Positions 1-64,000 of a stretch of DNA of 64,000 nt are shown here, piece after piece; position 1 is the first letter of the stretch, and each line of letters opens with the position of its first letter. Under the pieces are notes generated by a model. The model was not told the DNA's origin and ran no database searches. It saw only the letters and a program-made list of their open reading frames with translations. The position numbers and the translations under genes were made by a program. Location: the IMG/VR virus record IMGVR_UViG_3300030419_006315; one strand, written 5' to 3'. Source of the DNA: an uncultured virus (IMG/VR IMGVR_UViG_3300030419_006315). Lineage: Duplodnaviria > Heunggongvirae > Uroviricota > Caudoviricetes.

Positions 1-28
1 GTTTCAGCAAGGTTTAATAAGAAATACC

Positions 29-988
29 ATGCGCGCCAATGGCAGCCCCTACTCAGCACTCAGAGTTAGACGGGCAATGGAGGACCCTGCGGATATGTAT
101 TTGGCATATCTAAATGCAGTCGATGAGCTTTTTGTAACAGATTATTTGTTTAAGAGAGGCTTGGTAAAGACAATTAGATCGTTTGATGAGTACATGCAGC
201 ATTATTTGCGTTACATCAAGGACAGAATAGATCTTTTCCCCATGACAAAAACAGGGTTTGTAGCATCAAAGTTTTGCTCCCCTCTCTGTACTGGCCTGGT
301 GATAGAGATAAATGGCGAAGACCACTCCTCCGACATGCCAAAGAAAGATAACTATCTTATGGATCAAAATTTTGAAATAGCCAGGAACACAGCAGAGCAA
401 TTTGGATTCATGATGGATAAGAATGCTCCTTGGCGATTCACTGCCGACCTTGCCAGTCCTTTTATACAACGTCACGCGGAGAAATATGGAGTAAAAGAAT
501 CTCCTGGTTCAGCGTCGAATATATTTGACACACACTATGACTTAGTGTATAATGATGATATAAAATTACTAAAAAGGTTCTTCTTGTCGTCTTATGGCTC
601 TTTCACAACAACTTTCCCAAACTACAGAGAGGAAAGTCTGGAATATGATAATGGAGAGCCATCTATCACGATAAAGCAAGGTCAGAGACAGGCTTACAGT
701 GCTGCAACTTACAGAGAGAAGTATAAAGACCCTTTCTGGTTTAACCTGTATGCAAGCCTTCGTTTGAGAGAGGCAAGAGTACCATTGACAAATGAGAGAA
801 GAAGTGTTATCCTTAAGAAAGTAAACTCGCTCTTGAAATATGGAGGCCCCATCCGAACTTTGAAAGTGATCAACGAGACAGTGCTAAGTTCTAGTCCAAA
901 TCGTTGGTGGATGGAGACTGCCGGAGGTCAGGAATCACAAACTGCAGACACTCAGCCGACCGCTGATGGAGATACACAAGGCTACTAA
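29..988 (+). CDS. hypothetical protein (true start may lie upstream)
   Basis: 319-aa ORF abutting the polymerase gene; no motif recognised. Confidence 0.6.
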   Translation: MRANGSPYSALRVRRAMEDPADMYLAYLNAVDELFVTDYLFKRGLVKTIRSFDEYMQHYLRYIKDRIDLFPMTKTGFVASKFCSPLCTGLVIEINGEDHSSDMPKKDNYLMDQNFEIARNTAEQFGFMMDKNAPWRFTADLASPFIQRHAEKYGVKESPGSASNIFDTHYDLVYNDDIKLLKRFFLSSYGSFTTTFPNYREESLEYDNGEPSITIKQGQRQAYSAATYREKYKDPFWFNLYASLRLREARVPLTNERRSVILKKVNSLLKYGGPIRTLKVINETVLSSSPNRWWMETAGGQESQTADTQPTADGDTQGY

Positions 989-2176
989 TTGCTATTTCAA
1001 GCACTGGACGACAAAGGACAATGTGTTGGGGTCTATGTTGATGGAAAGTTATCGTTCAAAAACATTCCAACGGGACTCACAAGCACTTGGGACTACGCAA
1101 ACTTTCTCAAAGATCAAGACATAAACTACGCTAGGCTGTATTGCGGTGGTCAAACGCTTGATCAAGCCTGTCCGGATCATCTTTTGGATGAGTGGCATGA
1201 GAAAAGTGCTAAATTGAAGGCGTTTCTCAACTCTTTTAAGGAATCTAAGGTTTCTTTGAGGGAAAATTGCTTCTTCGATCTTGTTCCTGAGCGTTTTTTG
1301 CTTGATTTTTGTGAGATTAAGAACGAAATAACAAAATATATTCTTGAAAATTACGAAAAACCTAAAAATTATGATTTTTTATTGCAAACAAACGTAATTT
1401 TGTCTAAAATTAAGCAAAATGATCTCGATATTGATGCGGATGCCTTAAAAAACAGGCTACACGAGTTTAAAGTGCGACAATTTGTCAATAAACTGGATCG
1501 CACTAACAAATATATCGATTTTAACTTGTTTGGTACGAAAACTGGCCGCCTTTCGACGAAAAAAAAGAGTTTTCCCATTATGACAATGGACAAGGCGTAT
1601 AGAAAGGTGTTGCGCCCGAAAAACGAGTGTTTTGTTGAGCTAGACTTCAATGCAGCAGAGCTTCGGACTCTTCTGGCTCTTTCTGGAATAGATCAGCCGC
1701 AAGAAGATCTGCATGATTGGAATATCAACAACATATTTGAGGGAAACGAGACAAGAGAGGAGGCCAAGAAGAGGATCTTTGCATGGCTTTATAATCCAGA
1801 GGCGAAAGATCACTCATTGGATAAAACATACGATAAAAGATCAGTGGTAAAGAAGTATTTTACAGGGAGTGAAGTAAAGACGTGCTTTGATAGAACTATC
1901 CCATGCGATAGTCATCATGCTTTAAATTATATTATTCAGAGCACGACAAGTGATTTATTGCTTAAACAAATGGTAAAAGTTGATAAAATATTAGAAGGAA
2001 CAAAATCTTTTATTGCGTTTCCTTTGCATGACAGTTTGGTGATTGACTTATCGCTCGCCGATCGAGGAATGGTCAAAGAGTTGGTCGACATCTTTAAGGA
2101 GACGGAATTGGGAACATTTAGAACTAACTTAAGTATTGGAAGAAATTTTGGAGAAATGAAAAAATATGAAGTGTAA
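989..2176 (+). CDS. short family A DNA polymerase (polymerase domain only)
   Basis: GTKTGRLS; motif A ELDFNAAELR; motif B R-x3-K-x3-F-x3-Y (REEAKKRIFAWLY); ALNYIIQST; motif C LHDSLV. Confidence 0.8.
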   Translation: MLFQALDDKGQCVGVYVDGKLSFKNIPTGLTSTWDYANFLKDQDINYARLYCGGQTLDQACPDHLLDEWHEKSAKLKAFLNSFKESKVSLRENCFFDLVPERFLLDFCEIKNEITKYILENYEKPKNYDFLLQTNVILSKIKQNDLDIDADALKNRLHEFKVRQFVNKLDRTNKYIDFNLFGTKTGRLSTKKKSFPIMTMDKAYRKVLRPKNECFVELDFNAAELRTLLALSGIDQPQEDLHDWNINNIFEGNETREEAKKRIFAWLYNPEAKDHSLDKTYDKRSVVKKYFTGSEVKTCFDRTIPCDSHHALNYIIQSTTSDLLLKQMVKVDKILEGTKSFIAFPLHDSLVIDLSLADRGMVKELVDIFKETELGTFRTNLSIGRNFGEMKKYEV

Positions 2177-2480
2177 CAAACTTGTTAGAGACAACATTGT
2201 GAAGATTATCGAGGCACAAGGGCGCTCTCACACTTCTCGTGTCTTGTTTAATGATGTGGAGTATGAGACTGCACTTGTTAGCAAGTTGCGAGAAGAGGTG
2301 GAAGAGTTTATAGAGGATCCTTGCAAAGAGGAGATGGCAGATATTCTTGAGGTTTTGGATTGTTTGATGGAGTTTTACAGTATAGACCCTTATGCCGTAG
2401 AAACTGCGAAGCAGGCAAAGGCACATACCCGCGGATCTTTTAAGAAGCGCATCTACCTGGAAGAAGTAACAGACAAATGA
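2166..2480 (+). CDS. MazG-like / PRA-PH family nucleoside triphosphate pyrophosphohydrolase
   Basis: NKLVRDNI, KLREEVEEF, EEMADILEV motifs. Confidence 0.8.
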   Translation: MKCNKLVRDNIVKIIEAQGRSHTSRVLFNDVEYETALVSKLREEVEEFIEDPCKEEMADILEVLDCLMEFYSIDPYAVETAKQAKAHTRGSFKKRIYLEEVTDK

Positions 2481-3340
2481 ATATAGTAGGTCTTGGACAA
2501 GCAGGCTGCAACATAGCTGATAGGTTTGGTGAGCAAGAGGAATATCGCACTTACAAGATCGATAGTAGTGAATACACAAACCAGATTAACTATTACCAAC
2601 TTAAACAGCGCGATGACTTCCAAGATTATGAAAAGCATTCGTGTGATCTGCGAGAATACTTTAAGTCCATTGATGACGAAGTGTATTTCGCAGTGGCAGG
2701 TTCCGGCGACACTTCAGGAGCCTCTCTTTGGATTCTTGAACAGTTGAAAAGGTACAAGCCAAACATCTTATACGTTCAGCCAGATCTTGAATTACTAAGT
2801 GGCCAAGCGGCAATGAAAGAGAGAATCTTGAGAGGAGTGCTTCAGGAATATGCAAGGTCTGGACTTTTTGAAACAGCGTACTTGGTTGATAACATGATAG
2901 TTGAAAACTTCCTGGGTGACATCCCGGTCGCTGGATATTATGACGGCCTTAATGACATTATTGTTTCAACCTTTCATATGATAAACGTATTTGAAAATAC
3001 AGAACCTCTTATAGGCACAATTCAGAAACCACAAGAAAGTAGCAGGATTGCAACCATCGGTGTAGCTAGCTTTGAAAGCGGCGAGGAGAATTTATTTTAC
3101 CCATTTGATTTGGTAAGGGAGAAGGCATATTACTATGCGATCAATAAAGAAAAACTGGAGAGCGATGGAAGTTTAATTAAGAAGATAAAAACACAGATAA
3201 AGTCGAAAATGCAAGATAACGTCAGGGTTTCCTACGGTATCTTCCCCACAAACTATGAAGATGATTACATTTTTTGTAAAGCATACACATCCAAAGTACA
3301 ACTAGAAAAAGAAGAAGAAAAAGAAGAAAATAATTCTTGA
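2477..3340 (+). CDS. tubulin/FtsZ-family GTPase (PhuZ/TubZ-like, divergent)
   Basis: N-terminal IVGLGQAGCNIA loop, degenerate tubulin signature AGSGDTSGA, YLVDN, acidic C-terminal tail. Confidence 0.7.
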   Translation: MNIVGLGQAGCNIADRFGEQEEYRTYKIDSSEYTNQINYYQLKQRDDFQDYEKHSCDLREYFKSIDDEVYFAVAGSGDTSGASLWILEQLKRYKPNILYVQPDLELLSGQAAMKERILRGVLQEYARSGLFETAYLVDNMIVENFLGDIPVAGYYDGLNDIIVSTFHMINVFENTEPLIGTIQKPQESSRIATIGVASFESGEENLFYPFDLVREKAYYYAINKEKLESDGSLIKKIKTQIKSKMQDNVRVSYGIFPTNYEDDYIFCKAYTSKVQLEKEEEKEENNS

Positions 3341-3365
3341 CAAAGCGGTGTATGTTTGATACACT
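3337..3365 (+). promoter_or_regulatory. sigma70-type promoter upstream of the SSB gene
   Basis: TTGACA-17 nt-TACACT with extended -10 TG. Confidence 0.7.
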
Positions 3366-3428
3366 GTATTCAGATGGTTGGGAGATTAACCAACTATACT
3401 ATAGCTAAATGCAAACAAGGAGGCAAAC

Positions 3429-4187
3429 ATGGCTATTGATATGAGTAAGATGGCAGCTAAGAAACAGGCTCTTGAGAACCGTGGTAACGGAAGCAAGGGT
3501 AACTTTTGGCGCCCAGATGACGGAGAGACTACGATTCGTATTCTCCCCACAGCGGACGGAGACCCCTTCAAGGAGTTCTTCTTCCATTATAACGTAGGCA
3601 AGAATCCTGGGTTCTTGTCCCCCAAGAAGAACTTTGGCGAGGAAGATCCGTTGGACACTTTCGTTCGCAACTTGTTCAACGAGGGTGATGACGAATCCAT
3701 TAAGATGGCGAAGTCCCTCATGGCTCGTCAACGCTTCTTCTCTCCCGTGATCGTTCGCGGCGAGGAAGACAAGGGCGTACAGATTTGGGGCTACGGCAAG
3801 ATGGTTTATCAAAACCTTCTTAACCTCGTTCTCAATCCGGATTATGGTGATATCACCGATCCTGAGAGTGGCACTGACTTGGTTATCCATTACGGAAAGC
3901 CTGCAGGTGCTCAATTCCCGCAGACGAAGATTACGCCTCGTCGTAAGTCTTCTGCTCTGTCGGATGACGCTCAAACGACGGAATGGTTGGAAGCGATTCC
4001 TGACTTTAACGATCTCTTTGAGCGAAAGACCCCTGAGGAGGTCGGCGCGTTGCTGGACGAATTCCTCTCTACGGATCAGTCTGCAGAGAACGACTCCAGC
4101 GAGACAACTCGCTACAGTTCCGGACCACAAGCGACCGGAGCCGCATCGTCTGTCGATGATGCATTCAATGAACTGCTAGGAGCCTAG
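3429..4187 (+). CDS. single-stranded DNA-binding protein, T4 gp32-like
   Basis: FWRP..TIRILP, GVQIWGYGKMVY, YGDITDPESGTDL, acidic tail ending DDAFNELL; SD AAGGAGG. Confidence 0.8.
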   Translation: MAIDMSKMAAKKQALENRGNGSKGNFWRPDDGETTIRILPTADGDPFKEFFFHYNVGKNPGFLSPKKNFGEEDPLDTFVRNLFNEGDDESIKMAKSLMARQRFFSPVIVRGEEDKGVQIWGYGKMVYQNLLNLVLNPDYGDITDPESGTDLVIHYGKPAGAQFPQTKITPRRKSSALSDDAQTTEWLEAIPDFNDLFERKTPEEVGALLDEFLSTDQSAENDSSETTRYSSGPQATGAASSVDDAFNELLGA

Positions 4188-4196
4188 TGGTCCATT

Positions 4197-4231
4197 CCCC
4201 GCAGGGAGGCATGGGGTTATACAGATGCCTC
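4197..4231 (+). ncRNA. putative structured RNA motif (H-type pseudoknot), copy 1
   Basis: CCCC-GCAGG-GAGGCAT-GGGG-TTATACAG-ATGCCTC; stems CCCC/GGGG and GAGGCAT/ATGCCTC. Confidence 0.55.
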
Positions 4232-4254
4232 AACTTTTATATAAGGAGAGAATT

Positions 4255-4617
4255 GTGAATTTGTTGACAAGTACCATCTTAGCTGTTTGTTTGGCCGTTG
4301 GCTTTACATCCTGCTTCGATGAAAAGTCCAACCTTTCAGTGGCTACCGAAGGAGAAGGAGAGGAAGGCGAGAGTGAAGGGCCTGTTATCGTAGGAGAAGG
4401 CGAAGGCGAGGGAGAAGGCGAGAGTGTAGCTGAAGGTGAAGCTGAAGAGAATGCTCAGGAAGGCGAGGGCGAGATCACAAGAGCGGTCGATTTTCGGGAA
4501 TGTTTTGAAGATTGCATGGATGAAAACGACGATGTTGAATCTTGCCGCCTTGGTTGCGCCGAAGCTCGTGGTGACGGCGGAGCCAATCGACCAGATAGAG
4601 GGGACGAGGGCGAATAA
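4255..4617 (+). CDS. putative lipoprotein with Glu-Gly repeats and a 4-Cys helical domain
   Basis: GTG start after SD AAGGAG; signal peptide ending GFTSC; EGEGEG repeats. Confidence 0.65.
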   Translation: MNLLTSTILAVCLAVGFTSCFDEKSNLSVATEGEGEEGESEGPVIVGEGEGEGEGESVAEGEAEENAQEGEGEITRAVDFRECFEDCMDENDDVESCRLGCAEARGDGGANRPDRGDEGE

Positions 4618-4623
4618 CTTCAC

Positions 4624-4656
4624 ATCCGCAGGAAGGCACGGGATTACAGGTGCCTT
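4624..4656 (+). ncRNA. putative structured RNA motif (H-type pseudoknot), copy 2
   Basis: ATCC-GCAGG-AAGGCAC-GGGAT-TACAG-GTGCCTT; compensatory changes relative to copy 1. Confidence 0.55.
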
Positions 4657-4680
4657 ATTTATTTAACAAAGGAGTTACAG

Positions 4681-5148
4681 ATGAGCTTGCAGAGTAAATT
4701 GAGAGAAGCAGAACTAAACGAAGATCACCGTATCACTCTAACGTATGAGACTGGAGCGGATGTTATTCATGCATTTGATGACTACGTTGAAGACGTTTTG
4801 CAACACACCGATTTTACCGATCGTGTTGCTGAGGTGATTACATTTACAGGTTTTAAGAACGAGGCAATTAAGGAATTGCGCAACGGCTTTGAGGATTTCC
4901 TTGCGGATTATCCTCGCGACGGATCCGGTTTTGAATCTTATGTTTCAGAAGTATTGGCTGATAACATTTACGATTTTAATTTCATTGATAGAACGGTCGA
5001 GCAATATGATTTTAAGCGCGGGTTCTTGACTCTTGAGGCCAGTGTTGAAACGACAGTAGGAGAGATCATGGCAGCCCCAGAACATCTCTTTTCCGGATGG
5101 AGCACTCGTGTCAGCACCAAGATCGGAGAACTGAAGATCGATGGCTAG
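4681..5148 (+). CDS. hypothetical protein
   Basis: 155-aa ORF with SD AAGGAG; overlaps recA start. Confidence 0.7.
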   Translation: MSLQSKLREAELNEDHRITLTYETGADVIHAFDDYVEDVLQHTDFTDRVAEVITFTGFKNEAIKELRNGFEDFLADYPRDGSGFESYVSEVLADNIYDFNFIDRTVEQYDFKRGFLTLEASVETTVGEIMAAPEHLFSGWSTRVSTKIGELKIDG

Positions 5149-6265
5149 CAACGGAAAGGTAAGTATCGCAGAGATGCGCAAACTTCTCAATAAGAAGGCC
5201 GGCGGGAGTGTCGCCTACAATCTTAATGAGGACAACCCTACCGATGTTAAGAAATGGATTCCAACTGGCTCACGCTGGTTGGATTCTATTATATGCAGAG
5301 GTAAACAAGCCGGCATCCCCATGGGGAAGATCGTAGAGATTGCGGGATTGGAATCAACTGGTAAGTCTTACATGGCCAGTCAAATCGCATCCAATGCTCA
5401 GAAGATGGGAATTGATGTGGTGTATTTTGATTCCGAGTCTGCACTTGATTCTTCTTTCTTGGAGAAGGCTGGTTGTGACGTAGACAACGTTCTTTACGTC
5501 CAGGCTACTAGCGTCGAAGCGGTGCTTGAATATATTGAGGAGTTGCTGGGAACGGGGAATCAATTCTTGTTTGTTTGGGACTCTCTTGCGTTCACGCCGA
5601 GCAAGTCTGACATTGAAGGAGACTTCAATCCATTGTCCAGTATGGCTGTGAAGCCTCGGATTCTTTCAAAGGGTTTGTCGAAACTTGTGCAGCCAATTGC
5701 CAATAGTTCTTCGACGTTGCTGATTCTTAATCAGTTGAAAACCAATATCACTTCGAATGTTGCAGAGGCAATGACAACACCTTACTTCACTCCTGGCGGC
5801 AAAGCATTAAACTATTCTTATTCGCTCAGAGTTTGGCTAACAGGCCGCAAGGCTAAAGCTAGTTTTATTACCGATGAGAACGGCTTCAGGATTGGCTCAG
5901 AGGTTAAGGCTAAGATTGAGAAGTCTCGTTTTGGAACCCAAGGTCGTATCTGTACGTTTAAAATTGTGTGGGGCGGAGAGGATGTTGCAATTCGAGATGA
6001 GGAGTCTTGGTTTGAGGCGATCAAATCCTCAGAACACTTGACCAATGCTGGTGCCTGGTTTAGTCTACACTTTGAAGATGGCAAGGTGGAGAAGTTTCAA
6101 AAAGCCACATGGCTTGACAAACTTCAGGATAAAAAGTTCCACGAACGAGTACTTCAAATTATGGACGAGGAAGTTATCTTGAAGTTTGAAAACAAGACTG
6201 GCAAGGCAGATGACTTTTACGCTTTGGAGGAGGAGCAGGAAGCTGCTTCTGCAGAGAAGGCATGA
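5141..6265 (+). CDS. recA: RecA/UvsX recombinase
   Basis: IPTGS..LD, GKIVEIAGLESTGKS Walker A, YFDSE, VWDS, LNQL, TPGGKAL. Confidence 0.93.
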   Translation: MASNGKVSIAEMRKLLNKKAGGSVAYNLNEDNPTDVKKWIPTGSRWLDSIICRGKQAGIPMGKIVEIAGLESTGKSYMASQIASNAQKMGIDVVYFDSESALDSSFLEKAGCDVDNVLYVQATSVEAVLEYIEELLGTGNQFLFVWDSLAFTPSKSDIEGDFNPLSSMAVKPRILSKGLSKLVQPIANSSSTLLILNQLKTNITSNVAEAMTTPYFTPGGKALNYSYSLRVWLTGRKAKASFITDENGFRIGSEVKAKIEKSRFGTQGRICTFKIVWGGEDVAIRDEESWFEAIKSSEHLTNAGAWFSLHFEDGKVEKFQKATWLDKLQDKKFHERVLQIMDEEVILKFENKTGKADDFYALEEEQEAASAEKA

Positions 6266-6582
6266 TAGTTTTTGATTTTTCAGAGTTCATCAAGAATGAA
6301 TATTCTTGCAACCAAGCGCTTGAGAATGACGAAGGTGAGTTGATAGGCCATTGCAAGCTCTTTATTAGAGAGGTGAATGGGTCCAAGCAGTTGCATGCCA
6401 CCTTTACTCCAGCCGGCGAGGACTTTGACGGCACAAAGCATCCGTTGGTATGGCGAAAGTTACCCGCCGATGCCCCTCTGACCAAGGACTATCTTGTTGA
6501 TATTGTTTCTGATATAGGCGCAGAGCTTTCACTCTTTGTCCAAGGCAGAAGGAGAGTGTTTGACTGGAGAAATAACTTGTAG
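6262..6582 (+). CDS. hypothetical protein
   Basis: ATGA overlap with recA stop. Confidence 0.6.
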   Translation: MIVFDFSEFIKNEYSCNQALENDEGELIGHCKLFIREVNGSKQLHATFTPAGEDFDGTKHPLVWRKLPADAPLTKDYLVDIVSDIGAELSLFVQGRRRVFDWRNNL

Positions 6583-6588
6583 TTCTTG

Positions 6589-6639
6589 AATATTTCCTTG
6601 TGTCAGGTCGTCTAATTGATATAGACACAAGGAGATATT
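6589..6639 (+). promoter_or_regulatory. RBS-sequestering hairpin
   Basis: AATATTTCCTTGTGTC / GACACAAGGAGATATT 16-bp stem (1 G-U) covering the SD AAGGAG directly before ATG 6640. Confidence 0.65.
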
Positions 6640-6963
6640 ATGTTAGCAGCAGCTTTAATTATTGCAGGAATCGCAGTTGCCGTGATGGGTCCACAACCAG
6701 TTGTTGTAAATAAAAAGGTAGTGGTACACCGGAGGGCACCTTCAAAGAAGACTGTGATAATACACAAGAATCAAAGGCGATATAGGCACCATGTCCGTCG
6801 TCAAAGAGTTAAGCAATTGCGCCGCCAACATGCAAGAGAGTTGAGGAGGCAACAGCGTCGTCATGAAAGAGAGATGACGAAATTACGACGACAGAATGAA
6901 CGCGAACAGTCGAGAAGAGATAATCAGAACCGGAGAAGTGACAGAAGAAGCCGCAGAAGATGA
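6640..6963 (+). CDS. Arg-rich protein with N-terminal hydrophobic segment
   Basis: signal/TM helix followed by an R/H/Q-rich basic tail; SD AAGGAG. Confidence 0.65.
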   Translation: MLAAALIIAGIAVAVMGPQPVVVNKKVVVHRRAPSKKTVIIHKNQRRYRHHVRRQRVKQLRRQHARELRRQQRRHEREMTKLRRQNEREQSRRDNQNRRSDRRSRRR

Positions 6964-7017
6964 ATTTAGACACTACTTACAATAACAAGCTGTAATTTGT
7001 TGCTGAGGTGTACATGA

Positions 7018-7218
7018 GTGTCCGGACCAACAGAAAAGAAAGCGCCGTCCTTTTTAAGGAAAGTATTTCTCTCCAAGAGAGAGCTTAGATACCTTATATC
7101 ACTATTGAAAGCTGATGCATCACAACCCACCGAACCATGGAAAGAGAAGCTTTTCAAAAAAATCCAAAAACACTATACAAATGCTAAGAAGAGAAAGAAG
7201 AAGGACACACCAGAATGA
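7018..7218 (+). CDS. small basic hypothetical protein
   Basis: ORF after an ACTACTTA motif; ATGA overlap with next gene. Confidence 0.5.
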   Translation: MSGPTEKKAPSFLRKVFLSKRELRYLISLLKADASQPTEPWKEKLFKKIQKHYTNAKKRKKKDTPE

Positions 7219-7421
7219 GACGCATCCGCGTCGGAGATTTGGTCAAGGCTCGTGAAGAACTTGATGTACCATATGATCCTATCGAAGGATTAGGAATAGT
7301 TATTGACATTGAGCCCTGGGGAGAGTATAATATACATGTTATTTACTTCTTCGAGCCAAGAGTCATTAGGTGGTTTGAAGAAGAGGATTTAATTTTAGTA
7401 AATTCAGCAAAAGAGGAATAA
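7215..7421 (+). CDS. small xVGDLV-family protein (SH3/KOW-like)
   Basis: IRVGDLVK...GLGIVID pattern shared with the genes at 56-64 kb. Confidence 0.6.
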   Translation: MRRIRVGDLVKAREELDVPYDPIEGLGIVIDIEPWGEYNIHVIYFFEPRVIRWFEEEDLILVNSAKEE

Positions 7422-8386
7422 TGAAAAGAGTTTTAATAGTGGACGCGTTGAATATGTATCTTCGTTCATACATAATCAACCCCACTCTTTCTTCCAACGG
7501 CTCTCCTGTGGGTGGCACTGTGGGTACTTTACAGTCTCTAAACAAGTTAGCTAGAGAAACAAAGCCGGATAGGATTATTATTTGTTGGGATGGATCCGGT
7601 GGATCGCAGAAGAGAAAGAGTGTAAACAAGAATTATAAGGAAGGTCGGAAACCTATTCGGCTGAATAGGGCGATTAGAAACCTCTCGGAAAGTGAGGAGA
7701 TGGCAAATAAGATTTGGCAACAGACGCGTCTTTTCGAGTATCTCAACGAAATGCCCATCATTCAGATCATCGCCGATGGGGTTGAGGCAGACGACATTAT
7801 TTCATATGTTGCCAGACACCCAGAGCACAAGGGTTGGCAAAAAGTTATTATTAGCTCAGACAAGGACTTTATCCAATTACTAGACGACGAGACAGTGTTG
7901 TTGAGACCAATTCAGAAAGAAGTTCTGAACGCCACCCGGGTCGTCGAGAAGTTTGGCATTCACCCAAACAACTTTGCTCTCGCTAGATCGATCGTCGGTG
8001 ACAAGAGCGATAATTTAGTCGGTGTCGGACGCGTCGGCCTACCAACCGTTGCCAAGCGCTTGCCCTTTCTGTCTGAGGATAGAGATTGTAGCATTGATGA
8101 GGTAATTTCATTTTGCGAATCAGTTGAAAACAAGCTTGCTGCTCACAACAGCATAATCAACGGAAGAGAGATTATTGAGCAAAATTATAAACTTATGCAA
8201 CTTTACGCACCTTCTGTATCTATTCAGCAAAAACAATCCATAACTGAGACTCTTGGCAATTTTGATCCAATGTTGAACAAGACGCAGATTAGGAAAATGC
8301 TGGTGGAAGACGGTATTGGGGAAGTTGCTCTGTCAGATCTTTTCCAAAATTTTGCAAGAAACATTTCTGACCACAATGCGAAATAG
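7421..8386 (+). CDS. 5'-3' exonuclease / flap endonuclease (Pol I N-terminal, T4 RNase H-like)
   Basis: VLIVDA, CWDG, NYKEGR, EADDII, SSDKDFIQL, GDKSDN.GV..VG. Confidence 0.92.
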   Translation: MKRVLIVDALNMYLRSYIINPTLSSNGSPVGGTVGTLQSLNKLARETKPDRIIICWDGSGGSQKRKSVNKNYKEGRKPIRLNRAIRNLSESEEMANKIWQQTRLFEYLNEMPIIQIIADGVEADDIISYVARHPEHKGWQKVIISSDKDFIQLLDDETVLLRPIQKEVLNATRVVEKFGIHPNNFALARSIVGDKSDNLVGVGRVGLPTVAKRLPFLSEDRDCSIDEVISFCESVENKLAAHNSIINGREIIEQNYKLMQLYAPSVSIQQKQSITETLGNFDPMLNKTQIRKMLVEDGIGEVALSDLFQNFARNISDHNAK

Positions 8387-8621
8387 GAGAAAGAAAAAGG
8401 CGATCCCGAAGTTGGATCTTCATCAGGTTAGACACGAGGATGTTAGGGGAAGGTGTATAGAGTTTGTCGAGGCCAATTGGGACACTGGTGAAGAGATACA
8501 TATTATAACAGGGTATTCAGATATAATGATGGAACTAGTTATACAAGTGTTGAAAGAATACAACCTACGATATGAAGAAGGAGACTACTTCAACAGGGGC
8601 TATATCAAGAGTTGGTTATGA
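8376..8621 (+). CDS. Smr-domain protein
   Basis: LDLH...IHIITGYS...NRG. Confidence 0.7.
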   Translation: MRNRRKKKAIPKLDLHQVRHEDVRGRCIEFVEANWDTGEEIHIITGYSDIMMELVIQVLKEYNLRYEEGDYFNRGYIKSWL

Positions 8622-9436
8622 AAGATTCCAATCGTAAAAAAGTGCTCATGTGTGCACCCATACATTATGATATCAAGTATTCTATCAACCCATGGATGAA
8701 AGATTACGATGAGCCTTTAAATAAGGAATTGGCTCTTGCTCAGTGGTTGAGGCTTTATTCCACCATAGAGAGGATGAGTGATGTCACTATTGAGGTGCTA
8801 GATACAGCGAAGACCCCAAACAACTGCCCAGACATTGTATTTACGGCCAATGCGGGAATAGTCCACAATAACAAGGTAATCCTTTCAAACTTTAAACATC
8901 CTGAGCGTCATTGTGAAAAGCCGTTCTATCGCAAGTGGTTTGAAGATAAGGGCTACGAAGTCGATGAAATATTAGAAAGTTTATATTTCGAAGGCGGCGG
9001 TGATTGTATTGTGGTCGGTGACAAATTGGTTGCTGGGTACGGGTTTCGCTCTGAACACATTGCTTTAGAGTTGGTGGCCGAGAAATTAGATTTAGAATTA
9101 CATGCTTTTAAATTGGCAGACCCAAGGTTTTACCACCTTGATACTTGCCTCTCCATCCTTGACTCCGAAACAGGTTCTGGTTTCTTTTACCCAAAGGCTT
9201 TCGAGGATCCGAAAGCTTTAAAGAAGATTTTAAAACTCAAATCTGTATCCAAAAGGGAGGCGATGAAATTCTGTTGTAATTCTGTGGTGTTAGGGGACAA
9301 TATTGTAGTTCCAACAGGGTCAAAGAAAATCCTTGAATTCTTGCGAGAAAAAGGTTATAATGTATTTGAAGTCGAAATGAGTGAGTTCATCAAATCTGGT
9401 GGAGCCGCTCAATGTTTAGTACTTTATTTAAACTAG
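8612..9436 (+). CDS. amidinotransferase / dimethylarginine dimethylaminohydrolase family enzyme
   Basis: YSINPWM, PDIVFTANAG, FEGGGD, FYHLDT, EFIKSGGAAQCL (catalytic Cys). Confidence 0.88.
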   Translation: MVMKDSNRKKVLMCAPIHYDIKYSINPWMKDYDEPLNKELALAQWLRLYSTIERMSDVTIEVLDTAKTPNNCPDIVFTANAGIVHNNKVILSNFKHPERHCEKPFYRKWFEDKGYEVDEILESLYFEGGGDCIVVGDKLVAGYGFRSEHIALELVAEKLDLELHAFKLADPRFYHLDTCLSILDSETGSGFFYPKAFEDPKALKKILKLKSVSKREAMKFCCNSVVLGDNIVVPTGSKKILEFLREKGYNVFEVEMSEFIKSGGAAQCLVLYLN

Positions 9437-9444
9437 GAGTTATC

Positions 9445-10263
9445 ATGTTAAAGAATGTTTTGTTTGTCGTAGCGCTGCTATGTGTGCCGTATTACGCCCA
9501 TGGCCAAGAGGGTGAGTGTGCGGATGGTCTATGTGGCACCCCTGAAGAGTCTGGAGGCGGGGGAGAAGCTGGTGGAGGTAGTGTGTTAATCGCAAACAGT
9601 GATCAGGGAGAAACACAACAATATGCCGATGACTTCGATGAGGATGGCTTCGAAGATGAATATGATAATTGTCCTTGGACATCTAACCCTGACCAGATCG
9701 ACGGTGACGGCGACGGTTGGGGCGATGCTTGTGACACTTGCCCTATAGCTTGGAACCCCAATCAGTTTGACCACGATAATGATGGCGAGGGCGATTGGTG
9801 TGATGACGATATCGATGGCGACACTATCCCCAATGGAGAAGATAATTGCGAAACAATTCCGAACCCTGCGCAAGTCGACACGGACACAGATCTAATAGGT
9901 GATGTCTGCGATGACGATGACGACGGTGATGTGATTCCCGATTATTTAGATGAGTGTCCACTGCTCCACCGTGCTGATTACAGTCGCGACATGGAGTGTG
10001 TCACGGATCAAGATATGGATAACATCTATGACCACCTTGACAACTGTGTGGATGTACCCAACCTGCATCAAGAGGATCGTGACGGCGATGGCCGCGGCGA
10101 CGTATGTGACACAGATGCAGACGGCAATGGCATTGCTGACCATGCAGAGCATCGTCCAGAGAATCTTGATGCAGAGATTGTTGTTGACAACGGTGAAACA
10201 ATTGAGGAAGGTGGTTGCAATACAGTAAAAACCTTTTCCTTCCCCCTATTTATTCGTAGGTAG
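9445..10263 (+). CDS. secreted thrombospondin type 3 repeat protein, Myxococcus MtsC-like
   Basis: signal peptide; repeated DNCP..NPDQ.D.DGDG.GD.CD; C-terminal GGC-hydrophobic-RR. Confidence 0.85.
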   Translation: MLKNVLFVVALLCVPYYAHGQEGECADGLCGTPEESGGGGEAGGGSVLIANSDQGETQQYADDFDEDGFEDEYDNCPWTSNPDQIDGDGDGWGDACDTCPIAWNPNQFDHDNDGEGDWCDDDIDGDTIPNGEDNCETIPNPAQVDTDTDLIGDVCDDDDDGDVIPDYLDECPLLHRADYSRDMECVTDQDMDNIYDHLDNCVDVPNLHQEDRDGDGRGDVCDTDADGNGIADHAEHRPENLDAEIVVDNGETIEEGGCNTVKTFSFPLFIRR

Positions 10264-10467
10264 ATGATCATATGCATGTGTCACAGCGTATCGGATAAGC
10301 AAATATGCGATAAGCGTTATGACACATTAAGGCAGATGATGTTGGAGACCAAAGCCGGCACAAGTTGTGGCGGATGCATCTTTCAATTGAAGTTTCGTTT
10401 TGAAAAATGTAAAAAACTCAGAGATGAGAGGGGGTCGACCAAAGATGTTAAAATTCCCAGACAGTAA
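10264..10467 (+). CDS. BFD-like [2Fe-2S] protein
   Basis: IICMCHSVSDKQI...AGTSCGGC. Confidence 0.8.
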   Translation: MIICMCHSVSDKQICDKRYDTLRQMMLETKAGTSCGGCIFQLKFRFEKCKKLRDERGSTKDVKIPRQ

Positions 10468-11308
10468 GATATATTTTCTCACTGACATGCACGCAGATGC
10501 TGCAGCATTCAGGCGCAGCATGGAGCGTTGCGAAAAAGATTCCATAATCGTAATCGGCGGAGATACTTTCGATAAAGGTCCAAGCAACCTTGAACTTTTA
10601 AGGGAATATAAAAAGTTTATACGTGACGGTTGGAACTTTAAGTTTGTAATTGGCAACCACGATGTACGCCAATATATGGTGTTAAAATATTGGTTTCAAC
10701 AAGGGGATCCCAAATATGCCGCGGCCTTTACTGCTAAGAGGTTTAGGTCTAGGATCAACCCTTTGCTCCACGAATGTGGTGGCATCGAGAAAGCACAACA
10801 AATGTTCCTGTCGGCTGACGGCGAGTTTAACTGGTTCTTCAGGGACCAGCTTTTAATTTATAGAAACAATTCTTTTGCTTTCGTGCACGCAGGAATCTCT
10901 GATTTACTTGCGGAAACAATTGAGCAAACAAGCGTGTTCTCAATCAACCTCAGGTTCAGGGCGATGATGAACGCGGATCCGTTTGCCTTGTATTATGGAT
11001 CATTGGGTTCCGCAATTCGAACAAAGTATCGCGACAATGACTTTGCTTTCACCCCTCACGGCACTGCCACTTTGCGTAAAACAGGTATCAGTGCGATTGT
11101 CAGTGGCCACTTCAATGTTTTGGATGGCCACGAACTCAAGATCATGAATGGGACACCACAGTTTTTTTGTGATTGCGTCGTTGACAGCGCCTCTAGAAAA
11201 AAGTATAATATGAAAACTCCCGGCTGGGCAGTTTTAGAGATCAACCCTCACACCCGAAAAATAATCGGGAGAAGTTCAGAAAAGACCTTGACACTTTATG
11301 AAGAATAG
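10445..11308 (+). CDS. metallophosphoesterase (Ser/Thr phosphatase-like)
   Basis: TDMH, GDTFDKGP, GNHD, FVHAG, SGH. Confidence 0.88.
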   Translation: MLKFPDSKIYFLTDMHADAAAFRRSMERCEKDSIIVIGGDTFDKGPSNLELLREYKKFIRDGWNFKFVIGNHDVRQYMVLKYWFQQGDPKYAAAFTAKRFRSRINPLLHECGGIEKAQQMFLSADGEFNWFFRDQLLIYRNNSFAFVHAGISDLLAETIEQTSVFSINLRFRAMMNADPFALYYGSLGSAIRTKYRDNDFAFTPHGTATLRKTGISAIVSGHFNVLDGHELKIMNGTPQFFCDCVVDSASRKKYNMKTPGWAVLEINPHTRKIIGRSSEKTLTLYEE

Positions 11309-11350
11309 GTTATAGTATAACAATCAAAAACATAACAAGGAGAGATTAAT

Positions 11351-11560
11351 ATGTTTAAAAGTAAGAATTCGAGAGCAATAGTAAGTTGGGTAGTTATGAT
11401 GATTTTCAACTTTACGTGCCTTTGGGGCATCACGAATGACCCTGTAGACGCAATCAAGGCCCTCTTGGTGTGCTACTTTGTCCTCGCCGGTGCTGCAGCC
11501 AGTTGGATGATGTTGCAAAATTGGGTAGAGGCAGGAGAGTTAGAAAATGCTGAAAACTAA
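11351..11560 (+). CDS. small two-TM membrane protein
   Basis: two hydrophobic helices; SD AAGGAG; N-terminus resembles next gene. Confidence 0.6.
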   Translation: MFKSKNSRAIVSWVVMMIFNFTCLWGITNDPVDAIKALLVCYFVLAGAAASWMMLQNWVEAGELENAEN

Positions 11561-11765
11561 GAAATCACGCAGCATCACTTATTGGTTAGTCATCCTCGCT
11601 CTGTATGTTGTTTCTGCCGCAGTGCACGCCCATGGGTATGATAACTTTTTTGCAGAATTTGCCAGGTACTTCTCCGCCCTCGTAGCAGTGTCGTTTATCG
11701 CCGCCGCGGTTCTTGGGATTTCTTTCGCAGCCATGGAATGGATCAGTAGAGGTTCTGACGAATAA
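11547..11765 (+). CDS. small two-TM membrane protein
   Basis: two hydrophobic helices; MLKTKKSRSITYW versus MFKSKNSRAIVSW in the previous gene. Confidence 0.6.
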   Translation: MLKTKKSRSITYWLVILALYVVSAAVHAHGYDNFFAEFARYFSALVAVSFIAAAVLGISFAAMEWISRGSDE

Positions 11766-11774
11766 TAATAACTC

Positions 11775-11803
11775 TTGACTTCCCTGGTGTATTGCGATAT
11801 ACT
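11775..11803 (+). promoter_or_regulatory. sigma70-type promoter for tRNA-Ile and helicase operon
   Basis: TTGACT-17 nt-TATACT. Confidence 0.75.
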
Positions 11804-11817
11804 AGGGAAGTATTTAT

Positions 11818-11891
11818 TGGCTCATAGCTCAACTGGTTAGAGCACGCTTCTTATAAGGGTGAGGTTCCGGGTTCAAGCCCCGGTGAGCCAA
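11818..11891 (+). tRNA. tRNA-Ile (anticodon TAT)
   Basis: cloverleaf: TGGCTCA/TGAGCCA acceptor, GCTC/GAGC D stem, loop CT-TAT-AA, CCGGG-TTCAAGC-CCCGG T arm; CCA not encoded. Confidence 0.88.
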
Positions 11892-11922
11892 CTGCGAATG
11901 AGACACTCAGAATGGACAAAGA

Positions 11923-13314
11923 ATGAATCAGGAAAAAGTAGACTTCTCAAAATTTGGTAAATCATTTCAAGAGAAGTTGGCACATCTAATCTTACAAGAG
12001 AGAGTTTTCTGCGATCAAATGCAGGAAGTCCTCTCAATTTCTTTCTTTGAGCTAAAGTATTTGCAAGCCTTTGTGCGTAAGATATTTGCGTATAGGGAGA
12101 AATACGAGACTCATCCGACTTACGAGATCATGGCGACGATGCTTAGATCTGAGATGGAGGATGAGAGCGGCGCTGTCACAAAGCAGGTTAGGGACTTTCT
12201 AGCCAGAAGCTTATCGTCTAAAGAGATAGAGGAAGCCGAATACATCAAAGATGTCTCTCTTGACTTCTGCAAGAAGCAGAAGTTGAAAGAGGCAATGATT
12301 AAATCTGTTGATCTCTTACAGCACTCATCGTTTGACGAGATCAGTTCAGTTATCAATGATGCAATCAAGCTTGGTTCGGATAACAACTTTGGTTACGAAT
12401 ATATAGCTGATTTTGAAGATCGTTATCAGCCAAAGATGCGTCATCCTGTCACGACAGGTTGGAAGCAGATAGATGATATCACAAACGGTGGTCTTGGTAA
12501 TAGCGAGTTGGGCGTCGTTATTGCACCAACAGGTGCCGGCAAGTCCATGGTCCTTGTTCACCTTGGCGCTCAAGCTATCAGAGAGGGAAAAACCGTTGTA
12601 CATTATACACTTGAGCTACAAGACATGTCTATCGGACTCCGATATGACAGTTGCTTGACCGGTGTACCGATCAATGATCTTACACTTTTTAAGGATGAAG
12701 TTTACGAAAAAGTGTCCGATTTCGGTGGCAGGCTCATAATTAAAGAGTACCCGTCGAAGACGGCAAGTACGAATACGATTAAGACGCACTTAGAAAAACT
12801 GAAGACAAGAGGAATCGACGTAGACATGGTTATTGTCGATTATGCAGACTTGTTGCGTCCAAAGCGTGTTGAAAGAGAAAAGAGGCACGAACTTGAAAGC
12901 ATGTACGAAGAATTGAGAGGTCTGGCACAAGAATTTAAATGTGTCTTCTGGACCGCCTCTCAAACCAACCGCTCAGGTCTTAATGCGGAAGTTATCACAA
13001 TGGAGGCAATCAGCGAAGCGTTCAACAAATGCTTTGTTGCCGACTTTATTTGCACCATATCCAGAACAGTTGAAGACAAAACTGCGAATACTGGCAGAAT
13101 GTTTATTGCAAAGAATAGACAGGGGTATGACGGTATGATATATCCTATATTCATGGACACCAGTAATGTAAAGATAAAGGTCTTCGAACCCACCAAAGAA
13201 ACAATAGAAGAGATCAATCAAAGTGCCGCTGCGCAGCAGATGAGCAATATTAAAAAGAAATACCAGTCTTGGAAGGAGAAAGAAAAGGAAAATGCACGAC
13301 GAAAAACAAGTTAA
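11923..13314 (+). CDS. replicative DnaB/gp41-like helicase
   Basis: VTTGW..ID, IAPTGAGKS Walker A, HYTLE, IIKEYP, IVDYADL, WTASQTNR, KNR.G. Confidence 0.92.
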   Translation: MNQEKVDFSKFGKSFQEKLAHLILQERVFCDQMQEVLSISFFELKYLQAFVRKIFAYREKYETHPTYEIMATMLRSEMEDESGAVTKQVRDFLARSLSSKEIEEAEYIKDVSLDFCKKQKLKEAMIKSVDLLQHSSFDEISSVINDAIKLGSDNNFGYEYIADFEDRYQPKMRHPVTTGWKQIDDITNGGLGNSELGVVIAPTGAGKSMVLVHLGAQAIREGKTVVHYTLELQDMSIGLRYDSCLTGVPINDLTLFKDEVYEKVSDFGGRLIIKEYPSKTASTNTIKTHLEKLKTRGIDVDMVIVDYADLLRPKRVEREKRHELESMYEELRGLAQEFKCVFWTASQTNRSGLNAEVITMEAISEAFNKCFVADFICTISRTVEDKTANTGRMFIAKNRQGYDGMIYPIFMDTSNVKIKVFEPTKETIEEINQSAAAQQMSNIKKKYQSWKEKEKENARRKTS

Positions 13315-15703
13315 AGAGAAGACCTTAGAATATTTTAATGGCGATGAGTTGGCCACCAATGTTTGGATGACAAAATATTGTCTTAAAGACAAGCAAGGCA
13401 ATTATATGGAACTCACGCCCGATGATATGCATCGTCGATTAGCAAAAGAGTTTGCAAGAATTGAAAGCAAGTTCGAAAACTCTCTCAAAGAAGAGGATAT
13501 CTACGGTCTTTTAAAGAACTTTGACAATATCGTGCCTCAGGGCTCTCCTATGTTTGGGATTGGGAACGATTACGTTAACGCATCTTTGTCTAACTGCGTC
13601 GTCGTTGCTTCTCCTGAAGATAACATTTCTTCAATTATGGATTCTGGGAAGCAGCTTGCCAATTTGTTCAAGAATCGTTGCGGCGTCGGACTGGATATTT
13701 CAGAGCTACGTCCGGAAAACGCTATTGTAAATAACGCTGCAAGGACCACCACAGGCGCCTGGAGCTTCGCTGACTTCTATTCGTATGTTTGCCGCATGAT
13801 TGGCCAAAATGGCCGTAGAGGGGCTCTGATGATCTCTATGGACGTGCGCCATCCTGATATCGAGCAATTTGTAACGATGAAGCACGATCTCACCAAGGTT
13901 ACAGGCGCAAATGTATCTGTAAAGATTAGTGATGATTTTATGCGAGCAGTCGAAAATAAAGAAAAGTTCACTTTACAGTTTCCTGTCGACTCTGATAGTC
14001 CCACATATACAAAAGAAGTGGAAGCCGTAGAGCTGTGGACGCAGATTGTAGATTCTGCAACGAAGACAGCGGAGCCCGGGCTGCTGATGTGGGACAATAT
14101 CACAAGTCGACTTCCAGCAAACGAGTATGACCAATTTAAAACTATTTGTGTCAACCCTTGTGCCGAGATCGCCCTCTCGGCTTACGACTCGTGTCGCTTG
14201 ATCTCGGTTAATTTGAAAAACTTTGTTAAAAACGCTTTCACAGATAAAGCCGAGTTTGATCTGAAAGAGTTTAGCAACGTTGTCCGAGTGGCAACAAGGT
14301 TGTCTGATGATTTGGTTGAACTGGAGAATGAAAAGCTTCTAAAAATTAAAAATTCTTGTGACACTGACGATGAGCGCGCTTTGTGGGACAACATGATTAG
14401 CGCTTGTATGAATGGTCGACGAACAGGGTTGGGCACTCATGGATTGGCAGATGCCATCGCTCGCTTAAACCTCTCCTACGACAGCGATGAGGGCATTAGC
14501 ATAGTAGATGAGATTTACAGGATTATGAAAGTCTCTGCATATGAAGAGAGTGTCAAGATGGCCCAGGAGCGGGGAGCATTCAAGGCTTTTGACTGGGACG
14601 TAGAAAAGGAAAACTCCTACATCAAAGACCTCCCAGAAGTACTGCAGGCTCAGATTCGCGCCCATGGCCGAAGAAATATCTCTATTCTAACCAATGCCCC
14701 GACAGGCTCTGTCTCGCTGTTGTCACAGACTAGTACGGGCATTGAGCCTGTTTTCAGAAATTCTTATATTCGACGACGTAAGTTGTCGCACAACGAACAG
14801 CATCTTGAGGCTGATTTTGTGGACAAGTTGGGTGATCGCTGGGTTGAATACGAAGTGTTTCACCACAATGTGCAAGAATTTTTAGACACATTGGGCAGCG
14901 ATGAGGTTGCAGAGTTTTTCACCACTTCCGATCAGATTGATTGGCAGAAGAGGATCGAAATCCAAGCAGCCATTCAAAAGCACATAGACCACTCTATTTC
15001 TTCGACAATAAACCTGCCGAAAGGAACCGACCCTTCTGTTGTTGGAGATCTCTATCTCCAGGGGTGGAAAAGCGGCCTTAAGGGTATAACTGTGTATGTC
15101 GACGGTTCACGCTCAGGGGTTCTCATTACCAAGGAAGAGACTGTTGAGCAGGATAGCTTTCCGCAACATTCGGCACCCAAGCGTCCGGACACCTTGGAGT
15201 GCGATATCCACCACACCACGATTGCTGGAGAAAAGTGGGTTGTGCTCGTCGGCCTTATCGATGGAAAGCCATACGAGGTATTGGGTGGCGAAGCCAGCTT
15301 GATTGAGATTCCGAAAAGATACGATAAAGGTCGGTTAACGAAGCATTGCTTTAAGACACGTCACAATCGTTATGACCTTTCTTTCGGCTACAATGGTGAC
15401 ACAATTCACATCAAGGATGTTGTGAAAGTCTTTGACAATCCTAATAATTCGGCTTTCACACGCATGATCTCTCTGGGCCTTCGCCATGGCGCCCAGGCAA
15501 AATTCATGGTTGAGCAATTACAAAAAGACAAGGATTCTGAAATGTTCAGCTTTGCAAAGTGCATTGCTAGGATTCTCAAGAATTATATTAAAGATGGAGA
15601 GGTTCCTAGTGATAAACTTTGTTCAGAATGTGGGTCTGAGTCGCTTTTATATCAAGATGGGTGCATAACATGCACTTCTTGTGGGTACGCTAAGTGCGGA
15701 TGA
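13292..15703 (+). CDS. nrdJ: class II (adenosylcobalamin-dependent) ribonucleotide reductase
   Basis: SLSNC, QNGRRGALM, GANVSV, NPCAEI, RRTGLG, APTGS, GLKGITVY, C-terminal Zn ribbon; no beta-subunit gene adjacent. Confidence 0.9.
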   Translation: MHDEKQVKEKTLEYFNGDELATNVWMTKYCLKDKQGNYMELTPDDMHRRLAKEFARIESKFENSLKEEDIYGLLKNFDNIVPQGSPMFGIGNDYVNASLSNCVVVASPEDNISSIMDSGKQLANLFKNRCGVGLDISELRPENAIVNNAARTTTGAWSFADFYSYVCRMIGQNGRRGALMISMDVRHPDIEQFVTMKHDLTKVTGANVSVKISDDFMRAVENKEKFTLQFPVDSDSPTYTKEVEAVELWTQIVDSATKTAEPGLLMWDNITSRLPANEYDQFKTICVNPCAEIALSAYDSCRLISVNLKNFVKNAFTDKAEFDLKEFSNVVRVATRLSDDLVELENEKLLKIKNSCDTDDERALWDNMISACMNGRRTGLGTHGLADAIARLNLSYDSDEGISIVDEIYRIMKVSAYEESVKMAQERGAFKAFDWDVEKENSYIKDLPEVLQAQIRAHGRRNISILTNAPTGSVSLLSQTSTGIEPVFRNSYIRRRKLSHNEQHLEADFVDKLGDRWVEYEVFHHNVQEFLDTLGSDEVAEFFTTSDQIDWQKRIEIQAAIQKHIDHSISSTINLPKGTDPSVVGDLYLQGWKSGLKGITVYVDGSRSGVLITKEETVEQDSFPQHSAPKRPDTLECDIHHTTIAGEKWVVLVGLIDGKPYEVLGGEASLIEIPKRYDKGRLTKHCFKTRHNRYDLSFGYNGDTIHIKDVVKVFDNPNNSAFTRMISLGLRHGAQAKFMVEQLQKDKDSEMFSFAKCIARILKNYIKDGEVPSDKLCSECGSESLLYQDGCITCTSCGYAKCG

Positions 15704-15704
15704 G

Positions 15705-15712
15705 ACTATTTA
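15705..15712 (+). promoter_or_regulatory. ACTATTTA phage promoter-like motif (representative copy)
   Basis: same 8-mer or ACTACTTA recurs in intergenic gaps before many genes on both strands. Confidence 0.55.
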
Positions 15713-15752
15713 GTAAAGGAAGCAATTCCTCAAATATAAGGAGTACAAATTA

Positions 15753-16604
15753 ATGCCAGCATCACCAAAAATTATTAAAAAACATGAAGAAATGTTCTAT
15801 CCCACAGTTCGTATTCGCGCCAAAGGTTCTGGTGGTAGTGGCACCGTTGTTTATTCTAAAAAACACCATGGTGAATATCACACTTACGTGATCACCAACC
15901 ACCATGTGGTTTCAAGGTGCATTCAGGTTGAAAAAAGGTGGAATCCAGTTAGAAAAAGAAAGATGGACACCGAAATTTTAGATACCGTGTATGTAGAATA
16001 TTTCAAATACAACAACTACTCTCACTGTATTGGTAGCTTTGCTATTGAGGCAGATATTGTGGCGTATTCCGAGGTCGACGGAGGCCAAGATTGGGCTCTT
16101 CTTCGCGTCAGGGACAAGGAAAACCCTGCCCCCTATGTCGCCAACCTTTTTCCAGAACATGATATCGAAAATGTGCACATCTTCGACCCTTGTTATGCTG
16201 TAGGGGCTTCTTTGGGTCATGCCCCAATTGCAACCAACGGCCACATTTGTTATATGGACGATGAAATTAGCCATTATCGCTATTGGATGTCCACAGCACA
16301 AACAATCTTTGGCAATTCTGGTGGAGCGTTGTATCGCTACTCTGATGAGAGAAAGAACTATGAGTACATTGGAATCCCATCTAGAATTACTGTGCAACCC
16401 ATGGGCTTTTCTCGCGATCCTATTACTCACATGGGTTATTTCATTCCAATCGAGAGAGTTTATAACCTTCTTCGGGACAACAACTATCATTTCATCTTTG
16501 ATGATACTATGTCTTTTGAAGAGTGTGCAAAACTTCGTGGTGAAGAGGTTCCCGATCTTTTTGATATAGATCCTGATGATGATGAAGACGAAAACGAAGA
16601 ATAA
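15753..16604 (+). CDS. trypsin-like serine protease
   Basis: GSGT, YVITNHHVV (His), DWALL (Asp), GNSGG (Ser). Confidence 0.87.
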   Translation: MPASPKIIKKHEEMFYPTVRIRAKGSGGSGTVVYSKKHHGEYHTYVITNHHVVSRCIQVEKRWNPVRKRKMDTEILDTVYVEYFKYNNYSHCIGSFAIEADIVAYSEVDGGQDWALLRVRDKENPAPYVANLFPEHDIENVHIFDPCYAVGASLGHAPIATNGHICYMDDEISHYRYWMSTAQTIFGNSGGALYRYSDERKNYEYIGIPSRITVQPMGFSRDPITHMGYFIPIERVYNLLRDNNYHFIFDDTMSFEECAKLRGEEVPDLFDIDPDDDEDENEE

Positions 16605-16673
16605 TCCTTGACATAACAGAAAAAATTTGATAATATTATTATTCAAGTAACCACACAAGCCATAGGAGGAAAC

Positions 16674-16937
16674 GTGGAAGACACTAAGGGTAAGAAAGAG
16701 CAGTACATTCAAAGTTATATTAAATCACTATATTCAATCGAGCAAGCCATTGAGCCTTTTAAGGAGCAAAAACGAGAACTTAGAAAGGAATACGCTGACA
16801 ACGGATGGTTAACAAAAGATGAGATTCGTGCTACAGTAAGGGCATATCGTCTTCACAAGGGCGGTGTCGATATTGAGAACATTAATGAAGTTTACGAGCA
16901 GATTGATAAAATGCTCGGAAGAAATATCACGGAGTAG
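16674..16937 (+). CDS. small dsDNA-binding protein (GapR/DUF2312 or T4 DsbA-like)
   Basis: helical pattern IEQAIEPFKEQKRELRKEYADNG...IRATVRAYR. Confidence 0.5.
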   Translation: MEDTKGKKEQYIQSYIKSLYSIEQAIEPFKEQKRELRKEYADNGWLTKDEIRATVRAYRLHKGGVDIENINEVYEQIDKMLGRNITE

Positions 16938-16939
16938 AG

Positions 16940-17218
16940 ATGAACTTCAAGCCTGTTAATAGACATCTACAAATAGAGATCATTAATCTTCCAAAAGAAG
17001 GTAAAAAGCAAAGAGTCCTCCTTCCGGAAGATTATCGAAAATCAGATGAACAATTCAAACTATGTAGAGTAGTTTCAGTCGCAACTGATTGCGCACAACA
17101 TTTTCGAGAAAACATTTTAGTTGCAGTAAATGCTCCTATGGTGGAGAAGGTGAGGGTTTTAGATGAGGAGGTTCACTTGATTTTAGAGAACCATGTTGTA
17201 GGAATAGTAAATGAATAA
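16940..17218 (+). CDS. GroES-like co-chaperonin
   Basis: MNFKPVNRHL.I, VLLP, VVSV, C-terminal LILENHVVGIV; 92 aa. Confidence 0.7.
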   Translation: MNFKPVNRHLQIEIINLPKEGKKQRVLLPEDYRKSDEQFKLCRVVSVATDCAQHFRENILVAVNAPMVEKVRVLDEEVHLILENHVVGIVNE

Positions 17219-17720
17219 TAAAGGACTTTTTATACAAATGACCGGTCTTTCAGGGGCCGGCAAAACGACACTCGCCATGGCCGCCCAAAAATACTTAACT
17301 GAAAAGGGCGTGGAGAATGTTGAAATAATTGATGGTGATGAGTACCGCGAAGGGTTGTGTTCTGATTTGGGTTTTTCTAAAGAGGATCGCAACACCAACA
17401 TTCGACGTTTGGGTTTTGTAGGGCGCGTCCTGGCGCGGAATGGTGTTGTAGCGATCATGTCTGCCATCAACCCCTATGATGAGATACGACAAGAGGTTGG
17501 GGGCAAACAGGTTTACATAAAAACTGGCTTGGAGGCCGTTATCTCCCGGGACGTTAAAGGGTTATATGCCAAGGCGTTGAGTGGCGAAATCCCTAACTTT
17601 ACTGGAATTTCTGATCCCTTTGAGGAGCCCTCTTCCGCAGATCTGGTGATAGAGACCGATAAGGATACACTACATAATTGTGTAATGCAGTTGTGTGAGT
17701 TTATCATGGAAAGTATCTGA
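17211..17720 (+). CDS. cysC: adenylyl-sulfate (APS) kinase
   Basis: TGLSGAGKTT, DGD..R.GL..DLGFSKEDR..NIRR, RDVKGLY, FTGISDPFEEP. Confidence 0.95.
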   Translation: MNNKGLFIQMTGLSGAGKTTLAMAAQKYLTEKGVENVEIIDGDEYREGLCSDLGFSKEDRNTNIRRLGFVGRVLARNGVVAIMSAINPYDEIRQEVGGKQVYIKTGLEAVISRDVKGLYAKALSGEIPNFTGISDPFEEPSSADLVIETDKDTLHNCVMQLCEFIMESI

Positions 17721-17947
17721 TGGTACAAAGAAAGAGACACATTGCCAAAACAATTACTTGGAGAATCATAGCCACCACAACAACCATGGGTTTTACGTGG
17801 CTTGTGACCAAGGACTGGGCAATCGCGACCAGTGTGGGCGCTTTTAATGTGTTCGCCAAATCTATCTTGTACTATCTCCACGAACGTATGTGGTATCGCA
17901 GCAAATATGGTGTACAGACAACACAAAAGGAGAGTTGTGAAAACTAA
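17720..17947 (+). CDS. DUF2061-family small membrane protein
   Basis: RHIAKTITWR...K..LYYLHERMW. Confidence 0.85.
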   Translation: MVQRKRHIAKTITWRIIATTTTMGFTWLVTKDWAIATSVGAFNVFAKSILYYLHERMWYRSKYGVQTTQKESCEN

Positions 17948-18350
17948 AAAGAGAGCGATGTTCATTGGTCGGTGGCAACCCCTTCACAATGGGCACAAGT
18001 GGCTAATAAGTCAGAAATTGGATCAAGGTATTCCCGTGCTCGTGGCTGTCAGAGACATCCCGCCGGATGAGAAGAATCCCTTTACCACAGAACAGACAGT
18101 GGAAATGCTGCAAACCGCTTATCACGACGATGACGTGGAGGTGGTGGTCATCCCCGATATCGAAAGTGTCAATTATGGCCGCGGCGTCGGTTATGAGATC
18201 AATGAACATGTCCCGCCACCTGACGTGGGCTTTGTGTCAGCAACCTCAATCCGAGACCGCATTAGGAATTCTGATGAATCGTGGAGAGAAAATGTTGACG
18301 CAAAGATTTGGGAACAAGTAGAAACCTACTTGGGTGCGTTAGGTGAATGA
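17937..18350 (+). CDS. HxGH nucleotidyltransferase (cytidyltransferase-like)
   Basis: FIGRWQPLHNGH, KNPFT, YGRGVGY, VSATSIR; GTG start after SD AAGGAG. Confidence 0.82.
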   Translation: MKTKKRAMFIGRWQPLHNGHKWLISQKLDQGIPVLVAVRDIPPDEKNPFTTEQTVEMLQTAYHDDDVEVVVIPDIESVNYGRGVGYEINEHVPPPDVGFVSATSIRDRIRNSDESWRENVDAKIWEQVETYLGALGE

Positions 18351-19074
18351 CGAATCAAAAGAGATTTCAGTCGATCTTTACGGTGACGACATTGGAAAGG
18401 TCCAATTAATTCAGCATTATGGTGACGACAAGATGGTGGTAAACTCAGCACGAGTTTCTTTTGGGCAACACAAAGAAGAGTTGACGGGAAAGGATGAGAA
18501 GCTTATCAAGTATTTAATCAAAAATAAGCATACATCCACTTTGGAACATTGCGGCGCCACATTCAAGTTTGTCGTGCCACTGTTTATACGCAGCCAACAC
18601 CATAGGCACCGTACTTGGTCATATAATGAGATCAGCCGGCGCTATACAGACGAGAACTTAAGGTTTTATGAACCAGAGAGTTTCAGGAGACAGCACACTT
18701 CAAATCGACAAGCGTCGGTAGCAGAGGAGTGCAATCCTCCAATTAGCTTTTATGATATTATTTCTGGGAAGCGTGTGAATAGGGATGCATCTGTCGCAGT
18801 GGTCGAGCATCATAAAGATAGTATAAAGTTGTACGAGGATTTGATGGAGGGCGGCGTTTGCCGTGAGCAAGCTAGAGGCGTTTTACCACAAAATCTTTAT
18901 ACAGAATATTATGGAAGTGCTAACTTAAACAATATATTAAAATTTATAGATCTGAGGCTTGACGACCATGCTCAGTGGGAGATTCAAGAAGTTGCTAAAG
19001 CCTGCTTGGATATTATAACTAATTTATTCCCCGTCACTGTCGGGGCCTATAGGGAGATTCGTGGAAAATTGTAA
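18343..19074 (+). CDS. thyX: flavin-dependent thymidylate synthase
   Basis: ARVS, HTSTLEH, RHRTWSYNEISRRY, EQARGVLP, HAQWEI. Confidence 0.95.
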   Translation: MNDESKEISVDLYGDDIGKVQLIQHYGDDKMVVNSARVSFGQHKEELTGKDEKLIKYLIKNKHTSTLEHCGATFKFVVPLFIRSQHHRHRTWSYNEISRRYTDENLRFYEPESFRRQHTSNRQASVAEECNPPISFYDIISGKRVNRDASVAVVEHHKDSIKLYEDLMEGGVCREQARGVLPQNLYTEYYGSANLNNILKFIDLRLDDHAQWEIQEVAKACLDIITNLFPVTVGAYREIRGKL

Positions 19075-19948
19075 TATAGGAATAGTGGGCAATGGGTTCG
19101 TGGGCTCTGCAGTAGCTTACGGTTTCTCTTCACAGTGTGGCTGCGAGGCCACTGTACGCATATACGACAAGCAAGAAGAAAAGTCTTTTTGCACACTAGA
19201 AGAAACCGTAAATGAATCGGACTTCATATTCTTGTCAGTGCCCACACCTTCAAATGAAGATGGTACGATATACTTGGGCATAGTTGAGAAAGCTCTCGAA
19301 GAGATCAATGAAGTAAACGACAATGACAGAAACGTTGTACTAGTGAGGTCAACTGTGACCCCTGGCACAACACGAGCGCTGAGCGAGAAGTTTCCAAACT
19401 TGAGGATCGTGTTCAATCCGGAGTTCCTTACGGAGAGGTCGGCAAAGTTTGACTTTATTAATCAATCTCGTTTTATTATCGGAGGTCCGGACCCCTCGGC
19501 CCAGAGCGTTCAAGATGTCGCAAACTTATTTAAATGGAGGTTTGGACAATCAACTCCTGTGATTGCTTGTAACTACGAGACTGCAGAAATTATTAAATAT
19601 ATGAATAATTGCTTCTTTGCACTTAAGGTGTCTTTCTTGAATGAAATGCGACTACTTGCAGACGAGTGTAATGTTGATTGGGATACTGCAATTGACGGGT
19701 TTGTCCGAGACGGAAGGATTGGGCATTCACACTTGCAAGTTCCGGGTCCGGATGGAAAGTGGGGCTTTGGTGGCTCCTGTTTTCCCAAGGATATCAGGGC
19801 GATGGTAGGTTTTGGTAAAGAGAAGGGCGTAGATATGAGGACTCTGGCCGCGGCCTGGGAGACTAATTTACAAGTACGCCCTGAAAGAGATTGGGAAAAG
19901 CTTCTAGGACGTTCGGTTATAAAAAAAGGAGAAGACGATGCTAGCTGA
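19061..19948 (+). CDS. UDP-glucose/GDP-mannose dehydrogenase family protein
   Basis: GIVGNGFVG, SVPTP, RSTVTPGT, NPEFL, KY.NN, GFGGSCFPKD. Confidence 0.9.
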   Translation: MENCNIGIVGNGFVGSAVAYGFSSQCGCEATVRIYDKQEEKSFCTLEETVNESDFIFLSVPTPSNEDGTIYLGIVEKALEEINEVNDNDRNVVLVRSTVTPGTTRALSEKFPNLRIVFNPEFLTERSAKFDFINQSRFIIGGPDPSAQSVQDVANLFKWRFGQSTPVIACNYETAEIIKYMNNCFFALKVSFLNEMRLLADECNVDWDTAIDGFVRDGRIGHSHLQVPGPDGKWGFGGSCFPKDIRAMVGFGKEKGVDMRTLAAAWETNLQVRPERDWEKLLGRSVIKKGEDDAS

Positions 19949-20927
19949 TGTGGTTGTGGATTTACAGTATGGAGATTGTGGAAAGGGCAAAGTGACGAAC
20001 CACTTGTGTAAAACTGAGGATTATACTCATGTGATAAGATATAATGGTGGCTGTAATGCTGGGCACACTATTTATCACAATGGAAGAAAAGTTATTACGC
20101 ATCACATTCCCGCAGGCGTGCTTCATGGCATTAAATCTATTATTGGCCCTGGCTGCGTTGTGTTTCCTGATCAGTTCTTCGCTGAAATCAAAGAACTCGA
20201 AGAAGCAGGAATACCCGCTCGACGATTTGTCGGTATTGCAAGCAATACGCATGTCATCACACGAGACCACCTCCATGAGGATGGAAAAGACAGTGCTATT
20301 GGAACAACAAAGCGGGGCAATGGCCCTGCCTACCGAGACAAATACGCGAGAAGTGGAGTAAGAGCAGAGAGTGTACCAGAACTTCAAGAATTTATTGTTG
20401 ACATTTATGATGAGCTTCACAACCAGACTGAGGAAGTTAAAATTCTTTTTGAGGGAGCACAAGGATTTGGCCTTGATGTTGATTGGGGTGATTATCCTTA
20501 TGTCACTTCCTCTCATTGCACTAGTGCTTCTGCACTCCTTAATGGCGTCCCTCCCCAATCCATAAGAAACATTTACGGCGTTGCAAAGATGTATGAAACT
20601 TATGTTGGAGCAAAAAGTTTTCATGGTGAGGGCAAGATTTTTGACATGCTAAGAGATGCTGGCGAAGAATACGGTGCAACTACTGGACGCCCCCGCCAAT
20701 GCAACTGGATGAATTGGGAACTTTTGACCAAAGCCATCAACATTAATGGCGTCACTGACTTGATCTTAAACAAGGTGGATGTGCTAGAAGAAGTCGACAC
20801 TTTTAAGATAATCAAAGATGAAAAGGTCATGGAATTCAACTGCTTGACTTCTATGCAACATTTTATAACAAAAAACGTCAAAAAAGATGTTAATGTTGTA
20901 TTTAGTTCCAATAAGGAAACAATATAA
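19938..20927 (+). CDS. purA: adenylosuccinate synthetase (short form)
   Basis: QYGDCGKGK, GG.NAGHT, IGTTKRGNGPAY.DK, EGAQG..LD, YPYVTSS, GATTGRPR. Confidence 0.9.
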   Translation: MLADVVVDLQYGDCGKGKVTNHLCKTEDYTHVIRYNGGCNAGHTIYHNGRKVITHHIPAGVLHGIKSIIGPGCVVFPDQFFAEIKELEEAGIPARRFVGIASNTHVITRDHLHEDGKDSAIGTTKRGNGPAYRDKYARSGVRAESVPELQEFIVDIYDELHNQTEEVKILFEGAQGFGLDVDWGDYPYVTSSHCTSASALLNGVPPQSIRNIYGVAKMYETYVGAKSFHGEGKIFDMLRDAGEEYGATTGRPRQCNWMNWELLTKAININGVTDLILNKVDVLEEVDTFKIIKDEKVMEFNCLTSMQHFITKNVKKDVNVVFSSNKETI

Positions 20928-20928
20928 T

Positions 20929-21450
20929 ATGCTAATGATTAACGCCATTTGTGCGACTTTGATGACTATCGCTCTGCCACGAGCAGAACATGCCTGCAAG
21001 CAAGTTCCAACCATAATGGCTGCGAGCGAACAATACGATATTGAACCGACAGTGATGGTTTCACTTATTCATTGGGAAAGTCGATATCGTCCCGAAGCAG
21101 TTAGTCAAGCCGGCGCATGCGGTCTAACCCAGGTTATTCCAAAGTGGTCAAATCCGAAGAAGACCTGCAAACAACTGAAAGATCCTAAAACTTCGATCTT
21201 CGCCGGCACAAAGATGTTGAGTGATTACCTTTATTCATCCTATGCAAAGGCGGATTATAGAATTGCTTTGTGTACGTACAATGCTGGATACAGGTGCAAG
21301 AAAGGTCCCGACCGCCAGTACTCTGAAAGTGGCATGAAGTATGCTAAAAGAGTTTTGAAACTTGCCGCAAAAATCAAAAAAGAAAGCAACATTTACCTAG
21401 ATAACGCTAACTGGCAAGAAGTTGACTCTTGTTTTGAGAACCATAAATAA
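20929..21450 (+). CDS. lytic transglycosylase (SLT domain)
   Basis: IHWESRY.P.AVS.AGA.GL.QV, YNAG. Confidence 0.87.
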   Translation: MLMINAICATLMTIALPRAEHACKQVPTIMAASEQYDIEPTVMVSLIHWESRYRPEAVSQAGACGLTQVIPKWSNPKKTCKQLKDPKTSIFAGTKMLSDYLYSSYAKADYRIALCTYNAGYRCKKGPDRQYSESGMKYAKRVLKLAAKIKKESNIYLDNANWQEVDSCFENHK

Positions 21451-22270
21451 ACACATATACGAGCTAGATACTGTTGTTATTGGAAGTTGCACAAGAGCGG
21501 CATATTATAGTTTTATAAACAAATTACCAATAATTAACAACTCTCTAACAGATATACCGATATTCGATAAGCTAGAGCTATCATCGTTACCAGATAATCA
21601 AGTAAAACAACAGATAACCGAGCTTTTTGAGACAAAAGACGGGTTTATACCAGAATATCGGGTGCGAGACTTTCTTTTAACGTCTCTGAGCCTTGATGGC
21701 CTCAACATGATGTCTGGCAAACCTAAGAATATCCGAATTTCTGACGATATTATAAAAGTCGTAACTCAAAATTCCAGGCTCATTAAAATTAGGTGTAATA
21801 ATTTAATCTTTTTTGATGATGAGGGCGTCGAGGGCGTCGATTTTCCGTATGCTGAGAAAAATCCAAAAAATAGAGTTTTAGATTGGTTCAGGATCGAGTC
21901 CGGTGCGAGTCACAACAAAAAGCTCCTGTTATCAGACGAAGATTTTGTAAAAGAAGTTCATTTTCCCAAGTTTGATTCTTTTAAACACCAGAAATACTTA
22001 GCTGCCGTATCATTTCTTACAAATGAGGAGGCTAGAGACCCAGAAAATTCAGGATTTTATATGAGATACAAAATCATTGACATGATGAAGAAATCTGGTA
22101 TAATGGGTATGAAGAATGGCATACATAAGAAGACTGGAGAGCAAATATATTTACCAATTAAACTAGATTATGAATACAGGGAAGTTATAAGGAATAACAA
22201 GTTTATAAACAAAACTGTTAATAATATTACGTTTAATGGGCAAACCTTAAAGCAAATCTTTAATGAGTAG
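21422..22270 (+). CDS. hypothetical protein (possible degenerate Rossmann-like N-terminus)
   Basis: 282-aa ORF; DTVVIGS near the start. Confidence 0.6.
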   Translation: MTLVLRTINKHIYELDTVVIGSCTRAAYYSFINKLPIINNSLTDIPIFDKLELSSLPDNQVKQQITELFETKDGFIPEYRVRDFLLTSLSLDGLNMMSGKPKNIRISDDIIKVVTQNSRLIKIRCNNLIFFDDEGVEGVDFPYAEKNPKNRVLDWFRIESGASHNKKLLLSDEDFVKEVHFPKFDSFKHQKYLAAVSFLTNEEARDPENSGFYMRYKIIDMMKKSGIMGMKNGIHKKTGEQIYLPIKLDYEYREVIRNNKFINKTVNNITFNGQTLKQIFNE

Positions 22271-23153
22271 TCCACACGATCATATTGTGGGTGTTATACC
22301 GTTGGCGGGATTTGAGTCGGATTTCAAATTTCCATGGCCTGACTGTATGCAGCCAATTTCCGACAATTATCTAGCAATCGAGAGATCTGTCGTTGAGTGC
22401 GCCTATGCTGGGTGCGACACGATATGGATTGTGTGTAACGACGATATACAACCCTTGATAAGACATCGGTTGGGTGAGTATGTGCAAGATCCGGTTTGGC
22501 TCATGCGACCGTTTCAAAAAAACGCTTTTCAAAACCAAAAGCCAATTCCGATATTTTATGTTCCGATAAACCCTAGACACCGAGGCAAGATAGATTGCTA
22601 TGCTTGGAGTATAATGCAGGGGGCAAGAATGGCCTGGTTTATGGCTCATAAGATGAGCAAGTGGATTGTGCCGAGGAAATATTATGTATCATATCCGCAT
22701 GGCCTATATCCTCCAGAGATCTTGAGAGAACATAGAAAGACCATCCGCAATAAAGATCTCTTCTACCTATCACACAATGGTAAAACATTTAAAGACGGAG
22801 AGTATCTAGGCTTTGCATTCAGAGAAGAGGATTATAAGAAGTTCTTGAAAGTCATCCGCAGTGGCACAGGTATATGGGACCCAGATGGCTTCGAGTATGG
22901 TGGGAAAAATAAGTTGTTGCCGCCCGGGCAGAAGAATTCGGCGACAAAATTTTCTCTTGACAAAGTGTTTAAAGATGCTATACTAGAGGACGGAAATGAG
23001 ATAGAAGTTCCTTGGTTTTATCCGATCGATAATTGGGAAAATTTAAAGAAGTTTTTAGGGTCAGAAGAGTCGAATTTACTTGCAAGACCATCCAAGCATA
23101 TGTTACAATATAAAGAGTTCAATCCGATAGGAATCGATAATGAAGAAGAGTGA
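22263..23153 (+). CDS. sugar-phosphate nucleotidyltransferase-like protein (divergent)
   Basis: VGVIPLAG...P.C.QPI...IERSV.EC..AG.DTIWIV resembles the NTP_transferase N-terminus but lacks GTR. Confidence 0.55.
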   Translation: MSSPHDHIVGVIPLAGFESDFKFPWPDCMQPISDNYLAIERSVVECAYAGCDTIWIVCNDDIQPLIRHRLGEYVQDPVWLMRPFQKNAFQNQKPIPIFYVPINPRHRGKIDCYAWSIMQGARMAWFMAHKMSKWIVPRKYYVSYPHGLYPPEILREHRKTIRNKDLFYLSHNGKTFKDGEYLGFAFREEDYKKFLKVIRSGTGIWDPDGFEYGGKNKLLPPGQKNSATKFSLDKVFKDAILEDGNEIEVPWFYPIDNWENLKKFLGSEESNLLARPSKHMLQYKEFNPIGIDNEEE

Positions 23154-25155
23154 ATCAAACATCCCCTTTGTGGGCCTCCACGCCCATTCTAACGCTAGTA
23201 TTTTCGATGGGTTAGGGTATCCGGGGGAGCACATGGACTATGCCTTCTCGACGGGACAGGACGCCTTAGCGTTGACCGATCATGGCAATATGAACAACCT
23301 TGCATACCAAGTTATGCACGCAAAGAAGATGAAGAAGGACGGCAAGGAGTTCAAGCCCATTTATGGTTGTGAAGCGTACTTCATCCCCTCCATTTCCAAG
23401 TGGAAAAAGGAGGTTGAAGCTCTTAGCGAGAAAAAGAAGACAAAAGAGGAGATTGGTACTTTCGTAGAAGACGAAAGCCGCGAAAAGAAGAAGAATATTT
23501 TGCGACAGCGAGCACACATGATCTTGTTGGCGCAAAACGAGGAAGGCTTGAGCAATCTTTTTAAGCTCGTCTCCGAAAGCTACAAGGAAGAGAACTTTTA
23601 TCGGTATCCCCGTATTGATTATCGATTGCTAAAGAAGTATAACAAGGGGATTATCGCTGCTAGCGCATGTCTTGGCGGCGTCTATGCTCAAGACTATTGG
23701 AATAACCGCGATGATGGAGACACTGCCATCATGAATGCGATGTACAAGACAACCGAACAGATGCAAGGTATCTTCGGCGATCGTTGGTATGGTGAGATCC
23801 AATGGAACAAGATTCCCGAACAACATGAATTGAACCAATATATTATCAAGACGTGCCAAAAGATGGGTGTGGAGTTGATTTCAACTGCCGATAGTCACTT
23901 TCCATCCCGCGATGCCTATAAGGACCGTGAATTGTATCGCCGACTTGGGTGGATTGGAAAATCGCGCCGTCCGGATTGGCTGTCCGCGGACCTTCCCGAT
24001 TCGATCGATGACATGGATTACGAATTGTATCCTAAGAATGGCGAAGCTATGTGGGAGTCGTACAAAAAAAGTTCGGCAGAACTCGGCTTCAAGTATGATG
24101 ACGATGTTGTGTTGAAATCGATTACTCGTACACACGATATTGCCCACCAAAGGATTGAGACCTTCTTTCCAGATTCGACCGTTCGCCTTCCTGACTTCGT
24201 TGTACCCGAAGGAGTCAGCGCTGATCAAGCCTTGGTGCAGTTCTGTGTTGATGGGCTGAAGCAGAAGGGGTTCAAGGACAATGAGGAGTACATTGCTCGA
24301 CTGAAACAAGAGATCAAAGTAATCCAGAAACGAGGTTTCTCGAAATACTTCTTGACGATGAAGGCCATTGCAGATAGGGCGGTTCAGGATCAGTTGGTTG
24401 GTCCTGGTCGAGGATCTGCTGCAGGTTCTTTGATCGCTTATGTGTTGGATATCACACAGGTTGATCCCATCAAGTACGGCTTGCAGTTCTCTCGCTTCCT
24501 CACCGAAGAGGGTGCAGGATACCCAGATATCGACTATGATGTGTCAGATCCGATGGTATTGAAGGAGAAGTTGATTGAGGAATGGGGCGACACCACCGTT
24601 GTTCCTATTTCAAACTGGAACACACTACAGCTTCGCAGTCTCATCAAAGACATTTCGAAGTTTTATGATATTCCATTCACCGAGGTCAACTATGTGACCG
24701 GCCGAATGCTTCACGAGGCAACTCCAGAGGCCAAAAAGGCACATGGTATCAAGGCTGGCGTCTATACACCAACATTTCAAGAGGTGATGTTGTATAGCAA
24801 GTCTTTGCAGGATTTTCTCAAGAAATATCCGAAGGTTGAGACACACATCAATGTCCTATATGGTCAGATTCGGTCTTGTTTTACTGACAAGGTGGGTATT
24901 TTGACTGACGATGGCTATAAGACCGTTGATGAGATTGAGACCGGGGATTTGGTTGCTTATTACGGAGAGGATAACCAAATTCATTACAATAGCGACTATG
25001 AGATCTATTTTCAGGGAACCAAGGAGGTTTATGAGGTTGAACTTGAAGATGGAAGCACCATAGAACTTACGGCCGACCACGAAGTTCTAACCCAAAATGG
25101 TTACAAGCAGGTGGCGAACCTCACAGAAGAAGATTGTATGTTTGGGGTGGCATAA
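23140..25155 (+). CDS. dnaE: DNA polymerase III alpha, N-terminal part fused to N-intein
   Basis: PHP motifs LHAHS, LTDHG, TADSH; GPGRGSAAGS; PDIDYD; ends in intein N-part. Confidence 0.93.
   Translation: MKKSESNIPFVGLHAHSNASIFDGLGYPGEHMDYAFSTGQDALALTDHGNMNNLAYQVMHAKKMKKDGKEFKPIYGCEAYFIPSISKWKKEVEALSEKKKTKEEIGTFVEDESREKKKNILRQRAHMILLAQNEEGLSNLFKLVSESYKEENFYRYPRIDYRLLKKYNKGIIAASACLGGVYAQDYWNNRDDGDTAIMNAMYKTTEQMQGIFGDRWYGEIQWNKIPEQHELNQYIIKTCQKMGVELISTADSHFPSRDAYKDRELYRRLGWIGKSRRPDWLSADLPDSIDDMDYELYPKNGEAMWESYKKSSAELGFKYDDDVVLKSITRTHDIAHQRIETFFPDSTVRLPDFVVPEGVSADQALVQFCVDGLKQKGFKDNEEYIARLKQEIKVIQKRGFSKYFLTMKAIADRAVQDQLVGPGRGSAAGSLIAYVLDITQVDPIKYGLQFSRFLTEEGAGYPDIDYDVSDPMVLKEKLIEEWGDTTVVPISNWNTLQLRSLIKDISKFYDIPFTEVNYVTGRMLHEATPEAKKAHGIKAGVYTPTFQEVMLYSKSLQDFLKKYPKVETHINVLYGQIRSCFTDKVGILTDDGYKTVDEIETGDLVAYYGEDNQIHYNSDYEIYFQGTKEVYEVELEDGSTIELTADHEVLTQNGYKQVANLTEEDCMFGVA
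24877..25152 (+). mobile_element. split intein N-fragment (92 aa)
   Basis: block A CFTDKVGILTDDG, block B IELTADHEVLT, then stop codon; acidic. Confidence 0.9.
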
Positions 25156-25163
25156 AAAGAGGC

Positions 25164-25208
25164 TATTACTATACCTCCTGCCTATTTATAATAGGAGGTA
25201 TGGTAGTA
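25164..25208 (+). promoter_or_regulatory. hairpin sequestering the homing endonuclease RBS
   Basis: TATTACTATACCTCCT / AGGAGGTATGGTAGTA stem (2 G-U); loop contains CCTATTTA. Confidence 0.75.
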
Positions 25209-26161
25209 TGTTTAAGTGTAAGATTTGTAGTATTGAGTTGAAGCGAGGGAGCGGCCACATAAAGGCAAAGCATCACATCTCTACATTGGAATACATAAGC
25301 GAGTATGAAGGGATAGATTGTTGCGCTATGTATGATGAAGGATACTCCGCTCAACAAATAGCAGATTTTATTAAAGAAAAGAGGCTGGGAGTTCGCCCAA
25401 TAAAAAAGGATGTGCTAGATTATTTGCGCTCTAAGCGAGTTGAGATTCGTAATACGTCAGCAGCCACGAAAGTTTGGATTCAAAAAGCCGGCGGCCCCTG
25501 GAATAAGGGTAAGACAAAAGAAGACCACCCGGGTATAATGAAGTATGCTGAATCGCGACGAGGCAAAAATAATCCGTATTATAAGCAAACGGAGGAAGCA
25601 AAGGCTAAAACTCGCTATTGGGAATACAAGAGCGAAGAAGAACTTGCGGACATCCGCCGAAGAGTCGGCGAGACGCTGAAAAAGAAGTATCGCACCGGCG
25701 AACTAGTGCCATACGCAGTTCTTAACCCGGAGTGGGGATCCGTCGCACATCGTAAGCGGATGGAGGGTTATAGAAGATGGGCGAAGGATGGGAACAAGGT
25801 TAAGTTTGGCAACACTTCGGCAGCGGAGCGGGAAATCGCATCAATCTTACAAGAAGAAGGAGTCAGACACATCAGGCAGTTTTCTCCGGGAAAGTATAGG
25901 TATGACTTTTGCGTGCCGGAAACAAACACGATCATAGAATACAATGGAACTTACTGGCACGCTGACCCAAGGAAGTATAAAGAAGATTACTATAACCAGA
26001 AAAAAGGGAAAACAGCCAAAGAAATGTGGGACTATGATAAGAAAAGGGTTGATTTTGCCACTGAGATGGGTTATACTGTGAATGTTGTTTGGGAAGAGGA
26101 CTACAAACGGCTCACGAAAGACGAAAAAAGGAAGTTGATTCTTGAAAGCATTAAAAGTTAA
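25208..26161 (+). CDS. free-standing Vsr-like (DUF559/EDxHD) homing endonuclease
   Basis: N-terminal CxxC..H..H, NUMOD-like PWNKGKTKE, C-terminal S..E...Q...YDF...IIEYNGTYWH...D..R...GY.V..VWE; SD AGGAGG. Confidence 0.85.
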   Translation: MFKCKICSIELKRGSGHIKAKHHISTLEYISEYEGIDCCAMYDEGYSAQQIADFIKEKRLGVRPIKKDVLDYLRSKRVEIRNTSAATKVWIQKAGGPWNKGKTKEDHPGIMKYAESRRGKNNPYYKQTEEAKAKTRYWEYKSEEELADIRRRVGETLKKKYRTGELVPYAVLNPEWGSVAHRKRMEGYRRWAKDGNKVKFGNTSAAEREIASILQEEGVRHIRQFSPGKYRYDFCVPETNTIIEYNGTYWHADPRKYKEDYYNQKKGKTAKEMWDYDKKRVDFATEMGYTVNVVWEEDYKRLTKDEKRKLILESIKS

Positions 26162-26276
26162 ATCAGTCAATAAACTGCGCGAAGATAAGGTTTTTGACAT
26201 TCATCACAAACTGGATCAAAAGCAGTTTCTAGAAGAACACCCAAATTTGATTGCGAATGGGTTTGTGATTTCAAAC
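26142..26276 (+). mobile_element. split intein C-fragment (45 aa)
   Basis: basic start KALKVKSVNK, block F KVFDI...HPNLIANG, block G FVISN followed by Cys+1. Confidence 0.9.
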
Positions 26277-27950
26277 TGCTCTAGGCACGCCGGCGGGGTG
26301 GTGATTGGTGAAGACCTAGACAAGCGTATGCCGCTTATCAATAGCAAGGGTGTGCGCCAAACTCCATGGACAGAAGGACAGAATGTTCGACATCTTGAGC
26401 CCATGGGTTTTATCAAGTTTGATATCCTGGGACTGGCTTCACTCCGCATGATGGAGTTGGCCATTCGTCATATTTTAAAAAGACATCACGGAAACCCGGA
26501 TCCGTCGTTTGATGATGTGAGAAAGTTCTACAATGAAAACCTACATCCAGAGGTCTTGAACTTTGCGGACCAGGAGGTTTATCAAAACATCTTTCACGAC
26601 GGTAGGTGGGTTGGCATCTTCCAGTTTACAGAAGGTGGTGCGCAAAAACTGTGCCAACGTGTTATGCCCACCAATTTGGTTGACTTGTCTGCTATTACAT
26701 CGATTTATCGTCCTGGCCCTTTGAGTGCGGGCGTTGACAAGGGTTATGTCGAAGCTCGACGTGATCCTGAGTTGGTCGAGTACCCTCACGAGCTTTTCAG
26801 ACAAGTCACCAAGGATACTGCCGGCTTCCTTATCTTTCAGGAACAAATTGCCGAGTTGGCCCACAAGTTGGGACGCAACCTAACTTTGGATGAGGGCAAC
26901 AAGCTAAGAAAACTATTGACCAAGAAGGGTGTTGCTGAGGTAGAGAAAGAAAAGAAGAAGATCAAGAAGAAGTTTATCGACGGCTGCAATCAGAAGAAGA
27001 TTGACTTTGCAACTTCTGAGAAGATTTGGGATTTGTTTGAATACTTCTCTGGTTACGGCTTTAACAAGTCTCACGCCATTTCTTATTCGATGCTGTCCTT
27101 TCAGTGTGCTTGGTTGATGAATTACTTTCCCATCGAGTGGGTAGCATCTTTCCTCGATAAGGAGCCAGAGGGTCGCAAGGAGCGTGCCATCAATCTCGCA
27201 CGAAAGTTCGGATTCAAGCTGCAGCCTCTAACAATCAACCATTCTGGTAAGGTGTGGGAGATTTCCGATGACAACGAGACGTTGATTCAACCACTTTCAA
27301 CCATTAAGGGGCTAGGTGACTCCGCAATTGATCAAATTATTGCTAATCGACCTTTCAATAATGTTGAGGAATTCATTTTCAACGAGGACATTGTTTATAG
27401 CAAGTTGAACAAAAAGGCTTTGGATGCTCTGTCGAGGGCAGGTGCATGCGATGCTCTGATTGATGATAGGTTCACAGGGGCGAAGCACTTCTGGACTGCA
27501 GTTGCCGTAGATCGTCCACGAAAAGAGAAAAACCTCATAGACAATATTGAGAAATACGCTGGCGAAGGCGAGTTTTCGGACGAGGAGCGCATTCAATATC
27601 TTGTTGATTTGACTGGTGTTTTTCCCTTCGATTTGGTGATGGACGATTATATATTGGGCCGCTTGGAGGACAACATGGTGCCTCCGTTGGGCGAGTGGGA
27701 TGACAACCTTGGAGTTGCCTGGTTTATCCCGAGAGAGATCATTCCTAAAAAGACCAAGAATGGCAAAACGTATTGGATTGTCAAAACGATTGATTCAACA
27801 AGTTCTTCAGAAGCTATCAAATGTTGGGGTGTTGACCCCAAGAGGGATAGTATTATTATTAATCGCCCCTATATGGCACGTTTAGAATATAGTGATCAGT
27901 GGGGCTTCAGTACAAGATCTATTAGACATAATTTCAGGATGCTAGGATGA
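26142..27950 (+). CDS. dnaE: C-intein fused to DNA polymerase III alpha, C-terminal part
   Basis: after the intein: CSRHAGGVVI, GFIKFDILGL, GIFQF, RPGPL, IFQEQ, FSGYGFNKSHA, HhH IKGLG. Confidence 0.93.
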   Translation: MKALKVKSVNKLREDKVFDIHHKLDQKQFLEEHPNLIANGFVISNCSRHAGGVVIGEDLDKRMPLINSKGVRQTPWTEGQNVRHLEPMGFIKFDILGLASLRMMELAIRHILKRHHGNPDPSFDDVRKFYNENLHPEVLNFADQEVYQNIFHDGRWVGIFQFTEGGAQKLCQRVMPTNLVDLSAITSIYRPGPLSAGVDKGYVEARRDPELVEYPHELFRQVTKDTAGFLIFQEQIAELAHKLGRNLTLDEGNKLRKLLTKKGVAEVEKEKKKIKKKFIDGCNQKKIDFATSEKIWDLFEYFSGYGFNKSHAISYSMLSFQCAWLMNYFPIEWVASFLDKEPEGRKERAINLARKFGFKLQPLTINHSGKVWEISDDNETLIQPLSTIKGLGDSAIDQIIANRPFNNVEEFIFNEDIVYSKLNKKALDALSRAGACDALIDDRFTGAKHFWTAVAVDRPRKEKNLIDNIEKYAGEGEFSDEERIQYLVDLTGVFPFDLVMDDYILGRLEDNMVPPLGEWDDNLGVAWFIPREIIPKKTKNGKTYWIVKTIDSTSSSEAIKCWGVDPKRDSIIINRPYMARLEYSDQWGFSTRSIRHNFRMLG

Positions 27951-28648
27951 ACAGTAAAGTAATAATTGTAGAGGGCTTGATTGGGGCAGGCAAGAGTTCT
28001 CTTACAAAAGAACTTGCCCAGACATTGGGGAGCGATACACTTTATTTGATGGAGCCAGACGAAAAAGACGGTGCCAACCCTTATCTCTCCGATTTTTATG
28101 GAAATCAGAGACGTTGGGCATTTACAATGCAGACACACTTGCTTCAGGCTCGATTCCGAATGCATCTTCAGGCACAGTGGCATGCGATGAACAACCAAGG
28201 CCACGCTCTGCTCGATCGAAGCTATTTTGGTGATACTGCCTTTGCACGACTCCAAGTAAAGACGGGTGCGATGACAGAAAATGAGTTTGAAACTTATAAG
28301 GGCATTTACCATGCCATGACCGCAAGTGTGTTGTTGCCAAGTGTCTGTGTGAGACTTCAAGTAGCCCCTGAGGTTGCTGCTGAACGAATTCGGCGGAGGA
28401 TGGAACTACAGACTGGCCGAAAGTGTGAAGATGTGATTGACCTGGGGTATCTACGAGATTTAGATCGAGAGATCAACCACATGGTGAATGTGCTGAATTC
28501 TCAGGGCGTCCAAATAGTGCATGTTCCGTGGGATACTGATCGAAGCACTCCCGAAGAGCGTGTGGATGCAGTTAAGGAGATTGCTGCCCAGATCATGGAA
28601 ACTCCATCCAAGGATCTGTTTCTAGATCTCCATAGGAGAACTTTATGA
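27947..28648 (+). CDS. deoxynucleoside kinase
   Basis: IIVEGLIGAGKSS, EP, NPYL.DFY, RWAF..Q, LDRS. Confidence 0.9.
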   Translation: MNSKVIIVEGLIGAGKSSLTKELAQTLGSDTLYLMEPDEKDGANPYLSDFYGNQRRWAFTMQTHLLQARFRMHLQAQWHAMNNQGHALLDRSYFGDTAFARLQVKTGAMTENEFETYKGIYHAMTASVLLPSVCVRLQVAPEVAAERIRRRMELQTGRKCEDVIDLGYLRDLDREINHMVNVLNSQGVQIVHVPWDTDRSTPEERVDAVKEIAAQIMETPSKDLFLDLHRRTL

Positions 28649-29037
28649 TTAGAGCAATACTATTGAGCTTAGCGGTGACAGCACTTGATCCAAGTGTCTT
28701 CACCACGCAAACCAACTACAAGAGGGTGAAAAAAACTGTAGAAGCGAAGATAACTCTTCTGGCTCAGCCTGGTTGGAAATTTAATTCCCAATATCCTCTT
28801 TGGCTTCACGCATATAAAAACAAAGTTCACACCGACAATAGGGTGCGCGGTGAGGTTATTTATTCAACACTTTCTGACAATTCAGGGACAGAATTTATAT
28901 TTCGTGTTCCTGTCAAACAAATTAGATTGACAAAAGATAAATTATTTGTTAAAATAAACTTTAGCTTCTGTAGTAAAACTACATGTAAAGTTTGGAGAGG
29001 CGAATTGTTTGAATTTACAAAAAAGGATTTAAAGTGA
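28645..29037 (+). CDS. secreted hypothetical protein
   Basis: N-terminal signal; C-terminal FSFCSKTTC. Confidence 0.55.
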   Translation: MIRAILLSLAVTALDPSVFTTQTNYKRVKKTVEAKITLLAQPGWKFNSQYPLWLHAYKNKVHTDNRVRGEVIYSTLSDNSGTEFIFRVPVKQIRLTKDKLFVKINFSFCSKTTCKVWRGELFEFTKKDLK

Positions 29038-29513
29038 ATATTAGAGTATATCGCATTAGACAAGATGCAAAGCTGCCTGTGCGAGCGCACAGTACGGACG
29101 CAGGAGCAGACCTGTTTTACTGCCCAGATATGAATCGAGCCGACCCTCCTTGCGATCGCCACGAAGACGGCACTTTCCATATCAGTCCCGGCGCATCATG
29201 TATTTTGCCCACAGGAATCAAGGTAGAGATTCCCAAAGGTCACATGTTGGAAATTAAAAACAAATCTGGTATTGCTTCGAAACAACAGTTGTTGGTTGGA
29301 GCGTGCGTTGTCGATGCGGGGTACAATGGTGAGGTTTTTGTGAACCTTCACAATATTGGCAACGAAACAAAGAGGATCGCCCCTGGCCAGAAGATCGCTC
29401 AAGCTGTACTAGTGCCAATCGTCACATGCGGCATCGAAGAAGCAAAGTACGACACTTTGAACTATGAGGCGAGCAGGGGAGAGGGAGGTTTCGGCTCCAC
29501 AGGTCTGTCTTAA
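29034..29513 (+). CDS. dut: trimeric dUTPase
   Basis: DAGADL, KSG, VVDAGYNGE, IAQ, RGEGGFGSTG. Confidence 0.95.
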   Translation: MNIRVYRIRQDAKLPVRAHSTDAGADLFYCPDMNRADPPCDRHEDGTFHISPGASCILPTGIKVEIPKGHMLEIKNKSGIASKQQLLVGACVVDAGYNGEVFVNLHNIGNETKRIAPGQKIAQAVLVPIVTCGIEEAKYDTLNYEASRGEGGFGSTGLS

Positions 29514-29746
29514 TGGGTTTTGCGAGAAAACATAAGCGAAGGAAGCAGAGAGCAACCGATAAGAAAGCCGTTAACGAGATGGCAAAACAGCTTGAATATA
29601 TGCAAAATATGCCAGGTAACTGTAGCGACTGTGATTTTCCCTTTGAGAGGAATAAAGAGACTGTGAATACCTGGAGAGTTGAGTGCAACTTTGAGGAAGC
29701 CACGACTAGATTAATATGTCCAGATTGCCAAAAGGAGACCGGATGA
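29513..29746 (+). CDS. small Zn-finger-like protein
   Basis: CxxC...CxxC; overlaps both neighbours. Confidence 0.6.
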   Translation: MGFARKHKRRKQRATDKKAVNEMAKQLEYMQNMPGNCSDCDFPFERNKETVNTWRVECNFEEATTRLICPDCQKETG

Positions 29747-30771
29747 TTACTGCCTTGACTTATGACGATGTGCTTTTAGTGCCTAAATACAGCGAGATTT
29801 CCAGCAGGAAAGAAATTGATATAGGCAACGACCTGGATGATTGCATAAGGTTGGAACTACCAGTTATCGCCAGTCCGATGGATACCATTTGCGGACCTGA
29901 GATGGCAGCGGCCCTATCTAGATCTGGTGGCTTAGGTGTGATTCATCGTTATAACAGCATTAGAGAGCAGGCAAACATGGTTTCTTATGCAAGAGACATC
30001 TTGCAACAAAAACAGGAAAGATGTATCATCGGCGCAGCCGTTGGCGTCACCGGCGACTACATGTTGCGTACCACAGCTTTAGTTACTCATGGCGCTGAAG
30101 TTATCTGCATTGACGTTGCTCATGGCGACCATTTGATGATGAAAGAGGCGCTGACGGACCTCAAACATGAATTTGGAAACTCTGTTCATTTCATGGCAGG
30201 TAATGTAGCTACTGCTGATGCATATAAGCGTCTTTGCGATTGGGGAGCAGACAGTGTTCGTGTAGGGATTGGAGGAGGGTCCATTTGTTCGACTCGTATT
30301 CAGACCGGCCATGGCGTACCAAATATAGAGGCGATAAGAGAGTGTGCTTTGGTGGAGTATGATATCCCGATTGTAGCCGATGGTGGAATCAAAACCTCAG
30401 GCGATGCAGTGAAGGCACTGGCTGTTGGCGCAGACTTTGTTATGGTAGGTTCTTTGTTGGCAGGCACAACCGAAACGCCTGGAGACATCGTTGGCATCGA
30501 TGGTGTTAAGTACAAGGCTTACCGGGGCATGGCTTCCGCAGAAGCTCAAACAGAGTGGAGGGGGGATTATTCCTTTGCTGAAGGCATCTCCACTAGAGTT
30601 CCCTATGTCGGAGATGTTGACGCTGTGCTGGCGACAATCAAGGGAGGGATTCTTTCTGGATTCTCCTACAGTGGGGCTAGAAACATCCAAGAGCTTTGGT
30701 TAAAGTCCGAGTTCATTCGCCAAACTGGTGCAGGGCAGCTTGAGAGTTCGACACACATTTTGAACAAATAA
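29743..30771 (+). CDS. guaB: IMP dehydrogenase / GMP reductase (no CBS domains)
   Basis: LTYDDVLLVP, SPMDT, IDVAHG, GIGGGSICSTR, ADGGI, YRGMAS. Confidence 0.88.
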   Translation: MITALTYDDVLLVPKYSEISSRKEIDIGNDLDDCIRLELPVIASPMDTICGPEMAAALSRSGGLGVIHRYNSIREQANMVSYARDILQQKQERCIIGAAVGVTGDYMLRTTALVTHGAEVICIDVAHGDHLMMKEALTDLKHEFGNSVHFMAGNVATADAYKRLCDWGADSVRVGIGGGSICSTRIQTGHGVPNIEAIRECALVEYDIPIVADGGIKTSGDAVKALAVGADFVMVGSLLAGTTETPGDIVGIDGVKYKAYRGMASAEAQTEWRGDYSFAEGISTRVPYVGDVDAVLATIKGGILSGFSYSGARNIQELWLKSEFIRQTGAGQLESSTHILNK

Positions 30772-31100
30772 TGAATAGGTATGGACAAGGGCAAAAAGGT
30801 TTAAAATTCGTTATAGACGAGAAAAAGCATGTCGATCTCAGATTAAGGCTTAGGCATGATGAATTATCACAAGTTAAATTTTTCAAAGCAATTGTCGATG
30901 GTTACCTGGCAAACGATGAACTGATTATTAATTTTATCAACAATTATAAAGAAAAAGAAAAGATTCAGAGTGCGACAAAAAGAAAAAAATCTATGAGACT
31001 AATAAAGGACGGTAAAGAGCAGGCTAAAAAGTTTGCTTTTTCCGAAGAAGAAATAGAAAACATATTTGATATTATAGAAGGAGAAGAAGAGATATTTTGA
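30771..31100 (+). CDS. hypothetical protein
   Basis: translationally coupled 109-aa ORF. Confidence 0.65.
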   Translation: MNRYGQGQKGLKFVIDEKKHVDLRLRLRHDELSQVKFFKAIVDGYLANDELIINFINNYKEKEKIQSATKRKKSMRLIKDGKEQAKKFAFSEEEIENIFDIIEGEEEIF

Positions 31101-31357
31101 AAGAATGTACAAAAAAATGTTTAGAACACGATGTATCCTGTCCTATCGAGGATTGCCGGATGTGGATAGATTTTGATGAAGATCTTAACTGCACCGAGAT
31201 CGCTGTTGCGAAGAATGGCAGGATGACATTGCGCCAAGTATCTGAAAGGATTGGCGTTAGTTTCGTCAGAATTAAACAAATTGAAGACAGTTTAAAAATA
31301 AAGTTGAAAAAAAAGATGAACAAATTCAATAAAATAAATAATTGCCTTTTACCGTAA
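31097..31357 (+). CDS. Cys-rich protein with sigma-70 region 4-like HTH
   Basis: MTLRQVSERIGVSFVRIKQIE matches TL.E+G...GVTRERIRQIE. Confidence 0.7.
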   Translation: MKECTKKCLEHDVSCPIEDCRMWIDFDEDLNCTEIAVAKNGRMTLRQVSERIGVSFVRIKQIEDSLKIKLKKKMNKFNKINNCLLP

Positions 31358-31409
31358 TAAACACTACTTATATTGAAAGCTATTTTTGTATTTTAAGGAG
31401 AACAAATCA

Positions 31410-32021
31410 ATGAGCAGCCGCAAACCACTATTGTCCGAGAACACAGTTAGACGCTTTATGAAGCTTGCTACACTGGACAACACCCTCGCCGAAAACTTTG
31501 TAGATACTCTGGAAGAAGAAGTGACAGAGGAAGCTACCGAGGAAACTGAGGCTCTCGAAGAGACCACAGAAGAGGAAGAAACTCTCGAAGAAACAGAGAC
31601 AACCGAAGAGGATACTCTAGAAGAGGCCCCTGCTGAAGAAGTCAATGAAGAAACGGTAGAAATGGCTGAAGAGACCACCGAGGTGGCCGAAGAGATGCAC
31701 GCCGAAGAAGAAGGCGAGGTCGATGCTGAGGTCGTTGAGAAGTTGGTCGCTGCTATTGCGGATGCTGTCAGTGACGTAACTGGCGTTGAGGTCGGCGTGG
31801 ATGCTGGCGAAGAAGCCCCCGCTGAGGACGAGATGGATCTGGAAGATGAGGTTGCAGAAGAGGAGCCTGCCATGGGTCATGAGACAATGGAAGAGACTGC
31901 CGCAGCTACAACCGAAGAGACCGAGACCCCCGCAGCCCCAAGCACTGATATCACCGAAGCTCTTTTGGATGAGATCACCCGCCGCGTTGCTGCTAGACTC
32001 GTTCGTGAAGCTAAGAAATAA
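31410..32021 (+). CDS. highly acidic protein (possible prohead core/internal protein)
   Basis: Glu/Thr-rich, repeated LEE units; SD AAGGAG; ACTACTTA upstream. Confidence 0.7.
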   Translation: MSSRKPLLSENTVRRFMKLATLDNTLAENFVDTLEEEVTEEATEETEALEETTEEEETLEETETTEEDTLEEAPAEEVNEETVEMAEETTEVAEEMHAEEEGEVDAEVVEKLVAAIADAVSDVTGVEVGVDAGEEAPAEDEMDLEDEVAEEEPAMGHETMEETAAATTEETETPAAPSTDITEALLDEITRRVAARLVREAKK

Positions 32022-32039
32022 ACAAACTTACTAAAAAAA

Positions 32040-32081
32040 AGCGTTAATAGGCGATAACAATCTTATTAACGCTATTTTTTT
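32040..32081 (+). terminator. intrinsic terminator (possibly bidirectional)
   Basis: AGCGTTAATAGG / CTTATTAACGCT stem with A-tract before and T-tract after. Confidence 0.75.
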
Positions 32082-32083
32082 GC

Positions 32084-32112
32084 TTGACTAACCCCCCTTA
32101 TCATGGTATGCT
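32084..32112 (+). promoter_or_regulatory. sigma70-type promoter, leaderless
   Basis: TTGACT-17-TATGCT, ATG 7 nt downstream. Confidence 0.6.
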
Positions 32113-32119
32113 ATAAAGC

Positions 32120-32515
32120 ATGGAACAAAACACAATAGATCTTATACAAACATTCCTTTGGTTCCTTGGCGGAGCCGTAACCTACAGATTTTTATACACA
32201 GTACTTAACTTTGGACAACTTACCATTGTTTTTGAAGAGATGAATAAGAGAATTATAATGTTGGCATATCTTATGGATGGCGATATAGACTTTATACGTA
32301 AGAAGAAGTACGAATATCTCAAAGAGGGAGGAATGGCCAAAAAAGAGTTACAGTTTATTAAAGAGTTGGATGAACGTATTGTAAGCACTTGGAAGGATGG
32401 TATTGTCAAGAGGTTCTTCACAGTCTATCCGCCATCGATGTATCGTATTTTACAGTTTCACGATTGGGATAGCGCCGTCAAATACGCTGCAGAAAACATC
32501 AAAAAAGAAAGTTAA
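32120..32515 (+). CDS. hypothetical membrane-anchored protein
   Basis: N-terminal hydrophobic helix. Confidence 0.6.
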   Translation: MEQNTIDLIQTFLWFLGGAVTYRFLYTVLNFGQLTIVFEEMNKRIIMLAYLMDGDIDFIRKKKYEYLKEGGMAKKELQFIKELDERIVSTWKDGIVKRFFTVYPPSMYRILQFHDWDSAVKYAAENIKKES

Positions 32516-32539
32516 ACATTTTAGTAACTATATAACATT

Positions 32540-32842
32540 ATGGGACAAGAGATGATTCAAGCATATACCTGGAAAGAAGCATCAGAAGAGAAGGTTGACT
32601 ACAAGGTTCAAGTTGAGATCTTGGGTGCAACAAAATGGACTCAAAACAAAGTTAAAAAGATGTTTAACGATTGGGTTCAATTTATCGAGGGCCACTCCCA
32701 CAGAGAGAATAAGATTATCATTGGTTACAAGAGGCCATTCGAAAATGAGAAAGAATGGAAAAAGTGGGTCAAAGAGTTCCCCCACAGTGTTTATCAAATC
32801 AAGAAAAACGGAACAGCTAAGCTTCTAAAGAAAGGAAAATAA
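32540..32842 (+). CDS. hypothetical protein
   Basis: 100-aa ORF abutting the clpP-like gene. Confidence 0.6.
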   Translation: MGQEMIQAYTWKEASEEKVDYKVQVEILGATKWTQNKVKKMFNDWVQFIEGHSHRENKIIIGYKRPFENEKEWKKWVKEFPHSVYQIKKNGTAKLLKKGK

Positions 32843-33514
32843 ATGCCAAGAAAAAAAGCAGCAGAGGAGCAGTCATGGTCCTGCCCTAATTGTGCTCCGC
32901 CTGAGGAGGAGGATGGCCTCGAAGAGGAGTTCGATTTGATGATGCTACCACAGATGCTACCCCCGGCGAAGCCAGAGATGCGAACGGTGGGCCTTTACGG
33001 AGATATCGGCGTAGAAAAAGGAATGGAGACGGTTTATTCACTCTTCGCTCTCAAGGACAGCGGCAAAGAGATTGACCTTGAGACGGAAGAAGTCAGTTAT
33101 AAGCCAATTGAGATGATTATTTGCACCGGAGGTGGTGCCGCAACTGATATGTTTGCGATCTACGATACAATGAGGATTGTTCGCCAGGATTGCGAGATCT
33201 CTACATTAGGAATCGGAGAGGTGATGTCCGCCGGCGTTTTAGTCCTCGCTTCAGGCACGAAGGGAAAGAGAAAGATTGGTGCAAACTGCCGCTTGATGCT
33301 ACATAGTGTATCAGCAGGTCACCACGGTTCGCTCTTCACCTTAGAGAATGAGTTTGATGAATTTAAGTGGATGCAAGAGAGATATTTTGCAGCAATCGCT
33401 GCAGAAAGTAAATTAAAGAGTAGGCAAATTAAAAAGATCCTTGATCAAAAGGTGAACGTCTACTTTGATGCTGAACAGGCAGTAAAGTATGGACTGGCTG
33501 ACGAAATTATTTAA
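32843..33514 (+). CDS. clpP: ClpP-like protease subunit
   Basis: I.M.I.T.GG, FAIYDTM, G..MSAG..VL.SG.KGKR, MLH, YFDAEQA..YGL.DEI. Confidence 0.85.
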   Translation: MPRKKAAEEQSWSCPNCAPPEEEDGLEEEFDLMMLPQMLPPAKPEMRTVGLYGDIGVEKGMETVYSLFALKDSGKEIDLETEEVSYKPIEMIICTGGGAATDMFAIYDTMRIVRQDCEISTLGIGEVMSAGVLVLASGTKGKRKIGANCRLMLHSVSAGHHGSLFTLENEFDEFKWMQERYFAAIAAESKLKSRQIKKILDQKVNVYFDAEQAVKYGLADEII

Positions 33515-33524
33515 TTGGATTGCA

Positions 33525-34436
33525 ATGAAGTTTAAAGATATATTAAATTATAATCGTAAATCTGCGGAGGATAATGGGTGGGATCCGTCATGGTTTGGAA
33601 CAACATCGTTTGATTCTGAACTTGTCAAGCAAGTGAAGATCTTCCAAAACCAACACAACCTTGAAGTTGATGGTATGGTTGGTCCCGCAACTTTTAGGCG
33701 CATTGAAACGAAGAGAGAGTCAGAAGTTGTTGAAGAGGAAGTTGTTGTGGCTGAAGATAGGGACCTAGTAGAACACATTGTCTGCAATGGTGAAAAAGTC
33801 GCCATTGATTGGCATGCCGTAGTCACTATGGAAGAGAAGGGTGCCCTTGTTTTGCCTGAGAATTGTTATCGCGAACAAAAAAAGGAACGTAAACCCTCTT
33901 TGATTGTAACTCATTGGGATGCAGCCCTATCCGCGTCCTCTTGCCACAGGATTCTAAAAAAGAGGAAGATCTCCTCTCACTTTGTCATCGATAACGATGG
34001 CACAATCTATCAACTGATGGACACCAATCATATCGCTTGGCATGCAAAGGGTGTCAACAACATTAGCATTGGTGTCGACTTTAGTAATGCATATTACCCT
34101 AAATATCAAAAATGGTACACCAAAAAGGGCTTTGGTCGCCGTCCGGTTCTTGACGATTCCGTTACTCACGGCTACAAGCACAAACCCCATCTTGGTTATT
34201 ACGAGGTTCAGCTAAATGCATATAAAGCCTTACTCAAGGCTCTTTGTGATCACTATGACATACCAAAAAGCTGCCCCACCGACGCTATTAGCAAAAAGTT
34301 GATCACTGATGTCTACAAACCTGCCAAAGATGGCATGTATGAGGGTGTTGTGTGTCACTACCATCTTGCCCGCAAAAAGATTGACTGCGCTGGCCTGAAA
34401 TTAGACGAAATTATTAAAGAACTTAACGAAAGTTAA
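33525..34436 (+). CDS. N-acetylmuramoyl-L-alanine amidase with peptidoglycan-binding domain
   Basis: FQ..HNL.VDG.VGP.T; IVTHW, SSHFVID.DGTIYQ, AWHA, N..SIG, K.DC. Confidence 0.88.
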   Translation: MKFKDILNYNRKSAEDNGWDPSWFGTTSFDSELVKQVKIFQNQHNLEVDGMVGPATFRRIETKRESEVVEEEVVVAEDRDLVEHIVCNGEKVAIDWHAVVTMEEKGALVLPENCYREQKKERKPSLIVTHWDAALSASSCHRILKKRKISSHFVIDNDGTIYQLMDTNHIAWHAKGVNNISIGVDFSNAYYPKYQKWYTKKGFGRRPVLDDSVTHGYKHKPHLGYYEVQLNAYKALLKALCDHYDIPKSCPTDAISKKLITDVYKPAKDGMYEGVVCHYHLARKKIDCAGLKLDEIIKELNES

Positions 34437-34450
34437 ATCTAATTACTATT

Positions 34451-35920
34451 ATGGAAAAAGATAAAGATTTAGACAACTTAGTTGAAGACTTCTTCAATCC
34501 GAAGAAGAAAAGTGTGTCCCTAGATGAACTGGTACAGTTGATCGAAGAGGAAATGGATAATTTCAATCCCCTTTTAATAAAAGAGGAGCAAGTAAGGTTC
34601 AGCACAACCATCGCAATCCCAAGGCTAACGCCATCCGAGGCTTTTGGAGATCCAGCCTCTCAGAGTAGAGACGAAATCAACAAGATCTTTTCTGCCATCA
34701 CTGGTGGACAGGATATCAAAGCTAGGATTGAGAGTATTAATAGATTTTTAAGTCCCGAGTCTGCAAAGAGGAAGAGATCTCCAAGAGTCATCATTAATAT
34801 GATGATGATTGTCGAGGCACTCCAGGCTACGCTCAATGATTATAATGAGAGTGCTGCAGGGTTTGTATTTGAGGGTTTCATGGCCGCACTAACTGGCGGC
34901 AAGCAAATCGCCGGCCGTGTCGCTGGTACGCTTCCCATTGAAGATTTTGTTGCCTTTTCTGAGTTTGGGTCCGACCAGCCCGTAAGCCTCAAGCTACTCA
35001 GCGGCAAGACTCCGGTCAAAGGCAGTTTTACAAATATCGTAGACTTCCTTCTCGTTCGAGGAGCCCCTGCAATCAAGTATTTGGTTGCTTATAAGTTGAC
35101 TTCCTCAAAAACTGGTGTGGAGAAGTTGAACATCTTTGCTTTTGATATTACAAGAGAAAACTTTGTTGACTTTATCGTTGGGTCAGCCGGCGCAAGTCTT
35201 TTTAATCCCTACAGTGCAGCGGATGTTAAAGAGGTTATGAATGCTTTTGCGGCAGACCCCGAAGGCAATCTGCCAGAGGTTGCGAAAGTTATTACTAAAC
35301 TTAGTGGATACCAGAGAGCCGGCCTTCTTAACAAGTATGTCGAGACGGGCGAGTTGCCCAGAGATAAGACTCCCGAAGAAGAAGAGAAAGAGTTGGCAGC
35401 AGCAGACGAGAGAAGTCAGGCTGCTTATTTGAGAACTCTGAAGACCAGCGATCCAGAAAGGTTTGACCAACTGATGGCGGCTAGGAAGGAGCGCAGAAAG
35501 CGTGAAAAAGAGCAAGCCAAGGCAATGAACGAAAGTTTGGATAATGGAGAGTCGACTCTGAATGAGGGCTTCCATTTCCTAGAAAAATCCAGCCTTATCA
35601 CTGAAGGATCGGAAAGTCAGTGGATGGCTAGCTTGGCACAGCTAGAGACAATGAGCGATGCCATCAATTGGCAGTCTTTTGGAGAGTTAGACCTTTCGCA
35701 GAGTAATATCAATGAGCTTACAGAGATTTACTCCGACATCTTAGGTGATCAATTGAGGACTTTGCTTGAGAACACGAAAGATCTGACAGAAAACATTGGC
35801 ACCTATTATGCTGCCAAAAGAAGAAGCAAAGCTCAGGCGGCAGGTCGAGTCGCTGAAAAGAAGGCAGAAGATATCAAAACTGCTTTGGAAGAAGATCCCA
35901 GATATAAAGAAAAGCAATAA
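34451..35920 (+). CDS. hypothetical protein (possible PD-(D/E)xK-like central domain)
   Basis: 489-aa ORF; AGFVFEGFMAAL..G...D...SLK pattern. Confidence 0.65.
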   Translation: MEKDKDLDNLVEDFFNPKKKSVSLDELVQLIEEEMDNFNPLLIKEEQVRFSTTIAIPRLTPSEAFGDPASQSRDEINKIFSAITGGQDIKARIESINRFLSPESAKRKRSPRVIINMMMIVEALQATLNDYNESAAGFVFEGFMAALTGGKQIAGRVAGTLPIEDFVAFSEFGSDQPVSLKLLSGKTPVKGSFTNIVDFLLVRGAPAIKYLVAYKLTSSKTGVEKLNIFAFDITRENFVDFIVGSAGASLFNPYSAADVKEVMNAFAADPEGNLPEVAKVITKLSGYQRAGLLNKYVETGELPRDKTPEEEEKELAAADERSQAAYLRTLKTSDPERFDQLMAARKERRKREKEQAKAMNESLDNGESTLNEGFHFLEKSSLITEGSESQWMASLAQLETMSDAINWQSFGELDLSQSNINELTEIYSDILGDQLRTLLENTKDLTENIGTYYAAKRRSKAQAAGRVAEKKAEDIKTALEEDPRYKEKQ

Positions 35921-35978
35921 AATATTTAAATCCCATTTACAGTTATGTTATTATTAAGACACCACTATAGGAGGATCT

Positions 35979-37547
35979 GTGTCAAAAAAATATAGTTCTA
36001 ACCAAGAACTGCAACAGAAAATACTCAATGGAATCAACACGTTGGCCGATAATGTGGCCTCGACGTTGGGACCAAAGGGTAGGAATGTTATCATTCACCA
36101 AAAGGGTAAGCATCCTTTTATAACAAAAGATGGCGTTACGGTGGCACAATTTGTTAATTTAGAAGATCCATTTGAGAACGTCGGCGCAGAGATCATTAAA
36201 CAAGCATCAGAACAAACAAACAACGACGCCGGCGACGGTACAACGACTGCCACAGTTTTGGCTCGTGCCATTTATGACCGAGCGCAAAAGTATCTACTTG
36301 CCGGGTCATCTCCGGTTGAGATCAAGAGAGGTATTGACAAAGCTGTCGAAGTAATCGTCAGAAATATAGAAGAATTGTCGAAGCCCATCTCAAGCAAAGA
36401 TGACATCGAGCACGTTGCTACAATTTCCGCCAATGGCGATAGAGCCATAGGAAACTTGGTTGCAACAGCCATTGACCAAGCGGGAAAGGATGGCTCTGTA
36501 ACGATCGAGGAAGCAAGATCGGTAGATACTAGCCTAGAGATCGTAGAGGGCTTTAGATTTGATTCTGGGTACGCTGCTGGCGCATTTGTGAACAACGAGA
36601 GAAGAGGTGTCGTTCAATACGACGACCCGTTGTTCCTAATTTGTGATACTAAGATTGAAACAGTGGAAGAAATCCTTCCAGTTCTTGAAGTCGTCGCCCG
36701 AGAAGGCCGCCCGTTCGTTATTGTTGCTGAAGAGATAGAAGGGCAAGCCTTGGCTGCGTTGATTATGAACGCTGTCCGTGGAACTATGCAGGTCGCAGCG
36801 GCTAAAGCTCCAAGATACGGAGAGGAAAGGAGAAACATCCTTAAAGACTTGGCGCTAGCGACTGGAGCAGCCTTTGTCTCCAGAGAATCAAGACTTGAAA
36901 TGAAAGATGTCAAGCTAGAACACCTGGGGACATCTAAGTCAGTTGAAATTTCCAAGAATCTGACCACCATTGTCGATGGCGCTGGTGATTATGAAATGAT
37001 CGATGAGAGAATCCAGATACTTAAAGATGAACTGAAGGAAACAGAAGATCTTAAAGAATGCGAAAGAGTTCAGGAGAGGATCACCAGGCTTCTTAGTGGT
37101 GTCGCAATCATCAAGGTCGGCGCAGCTACACAAGTCGAGATGATAGAAAAGAAGCACCGCATTGAAGACGCGCTAGAGGCCGTTCGGTCTGCACAGCTAG
37201 AAGGAGTTGTACCTGGCGGAGGAGTGGCATTGATACGATCAACTGCTAACCTACAAGTAGCAACAGATAATGAAATTGAGAGAATGGGCGTTGATATTGT
37301 TTTGGACGCCGCTACAGAGCCTCTTCGGCAAATGGCAACAAATGCTGGCGAGAGCCCTGACTTGATAGTTTCTGCCGTTTCGGAGGAAGAAGGTGCGAGA
37401 GGGTATGACTACTACACCGGTGAAATTGTTGACATGTTCGAGACAGGAGTCCTAGACCCTGCCAAGGTGACCCGCTGCGCATTGCAAAATGCCGCTTCGG
37501 TCGCCGGAACTTTAATTACAACAAATCACGCTATTGTAGAAAAGTAA
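35979..37547 (+). CDS. groEL: chaperonin GroEL
   Basis: TLGPKGRNV, ITKDGVTVA, AGDGTTTATVLA, EG.VPGGG, DPAKVTR.ALQNAAS. Confidence 0.96.
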   Translation: MSKKYSSNQELQQKILNGINTLADNVASTLGPKGRNVIIHQKGKHPFITKDGVTVAQFVNLEDPFENVGAEIIKQASEQTNNDAGDGTTTATVLARAIYDRAQKYLLAGSSPVEIKRGIDKAVEVIVRNIEELSKPISSKDDIEHVATISANGDRAIGNLVATAIDQAGKDGSVTIEEARSVDTSLEIVEGFRFDSGYAAGAFVNNERRGVVQYDDPLFLICDTKIETVEEILPVLEVVAREGRPFVIVAEEIEGQALAALIMNAVRGTMQVAAAKAPRYGEERRNILKDLALATGAAFVSRESRLEMKDVKLEHLGTSKSVEISKNLTTIVDGAGDYEMIDERIQILKDELKETEDLKECERVQERITRLLSGVAIIKVGAATQVEMIEKKHRIEDALEAVRSAQLEGVVPGGGVALIRSTANLQVATDNEIERMGVDIVLDAATEPLRQMATNAGESPDLIVSAVSEEEGARGYDYYTGEIVDMFETGVLDPAKVTRCALQNAASVAGTLITTNHAIVEK

Positions 37548-37563
37548 ACTACTTAATTGTGAT

Positions 37564-37854
37564 ATGGAAGATAACACTACCAACACTCTGATAGAGATAA
37601 GGGGTCAAATTCAACACATTGTTGATGGCATTGACACCATCAAGGAAAAGCAGATTCTTTTGGCCGAGGACATTTCTAGGATCAAGGAGGCAGTATACCA
37701 TCCGGACGTGGGGTTATACGCTCGCCTTAGAGAACTTGACACTAGGCTTAAAACAATGGAAAGTTTCAGGACAAATACCACTAGGTTTATGTGGATAGTT
37801 GTTGTCGCTGGGGTATCTATGTTTTTTGCAATATTTCAGAAACAAATAATGTAA
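37564..37854 (+). CDS. coiled-coil protein with C-terminal TM helix
   Basis: C-terminal FMWIVVVAGVSMFFAIF; ACTACTTA upstream. Confidence 0.6.
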   Translation: MEDNTTNTLIEIRGQIQHIVDGIDTIKEKQILLAEDISRIKEAVYHPDVGLYARLRELDTRLKTMESFRTNTTRFMWIVVVAGVSMFFAIFQKQIM

Positions 37855-37863
37855 TAATATTCC

Positions 37864-37892
37864 TTGACTCAACCCACCACTTTTGTTATAAT
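37864..37892 (+). promoter_or_regulatory. sigma70-type promoter
   Basis: TTGACT-17-TATAAT with extended -10 TG. Confidence 0.75.
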
Positions 37893-37914
37893 TAAAACAT
37901 GAATAGGAGAAACT

Positions 37915-38232
37915 ATGAAGCTTAAGATAAGTGAAACCATAGACGCATCAGAGCTTTCCTCTAGGTTGGAGCAGATGGTCGATGAGGTGAAGAATAAGTT
38001 GGTATCTCAAGTTGTTCTTTGTGAAAAAACAAAGGGCGACATTAGATTCGTTGTAGAGAGGCCAGATAAGGCCGGAAGAAATGCAGTCACAAATATTAAC
38101 TTATTGCGACAGGCGATTTTCGATGCAGATCTTAAGTTGGAAGACGTGTTGATGATATTAGATGGATACAACCAAATTCTAGATAACAAGAAGAAGCAAC
38201 AGGAGGAAGAAAGTGGTAGTCAAGCTGATTGA
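37915..38232 (+). CDS. hypothetical protein
   Basis: SD AGGAG; coiled-coil-like. Confidence 0.65.
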   Translation: MKLKISETIDASELSSRLEQMVDEVKNKLVSQVVLCEKTKGDIRFVVERPDKAGRNAVTNINLLRQAIFDADLKLEDVLMILDGYNQILDNKKKQQEEESGSQAD

Positions 38233-38515
38233 AGTGGTGGAGAGACGCTCAGCGAGTAGCACCTATGACATGACGTATAGCTACTCTCTTCGTGAAGTTT
38301 TCGTTAATCCAGACCAAGTTGTTTGTTTGCGAGAAGATGCACGAATGAAACAGAGCCTCAACGAGGGCAAGCTACCGGCCGAGCTAAGTTCAGCGCAGCA
38401 GTTTACAAAAATACACATGAACAGAGGAAACAGCGGATTGGATATTGTGGTGGTTGGCCCTCCCCATATAATTGAAGAGAAGATTTTTAAAACCAAACAA
38501 CTATTAAAGGGATAA
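38213..38515 (+). CDS. hypothetical protein
   Basis: GTG start after GGAGG; VFVNPDQVV.LRE. Confidence 0.6.
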   Translation: MVVKLIEVVERRSASSTYDMTYSYSLREVFVNPDQVVCLREDARMKQSLNEGKLPAELSSAQQFTKIHMNRGNSGLDIVVVGPPHIIEEKIFKTKQLLKG

Positions 38516-38517
38516 AA

Positions 38518-38961
38518 ATGAAGCCTATTGAATGCACTCTCAAGGTTCTTGAGCAAGAAGATAACAAGCCGAAAGTTGGCCGTTATATGAGTACATGGTA
38601 CACGAACATGGATCAGATTGGCAAGAAGAAATTTCCTGTAGCTTTGAGGATCGAAGCAGACTTTGATGCACTTGTGGAACAGGGAATGGATGTCGAAGAG
38701 ATTGCGCTTGGGTGTGTGGAGTTTTTAAACATCATAAAGCAACCAAAGCGAGGCCGTCGACGTAAGAAGTCGGACTATGGAAAGTTGGAGCTTTATTTCG
38801 AAAAGATCCCAAAGTGGCTTCGAGAAAAGAAGCGAGGTGGCAAGAAGGAGTCGGCCCGAGCAAAACTGGTAGAGTCAGAAGAAGGTAAGTATCTTGAGGT
38901 TATTGTATCGACTGACAACAGCAAGGTCAGAAAGTTTGCTGGAAGCGCACTTAAAAGATGA
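38518..38961 (+). CDS. basic hypothetical protein
   Basis: 147-aa coupled ORF. Confidence 0.6.
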   Translation: MKPIECTLKVLEQEDNKPKVGRYMSTWYTNMDQIGKKKFPVALRIEADFDALVEQGMDVEEIALGCVEFLNIIKQPKRGRRRKKSDYGKLELYFEKIPKWLREKKRGGKKESARAKLVESEEGKYLEVIVSTDNSKVRKFAGSALKR

Positions 38962-39296
38962 CAGCCAAGCGTGATATCAGGCTTCCTGCTCGCCGCTTAT
39001 TGGAAAGCATACAAACCAAATGCGAACAGACTCGAAATACGACGAAGAATCTTATTTTAGATTACGTTGATAAGCCTGTTTGGCTCACCACCCCCATGCC
39101 TTATCTCATGGAGATATATGCATTTTGCATAGAAGTAGATACGAAGATACAAGAATATATGTACGATGCCCAACCTGGAGACGAAGTTTTGCTGAGTGCA
39201 AAAGACATTGAACATGTTGATTTGTTTGTTCGCTCTATAAACTCCTCTCATAGACATTTGAGAGATAAATATAACATTTCTTTAACGCTGCATTAA
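38958..39296 (+). CDS. hypothetical protein
   Basis: ATGA overlap with upstream gene. Confidence 0.6.
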   Translation: MTAKRDIRLPARRLLESIQTKCEQTRNTTKNLILDYVDKPVWLTTPMPYLMEIYAFCIEVDTKIQEYMYDAQPGDEVLLSAKDIEHVDLFVRSINSSHRHLRDKYNISLTLH

Positions 39297-39394
39297 CTTT
39301 TTTTAAAAAAACCCTTGACATACTGTTTACAGTTCTTATATTATAATTGTCCCGAGGGACTGTGAGAATTGGATAAACATAGGAGGAAATATAA

Positions 39395-39790
39395 ATGAAT
39401 AATCTAGTTCGATACGCTAATAGCGATCCTTTTTTTGGCATCTTTGATGACTTTTTCCGGACCACCCCGGTTCGGACTTCTGCGCTTACCACTAATCGTC
39501 AAGTGCGCGTGGAAAATTTCGACGACCACACGGAGATTAGTATAGCTGCTCCGGGTCTAAAGCAATCTAGCTTTAATGTAGACCTAACCAATAACACCTT
39601 GACCGTGGGTTACCAGGCCGAAGAGGGGGATGATACGTATTTCACCAAAAATTCGTATAGTCGCTCTTGGCGTGTTGCAGATGGCACCACGGCCGAAGAC
39701 ATTACGGCAAATTACACCCATGGCATCTTGACCGTCACTGTCAAGAAGGCTGAAACCACCACGAATAAGACTAGTATTCCAGTTAATTAG
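39395..39790 (+). CDS. small heat shock protein (Hsp20/alpha-crystallin)
   Basis: APGL...F.V.L..N.LTV, YSRSW, ITANY.HGILTV.V.K. Confidence 0.88.
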   Translation: MNNLVRYANSDPFFGIFDDFFRTTPVRTSALTTNRQVRVENFDDHTEISIAAPGLKQSSFNVDLTNNTLTVGYQAEEGDDTYFTKNSYSRSWRVADGTTAEDITANYTHGILTVTVKKAETTTNKTSIPVN

Positions 39791-39821
39791 AAGCATTTTC
39801 CAGAGTACAGTTCCTCAACCT

Positions 39822-39849
39822 AAAGCCCCCGTTAAGGGGGCTTTTTTTT
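39822..39849 (+). terminator. intrinsic terminator
   Basis: AAAGCCCCC-GTTAA-GGGGGCTTT followed by T-tract. Confidence 0.85.
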
Positions 39850-39897
39850 ACCTTATACTAGTGTTTGGGACTATTTATAGGGATAAGGAATATTTAT

Positions 39898-42363
39898 ATG
39901 CCACATAATGATATTTTTAAAGCCTGGAGAGATTTTAAGGCCGAACCAGAGCGTTTGGAAGCGGAACTTCTACTTGAAAGTCGTAAAACCGATGCAATCG
40001 CCCAGGTAACCAATTGGAAGAAGATTATCGAACCGAACCTGCTGTCCACTATCGATCCGGTTTTGTTACAAGGCATGACCGATGGTCTTGCAACTCTTGT
40101 CAGACAAGTTTCCGATGCAGACCCTACCGGCAAGAATAAATATCTACCTTGGTTTGCCAAGTACGTGAAGAACTACACAAAGAGGCATATGTCCGAGTAC
40201 AGTCCACGCTACAGTTCCCGTGCCCAGGCAAAGGTTGAAAGAGGGGAAAAGCCTTTCGCCGAAGATGAAACGTCATCCTACCTGCGCGGCATCCTAGACC
40301 AGGCCGACCGCTTCACCAGAAATCTGGAGCAAATGCATAAGTATATGGAGCGTGGCCTCATCACCAAAACTATTGAACAGTTTGAATATGTCAGTGACAT
40401 TGAAAATGCCGTTTTCTACGCAGAGCGTGAAGAGAAACGTCGTGAAAAAATGGAAAAGATGAAGGAGGCTGCCAAAGAATCCTCCGATATCGTCATGGAC
40501 GAAGACGGAGTGACGATGGTGCGTCCGATGAGCGAGGAAGCCTCCTGCTACTTTGGACAGGGAACTCAGTGGTGCATATCCGCTACATCTTCCCGTAATT
40601 ACTTTGACCAATATACGGGTGAAGGTAAAGCCTTTTATTTCGTCAACTTTAAATATTTGTTGCCCGATGATAATTCTAAGCAATTAGCGTTGGTGTACGA
40701 TAATGACAGTGGATTTGAGCCAGACGAGGTGTTTGATCGTCCTGATGAGGAAGTCGGCGAAGACGCAGTTTTCGAGGCAGCCCGAAACAACATTGTTATG
40801 AAGGGTATCCTTCAGATGGCGTCGGTGAAGAAGCTGCGTAAGACGAAGGAGCCAGCCGAATTCGCTGAATATATTAATGATCAGCTTGACAAAGCCTTCG
40901 GCACACCATCGCGATTCGAAGGTGCGGAACAGCCCCTCGGCCCTTTCTGGCAAGAGTGGTTCACTATTATGGGGCTCGAAGACCAAGACGTTGCAAATAT
41001 TGGGGATTTGGGTGAGTTAACTGCCGAGTTGGCAAGCGAAGTCCAATCTGAAATCTTTGGTAGTGCCTCCTTGCACATGGAAGACCACCCCGCTGGACCC
41101 CAAGAAGAGGATTTCCAGAAAGTGTTCGATGAATTTGAAAACAACTTCAAACATATCGATGTATCTTGGGACGACTACACTGGAGAAGGCAATTACTATT
41201 GGCGAGGCTATGCAAACGTTGATCTATCGGAGTTGGAGGAAGAACTAGAAGATGCGTCTGAGAGTGATGTGGTTGATGCCGTAAGAGAAGTTCTGGATGA
41301 TAATTACGTCTACCCTTCTGAAATGGATGCATATGACACCGAAACTGTAAACCTGGGTTTTGACCCTGAGTATGATGAAACCTCGGGCGTCGAGGGCTTT
41401 CAATTCTTCCTCAACCGCATGAGTGAGTATGATGCCAATTTAGACAACATTTCCGTGGAAGACCTCAGAACGAAGTTTGAAGAAGCAGGAGTTATCACCC
41501 CTTCGCAAGTCAAGCAAGTCGCCGCCGACCTTGAGAAGGATGCCTTTGACTTTAACAACTTGTCAGTTAACATTGATGAGGGGAAAGTCATTTACGAGGG
41601 TGAGGTTGAGACTGACGTTACATTTCCTGGGTGGGTTTTTGATGGCGAGAACACCCAGGCATGGGCACGCACCAATCAAATTATCAAGTGGCTCATGAGC
41701 GTTAGCGGGGCATCCACCGCCATCCACCAAAGTGTGGTTAAAAAGTTACAAACCGCGATGCAGGACACCCTGGAGGCTATCGAAAAACAATATGTCCTCA
41801 GTTTTATTGATCGTGACGAAGATGAGGAATATGACACTCAGGCGTGGCAAAAGAAGGCTGAAGAGATTGGAATGGGCATTGAGCCAGACCAACTTACTTT
41901 CAGCATTTTCCCTAATTACGAGCAGATAGGACAGTGGGGCAATCTAGCTCGGAAGTCCTATATTAAAGATGAAGCCGGCCTGACGGTGGCTCAGGACCCT
42001 CCCCCTCAAAAGTTAACTTTAACATACTATTTTGAAATTCGCCTAGATGTAGGTAAGATGAGTGAGGAAGATATTGTGCTGGCAAGCAGGCTAGGTCGAT
42101 ATGTGGACTCTCCCAAGGTTTATAGCCTGATTACTGACTATATTCAACGTGCCGTTGTTAAAGCAGTGGGCACGGTCACCAAGGACAATGTGACCACCTT
42201 GCGTAGCTCCACCTTAGGCACTGGTCACCAAATTTATGCACAAGATTTAGAAGAAGAGAGAATGCTAGAGGCTCATAGATTACTTAACCCGAATTCCGGA
42301 AAGGAAACAAACGAAATGATTTTAAAAGCTGCTCAATTGATTGATGAAGTCATTAACAATTAA
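39898..42363 (+). CDS. large acidic hypothetical protein (candidate internal virion protein)
   Basis: ACTATTTA upstream; N-terminal W..F...LLLES; VRP.S.EASC.FG.GTQWCISA motif. Confidence 0.7.
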   Translation: MPHNDIFKAWRDFKAEPERLEAELLLESRKTDAIAQVTNWKKIIEPNLLSTIDPVLLQGMTDGLATLVRQVSDADPTGKNKYLPWFAKYVKNYTKRHMSEYSPRYSSRAQAKVERGEKPFAEDETSSYLRGILDQADRFTRNLEQMHKYMERGLITKTIEQFEYVSDIENAVFYAEREEKRREKMEKMKEAAKESSDIVMDEDGVTMVRPMSEEASCYFGQGTQWCISATSSRNYFDQYTGEGKAFYFVNFKYLLPDDNSKQLALVYDNDSGFEPDEVFDRPDEEVGEDAVFEAARNNIVMKGILQMASVKKLRKTKEPAEFAEYINDQLDKAFGTPSRFEGAEQPLGPFWQEWFTIMGLEDQDVANIGDLGELTAELASEVQSEIFGSASLHMEDHPAGPQEEDFQKVFDEFENNFKHIDVSWDDYTGEGNYYWRGYANVDLSELEEELEDASESDVVDAVREVLDDNYVYPSEMDAYDTETVNLGFDPEYDETSGVEGFQFFLNRMSEYDANLDNISVEDLRTKFEEAGVITPSQVKQVAADLEKDAFDFNNLSVNIDEGKVIYEGEVETDVTFPGWVFDGENTQAWARTNQIIKWLMSVSGASTAIHQSVVKKLQTAMQDTLEAIEKQYVLSFIDRDEDEEYDTQAWQKKAEEIGMGIEPDQLTFSIFPNYEQIGQWGNLARKSYIKDEAGLTVAQDPPPQKLTLTYYFEIRLDVGKMSEEDIVLASRLGRYVDSPKVYSLITDYIQRAVVKAVGTVTKDNVTTLRSSTLGTGHQIYAQDLEEERMLEAHRLLNPNSGKETNEMILKAAQLIDEVINN

Positions 42364-42419
42364 GCAAAAATGTGGTAATTTATTGTTATGACTTATAAAA
42401 GTCGGGAGGGTTGAAAAAG

Positions 42420-42830
42420 ATGAGAAAGTTATTTGTCTTATTTGCATTGCTATTGAGCTTAGGCTGCGCCAGCACCCAAACCTGGGTCAAAGCCAAATAT
42501 GAAATCAACTTAGAGAGTGTTATGGGCGAGTGCGCCCCACAAGAACACTTTGTCTTAAACATATTCAGAATCAAACTGTTGGCTTTACATTTTGCAGAGT
42601 GTCGCAATGTTGAGGATGTGTTTGCGATTGTCTGGAAGGGTGAAGAACCGAACGAGTTTGAAGATAAGTTAGTTGATGTGTTGATGCTGGAGTACATCAA
42701 CACTTTAAACATTTCAGACCCAAATGCAAAGTGGGGTTATGTTTATATCACATCAGACAGGGACGAGGAAGACAAGTTGAATGCTAGATTTTGGTATCTT
42801 AGAGATATTTCACAAGAAGACGAGGAATAA
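42420..42830 (+). CDS. putative lipoprotein
   Basis: signal peptide with lipobox SLGC. Confidence 0.65.
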   Translation: MRKLFVLFALLLSLGCASTQTWVKAKYEINLESVMGECAPQEHFVLNIFRIKLLALHFAECRNVEDVFAIVWKGEEPNEFEDKLVDVLMLEYINTLNISDPNAKWGYVYITSDRDEEDKLNARFWYLRDISQEDEE

Positions 42831-43136
42831 GTGGCAAGAATTGTAAAAAAGAGTGAGATCGAGGCCGGCGGAACAAAGAATTCTTCCGAAAGAGAAAAGC
42901 TAGCTAAAAGAATCATAGAAGAGGAGGCAAAGAAGTTATTCACTCAACATAATGTTAAGATAGTTTTCGATGAGTTTAGCACTTATACTAAACTAGTGTT
43001 TATTTACGAAGAGGATGATTCTCCGGAAATTGTAACACGCGAAATGATCCAGCCAATGGAAGAGCGCATTATGAAAGAAGTAGACGATAAAATACGTGTT
43101 GGAATCAAATATCGCACCATCTATGTTGATGATTAA
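42831..43136 (+). CDS. hypothetical protein
   Basis: coupled 101-aa ORF. Confidence 0.6.
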   Translation: MARIVKKSEIEAGGTKNSSEREKLAKRIIEEEAKKLFTQHNVKIVFDEFSTYTKLVFIYEEDDSPEIVTREMIQPMEERIMKEVDDKIRVGIKYRTIYVDD

Positions 43137-43139
43137 GTT

Positions 43140-43502
43140 ATGGCTAAAAACACTACTAAAAAGAGAAAAACAGCACCAGAGCCCGTAGAAGAGAAAGAGG
43201 CTAAAACTGCGGAAGATTTGATTCCCAAGTCCCCGCCTAAATTAGCAGCACAAGGGATCCGTGCTTTTACAGTGTGTCGTCAGTATGATGATACAGGAGT
43301 GTCGGGCGAGGGCATAGTGATTGAGGGCGTCGTGCTAGCGACTGGGCAATGTATTGTTCACTGGCTTTACCCGCCGCCCCGAGGCGGGATCGCCGTGTTT
43401 GACAGCATGTCAGACTTTGTAAAGGTGCATATTGAACCTCACCCCGAGAATAGAACGATCATCACTTATCAAGATGGTGATCAAGTCACATTTGGAGAAT
43501 AA
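43140..43502 (+). CDS. conserved phage hypothetical protein
   Basis: R.F...R..D.TGVSG.G.V.EGV...G..VHW pattern recalled from other phages. Confidence 0.65.
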   Translation: MAKNTTKKRKTAPEPVEEKEAKTAEDLIPKSPPKLAAQGIRAFTVCRQYDDTGVSGEGIVIEGVVLATGQCIVHWLYPPPRGGIAVFDSMSDFVKVHIEPHPENRTIITYQDGDQVTFGE

Positions 43503-43518
43503 ATTGTTTGAATATTTA

Positions 43519-43743
43519 ATGCAGGCCAGCCTGTACGTAAAGGCTGCTTTGATAAGTTTTATTATGGCGAAGGCGACATCTTTGTTGGTCGTCGTTGCAC
43601 TATTTTTAAATAACACTGTGGCATGGGTTAGTCTTGCCACATATGGACTCTTGGTGTTTTCAACAATCGTTTTTTGTTTTATGGAGGTCGCAAGGGTAAA
43701 CAAGGAGAAAGATGAAGTTCGATTTAACACAAGATCATTTTAG
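43519..43743 (+). CDS. small membrane protein
   Basis: two hydrophobic helices within ORF 43432..43743. Confidence 0.5.
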   Translation: MQASLYVKAALISFIMAKATSLLVVVALFLNNTVAWVSLATYGLLVFSTIVFCFMEVARVNKEKDEVRFNTRSF

Positions 43744-44011
43744 CGAAGTAGCAAAGTCAATGTCGACAATGATGGCGTTGATAGAGGCTTGCGAGTGGGA
43801 TGAAGAAAGAGCGTACAACATATTCGATGACGCCTTCGACACATTGGTGTCCTTGCACGAGTATTCCAAGTATGATCCCTCAGTGGTAACTGACGAGTTC
43901 AGCTTTAGAAGAATGATGCGCGTCAATATGAAGTACGATGTTACGGATACTGAATTGACCGCGGTCTTGGATTTGTTGGATAACAAAATAAGAAGAAAAG
44001 CAGAAGAATAA
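43712..44011 (+). CDS. hypothetical protein
   Basis: SD AAGGAG; 99 aa. Confidence 0.6.
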   Translation: MKFDLTQDHFSEVAKSMSTMMALIEACEWDEERAYNIFDDAFDTLVSLHEYSKYDPSVVTDEFSFRRMMRVNMKYDVTDTELTAVLDLLDNKIRRKAEE

Positions 44012-44012
44012 G

Positions 44013-44756
44013 ATGATATACATTTTTGATATTGACGGCACGTTGACACCCCATCGTCAACCAGCCACGGATGAGTTTGTAGAGTTCTTCACCGAATGGC
44101 AAAAAGACAAAGAGTTTTATTTAAGTACTGGGTCTGACTTGGGAAAAGTAAAAGAGCAGCTCCCAAAAGAGATCGTAGACTCGGCAAGGGGGATATTCTG
44201 CTGTATGAGCAACCAACTGCATGTCGAGGGCGAGCTTATATACGACTTTGAATACTGGCCCAGTAACAAGATAATAAACGCACTACGCAACACCCTGAAA
44301 GAGAGTTCCTTCCCCCTGCGTTGTGGAAACCATATTGAACAACGCCCAGGCATGATAAACTTCACTATATTGGGCCGCAATGCTAATGAAGAACAACGAG
44401 AAATCTATCATGAGCACGACAAAATAGCAAAAGAAAGGGAGAAGATTGCGTCCAAGTTAAGTCAAGAGTTTGATCATTTGGACTTCGTGATAGGGGGAAA
44501 GATTAGTATAGATATATATCCGAAAGGCAGAGATAAGAGGCAATGCATCGAGTGGATCGTCGAAAACGAAGATCCGACACCTATGTTGTATTTCGGTGAT
44601 AGTGTTTACGAAGGTGGCAATGATTATGCCGCGGCCAAAGAAATAGATAAATATGAGGAATCAGAGTGGCATAATGTCAGCAACTGGCGAGAAACAATGG
44701 AACTATTAAAATCCTATGACCTAGTTATTTCAAAGGATGGCGTTACGGAACAGTAA
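44013..44756 (+). CDS. HAD-IIB phosphomannomutase-like hydrolase
   Basis: FDIDGTLT, TGSD..K..EQL, G.HIE.R.GMINF..LGR, IGG.ISIDI.P.G.DK, FGD....GGND. Confidence 0.85.
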   Translation: MIYIFDIDGTLTPHRQPATDEFVEFFTEWQKDKEFYLSTGSDLGKVKEQLPKEIVDSARGIFCCMSNQLHVEGELIYDFEYWPSNKIINALRNTLKESSFPLRCGNHIEQRPGMINFTILGRNANEEQREIYHEHDKIAKEREKIASKLSQEFDHLDFVIGGKISIDIYPKGRDKRQCIEWIVENEDPTPMLYFGDSVYEGGNDYAAAKEIDKYEESEWHNVSNWRETMELLKSYDLVISKDGVTEQ

Positions 44757-46959
44757 ATTACTATTAGCACTACTACTTTCTTCCTGTTCTTGCGAAGATA
44801 CCTGGACTCTTTTTGCCAATGAAAAACAGGCACCCTACCCACTTGACACTACCTGCGATTACAATAACCCACATGCAGAATACAATGAACAAATCCCCGA
44901 ACTTTGCGATGGTATAGACAATAATTGTGACTGCCTAGCCAAACCCTTAAACGAACAAGATACAAATGGAGACTTAGAACACTGCGGCCCAGGAGACGAA
45001 GGCGTGGATGAAGGTTGCGAGTGTTGGCCCGAGATGACGGAATATTCAGTTGATTGGGCAAGCAGTGTAAGAAAGTGTTGGACGAATGAATTAGGAGGTG
45101 ATTTAGGTGACATTCGTGAGCATAGTGATGAGATGGGACAGTTACACGGTGAGTGCGAATACGGGCGACAGACTTGCAGACCTATGCCTCAAGGGGGTTC
45201 TGAGTGGGGAGTATGGAATGATGGTCCTGATAGGACTGGCGGCACTACGGATGACGTTTGGATAGAGGGCGGGTGCATCGAAGCAATTGCCCCTGCGACT
45301 GAAACGTGTGACGGCTTAGATAACAACTGCGATGGCCGAACCGATGAAGGATTAAAAAGAATGTGTTGGTCCGGGCCTTCAAATGCAGATGGTACGCCTC
45401 AAAATTGGTTGGTGATGAATAACCCGAGTAACCCTGAAACTCCATGCCGTACAGGCATTGAGCTGTGTGAAAGTGGTGTATGGTCAGGGTGCCAGAATGA
45501 AATATTGCCATCCACTGAAGTATGCGATAGTTTAGATAATGACTGCGACGGCTTGATCGACGATAATCCCGAAGGGCAAGGGGCACAGTGTGGACTGACT
45601 GATGCTGGAACTTGTGATTATGGAACCTTTCAGTGCGACGGTGCCGACCTGATTTGTATTGATCCAAGATTACCACAAACTGAAGAATGTGATGGCGTCG
45701 ATAACGACTGCGACGGCGAGGTGGACGAAGGTCTTTTACGCCCCTGCGAGAATGAGTGTGGGTCGGGATTTGAGACGTGTGATAGTGGAGACTGGATTAA
45801 CTGTAGCGCGCAGCAGCCCGTCGAGGAAGTGTGTGATGCTGAAGACAACGACTGCGACGGTCAGGTAGATGAGGGCTTAGAGTGTAGCTGCCCCCCTGAG
45901 TTTGTTGGCGCTTTGGTTCCTTGTGCACACAATCCACAACTCACTTGCGGCGAAGGATTTATGGAGTGTCGGTGCCTAGACGAACAATGCACCACAACTG
46001 CGTTTTCGGATTGCATGGCCATGTGTGCATTCCAGCCCGTGGAGCAGGGAGTCTGTGACCCCACTGGCGGAGATCCTATGCCTGAAGAGTGTGATGCTTG
46101 GGATAACGACTGTGATGGCGAGATTGACGAAAGATTGCAATCAGCGTGCTACAGCGGACCCCCTGGAACGCAAGGCGTAGGCTCATGCCAAGAAGGCGTA
46201 ATGAGGTGTGCAGATGGGCGCTGGGGAAGTAATGTCGGCGGTGTGTTCGTAGATGGTATTTGCGCTGGAGAGTCTGTACCAGCCGAGGAGGTCTGCGATC
46301 GCATCGACAATGACTGCGACGGCGATATTGATGAAAATTTAGATAGTCATGAAAAGGTGGACATGGTGTTTGCAATCGACCGTAGCGGTTCGATGTGTGA
46401 TAAGATTCAAGCACTTCGTGAAGGTATACAGCCTTATGTGCTGGAGTTTGCCGATACTCATCACCGCTTTGCATTAGTGAACATGCCAGGTACTCGCCGC
46501 TCAAGGGGTTCAAGGGGTCCGGGTAATATCTACAGACCCGATGTGCAAATTAACTTTGTAGATTCGATGGCTTTTGCCGCGGCACTCGCCGCCTTGGATT
46601 GCAATCTCAGCAACGAAGAGGCACAATATGATGCTATGGAATCCATTGGCAACGATACTATGGGACTCAACCACAGAGCGGACGCATGGCCTATGGTGGT
46701 GGTGTTGACAGATGAAGTGGCACAGTCTTTTTACGATACCGATGCGGGCGATGTTCGCAGTGCGACTAATCCATGCCAACTGGGCTCCTGTGAGGCCAAT
46801 GACGTATTGGAGGTTTTTGCAATAGTTAAGGAAGAGCATTTTTCCGAATGGTGCGCCCCGGCTAACATCGCTCAAGACTGTTACAGACTATATTCAGGAA
46901 TTGATGGAAATACCATTCGAGGTTACTTAGACGATATATTTAGCGACATTTGTCGATAG
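44737..46959 (+). CDS. secreted Cys-rich repeat protein with C-terminal von Willebrand A domain
   Basis: about 7 E.CDG.DNDCDG..DE repeats (myxobacterial MopE-related motif); vWA MIDAS VFAIDRSGSM and VVVLTDE. Confidence 0.85.
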   Translation: MALRNSKLLLALLLSSCSCEDTWTLFANEKQAPYPLDTTCDYNNPHAEYNEQIPELCDGIDNNCDCLAKPLNEQDTNGDLEHCGPGDEGVDEGCECWPEMTEYSVDWASSVRKCWTNELGGDLGDIREHSDEMGQLHGECEYGRQTCRPMPQGGSEWGVWNDGPDRTGGTTDDVWIEGGCIEAIAPATETCDGLDNNCDGRTDEGLKRMCWSGPSNADGTPQNWLVMNNPSNPETPCRTGIELCESGVWSGCQNEILPSTEVCDSLDNDCDGLIDDNPEGQGAQCGLTDAGTCDYGTFQCDGADLICIDPRLPQTEECDGVDNDCDGEVDEGLLRPCENECGSGFETCDSGDWINCSAQQPVEEVCDAEDNDCDGQVDEGLECSCPPEFVGALVPCAHNPQLTCGEGFMECRCLDEQCTTTAFSDCMAMCAFQPVEQGVCDPTGGDPMPEECDAWDNDCDGEIDERLQSACYSGPPGTQGVGSCQEGVMRCADGRWGSNVGGVFVDGICAGESVPAEEVCDRIDNDCDGDIDENLDSHEKVDMVFAIDRSGSMCDKIQALREGIQPYVLEFADTHHRFALVNMPGTRRSRGSRGPGNIYRPDVQINFVDSMAFAAALAALDCNLSNEEAQYDAMESIGNDTMGLNHRADAWPMVVVLTDEVAQSFYDTDAGDVRSATNPCQLGSCEANDVLEVFAIVKEEHFSEWCAPANIAQDCYRLYSGIDGNTIRGYLDDIFSDICR

Positions 46960-46970
46960 GAGGATGAGAT

Positions 46971-47678
46971 GTGAAGTTTTTACTTTTGTTGGTGCTAGGT
47001 TTGTTTTCGTGCACACACAATTATAATACCAAAGTTTTTAATGATTATAATGTGGCGGAAACTCAAGATGATCCTGTGTACCATTCTGTTGCCCATGTTA
47101 TTGTTTTAGATAAAGAGAAAAACATTCGTAGTGGCGGTACCGCCTTCGCTATTCAGAATGTAAACAACAATACTTATTTTGTAAGCGTTCATCACTTATG
47201 TTTGATGCGAGGAAAAGATGTAAAGTTGTTGCCACTACCAGCGAAAGAAAACCTGCGCCGTCCTTTCGATGGCCGAGTCGTTTATACATCCGAGCAAGAT
47301 GATATGTGCATCATCAGGGCTTACGATACTGGAGTCCAGTTTGTTGCCATGAAGTTTGCACAGAGCAATCCCCTACCAGGCGACAAGGTATTTACCATCG
47401 GCGCCCCCTCTGGCGCTTTTCCCACGAAAACTGATGGGTACGTTGTAGGTCATGATCTTCTCGGCATGGTGCCTGATGTTACTGACCACAAACAGAAGCT
47501 AGTGACCTCCGTTCCAGTCTTCCAAGGCAACTCTGGTGGTCCAGTATATAATGAGAGTTTTGAGGTGGTCGGGATGCTGTCTGCATCGCACAGAAGATAC
47601 TCTCATTCTTCTCTTGCGATTCATTACGAATCTATTTTGAAACATCTCGAAGTATATTTCAAAAAGGATTTTATTTAA
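46971..47678 (+). CDS. trypsin-like serine protease lipoprotein
   Basis: lipobox LFSC; GGTAF, VSVHH, DDMCII, GNSGGP. Confidence 0.85.
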   Translation: MKFLLLLVLGLFSCTHNYNTKVFNDYNVAETQDDPVYHSVAHVIVLDKEKNIRSGGTAFAIQNVNNNTYFVSVHHLCLMRGKDVKLLPLPAKENLRRPFDGRVVYTSEQDDMCIIRAYDTGVQFVAMKFAQSNPLPGDKVFTIGAPSGAFPTKTDGYVVGHDLLGMVPDVTDHKQKLVTSVPVFQGNSGGPVYNESFEVVGMLSASHRRYSHSSLAIHYESILKHLEVYFKKDFI

Positions 47679-47711
47679 CTATTTAATCTGTATCGTGGAG
47701 GGCTTTATGTA

Positions 47712-48035
47712 GTGGAAGAAGTTATCAAACCGTTATTGGAATATGGTATATTAGGACTATGGACCGTTAGCTTGATTTGGCAAGGAAGACAGGCGCAAGG
47801 ACGCTTTGATGCAGAAATCAAACGTCATGAAGAAGATAAGGCCGCGATGAGAAAAGTATTAACAATGCACAGCGAACAACTTAATAAAATTGAGGACAAT
47901 TTAGCAAACCTGATTGGCAAAGTAGAAATAATTGCCCGAGATTCCCAAGAAGCAAGGATGAGAGAAGCAATGAGATCCCAAAACAAAACAAAATATGTGA
48001 CAGTCAGAGACTCGTCAGACGGAGAATCAAGATAA
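47712..48035 (+). CDS. small protein with N-terminal TM and coiled coil (holin-like architecture)
   Basis: LLEYGILGLWTVSLIW; ACTATTTA upstream. Confidence 0.55.
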   Translation: MEEVIKPLLEYGILGLWTVSLIWQGRQAQGRFDAEIKRHEEDKAAMRKVLTMHSEQLNKIEDNLANLIGKVEIIARDSQEARMREAMRSQNKTKYVTVRDSSDGESR

Positions 48036-49741
48036 TGGCCCGGGCCTGGAGAATTATGGCAATAGCCTATCTTCTGTTTACGGTAGGTTTCGGCGTTGTC
48101 ATGCAACAAGCGTGCAGTGCCGTAGCTACATCTAATGTGCATCCCTATGCTGGCCCCGTATGTCAGATAGGTATGCGTCAGAATTGCCCATGTGAAGGGG
48201 AATGGGGCTGGCAAGACTGTGAAGAGAAGGCGGAAGGATACTTCACTTGGGCAGAATGTCAGTGCGAAGGCGAGTACCCCGACGTTACGACAGAGCCAGA
48301 TCCGAAACCAGCTAAGGAAGAGGAAGGCGAAGAAGGCGAAGGCGAGGGTGAAGGAGAGGTCGCGGAAGGAGAAGGTGAGGGAGAGGCTGCTGAAGGTGAG
48401 GGTGAAGAGGAGCCCGCAGAGGGAGAGCCAGAACCAGCCGAAGGGGAAGGAGAGGAAGGCGAAGGTGAAAAGGGAGAAGGTGAAGGCGAGGGTGAAGGGG
48501 AAGAAGAACTAGAGTGCGAAGAGTTGCAGCTAATGTGCGAAGATTTGCAGCAGTGCATCCCTGAAGAGTGGCGATGTGATCACGAGGAAGACTGTGAAGA
48601 TGGGAGCGATGAGTGGGATTGTCCTCCGCCCGAGCCCCGCCCAGGACAAAACTTAGGCGACGACTGCACGGGAGATCACAATATTTGTGTGGGTGATTTG
48701 ACATGCTTAGGTTACAACCATAGCGGCCATGAAGGTCGCATATGCACGATCGGCTGCCAATTGGATGAAGATTGTGATGATGAAGATTTTAGATGCATGC
48801 AGCCCGCAGAAGGGCTTGGTTGGTGCCTGCCTTCGGATACTTTCCCAGAAGACCCTGGGTGTGAGGATAACGAGTTTGAGTGTCACGATGGATCCGACTG
48901 CGTTCCTCCTGAAGAAATGTGCGATGGTGAAAACAATTGTGACGATGGCACGGATGAAGCTGATTGCCCCGAGCCCGAACCGGAAGAGTTCTGCTGCGCC
49001 GATGGCATAGGGTGTGTGCCATTGGACAAGCAATGCAACGGCGATAACGACTGCGTTGACCATAGTGATGAGTTTAATTGCCCAGCGCGAGGATGCGGAC
49101 CCCTCTCTGATTGCTTTGGCGGGTGCCATTGCCCAGACGCTAACTCAGATGGGCGGTGTGATGATCGCGACCGCGAAGTAGGCGATGTCCACGATTGTAT
49201 CCAAGAGTGTATCGACACAATTGGTCAGGACTCCTGGCAGGCTTACCAGGCACGCAACCAATGTATGAATGACAATTGTCCATGGGATGTGACAGGTGGT
49301 AACGCTTGGGAAGAATATATTTGCTCTATGCGCCACTGCTTGCCCGAATTGCAGGCATGCGGCGATAGCTATGACACTGGGGACATTCCTTTTGAATGTG
49401 CCGAGAACCAGTTCCAGTGCTCCGGTCAAGAACGCTGCATTCCTGAGGAGTGGGTCTGCGATGGGGATAATGACTGTGGAGATATGTCGGACGAGCCCGC
49501 TGATCAGTGCGCCCCGCCTGAGCCAGAAGATTTGTGTGAGGGCTATGAATATAAAGTTTGTGCCGCTAATGCTGACTGTGGCGCAGACGGTTTCTGTCAT
49601 AACATAAGATCTATGTCTGACGGCGGGTCTTGCTTGCCAAGCTCATGTCAGTGCGACCCTACGACGGGGCTCCCTGGAAACGCTTGTACTCGAATGTGTG
49701 TTAACATGGGAGCACCCCGCGGTTTATGCGGACCAATATAA
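48035..49741 (+). CDS. secreted protein with four LDL-receptor class A repeats and Glu-Gly linker
   Basis: e.g. CAENQFQCSGQERCIPEEWVCDGDNDCGDMSDE; DCEDGSDE; N-terminal TM/signal. Confidence 0.85.
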   Translation: MARAWRIMAIAYLLFTVGFGVVMQQACSAVATSNVHPYAGPVCQIGMRQNCPCEGEWGWQDCEEKAEGYFTWAECQCEGEYPDVTTEPDPKPAKEEEGEEGEGEGEGEVAEGEGEGEAAEGEGEEEPAEGEPEPAEGEGEEGEGEKGEGEGEGEGEEELECEELQLMCEDLQQCIPEEWRCDHEEDCEDGSDEWDCPPPEPRPGQNLGDDCTGDHNICVGDLTCLGYNHSGHEGRICTIGCQLDEDCDDEDFRCMQPAEGLGWCLPSDTFPEDPGCEDNEFECHDGSDCVPPEEMCDGENNCDDGTDEADCPEPEPEEFCCADGIGCVPLDKQCNGDNDCVDHSDEFNCPARGCGPLSDCFGGCHCPDANSDGRCDDRDREVGDVHDCIQECIDTIGQDSWQAYQARNQCMNDNCPWDVTGGNAWEEYICSMRHCLPELQACGDSYDTGDIPFECAENQFQCSGQERCIPEEWVCDGDNDCGDMSDEPADQCAPPEPEDLCEGYEYKVCAANADCGADGFCHNIRSMSDGGSCLPSSCQCDPTTGLPGNACTRMCVNMGAPRGLCGPI

Positions 49742-49797
49742 ACTGCTCTTTGTTTATATTAAAACTATTTACTTCTGTGATATAATAAGAGAAAGCT

Positions 49798-50157
49798 ATG
49801 CATAACTACATAAAAAATTGGAAACAATATCTTCTCAAAGAGCAAACTGGCTATGAATACAAGTCTTTTCAGATACTTGTCAGAATCAGAACCAGTAAAG
49901 AGCTTGGTGGAGATAAATATGAGACAATCGGAGAGATCAGGTCCATCCCCGGTGTAACGGTGGTATCATACGTCCCTGAATCTGGCCGTGAAGACTCCAG
50001 CCATTACTATGACACAGTTAAGGTTAAGTTTTGTTGTACTCAAAGTGTAAAGATATCTCCAAGATCATTCGTGAATAGAATATTGAGAAAAGAGATGAAT
50101 AAGATTCAGGGAATTAATGTGGAAAAGTTCGTTGGAAACATCGAGAGGGTTGCATAA
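49798..50157 (+). CDS. hypothetical protein with N-terminal W-x-x-phi-L-x-E leader
   Basis: MHNYIKNWKQYLLKE; ACTATTTA upstream. Confidence 0.65.
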   Translation: MHNYIKNWKQYLLKEQTGYEYKSFQILVRIRTSKELGGDKYETIGEIRSIPGVTVVSYVPESGREDSSHYYDTVKVKFCCTQSVKISPRSFVNRILRKEMNKIQGINVEKFVGNIERVA

Positions 50158-51149
50158 TGTTTGAAGATATGAATCCAGAACATATTGACCTCTCCAGTTT
50201 TAAATTGCAGGATACATTGCACCCCAAGTTTTGGTCCAAGGCGAAGAAGCTGGACCCCACGATTGCAAGAAGGTTGATAAAAATTGCAAAGGAGTTCTTT
50301 GAAGGTTTAGACCTACCTCATGTTCAGATTTTAGATATTACCTTTACTGGGTCTTTAGCTAATTTTAATTGGTCCAACTACTCTGACGTTGATTTACACA
50401 TTATCGTTGATTACAACGAGGTTGATGAGAATGAGCAAATTGTCAGAGAAATGTTTAATGCCAAAAAGGCTATCTGGAATAGACAACATGACATAAGGAT
50501 ATTTGGTTTCGAGGTGGAAATGTATGTACAAAATTCACGGGAACCACATCATTCTTCTGGCGTTTATTCGATCATGAGGAATGATTGGGAGACAGAACCC
50601 AGCAAGACTCGTCCTGAGATTGAGTGGGATCAGATAAAGATTAAGGCCGCATCACTCATCGACCAGATTGATAGGGCTAAAGAGCTTTACCATTCTAGGG
50701 ATTATGAGAATGCCATGCACACTGCCAAAATGATAAAGGGTAAGATAAAGAATTACCGTCAGGCCGGTTTGGAAAGCGATGCAGGCGAGTATTCTGTTGA
50801 AAATTTAGCGTTTAAAGTTTTGAGAAGGTTGAGCTACTTGGGAGATCTCAACGACATCAAAGATGGATCTTACGATGCACTGATGAGCATTAGAGATGAG
50901 GCTGGCTTGCCATCGTTCTACGAAGAGCACACAGAGCCATTTCAAAAGAAGGTGGCAGCAAAGCATAGCAGAAACAGGCTTACCGACAAGGGTAAGAAAA
51001 GAAAGACCAAGCCATACAACATCAATCCACCAAAGAGAAGAGGAAAAAGCGCCCCTCCAATCGGAGAAGAAGTTGAACAACTATCCGAAAGTGTGGTAGA
51101 ATCTAGTTCTAACTATTGGAGTGCTAAATGGGATTGGATAACGAAATGA
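50157..51149 (+). CDS. Pol-beta superfamily nucleotidyltransferase
   Basis: FTGSLANFNW..YSDVDLH (GS..DxD), FEVEMYV. Confidence 0.78.
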   Translation: MFEDMNPEHIDLSSFKLQDTLHPKFWSKAKKLDPTIARRLIKIAKEFFEGLDLPHVQILDITFTGSLANFNWSNYSDVDLHIIVDYNEVDENEQIVREMFNAKKAIWNRQHDIRIFGFEVEMYVQNSREPHHSSGVYSIMRNDWETEPSKTRPEIEWDQIKIKAASLIDQIDRAKELYHSRDYENAMHTAKMIKGKIKNYRQAGLESDAGEYSVENLAFKVLRRLSYLGDLNDIKDGSYDALMSIRDEAGLPSFYEEHTEPFQKKVAAKHSRNRLTDKGKKRKTKPYNINPPKRRGKSAPPIGEEVEQLSESVVESSSNYWSAKWDWITK

Positions 51150-51565
51150 GAACAATAATGGTGTCGGGAGGCATGGACCCCATCCATGTCGGCCATTTGC
51201 GAATGATTCAGGCCGCGGCCAAACTCGGAAGGGTTGTCGTAGCTCTAAATTCTGATGACTGGCTCATGAGGAAGAAGGGCTATATTTTTATGCCATGGGA
51301 AGAGAGAGCCGAGATACTGCGTGGCATAGAGGGCGTACATGAGGTTGTAGACGTTGATGATTCAGATGGCACTGTATGTGAGGCTCTGCGACGTGTTCAG
51401 CCTAAGATGTTCGGCAACGGTGGAGATAGAAAAGTTCACAATACACCCGAGCAAGATGTGTGCAAGGAATTTGCAATAGATTTGGTTTGGGGTTTAGGCG
51501 GCGGGAAAGTACAGAGTAGCAGTGAATTGGTTGAAACTGCTCGCTCCGATGGCGCTGATGTATAG
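51146..51565 (+). CDS. cytidyltransferase-like protein (TagD/RfaE-II/FAD synthase family)
   Basis: SGGMDPIHVGH, VVALNSD..L.RKKG, ERAEI, NGGDR, QSSS. Confidence 0.88.
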   Translation: MRTIMVSGGMDPIHVGHLRMIQAAAKLGRVVVALNSDDWLMRKKGYIFMPWEERAEILRGIEGVHEVVDVDDSDGTVCEALRRVQPKMFGNGGDRKVHNTPEQDVCKEFAIDLVWGLGGGKVQSSSELVETARSDGADV

Positions 51566-52037
51566 TTGGTTTGCTGGCGACGGCACCCCGGTTGATTTTG
51601 CTCAAATAATAGAAACTGTAGAAGAACATTATTTTAAAGATGGCACAGTATATGTGGGCTCCGATAGCCAGCCCCATAACGGTGGTTGCATCTTGTCGAG
51701 TGCCATTGTGTTGCATGGTGCTGAAGGACAACAAGGCGGCCACTACTTCATAACAAGGGAAAAGATTACATCGAAAGGCATGACGGTTTTGGCAACAAGG
51801 ATTTTAGCTGAAACAGAGAAAACAATAAGAATTGCCCACGATATCGTACACCTGTTTCCAGACATAAAGATTGAGCTTCATGTAGATGTGAGTAACACTG
51901 ACAAAAAGGCCGCTACGAGCAACCTAGCGTCCATGGTTGTCGGATATGTTACTGGCAATGGCTTTACCTGTAAAATCAAGCCTGAGGCGTTTGCAGCGGC
52001 CTCTGTGGCCGATAAACATTCAAAAGGCAGACCTTAA
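51558..52037 (+). CDS. RNase H-like YkuK (DUF458) family protein
   Basis: VYVGSDSQ, R...E, IELHVDV, IKP.AFAA.SVADK. Confidence 0.85.
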   Translation: MYSWFAGDGTPVDFAQIIETVEEHYFKDGTVYVGSDSQPHNGGCILSSAIVLHGAEGQQGGHYFITREKITSKGMTVLATRILAETEKTIRIAHDIVHLFPDIKIELHVDVSNTDKKAATSNLASMVVGYVTGNGFTCKIKPEAFAAASVADKHSKGRP

Positions 52038-52049
52038 ATGATAGATAGG

Positions 52050-52096
52050 TTTGTCACATTACTGACTATTTAGTAGCAATATGAAGATAAAAGAGA
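52050..52096 (+). repeat. 47-bp direct repeat, left copy (promoter motif plus first 5 codons)
   Basis: TTTGTCACATTACTGACTATTTAGTAGCAATATGAAGATAAAAGAGA. Confidence 0.95.
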
Positions 52097-53601
52097 CCAT
52101 GTTGGATAAGGTGTTTGAGTTTGGAGATGTGCTTATTAACCCCTCCCGCGCTGCGCTACGAGATTTAGCTCAGCCTGGGGAAATGACGACCCGATGGGGC
52201 AGCCCGGCTTACATCAGCCGGGTGCGCTCTCGGTCGGCTGCGTTCACCGTCACTGATATTGATGACGGCTTCTCGCCGGAGGATCTCGATGAGGTTCGTG
52301 CGGTGCGAGAGTATCTCTCTGATAAAGAGATGTTGCAGGTCGATCGAGTCATGGGCATGGACGCCGAGCGTAGTTTTCGCTGTCGGTTGTACATTCGTCC
52401 TTCTCTCGCCCGTGTGGCGATGATGTGGCAAGCCAGCTTGTTTGCCCACAATACGGGCGACGCTCGCGGGCCGGACTTCGTTACGGTGTACGTCCCAGAA
52501 TGGCATCGCCGTCGGATTCTGGTGAGTCTGGAGACAGGGCTCACCCTCGTGCTTGGTGTGGATTACTACGGCGAAAGCAAGATGTCGTTCTTGCGCCAGG
52601 CGATGTACGCCGCGAAGACCCGTTGGGGCGGGATCGGGCTGCATGCCGGGTCCAAGCTTCTGACCGTCAGAAATGCAGAAACCAATGAATTGCAGGAGCG
52701 GGGCGCCATTTTCTTTGGTCTCTCCGGGACGGGCAAGACGAGTTTGACCTGCCACCATCATGAGCTGGAAGGCGAGGAGACGGTGGAGATTCTCCAAGAC
52801 GACATCGTGTTCATGGACGCGAGCGGCGCCTGTTATGGAACAGAGGAAGGCTTCTACATCAAGACCGAGGGCCTCGATCCCAAAGATCAAGAGCTGTTGT
52901 ACGACGCTGCGATCTCCGAGAACGCCATCTTTGAGAACACTTGGGTGGGCCCGGACCGTGAGGTGGATTTCGAGAATGGCGCCCTCACGGGGAATGGGCG
53001 CGCCTTGGTGTTAAGGCCCGAGGTGAAGAACACCTCCGAGCGCATTGATTTGAAGAAATCTCATCTTGTGTTCTTCATCACGAGAAACCAGACCATCGTC
53101 CCGCCTGTTGCGAGACTCAACCCTGCCCAGGCAGCGGCTGCTTTCATGTTGGGTGAGTCGATCAAGACCAGCGCAGCGGATCCCACCGCCAAGGGTGAGC
53201 CTGTTCGATGCGTGGGTACCAACCCCTTCATCGTGGGTTCGCTCTCGGCCGAGGGGAATCGTTTCTACGACATCATTAAGCGCAACGCGGACGACATTGA
53301 GTGTTTCTTATTGAACACCGGCAAGATTGGGGGCCCACAGGGTGAAAAGATCTCGTTGATGGCGAGCCAGGCCATTATTCGAGAGTTGGCCCGCGGGACA
53401 GTGCAGTGGAAAAAGGATGCCGATTGGGGTTACGAGACCCCTGTCTCCATTCCTGGTCTCGAAGTTGAACAGTTTGAGCCCCAACGCTTCTACAGTGATC
53501 AAGAGCTGAACGAACTCACCTCGGAGTTGAAGGCCGATCGCCAGGAGTGGCTGTCTTCGTTCCCAGGTCTAGATGAGGAGATTGTCGAGGTCTTTCAATA
53601 A
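52081..53601 (+). CDS. pckA: phosphoenolpyruvate carboxykinase (ATP)
   Basis: RSRSA, YYGESK, GLHAGSK, FFGLSGTGKTSL, QDD, GTE.GFYIKT, NGR, TNPF, LLNTG; visibly GC-richer than flanks. Confidence 0.9.
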   Translation: MKIKETMLDKVFEFGDVLINPSRAALRDLAQPGEMTTRWGSPAYISRVRSRSAAFTVTDIDDGFSPEDLDEVRAVREYLSDKEMLQVDRVMGMDAERSFRCRLYIRPSLARVAMMWQASLFAHNTGDARGPDFVTVYVPEWHRRRILVSLETGLTLVLGVDYYGESKMSFLRQAMYAAKTRWGGIGLHAGSKLLTVRNAETNELQERGAIFFGLSGTGKTSLTCHHHELEGEETVEILQDDIVFMDASGACYGTEEGFYIKTEGLDPKDQELLYDAAISENAIFENTWVGPDREVDFENGALTGNGRALVLRPEVKNTSERIDLKKSHLVFFITRNQTIVPPVARLNPAQAAAAFMLGESIKTSAADPTAKGEPVRCVGTNPFIVGSLSAEGNRFYDIIKRNADDIECFLLNTGKIGGPQGEKISLMASQAIIRELARGTVQWKKDADWGYETPVSIPGLEVEQFEPQRFYSDQELNELTSELKADRQEWLSSFPGLDEEIVEVFQ

Positions 53602-53606
53602 GAAGA

Positions 53607-53653
53607 TTTGTCACATTACTGACTATTTAGTAGTAATATGAAGATAAAAGAGA
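53607..53653 (+). repeat. 47-bp direct repeat, right copy
   Basis: 46/47 identical to 52050-52096. Confidence 0.95.
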
Positions 53654-53820
53654 TAGAGCTATCAACACTCCTAACTTTGGCGGGCATCATCGCAATGGGC
53701 GCTGGATTTGTTTATACAGCAGAGTATAGGCTAGGCGCTATTGAGCAAAGACTTGAACAGGTTGAAGAAAGTCAAAAAAAGTTAGGAAAGAAAATCAATA
53801 AGTTGAACAAGAAGAAATAA
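53638..53820 (+). CDS. small membrane protein with coiled coil
   Basis: TM helix; starts MKIKE like pckA. Confidence 0.65.
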   Translation: MKIKEIELSTLLTLAGIIAMGAGFVYTAEYRLGAIEQRLEQVEESQKKLGKKINKLNKKK

Positions 53821-53821
53821 T

Positions 53822-54013
53822 ATGTGCTTGATTTGTATAGAAATAGATAAAGGTAGGTTGACTTTTGAAGAAGGGTGGAGAAACCTTAGCGAGATGGAAG
53901 TCAGCTTAGAAGAAGACCACATACCTGTTGTGAAACAAAAGTTGATAGACAAGATGTTAGAGGAAGCCCGCGAGGCGCAGGCGCTTGAAAATGGAGACTC
54001 CAGTGACAAATGA
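53822..54013 (+). CDS. small hypothetical protein
   Basis: MCLIC start; coupled to neighbours. Confidence 0.6.
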   Translation: MCLICIEIDKGRLTFEEGWRNLSEMEVSLEEDHIPVVKQKLIDKMLEEAREAQALENGDSSDK

Positions 54014-54339
54014 GCCCAGACGATTTAAAAATACTAACAACGGATCTCATGGGCACATACGGTTGGCTTTTTGTTGTGGGCTTCGTAACAATGATGTTCA
54101 AGAATTTGATAGCAAATACTTTGGCTGGCGTGATGTTCATGTTTGGCAGCGATTTTGATACGGACGACATAGTTTATATCAACGGTGAAAAGAAAGCAAG
54201 AATAGTTAGGCAAACGCCAAATAAAACTGTTTTTCATTTACTTGAAACAGATAGAAAGCTGATTGTCCCCAACACAGAGCTATATAAATTGAGAGTCGAA
54301 AAGGTTTTGCCGGGATCGAAAAACGGAACGGAATTATGA
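54010..54339 (+). CDS. minimal MscS-like membrane protein
   Basis: TM + K.LIAN.LAG..F....F..DD.V.I.G....I......T......LIVPN..L. Confidence 0.6.
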   Translation: MSPDDLKILTTDLMGTYGWLFVVGFVTMMFKNLIANTLAGVMFMFGSDFDTDDIVYINGEKKARIVRQTPNKTVFHLLETDRKLIVPNTELYKLRVEKVLPGSKNGTEL

Positions 54340-54941
54340 AACTTATACTTGAAAATTGGAAAAAGTTTCTAAATGAAAGCAAGCTCCGTGTTTTTGATTT
54401 CGACGACACATTGGTCGCCACAGACTCGATGGTGTATCTCACTCTTCCAGACGGGAGCGAGAAGGAGATAACACCAGCGGAGTTCGCTACTTATCAATTG
54501 AAAGATGGCGAGTCCTTTGACGAAGATCCAGAGAGTGCTAACTTTGCATACAGAGAGTTCGGACAGATAAAGAATCCTAAAGAAATACCTTTTGTAATGA
54601 ACATTTTGAAAAGTGTAGTAAAGAAAGAGATGCAAGATCCAGAAGACCGTAAAATTGTTATCTTGACAGCAAGGGCACATAATGCTAGAATACCCATACT
54701 AACATTTCTGGAATATGTCCTCGGCACTTCCGCAGCAGAAAAGGTGGAGGTCCACACACTTGGAGACAAAGATCCCAATGCGAAGAGTGGCTGGATTGAG
54801 GCTGAAATAATGCAGGGTGCAACTGACATTGAATTTTTTGATGATTCCGGTCCCAACGTAGAAGCGGTGGCCGCACTAAAAGAAAAGTATCCTGAAGTGC
54901 GTTTGCGTTCACGGAGAATAATTAAAAGGGGAGAGGGATAA
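54336..54941 (+). CDS. HAD-superfamily phosphatase with N-terminal leader
   Basis: MKLILENWKKFLNES; VFDFDDTL, ILTAR, K, FFDDS..N. Confidence 0.8.
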   Translation: MKLILENWKKFLNESKLRVFDFDDTLVATDSMVYLTLPDGSEKEITPAEFATYQLKDGESFDEDPESANFAYREFGQIKNPKEIPFVMNILKSVVKKEMQDPEDRKIVILTARAHNARIPILTFLEYVLGTSAAEKVEVHTLGDKDPNAKSGWIEAEIMQGATDIEFFDDSGPNVEAVAALKEKYPEVRLRSRRIIKRGEG

Positions 54942-54944
54942 TAG

Positions 54945-55538
54945 ATGAAGAAACTAATGAAGGAGTGGAAGCTATTGCTTGAATCAGCGACGATGGACAA
55001 TGTTGTTGTTGCAATCTTTGGGCCAACTGGCTGCGGAAAGACAACTTACAAGAATCACCTTACAGACAAGGGCTGGAGGCATATAAAGTCATTCACCACT
55101 CGACCACCAAGACCCTTGGAAGACAGCGAGTACCACTTTGTCTCGCCTAAAGAATATAATGATATGTTCAGCAGAGGATTATTGATGAACACAAATCGTT
55201 ATGATGGGCACTATTATGGAACGAACGTAAACGATTTTATGCAAACTGGCAAATCTGTTATTATAACTGACGTAACCAGCTTGTACAAACTACACCGTGC
55301 TGCAACACAAAATGGTAAAGATATCAGGTTCATGCATTGTGCGATCGAAGACCCAGAAGAACTTGAAAGAAGACACATCTCAAGGGGCACTCCTGACCGC
55401 GTTGCGTTGATGAAAAAAGAATTGCAGGACGATGCTTACCAAAAATCTCTCACCATCCCAGGAATCAGAGAGAGGATGTATATTGTTTATGACATCGAGG
55501 ACTTGGACGAGTTTGTCGAGGAAATAAAGAATGAGTAA
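54945..55538 (+). CDS. guanylate kinase-like protein with N-terminal leader
   Basis: MKKLMKEWKLLLES; GPTGCGKTT, SFTTRPPR, YHFVS, YDGHYYGT. Confidence 0.82.
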   Translation: MKKLMKEWKLLLESATMDNVVVAIFGPTGCGKTTYKNHLTDKGWRHIKSFTTRPPRPLEDSEYHFVSPKEYNDMFSRGLLMNTNRYDGHYYGTNVNDFMQTGKSVIITDVTSLYKLHRAATQNGKDIRFMHCAIEDPEELERRHISRGTPDRVALMKKELQDDAYQKSLTIPGIRERMYIVYDIEDLDEFVEEIKNE

Positions 55539-55749
55539 GATTTTTTATATTATGATGGTGACATTGCTTATGTCATGCGCCTCCTGGTTGGAGCCCGCCT
55601 GTATCAACTTGAAACCTGGCACTGTTGAGATGTGCCGTTGTTTGCGTAGGATGGGAGATTTCAAGGCAGCACATAAGTGCAATTTGAAACTTTATGAAAC
55701 GGAAAAGAATCACAACGACCCTTATGCACCATACGGCCGGTATAGATGA
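55531..55749 (+). CDS. small Cys-rich lipoprotein
   Basis: signal peptide ending LLMSC. Confidence 0.55.
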
Positions 55750-56429
55750 TTGACTACTATAGCACTCTCGGCTTAGAACGCGGCGCATCCAAAGATCAAA
55801 TAAAGAAAGCCTACCGCAAATTAGCTCAAAAGTACCATCCAGATAAAAACCAAGGCAACAAAGAGGCTGAAGAGAAGTTCAAGAGAATTAGCGAAGCCTA
55901 CACGATTCTCCATGACGACCAGGCCAGGGTCGAATACGATCTAAGGACCAATCCTAATCCACGCTTCGACCCACACAGCCCTTTCCCTGGAGGTTTTGGT
56001 TTTGGGTTTGAGTCGATGTTCAACGATTTCTTCAACCCAGGAAGTCCAGGTTTCCGTGCAGCCCCCCCTCCACCGCAACCAAAGAAGAAAAAAGAAAAAG
56101 CTGTAAACTTTACCGTGCCTCTTAAAAGTTTAAAGAAGAAGGTAAAGATAAAACAAACTTTTAAAATAAAAGAGGAAGTGATCTGCGGTGATTGCGGCGG
56201 CGTCGGTGGCGATCACCGAACCAAGTGTGTAGTGTGCAAAGGCTCGGGTGAAGTTCACACTATGACAAACTTGGGAAATAATATGGTTGTGAGAACCGTG
56301 CAGCCATGTGCTTATTGTGAAGGCACTGGACAGACGTTTGAAAACAAGTGCGGCACCTGTAATGGTAAGGGAGTGAAGATGGAGAAGGTTGTTTACGAGG
56401 CCATAATAGAGTGTAAGAAGAAGAAGTAA
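55746..56429 (+). CDS. dnaJ: DnaJ chaperone (J domain, G/F region, Zn finger; C-terminus truncated)
   Basis: [19 protein letters not shown], four CxxCxGxG repeats. Confidence 0.9.
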
Positions 56430-56648
56430 CTAAGCAGCCCCCGGTATTACTTGCCAAGACTCCGCTGCCATTGTGTTGCCAAGCTCATCTTCTCGAATCA
56501 TCGTCAGCCTGCCACTTTGAACACAAAACATTCTCCAGAAATGAAAGTTATAAATATGGCTTACACGCTTCTCTATGAGGATATATTTTGCTTGTGTATT
56601 CTTATTCAGAAGCAAATCGCCTTCTTTCATTACCTTTCTACGTTTCAT
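56430..56648 (-). CDS. small xxGDL-family protein
   Basis: MKEGDLLL motif. Confidence 0.55.
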   Translation of the reverse strand: MKRRKVMKEGDLLLNKNTQAKYILIEKRVSHIYNFHFWRMFCVQSGRLTMIREDELGNTMAAESWQVIPGAA

Positions 56649-56671
56649 GCTATAACTAGGTTATAGGAACA

Positions 56672-56875
56672 CTAACCGTTCGATTTGATTCGTCTGATTC
56701 TTAATTTATGCACCTCTCTCACAACTTTGCCATCGATTAGTACATCCCACAACCATTCATGATGTCGGTACATTCCGTTATGTTCAGATATGCAAAGCAA
56801 GATGCCTAATTGGGGCTCTTGGTTGAATAGCTCGACCTCTACTAGATCGCCTACTTTTAGTGGTTGACGTGGCAT
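56672..56875 (-). CDS. small xVGDLV-family protein
   Basis: LKVGDLVEV...LGIL...WDVL. Confidence 0.65.
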   Translation of the reverse strand: MPRQPLKVGDLVEVELFNQEPQLGILLCISEHNGMYRHHEWLWDVLIDGKVVREVHKLRIRRIKSNG

Positions 56876-56909
56876 AGTTCACCCTTACCAGTAAGTAGGG
56901 TGCACTATG
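56873..56909 (-). promoter_or_regulatory. hairpin covering RBS and ATG, with CTACTTA at the stem/loop junction
   Basis: minus strand CATAGT-G-CACCCT-ACTTACTGGTA-AGGGTG-A-ACTATG. Confidence 0.55.
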
Positions 56910-56915
56910 TTTGAA

Positions 56916-57065
56916 TTATCTTTTATATGGAATTATATCTTTCGTAAGAACCCACACAGGTCGCCCGTAGATGCCCCAAAACACAAAGGCACTTTCTTCT
57001 TTTAGCTTCACCACAACACCAGGGTGTGTACCGGAGACATATTGAACAACATCGCCCTTTTTCAT
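56916..57065 (-). CDS. small xxGDVV-family protein (49 aa, not in ORF track)
   Basis: MKKGDVVQYVSGTHPGVVVKLKEESAFVFWG... Confidence 0.55.
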   Translation of the reverse strand: MKKGDVVQYVSGTHPGVVVKLKEESAFVFWGIYGRPVWVLTKDIIPYKR

Positions 57066-57258
57066 TTCTTATTGCCCTCTCTTATAGCAAACGCCAACGT
57101 CAGACCCCCAGCAAGGAGCACAAAAAACATCATATCAAGATACGCATACATTCAAACAGAATCATCCCATTCGTCATTGTCGAGTATCGCGAATATCACA
57201 CAGAGGATAAGCAGGAATCCAAAAATTTTAAATACATATTCTACTAATTCATTTTCAG

Positions 57259-57495
57259 TCATTCGTCTGCCTTGTTCACCATTATAAGCCAATACGAGTT
57301 GAATTGCAACTTTTTTTTATTAGAAAGTTGTACGGTGTATAATTCCTGGTCGTCTTTTGAAATAATGAGCCCAATCCTATCTTCTGGTATGTCGCTATCC
57401 TCGATACCGAGTCTTATTTGGACTAAATCGCCAATCTTAGGCTCTTGATCTTCGTGCCACAAGTCGAATACGGGCTTCAAATCAATTTCTTCCAA
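57259..57495 (-). CDS. small xIGDLV-family protein
   Basis: PKIGDLVQI...IGLII...YTV. Confidence 0.6.
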   Translation of the reverse strand: MEEIDLKPVFDLWHEDQEPKIGDLVQIRLGIEDSDIPEDRIGLIISKDDQELYTVQLSNKKKLQFNSYWLIMVNKADE

Positions 57496-57546
57496 TTTCG
57501 GGTATACCTAGGTATACCCCAAAACTGAGTATAAACTTTTATAGCT

Positions 57547-58242
57547 TTATTGTTCAATCTTTTTCGCTTTAGAGGCGATGGAGCGCACCACCATTCTCTC
57601 TTGACGAGACAAATCTTGGTAAGAACTAACCTCTTCTTTGAAGACGATCGGGCGATTTGAAACACGAGTCATAAATTCGCCTTCCTTTCCTGCCGAAAAG
57701 CCACCGATTGATTCACGGTTGCCCATTCCGGGCCACTCGCTATTGTTCGTGCCAAAGACATAAGCATCCTGGCCACCCTTCGGTATCAATAGAACGGAGT
57801 CTTGACAATACCTCACACCCAAGGAAACAACATTCTCAAAGAAGTTGGCCGAATCAGAAAGGTTGACTACAAAGAAGCTACCCTCTTTTACTTCGATAGA
57901 TTCAGGTGCCTCCTTTCCATCTCTCTTGTCTTGTGCGATTTGCTCTGGCGTGCGATAGTTTTCAATGTAGGAACCATCTACAGCCGTCACACCGAAACCA
58001 GCATCCAAGAGCATAGCTTTGAGTTCTCTGTTTCTTCTTTTGTTGGTTTGAAGGGTAGTGTTCTCTCCACCTTCCTCTGGAGCCAATTCGTCACTGCACC
58101 TACTCATATCAGTAGGGTCATTACGAAAGGCTGTAACAATCGCTGTATCGTGCTCAGTCATGTGTTTATGAAAGCGAGCGAGTCCAGATTCGTTTAGAAC
58201 ATTATCTCTCCATTCATTCATTATGTTTTTCATTTCAGACAT
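57547..58242 (-). CDS. T3 SAMase-like S-adenosylmethionine lyase with N-terminal leader
   Basis: IVTAFR, N..R, GSYIE, KE.S, CQDSVL parallel T3 gp0.3 VSAFR, N..R, GCYRE, EE, EQDCVL (recalled); ACTATTTA upstream. Confidence 0.6.
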   Translation of the reverse strand: MSEMKNIMNEWRDNVLNESGLARFHKHMTEHDTAIVTAFRNDPTDMSRCSDELAPEEGGENTTLQTNKRRNRELKAMLLDAGFGVTAVDGSYIENYRTPEQIAQDKRDGKEAPESIEVKEGSFFVVNLSDSANFFENVVSLGVRYCQDSVLLIPKGGQDAYVFGTNNSEWPGMGNRESIGGFSAGKEGEFMTRVSNRPIVFKEEVSSYQDLSRQERMVVRSIASKAKKIEQ

Positions 58243-58271
58243 ATAATAAATAGTTCGTTATATACTAAAGG

Positions 58272-58335
<64 letters not shown>

Positions 58336-58345
<10 letters not shown>

Positions 58346-58755
58346 AATAGTTGACCTTTTTCATCCACCAGTTTGAGACAGATATTATAAAAAGTCTCAA
58401 CCAAAAAGAGCCTTGGAATATCTTTAGCAGTCATTCCCTCAAAGATGTCAGAGGGGTCAACCTCTGGCATAACCTCTTGGAGGCTCCGTAAGCCTAATGG
58501 AGTAAGCACCCCATCAATCTCAAAGTCACCATCCAGACCTTCTTGGCTACGACGTTGGACCTCCCCACGGGGTATCTTGACACCAAGACCTCTTTCTAGT
58601 CTGAAAGCAATGTCAAGAAAGTCTAACGACTCTGCACCCAAGTCATCAATGACTCGGGATTTCAATTCTACTTCTTCTGGTTCAACACCGAGGGCTTCGA
58701 CAAAAGCGTCAGCTACAGCGTCGAACACTTCTTCATGTGTCCACTGTTTATCCAT
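58336..58755 (-). CDS. acyl carrier protein (extended type)
   Basis: V...F.EALG....E......DDLGAESLDFLDIAFRLE....VKIP; SD AAGGA; stop lies inside tRNA-Arg. Confidence 0.82.
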
Positions 58756-58820
58756 TTCCTTTATCCTTTGGTAATGGTATAAATAGTTCTTTATCTCCTC
58801 ATGAGTACATTTATTATTAT

Positions 58821-58896
58821 TGGAGCCACTTCTCGGATTTGAACCGAGGACCGCGGGTTTACAAAACCCGTGCTCTACCAACTGAGCTAAAGTGGC
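58821..58896 (-). tRNA. tRNA-Thr (anticodon TGT)
   Basis: GCCACTT...CGGGT-TTTGTAA-ACCCG...CTCGG-TTCAAAT-CCGAG-AAGTGGC-T-CCA. Confidence 0.95.
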
Positions 58897-58899
58897 GTA

Positions 58900-59166
58900 T
58901 TATTTTTTTATATGCTTCCATAGTTGAGGATACTTTACTACCTTGTGTCTCAAGGTTCTTTCATAATGGGTCATCTCCCTTTGAGTCGATGTGTTCCACA
59001 TTCTCCAAAAAAAGCGCCTTTTGACTTTTTTACTTTGTATGTCATCGTATTGATCATCTGGGTCTTGGAACCTTTCGAGCAACACATAGATAGCCCTGTG
59101 TCCTCCTTCATTTTCCATCAACACGATGAGATCACCGGGATTGAATGTTGGGTTTAGTCTTCTCAT
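58900..59166 (-). CDS. small xPGDLI-family protein
   Basis: FNPGDLIVL; minus-strand promoter TTGACA-17-TAAACT at 59206-59178. Confidence 0.6.
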   Translation of the reverse strand: MRRLNPTFNPGDLIVLMENEGGHRAIYVLLERFQDPDDQYDDIQSKKVKRRFFWRMWNTSTQREMTHYERTLRHKVVKYPQLWKHIKK

Positions 59167-59202
59167 TCGTCTGTTATAGTTTATCAAGTATGTGTGCTAA
59201 TG

Positions 59203-59409
59203 TCAAGGGTTTTGTGAAATTACTTTGAGGTGGCGAATTGCATACCAATCTTGCATGTATTCAACAACGCCGGTATCTTGCCATAGTATTTTTACTAAAT
59301 GCATTACGAGTTCATCGTCGAGGGGCTTGATTTCTATTACAACCCCAGTTTTTGGTTTATCTCCTTCAAATGAGGGCAGGTAACTAACTAGTTGTCCTAT
59401 TTCAAACAT
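59203..59409 (-). CDS. small xIGQLV-family protein
   Basis: MFEIGQLV...TGVVIE...VKILW...LKVIS. Confidence 0.6.
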   Translation of the reverse strand: MFEIGQLVSYLPSFEGDKPKTGVVIEIKPLDDELVMHLVKILWQDTGVVEYMQDWYAIRHLKVISQNP

Positions 59410-59628
59410 ATTTGTTGCTAATCTAGTTTCATAATACACTAATAGGCATCCCCTTGTAAAGTATTATTTTCAGTATCGTGCGGCGTCCCTTGTCTTGTAG
59501 TAAGTAGGTTAGATGCGCGTATGTTGCAAGAATGTTGCCAAAATTTTTTATTATAAAGCTGCGCCAAATTTTTTCATATACTACATACCTGGGTACGCAC
59601 AATACACCCAACTACCCAAAAATAATAC

Positions 59629-59657
59629 TTGACACTAGGGGAGGCTTGGTGTATAAT
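59629..59657 (+). promoter_or_regulatory. consensus sigma70 promoter at the start of the rightward block
   Basis: TTGACA-17-TATAAT. Confidence 0.85.
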
Positions 59658-59846
59658 GCGTATTCATCTTTAGGAGAGAATACAATGGAACAGTTAGCAC
59701 CCTTTATTTGGTTTGGCGTTTACGGTAGTGGCATTGCAGGTGCAGCGGCTTACTACAGGTTCTTCAAGTGATGTGGTCAGCCATCAAGCTAGCAGCCGCC
59801 TATGTTATTTTGCTTGTTGGAATACGTATATTTATAAAGAAATACC

Positions 59847-59875
59847 TTGACAACAACCCCTATCTTTGATATAAT
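59847..59875 (+). promoter_or_regulatory. consensus sigma70 promoter, leaderless
   Basis: TTGACA-17-TATAAT, ATG 6 nt downstream. Confidence 0.85.
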
Positions 59876-59881
59876 AATTGC

Positions 59882-60070
59882 ATGACAAACGAGCCTTACA
59901 TTCCTATTGAAGTTGGTGATCTTGTGCGTGTTGGTGCAAAGATCGGTATCGTTGTCAAACACATCACATGGGATGACCGCTATGGCGGCTTCACCATCAA
60001 GCACGGCAACACCAAAAGCTCTTATCGGGCTGATTCGGTCATTTTGCTTTCTAAAGCGGCCCGTCCTTGA
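59882..60070 (+). CDS. small xVGDLV-family protein
   Basis: IEVGDLVRV..KIGIVV. Confidence 0.65.
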   Translation: MTNEPYIPIEVGDLVRVGAKIGIVVKHITWDDRYGGFTIKHGNTKSSYRADSVILLSKAARP

Positions 60071-60249
60071 TTTTCGAGGGTTCTTTGGTTGAACATATTT
60101 ACTTAGGAGACGTGGGCGTTGTGGTAAAGACATATCCACCCACCATGTATACTGGTCGAATTTACGAAGTTATGTGGCAAAGAGGAAAAAAAAGCACGCT
60201 AGTGGGACCAAGAGAAATAAAATTACTTGACAAACCAACCAATGTTTGA
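60067..60249 (+). CDS. small xxGSLV-family protein
   Basis: FEGSLV...VGVVV...YEVMW. Confidence 0.6.
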   Translation: MIFEGSLVEHIYLGDVGVVVKTYPPTMYTGRIYEVMWQRGKKSTLVGPREIKLLDKPTNV

Positions 60250-60261
60250 TACTCTATATAC

Positions 60262-60513
60262 ATGATACTGGAACGAGGCATATTGGTAAAGCATATCCCG
60301 ACTGGAGCAGTGGGGGTTGTTGTGTCGCTTGATCCGCCCACTGCGTGTTGTGGCTATGAATCGTGTGGATGTGACAGGGATAAATACTACACGCCAATGG
60401 CGAAAGTGCTTTGGCAAACCGGCGGAAGTGCTGGAAAGGAGACTGCAACTTGGGCTCTTTCGGTTGAGCCCGTAGACGATAGCGCATACCATGTCCAAAC
60501 AGATCAGTTGTAA
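60262..60513 (+). CDS. small xxGILV-family protein
   Basis: ERGILVKH...VGVVV...KVLW; promoter TTGACA-17-TACTCT at 60227-60255. Confidence 0.6.
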   Translation: MILERGILVKHIPTGAVGVVVSLDPPTACCGYESCGCDRDKYYTPMAKVLWQTGGSAGKETATWALSVEPVDDSAYHVQTDQL

Positions 60514-60706
60514 ATTTGTGGTGGGCGATCTAGTTTATCGACCAAAAGAAGAGAGCACATACAAGGGGCGTAAGTTAGGCATCATCACAAAAGTACACAA
60601 CGAACCTTTTTCTAATTTGGTTGATGTTGTGTGGGATGATGGAAACAAACAAGAATCTGTTGGAACACAGCAGTTGAGACTATTGGCAGCAAGGAAGGAA
60701 GATTGA
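60491..60706 (+). CDS. small xVGDLV-family protein
   Basis: FVVGDLV...LGIIT...VDVVW. Confidence 0.65.
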   Translation: MSKQISCKFVVGDLVYRPKEESTYKGRKLGIITKVHNEPFSNLVDVVWDDGNKQESVGTQQLRLLAARKED

Positions 60707-60831
60707 AACGCTATTACTTTATGAAAACTAAAGTCAAGTTCTTTCTTGAAGATTGTCTCTTTCACTTGTTTCATATCACAATTATATTACTGGTAGCAAA
60801 GATAATTCACCTCGCAATCACAAGGATGTAA

Positions 60832-61128
60832 ATGGTAAGGTACGAACCTATCAAGTGTAAGGACGGCTTTGAAATGAGCGTGCAAGCGAATAGACTCGTT
60901 TATTGTAAGCCACAAGAAGACGGAGCAGAAAGATATAGCCAGGTGGAGGTTGGCTTTCCTAGTGAAGAAGAAGAGTTGCTAATGCCGTATGCAGGCGATG
61001 AAACCAAACCAATCGAAACCGTCTATGCTTGGGTTCCAGTTCATGTTGTGTCACTTGTCATTGCGAAACACGGAGGAATTGTTACTGGAAAAGTGCCGCC
61101 AGGTGTGCCGTACTTGTTGGCGTTATGA
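60832..61128 (+). CDS. conserved phage hypothetical protein
   Basis: C.DGF.MSVQA...YC.P...VEVGFPS...VY..VP...KHGG. Confidence 0.7.
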   Translation: MVRYEPIKCKDGFEMSVQANRLVYCKPQEDGAERYSQVEVGFPSEEEELLMPYAGDETKPIETVYAWVPVHVVSLVIAKHGGIVTGKVPPGVPYLLAL

Positions 61129-61328
61129 AGGTTGGAGATCTGGTCAAAATAAATCCACCGGAACCTTATCCACAAAAGGTTTACGAATGGGATTATCAGC
61201 TAGGAATCATAACAGAGGTGACAGCCCATAATATGAGGGTGTACGTTGCCAGTCGAAAAAAAGAATTTCTTATTTGTAAAGAGCATTTGACTTTGGTAAG
61301 GGAAGGTGAGCAAGAAGAAGAATTATGA
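61125..61328 (+). CDS. small xVGDLV-family protein
   Basis: MKVGDLVKI...LGIIT; ATGA overlap. Confidence 0.7.
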   Translation: MKVGDLVKINPPEPYPQKVYEWDYQLGIITEVTAHNMRVYVASRKKEFLICKEHLTLVREGEQEEEL

Positions 61329-61524
61329 AATAGGCGTTGGCGATTTGGTTATCATAACCAATCAGCGCAGCAACCCACCACAGCAATGGGTGTGGGATGC
61401 ACACAAAAACCAGACGCCTCTTTTGGTTGTAGAGAGGGGCAGCGATGATCCATGGGCATGGCTCTGCGTACTTTATGGAGATGAAAAACGCTGGATTGAG
61501 CCGCGACATTTGAAGGTATTATGA
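61306..61524 (+). CDS. small xVGDLV-family protein
   Basis: IGVGDLVII...HLKVL. Confidence 0.65.
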   Translation: MSKKKNYEIGVGDLVIITNQRSNPPQQWVWDAHKNQTPLLVVERGSDDPWAWLCVLYGDEKRWIEPRHLKVL

Positions 61525-61790
61525 TTTTCATTTACATCTTGTTTGTTTTTGCGTTATTATTGATTATATTACAGTATTTTACAAATTTACACGATATGAA
61601 AAGAGGAAGTCTAGTTATAGTAAGAGATGAAACGGGCAAGCCCGTTGGTCGTGGGGTCTACATGGGCGCAAGCGACAAGTGGGGCGTTTTCCATGAAGTT
61701 TATATGGACGGCGAATTGAAAGTATTTGATGAGCCCTATTTTACAATAGAGGATGTGAGCGAAATTGAAAGTCGGCGACTTGGTGGTTGA
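61521..61790 (+). CDS. small family protein with N-terminal TM
   Basis: MKRGSLVIV...GVY...FDEPYF; similar to 62899..63117. Confidence 0.6.
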   Translation: MIFIYILFVFALLLIILQYFTNLHDMKRGSLVIVRDETGKPVGRGVYMGASDKWGVFHEVYMDGELKVFDEPYFTIEDVSEIESRRLGG

Positions 61791-61944
61791 CAAAGAGACG
61801 TTACGTCAGGGCATTGTTCTGGAGGTAGACGGAAGGTATGTTTCCGTTGCATGGAACGGTGAGGGCGTAATACGCTATCACAGAAACCTCGATGCATATT
61901 TCTTATCCACGATCAAAGTTATTAGCAGCCATGGCAGTCGGTGA
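61765..61944 (+). CDS. small xVGDLV-family protein (59 aa, not in ORF track)
   Basis: TTG start: MKVGDLVVDKETLRQGIVLEV...VAW...IKVISSHGSR. Confidence 0.65.
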   Translation: MKVGDLVVDKETLRQGIVLEVDGRYVSVAWNGEGVIRYHRNLDAYFLSTIKVISSHGSR

Positions 61945-62131
61945 TATGATTCGTGCTGTTATTGGCCCCCGTGAAGGACAGGTCGGCATAATCGTTGCAG
62001 AAAACCATTCCCCCGACGTTGCCCGCTACTGGTATGCAACGTGCGACATCTTATGGGCAGATGGCACCACAGAAACCTACGTAGGTAAACGATTTTTAGA
62101 GGTTATCAATTCAGTCGAAGAAAATTCTTGA
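61931..62131 (+). CDS. small xVGDM-family protein
   Basis: MAVGDMIR...VGIIV...ILW...LEVIN. Confidence 0.65.
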   Translation: MAVGDMIRAVIGPREGQVGIIVAENHSPDVARYWYATCDILWADGTTETYVGKRFLEVINSVEENS

Positions 62132-62156
62132 CAAACCGCTCATGCCCTGATACACT
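62128..62156 (+). promoter_or_regulatory. sigma70-type promoter, leaderless
   Basis: TTGACA-17-TACACT, ATG 6 nt downstream. Confidence 0.75.
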
Positions 62157-62162
62157 GTATGT

Positions 62163-62261
62163 ATGAAAGTCGGAGATTTAGTAGAACCCAAACACAAAAG
62201 GTTTACACCCAGGCCCAGGCGGGGTAGTTTTGTCATGGAGCTAATCAGTGAAAGTCGGTGA
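62163..62261 (+). CDS. 32-aa xVGDLV-family mini gene (possibly internally deleted)
   Basis: MKVGDLVEPKHKRFTPRPRRGSFVMELISESR. Confidence 0.55.
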   Translation: MKVGDLVEPKHKRFTPRPRRGSFVMELISESR

Positions 62262-62421
62262 TTTGGTAAAGTTTTATCTTACTGGCGCTTTTTGCATCTA
62301 CATGGGTATCGACAATGCAAAAGACTGCTATGTTTTCTACAGTGCTGACTATGGAAATGTAGAGTTGTGGCGTGAACATTATACGCCCGATGATTGGGAG
62401 GTAATCAGTGAAAGTCGGTGA
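62248..62421 (+). CDS. small xVGDLV-family protein (57 aa, not in ORF track)
   Basis: MKVGDLVKFYLTG...WEVISESR. Confidence 0.65.
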   Translation: MKVGDLVKFYLTGAFCIYMGIDNAKDCYVFYSADYGNVELWREHYTPDDWEVISESR

Positions 62422-62653
62422 TTTAGTTTGGCGTCTGTGGCATACTCCACCCATCCACGGCGGGGAGGTGTTGAAAGAAGAGGATCGACCAGTGGGAATT
62501 ATTATCCATGCGTTTGACAACCACAATAACAAGTTAGAAAACAGGATGTATAGCGTCAAATTTCAGGGAGAAGAAACAACCACTTATGTACGCCAAGGGC
62601 AAATTGAGCCACTCCCTGGCCTCAAAGGAAGTATTGTAAATGAAACCATCTGA
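62408..62653 (+). CDS. small xVGDLV-family protein
   Basis: MKVGDLVW...VGIII...YSVKF. Confidence 0.7.
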   Translation: MKVGDLVWRLWHTPPIHGGEVLKEEDRPVGIIIHAFDNHNNKLENRMYSVKFQGEETTTYVRQGQIEPLPGLKGSIVNETI

Positions 62654-62855
62654 AAAAAGTAAATCAATCGCAGAGCTTCTGCAAGAGATGGCAAGGCGTG
62701 AAGCGCACATCCTTGCAAACACTTGTGTTCAGCCACCCATGGGATGCGGCAATCCCGTGGACGCTGCCGAGTTTCTCGACGAGGCATCAAAAAAAGAATT
62801 TACAATTAGTGGCCTCTGTCAAGAATGTCAAAACAATTTCTTCTTAGAAGAATAA
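62640..62855 (+). CDS. small Cys-containing hypothetical protein
   Basis: C....GC...F.DE.S.KEF.ISGLCQ.CQ. Confidence 0.65.
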   Translation: MKPSEKSKSIAELLQEMARREAHILANTCVQPPMGCGNPVDAAEFLDEASKKEFTISGLCQECQNNFFLEE

Positions 62856-62898
62856 AAACTTCTTGACTTTTGTTTCACCCTTTGCTACTATAAGAAAT

Positions 62899-63117
62899 AT
62901 GACAGAATTACAACCAGGCGATTTAGTGAAAGTGATGTCGGCCCCATGGGGCGGATTGACTAACGACATCCGTCAATTTTCAGTGATGGGGGTGTATGTC
63001 CGTGCGGTCGATGACTGGAAGACATGGTATGAATTTCTAGTCGATGGGCAGCTTCAAAAGTTTGACCGCCCTTATTATGACTTTGAGGTGCTACAGCGTG
63101 CAAGTGAAAGTCGGTGA
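62899..63117 (+). CDS. small xPGDLV-family protein
   Basis: LQPGDLVKV...EVLQRASESR; promoter TTGACT-17-TACTAT at 62863-62891. Confidence 0.65.
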   Translation: MTELQPGDLVKVMSAPWGGLTNDIRQFSVMGVYVRAVDDWKTWYEFLVDGQLQKFDRPYYDFEVLQRASESR

Positions 63118-63298
63118 TCTGGTGATAAGCACTTTTGCCCATCGCAATAGTACGGATGGCCTGGGTTTGGTGTTGAGCCTAACCACCCTGACCCTTACAA
63201 AGCAAAAAGAACACTACGCCCGTGTTTGCTGGTCAAACGGATGGATCAACACTGCTAACTTTCGTACCTTGAAGGTGGTGAGTAGTGCAAGTCGGTGA
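63104..63298 (+). CDS. small xVGDLV-family protein
   Basis: MKVGDLVI...LGLVL...VCW...LKVVSSASR. Confidence 0.7.
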   Translation: MKVGDLVISTFAHRNSTDGLGLVLSLTTLTLTKQKEHYARVCWSNGWINTANFRTLKVVSSASR

Positions 63299-63656
63299 TT
63301 TAGTTACACTTTCTGCTGCTGGAAAGAAGATAGAAGAAATCCGCTTGACCCATCGTCGATGGTTCAAAGCAAACGCCTCCAGGTATGGGCGGATGACAAA
63401 AGCAGAACAAATAAGCTGGCTGGATTATTGGGAAAACGACAAGATGCTGGGAATGATTCAGCGTGTTGAAAAGAAATATCGACGCCTTTGGAATTATGAA
63501 GAAGGCCGCTGGGAAGTGCCTGAAGACACTGAAAAACTTGGTATTCCTCCCAAAGTTTTTTATTATGTTCGATGGTTCGCCAATGGCAGAAACAAACAAA
63601 CCAAGCAATTACGGCAACATATAAAATATGTTTCAAAAGTGAAAAAAACTTCTTGA
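63285..63656 (+). CDS. xVGDLV-family protein with long inserts
   Basis: MQVGDLVTL...LGMI...YYVRW...IKYVS. Confidence 0.7.
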   Translation: MQVGDLVTLSAAGKKIEEIRLTHRRWFKANASRYGRMTKAEQISWLDYWENDKMLGMIQRVEKKYRRLWNYEEGRWEVPEDTEKLGIPPKVFYYVRWFANGRNKQTKQLRQHIKYVSKVKKTS

Positions 63657-63711
63657 CTTTCTCGAAACCGTTTGATACACTACTTGTAGATGATGAGGAA
63701 AAGGAGATAAG

Positions 63712-64000
63712 ATGTCGTTAGCGCAAAATGTCCACCGCATGGTGAATCGTGAATTGAACGCCTTGGCGCAAATACGCTTCATTGATGAAGATACGCAAGT
63801 GGCTCTCGCCCAACACCCTTATCTGCGAGCCCGTAAAAAACTAGCGGGCAATTCAGGGCTCTGCGACCGAGCTAGGGATATCTTACTGAATGGGAAGGCT
63901 TTGAGCGTAAAACTTGAATTGATGCTCGCCGGTCACATCAACGAAGACCAGGACGCTATCCGTGATCTCTACTACGCTATGCGGCGCCGGGGGATGATAA
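63712..64000 (+). CDS. hypothetical protein, runs off the window
   Basis: promoter TTGACT-17-TACACT at 63653-63681, SD AAGGAG, open frame to the window end. Confidence 0.6.
   Translation, partial: MSLAQNVHRMVNRELNALAQIRFIDEDTQVALAQHPYLRARKKLAGNSGLCDRARDILLNGKALSVKLELMLAGHINEDQDAIRDLYYAMRRRGMI

What the first reader, a model, noticed from the sequence alone, without database searches (positions are those of the whole stretch)
4197..4656. Duplicated H-type pseudoknot RNA motif with compensatory base changes
Seen: two copies (4197-4231, 4624-4656) of CC-GCAGG-RAGGCAY-GGG-n-TACAG-RTGCCTY. Each lies just after a stop codon and about 12 nt before the next SD. Stem 2 covaries (GAGGCAT/ATGCCTC versus AAGGCAC/GTGCCTT) and stem 1 covaries (CCCC/GGGG versus ATCC/GGAT), while the loops GCAGG and TACAG are invariant, as expected for a ligand- or protein-binding RNA. 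I cannot match it to a riboswitch or ribozyme class I know. T4 gene 32 is autoregulated through a pseudoknot, and these copies directly follow a gp32-like gene, so SSB-linked translational control is one hypothesis.
Basis: partly seen in the sequence, partly recalled or inferred. Interest (0 to 1): 0.72.

Follow-up and report, generated by a model that had tools for sequence, protein, structure and literature searches.

The report
Phage intergenic pseudoknot RNA family
The two repeats are copies of a small knotted RNA fold, conserved between genes beside the single-strand-DNA-binding protein gene of many uncultured marine phages; it sits where related phages carry an ordinary transcription stop signal, and its exact job is still unknown.

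Summary
Both copies exist as described: 4195-4233 and 4622-4658 on the + strand. They belong to a large family. A covariance model found 83 copies in 56 of 80 related viral loci, all on the sense strand. It found 103 more in 68 of 80 loci retrieved by sequence pattern alone, giving 157 distinct sequences.

Compensatory changes support both helices. Stem 2 has 7 bp.

Rfam 15 has no match. Whole phage contigs of 83-201 kb carry only 1-4 copies, nearly all between the gp32-like SSB gene and the UvsX/RecA gene.

In relatives without the motif, the same SSB-UvsX slot holds an ordinary GC-rich terminator or a long hairpin. Genes inserted between SSB and UvsX occur only in phages that have the motif (31 of 39 against 0 of 21).

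My best reading (0.4) is an intercistronic boundary element that attenuates, ends or 3'-stabilises the upstream message, and that also supplies homology for cassette shuffling, as PeSLs do. A protein operator, a riboswitch and a self-cleaving RNA are not excluded.

The SSB gene has its own, different conserved leader hairpin, so the SSB-autoregulation idea is not supported in that form.

The parts
3337..3365 (+). Sigma-70-type promoter of the SSB operon (TTGACA, 17-nt spacer, TACACT, with TG before the -10)
   Evidence: Consensus scan, 10 of 12 matches. Equivalent promoters lie upstream of SSB in related loci.
3374..3397 (+). Conserved hairpin in the SSB 5' leader (8-bp stem, 8-nt loop of the form GRNAUUNR). 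It is a separate element from the pseudoknot.
   Evidence: Alignment of 35 leaders. RNAalifold predicts 8 pairs, and all 8 show compensatory changes.
3429..4187 (+). gp32-like single-strand DNA-binding protein gene
   Evidence: phrog_1192, E 2e-29. 494 viral stretches encode relatives.
4195..4233 (+). Pseudoknot copy 1.
- Stem 1, 5' strand: 4198-4200
- Loop 1: 4201-4205 (G4201 lies opposite G4213)
- Stem 2, 5' strand: 4206-4212
- Junction G: 4213
- Stem 1, 3' strand: 4214-4216
- Loop 3: 4217-4224
- Stem 2, 3' strand: 4225-4231
   Evidence: Covariance model hit, 48.1 bits, E 9.8e-12. Sequence. Pairing register.
4232..4254 (+). AU-rich spacer containing the Shine-Dalgarno sequence AAGGAG (4243-4248), ahead of the GTG start
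   Evidence: Sequence. Across the family the spacer averages 75% A+U, against 63% for positions -25 to -1 of 68 window ORFs.
4255..4617 (+). Inserted accessory gene: a small acidic protein with a lipoprotein-type signal peptide (120 aa, GTG start)
   Evidence: ORF. No PHROG or Pfam hit. The signal peptide and cysteine were read from the translation. Similar small lipoprotein genes follow the motif in other loci.
4622..4658 (+). Pseudoknot copy 2.
- Stem 1, 5' strand: 4625-4627 (A4624-T4644 is a possible fourth pair)
- Loop 1: 4628-4632
- Stem 2, 5' strand: 4633-4639
- Junction G: 4640
- Stem 1, 3' strand: 4641-4643
- Loop 3: 4644-4649
- Stem 2, 3' strand: 4650-4656
   Evidence: Covariance model hit, 55.6 bits, E 7.8e-14. 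Sequence.
4657..4680 (+). U-rich/AU-rich spacer containing the Shine-Dalgarno sequence AAGGAG (4669-4674), ahead of the ATG start
   Evidence: Sequence.
4681..5148 (+). 155-aa protein of unknown function. Its 3' end overlaps the UvsX start. This family follows the motif in 16 of 150 distinct instances.
   Evidence: No Pfam or PHROG hit. No lead from the protein atlas. Clustering.
5141..6265 (+). UvsX/RecA-type recombinase gene
   Evidence: phrog_97, E 9e-53; Pfam RecA, E 4e-36.

Best explanation
The two copies belong to an unnamed family of compact RNA pseudoknots, about 35 nt long. Some members carry an extra hairpin inserted in loop 3. The family is restricted to a lineage of uncultured marine phages; complete genomes here are 181-201 kb.

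**What I think it is.** It is an intercistronic boundary element of the early SSB-recombinase operon. It usually starts 5-12 nt after the stop codon of the SSB gene or of an accessory gene, and it usually ends 18-31 nt before the next start codon.

**How I think it works (inferred).** It acts in cis on the transcript. Stem 2 is a 7-bp GC-centred hairpin. Its large loop is tied back to the 5' flank by a short stem 1 and by conserved loop bases. Together they form a rigid 3' structure that attenuates or ends transcription where a U-run follows. In all cases it protects the upstream message from 3' decay. This would uncouple the amount of SSB message from that of the genes behind it. The tight stop-to-stem-1 spacing would also let a ribosome terminating upstream melt stem 1.

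**Second role (inferred).** Because the element is repeated, it supplies homology for gain and loss of gene cassettes, as PeSLs do in T4-type phages.

**Shown:** the fold, its conservation, its locus specificity, its placement, its replacement by terminators in relatives, and its association with inserted genes.

**Not shown:** any termination or stabilising activity, any sensing of the ribosome, and what reads the conserved loop bases.
For: - **The fold is real.** Paired cells are 94.2% and 94.1%, against 24-51% when the partners are slid. Six and 7 of the 11 pairs show changes on both sides. None of 500 shuffles reaches the observed values. Stem 1 was not part of the search model.
- **It acts on the sense strand.** All 83 hits in the SSB-anchored loci lie on the gene strand. 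G-U pairs are kept at one stem-2 position, in 15 of 59 and 30 of 89 sequences.
- **It is locus specific.** The window has 2 hits. Eight contigs of 84-201 kb have 1, 1, 1, 1, 2, 2, 2 and 4 hits. All of these lie beside or shortly downstream of SSB except one copy in G009.
- **Relatives put a terminator in the same slot.** Of the 24 loci without the motif, one (L023) ends inside SSB. Of the other 23, by my reading, 16 show a GC-rich short-loop hairpin plus a T-run directly before the UvsX ribosome-binding site, 6 show a long hairpin, and 1 shows a hairpin followed by a tRNA-like sequence.
- **U-runs are commonest at the SSB/accessory-to-UvsX junction.** A run of at least 4 U within 12 nt of stem 2 follows 66% of the 38 copies before UvsX.
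- **Some copies end a transcription unit.** They are followed by a sigma-70-type promoter rather than a ribosome-binding site. Examples are L046:1747-1783, L025:1586-1623, L221:1731-1766, which has a U6 run before the promoter, and L145. The copy in G009 lies 7 nt after an ATPase gene stop and more than 200 nt from the next gene.
- **Placement after the stop codon is tight.** The stop-to-stem-1 spacer is 5-12 nt in 114 of 150 distinct instances.
- **It goes with cassette insertion.** Genes lie between SSB and UvsX in 31 of 39 non-redundant loci with the motif and in 0 of 21 without it. The inserted genes are unrelated to one another: an FKBP-like gene (named from its sequence motif only), Hc1, Hsp20, a cold-shock-domain gene, and lipoprotein genes.
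- **There is a precedent.** PeSL composite terminator/promoter repeats mediate modular shuffling in T4-type phages (abstract of PMC4122927; listing of PMC2839356).
Against: - **Many copies lack a U-run.** Only 43% of 150 distinct instances have a run of at least 4 U after stem 2. The figure is 22-25% before the FKBP-like and the 155-aa genes. Intrinsic termination therefore cannot be the universal activity.
- **The loop is too large for a standard terminator.** It is 10-12 nt, or up to about 60 nt with the inserted hairpin. The terminator scan did not call either window copy.
- **A passive hairpin would not need this much conservation.** The near-invariant loop bases, the G-G/A-A covariation, and two core variants co-occurring in one genome all point to a specific partner or chemistry that this explanation leaves open.
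- **Placement is ambiguous in some copies.** In 19 of 150 instances the motif is far from, or has no, upstream stop codon but lies 14-36 nt from the next start. That fits a 5'-UTR role equally well.
- **One RNA-library contig runs through the motif.** A 237-nt contig covers a relative's motif with 83 and 120 nt on either side. This is weak, because DNA carry-over is possible and contigs do not show transcript ends.
- **The cassette association is not phylogenetically independent.**
Confidence: 0.4

Rival explanations
1. Translational operator. A phage protein, either the SSB as the first reader proposed or another RNA-binding protein, binds the pseudoknot. It then spreads over or blocks the AU-rich ribosome-binding region 18-31 nt downstream. 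This would co-regulate UvsX and the accessory genes, as the T4 gene 32 operator does.
For: - The layout, a stable knot followed by an AU-rich (75% A+U) spacer and then the SD and start codon, holds for 129 of 150 instances.
- The conserved single-stranded bases and the purine-purine junction look like a protein recognition surface.
- The copies sit in an SSB/recombinase module.
- It has been reported that gp32 recognises an RNA pseudoknot in its own leader (passage in PMC10690425).
Against: - About 10% of copies have no ribosome-binding site nearby. They are followed by a promoter or a long spacer.
- The SSB gene's own leader carries a different conserved hairpin, found in phages with and without the motif.
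- Relatives manage with a plain terminator at the same place.
- The downstream genes are unrelated to one another.
Confidence: 0.2
2. Self-cleaving or nuclease-targeted processing site. The knot is a very small ribozyme, or a specific RNase substrate. It cuts the polycistronic message between cassettes, doing by cleavage what the terminator does in relatives.
For: - The features resemble those of small ribozymes found in phage DNA. These include a pseudoknot with near-invariant unpaired bases and an optional extra stem with compensatory changes; four of the six variants folded give a 7-8 bp inserted stem with different sequences.
- The associated genes are heterogeneous.
- Several copies lie in tandem between genes, up to 4 within 2.3 kb in G011.
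- It does not depend on a U-run.
- It occupies the same slot as a 3'-end-forming signal in relatives.
Against: - No known ribozyme class matches.
- At 35 nt it would be smaller than any natural self-cleaving class I can recall (this is recall, not a call).
- An RNA-library contig bridges a relative's motif (weak).
- Nothing in the sequence identifies a cleavage site.
Confidence: 0.15
3. Riboswitch. The knot is a small-molecule or ion aptamer of the size class of preQ1-I and guanidine-III. It controls read-through or translation. The G-G and A-A core variants would be specificity variants.
For: - It has an H-type pseudoknot with conserved junction and loop bases, and a stem insertion is tolerated.
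- The two core variants often occur in the same genome.
- Most copies lie in a 5'-UTR position.
Against: - The downstream genes share no metabolic theme. They include a recombinase, an FKBP-like gene (named from its sequence motif only), a histone-like gene, Hsp20, a cold-shock-domain gene and lipoprotein genes.
- No cellular copies were found. Of 81 pattern matches in 185,579 species genomes, only 5 loci are real, and all are on MAG contigs of 2.8-49 kb whose genes look phage-like.
- There is no conserved alternative fold or expression platform.
- The Shine-Dalgarno sequence is not sequestered by the knot.
- No Rfam match.
Confidence: 0.1
4. It is only a recombination scar or homology box. 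The repeat has no RNA function and persists because it mediates or marks cassette insertion.
For: Copies flank the inserted genes, and such genes occur only in phages with the motif (31 of 39 against 0 of 21). This matches PeSL-like behaviour.
Against: - Compensatory changes in both stems, retained G-U pairs and strict strand bias show selection on a folded single strand.
- The motif is conserved between phages whose SSBs are only 62-70% identical, while its flanks are not conserved.
Confidence: 0.05

Closest known systems
PeSL (promoter-early stem-loop) composite terminator/promoter cassettes of T4-type phages (PMC2839356, seen in a listing; PMC4122927, abstract read)
   Same: - Both are short conserved stem-loop repeats in intergenic regions that flank variable accessory ORFs.
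- Both are associated with indels between related phages.
- A few copies here are directly followed by a sigma-70-type promoter.
   Different: - Most copies here have no promoter. They are followed within 36 nt by the next start codon (129 of 150).
- This element is a pseudoknot with conserved loops and covarying stems, not a plain hairpin.
- There are only 1-4 copies per genome, concentrated at the SSB-UvsX junction.
- The phage lineage is different: no cultured relative has an SSB more than 35% identical.
Rho-independent terminators at the SSB-UvsX junction of sister phages
   Same: - Same position and strand, and the same tight packing between the SSB stop codon and the UvsX ribosome-binding site.
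- A GC-centred stem, -10.5 to -12.3 kcal/mol for the two window copies.
- A U-run follows in 43% of copies.
   Different: - The loop is 10-12 nt or much longer, tied into a pseudoknot.
- The loop sequence is conserved across phages whose SSBs are only 62-70% identical to the window's.
- More than half of the copies have no U-run.
T4/T2 gene 32 mRNA autoregulatory pseudoknot
   Same: - H-type topology.
- A second stem of 7 bp that abuts the 3' strand of the first stem (from recall of the T2 structure).
- An AU-rich unstructured stretch follows, leading to a ribosome-binding site.
- The context is an SSB gene.
   Different: - This element lies downstream of the SSB gene, ahead of other genes or of promoters.
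- Loop 1 has 4-5 conserved bases rather than 1.
- Stem 1 has only 3 bp.
- The spacer is 18-31 nt, not about 40.
- The SSB leader here has its own hairpin.
- There is no sequence similarity, and binding is untested.
Small H-type pseudoknot riboswitches (guanidine-III, preQ1-I, SAM-II)
   Same: The size (about 35-40 nt), the two-stem knot, the conserved loop bases at the helical junction, and the 5'-UTR placement of most copies.
   Different: - No covariance-model match.
- The Shine-Dalgarno sequence is not part of the knot.
- The gene associations are heterogeneous.
- It is found only in phages.
Unnamed candidates DNAVirus_1121 and DNAVirus_8655 in the catalogue of 10,006 viral structured-RNA candidates (PMC10690425)
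   Same: Both are marine Caudovirales candidates of 55 and 58 nt, with 22 and 10 sequences. Both lie within 25 bp upstream of RecA-domain genes, and RNIE does not call either a terminator (supplement rows). Either could overlap this motif.
   Different: - Identity could not be checked, because the alignment files (supplements 1 and 2) were not readable.
- The catalogue lists one covarying base pair for each candidate. The rows and passages I saw give no pseudoknot and no function.
- Alternatively, these candidates may be the plain terminators of the sister phages.
Intercistronic REP stabilisers and the RNase III sites between phage T7 early genes (both from recall)
   Same: These are repeated structured elements between genes of one operon. 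They define or protect 3' ends and set unequal expression of the neighbouring genes.
   Different: The folds and sequences are different. Neither activity has been shown here.

Membership tests
Any Rfam 15 family (riboswitch, ribozyme, leader, sRNA) | A covariance-model match at or near the family's gathering score | tested here: not met
   The window at gathering score gives only 3 tRNAs. Region 4100-4750 at E<=10 gives two chance-level hits of 19 and 14.5 bits, against cut-offs of 60 and 43. Six related loci that hold many copies give 0 hits at E<=1.
T4 gene 32 autoregulatory operator | It lies in the 5' leader of the SSB gene itself | tested here: not met
   The motif lies after the SSB stop codon. 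The SSB leader carries a different conserved hairpin.
T4 gene 32 autoregulatory operator | An H-type pseudoknot followed by an unstructured AU-rich tract that reaches the ribosome-binding site | tested here: inconclusive
   The pseudoknot is supported. The spacer is 75% A+U but only 18-31 nt long. About 10% of copies have no ribosome-binding site nearby.
T4 gene 32 autoregulatory operator | Specific binding by the phage SSB, with translational repression | not testable with these tools
   No RNA-protein binding tool is available. This needs a gel-shift or toeprint experiment.
Rho-independent (intrinsic) terminator | A GC-rich stem with a short loop (about 3-8 nt) | tested here: not met
   The stem qualifies (7 bp, -10.5 and -12.3 kcal/mol). 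The loop does not: it is 10-12 nt, or up to about 60 nt. Neither copy was called by the scan.
Rho-independent (intrinsic) terminator | A U-tract directly after the stem | tested here: inconclusive
   A run of at least 4 U within 12 nt occurs in 43% of 150 distinct instances: 66% before UvsX and 22% before the FKBP-like genes.
Rho-independent (intrinsic) terminator | It occupies the position at the end of a gene or transcription unit | tested here: met
   The stop-to-stem-1 spacer is 5-12 nt in 114 of 150 instances. Relatives have canonical terminators in the same slot. Some copies are followed by promoters.
PeSL mobile regulatory cassette | A conserved stem-loop repeat that flanks variable ORFs and is associated with indels | tested here: met
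   Arrays of the form motif-gene-motif are seen. Inserted genes occur in 31 of 39 loci with the motif against 0 of 21 without it.
PeSL mobile regulatory cassette | The stem-loop is fused to an early sigma-70-type promoter | tested here: not met
   Only 9 of the 34 instances with a distant or uncalled next start have a promoter-like site by my scan. The other 129 of 150 instances have a start codon within 36 nt. No sigma-70 spacing fits inside the motif (inspection).
Metabolite riboswitch | A consistent association with genes of one pathway or transport function | tested here: not met
   Genes downstream of the 150 distinct instances are UvsX 38, FKBP-like 18, the 155-aa unknown 16, two small-protein clusters 8 and 6, other 60, and none 4. 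The other contexts include Hsp20, cold-shock-domain and Hc1 genes.

The most novel reading that the evidence does not exclude
The knot is a new class of active RNA rather than a passive hairpin. In this reading a 35-nt pseudoknot, with an optional third stem, either cleaves itself or switches on binding a ligand or a phage protein. It would thereby release or cut the SSB message from the cassettes behind it. The G-G and A-A core variants, which co-occur in single genomes, would then be specificity or activity variants. If it is catalytic, it would be among the smallest natural self-cleaving motifs.
Probability: 0.2. Interest if true: 0.85.

Novelty: new variant of a known kind. Interest (0 to 1): 0.62.

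Why it matters
- **A strongly supported structured RNA with no name.** There are 157 distinct sequences, a pseudoknot proven by covariation, an optional extra stem and two core variants. It occurs in an abundant marine phage lineage: the window's sequence is held by runs from 10 studies.
- **A natural experiment.** One genomic slot, between the SSB and recombinase genes, is filled by an ordinary terminator in some phages and by a conserved knot in others. Only the phages with the knot have acquired accessory genes there.
- **What working it out would give.** It would show either a new way for phages to set expression ratios inside an operon and to shuffle cassettes, or, in the bolder reading, a new ribozyme, riboswitch or protein-operator class.
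- **It is cheap to test.** The element is only 35 nt long, so it is easy to synthesise, probe and put into reporters.

Tried and rejected
- **Loose fixed-spacing pattern in the window.** It gave 9 matches against 10.8 expected and missed copy 2, so it was uninformative. The covariance model replaced it.
- **The window's own assembly is not held.** The nearest record, G001, is a 46-kb fragment with no hit.
- **blastn of the 2-kb region and of the 43-nt motif against GenBank phages.** The first gave nothing and the second gave only chance 20-22-nt matches.
- **Closest cultured relative.** This is Microcystis phage Mel-JY01, with SSB 34% identical. Its SSB and RecA genes are 8 nt apart, and the model finds no hit in its 190 kb. 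No experimental system was found.
- **Z-genome idea.** I asked whether a PurZ-like gene, by stabilising the rU-template hybrid, would make U-tract terminators fail and so explain the knot. This is rejected. The PurZ-like gene is present in G003 (motif) and in G007 (plain terminator), and absent from complete G004 (motif).
- **Cellular copies.** 81 pattern matches were found in species genomes, but only 5 loci are real motif hits. The rest are GC-rich chance matches.
- **Reads.** All runs are kept as contigs, and only three RNA runs were available, covering 2 to 5 of the 30 depth bins each. They say nothing about transcript ends, and the uncovered parts are not evidence.
- **Ideas rejected on inspection.**
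  - A sigma-70 promoter inside the motif: the -35-like TTTACA lies only 11-12 nt from TATAAA-like boxes.
  - Sequestration of the downstream Shine-Dalgarno sequence by the CCUC of stem 2: the complementarity is not consistent.
  - A G-quadruplex: the fourth G-tract is not conserved.
  - A CC/GG mini-hairpin in place of stem 1: it is contradicted by the GC/GC double change in L039, L064 and G009.
  - An integron attC-like site: there are no core sites and no integrase.
  - A readthrough or frameshift stimulator: the stop-to-knot phase varies, and the element follows many unrelated genes.
- **The 155-aa protein.** The atlas search gave no lead, so its role, including any as a recombination mediator, stays open.
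- **Catalogue alignments.** The alignments of PMC10690425 (supplement files 1 and 2) could not be read. I cannot say whether DNAVirus_1121 or DNAVirus_8655 is this motif.
- **Earlier notes of this scan.** Nothing was on record.
- **Literature searches.** None found a description of this motif. That is all the claim 'not in print' rests on.
Full report
**1. The observation**

- Copy 1 follows the TAG stop codon of a gp32-like SSB gene (3429-4187; phrog_1192). It precedes AAGGAG and a GTG start at 4255, which opens a small acidic lipoprotein-like ORF.
- Copy 2 follows that ORF's TAA stop codon (4615-4617). It precedes AAGGAG and the ATG at 4681 of a 155-aa ORF, whose end overlaps a UvsX/RecA gene (5141-6265).

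I built a covariance model (R1) from 35 distinct related sequences (A1). Only stem 2 was specified as structure. In the window the model scores the two copies at 48.1 and 55.6 bits, and nothing else above 8.7 bits. The duplication is therefore far beyond chance.

**2. It is a family**

A search with the SSB protein found 494 viral stretches, of which the best 80 were kept. These are 62-100% identical to the window's SSB.
- R1 finds 83 copies in 56 of the 80 loci. All are on the SSB strand, with 1-3 copies per locus.
80 were fetched as loci, and R1 confirmed 103 copies in 68 of them.
- In total there are 157 distinct motif sequences.
- Rfam 15 has no match. The window at gathering score gives nothing but tRNAs. 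The region at E<=10 gives two chance-level hits. Six related loci at E<=1 give none.

**3. The fold**

I counted pairs for the pseudoknot I named, on the model-made alignments. Stem 1 was not part of the model.
- Paired cells are 94.2% (59 distinct rows) and 94.1% (89 distinct rows). With slid partners the figure is 24-51%. None of 500 shuffles reaches the observed values.
- Stem 2 has 7 bp. Four pairs show double changes, one alternates G-C with G-U, and the central pairs G-C and C-G never vary.
- Stem 1 has three Watson-Crick pairs. The outer pair takes all four Watson-Crick types. One C-G pair becomes G-C in a sub-lineage (L039, L064) and in a copy in G009. That change excludes the alternative CC/GG mini-hairpin.
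- The register leaves the first G after stem 2 opposite the first base of loop 1. These two positions covary as G/G 125, A/A 15, A/G 4, G/A 0 among 145 sequences, 1 with a gap. This looks like a purine-purine pair at the helical junction.
- A-A variants usually also carry one extra base in loop 3, and they often occur in the same genome as G-G copies.
- A subgroup carries an extra hairpin inserted in loop 3. Four of the six variants folded give a 7-8 bp inserted stem with different sequences, and a fifth gives a longer, interrupted one.
- G-U pairs and the strict strand bias place the selection on the sense single strand, that is, on the RNA.

**4. Where it sits**

- Whole contigs of 83-201 kb carry 1-4 copies, beside or shortly downstream of SSB. 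The exception is a second copy in complete G009, 41 kb away. It lies 7 nt after an AAA-ATPase-like ORF's stop codon (my reading of the translation; no family search was run) and more than 200 nt from the next gene.
- Of the 75 loci with hits that were found without reference to SSB, 61 have SSB and/or UvsX within 1.5 kb.
- The other loci show arrays next to Hsp20, cold-shock-domain, Hc1, ClpP or DnaB-like genes.
- In 185,579 species genomes, only 5 of 81 pattern matches are real. All are on MAG contigs of 2.8-49 kb whose genes look phage-like. I conclude the motif is confined to phages.
- Among 150 distinct instances, the stop-to-stem-1 spacer is 5-12 nt in 114. The distance from stem 2 to the next start is mostly 18-31 nt. 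The spacer is 75% A+U.
- Upstream genes: the SSB family accounts for 98 of the 186 hits.
- Downstream genes, of the 150 distinct instances: UvsX 38, an FKBP-like gene 18 (named from its sequence motif only), the 155-aa family 16, two small-protein clusters 8 and 6, other genes 60 (including lipoprotein- and membrane-protein-like genes), and none 4.

**5. The key comparison**

Of the 24 loci without the motif, one (L023) ends inside SSB. By my reading, the other 23 show one of three things at the SSB-UvsX junction:
- a textbook intrinsic terminator, with a G/C-run stem, a short loop and a T-run, directly before the UvsX ribosome-binding site (16 loci);
- a long hairpin, four of which have a UUCCCCC loop (6 loci);
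- a hairpin followed by a tRNA-like sequence (1 locus).

The knot therefore fills a slot that relatives fill with a 3'-end signal. Several copies end a transcription unit.
- In L046 the order is motif, FKBP-like gene, motif, lipoprotein gene, motif, sigma-70 promoter, SSB leader, SSB, plain terminator, UvsX.
- L025, L221 and L145 show a motif followed, with or without a U-run, by a promoter.

Genes inserted between SSB and UvsX occur in 31 of 39 non-redundant loci with the motif and in 0 of 21 without it. This count is not phylogenetically independent.

**6. What argues against a simple terminator**

- Only 43% of instances have a run of at least 4 U after stem 2. The figure is 66% before UvsX and 22-25% before the FKBP-like and 155-aa genes.
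- The loop is too long for a standard terminator, and the scan does not call either window copy.
- The conserved loops and the two core variants point to a specific partner or chemistry.
- In 19 of 150 instances the motif is far from, or has no, upstream stop codon but close to the next start. In 14 the reverse holds.
- An RNA-library contig runs through a relative's motif. This is weak evidence.

**7. The SSB hypothesis**

The SSB gene has a sigma-70-type promoter (3337-3365). It also has a conserved leader hairpin (window 3374-3397) in which all 8 pairs covary. That hairpin is found in phages with and without the knot. It is the more natural candidate for SSB autoregulation.

The knot could still bind SSB, but nothing here shows that it does. 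Copies that have no ribosome-binding site nearby do not fit a purely translational role.

**8. Verdict**

The motif is real, widespread and unnamed.
- My best-supported reading (0.4) is an intercistronic boundary element. It attenuates or ends transcription, or stabilises the 3' end of the upstream message. Its repetition also drives PeSL-like cassette shuffling (abstract of PMC4122927).
- The rivals are a protein operator (0.2), a processing site or ribozyme (0.15), a riboswitch (0.1), and pure recombination homology (0.05).

It may already be listed anonymously. Two marine candidates upstream of RecA genes appear in the catalogue of PMC10690425 (supplement rows), but their alignments could not be read.

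I searched the literature four times and found no description of this motif.

Noticed in passing
window 3374-3397 (and the SSB leaders of L001-L080): A conserved hairpin lies in the 5' leader of the SSB gene, just downstream of its promoter. It has an 8-bp stem in which all 8 pairs show compensatory changes, and an 8-nt loop of the form GRNAUUNR. It is present in phages with and without the pseudoknot. It is a candidate SSB autoregulatory or mRNA-stabilising element, and Rfam has no match for it.
   Followed up: partly
L052, L057, L061, L080 (the 100-140 nt after the SSB stop codon): At the SSB-UvsX junction these relatives carry a long hairpin whose large loop contains a conserved UUCCCCC. 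This is a third kind of element in the same slot.
   Followed up: no
window 19938-20927: This ORF matches PHROG 1211, described as '2-aminooxy adenylosuccinate synthetase' (E 4.5e-70). From recall, this family is PurZ-like, the enzyme of 2-aminoadenine DNA synthesis. Thymidylate synthase, dUTPase, and thymidylate and guanylate kinase genes lie nearby. The gene is present in G003 and G007 but absent from complete G004, so it does not track the motif.
   Followed up: partly
window 23140-27950 (also 989-2176): A DNA polymerase (phrog_405) is split into two ORFs, 23140-25155 and 26142-27950, by an HNH/homing-endonuclease ORF at 25097-26161. A further family-A polymerase-like ORF lies at 989-2176.
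   Followed up: no
window 35979-37547: A phage-encoded GroEL-type chaperonin (phrog_5725, E 4e-149). The accessory genes next to the motif in relatives include other chaperone-like genes (FKBP-like, Hsp20, cold-shock domain).
   Followed up: no
window 525-553, 7303-7331, 11181-11209: Three perfect sigma-70 consensus promoters (TTGACA, 17-nt spacer, TATAAT) on the + strand. They suggest a host with a standard sigma-70 and an early or middle operon organisation.
   Followed up: no
window 4255-4617: The inserted gene encodes a signal peptide with a cysteine, followed by a long run of Glu-Gly repeats. Equivalent small acidic lipoprotein-like genes, unrelated in sequence, fill the same slot in other phages.
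   Followed up: partly
L221 1130-2200; L241; L275: MAG-binned contigs carry arrays of 2-4 motif copies that separate Hsp20, a 70-80-aa protein, a cold-shock-domain protein and an Hc1 histone-like protein. This is the same punctuation in a different gene neighbourhood.
   Followed up: partly
window 11818-11891 (+), 58272-58345 (-), 58824-58896 (-): Three tRNA genes (Rfam RF00005, 61-74 bits).
   Followed up: no
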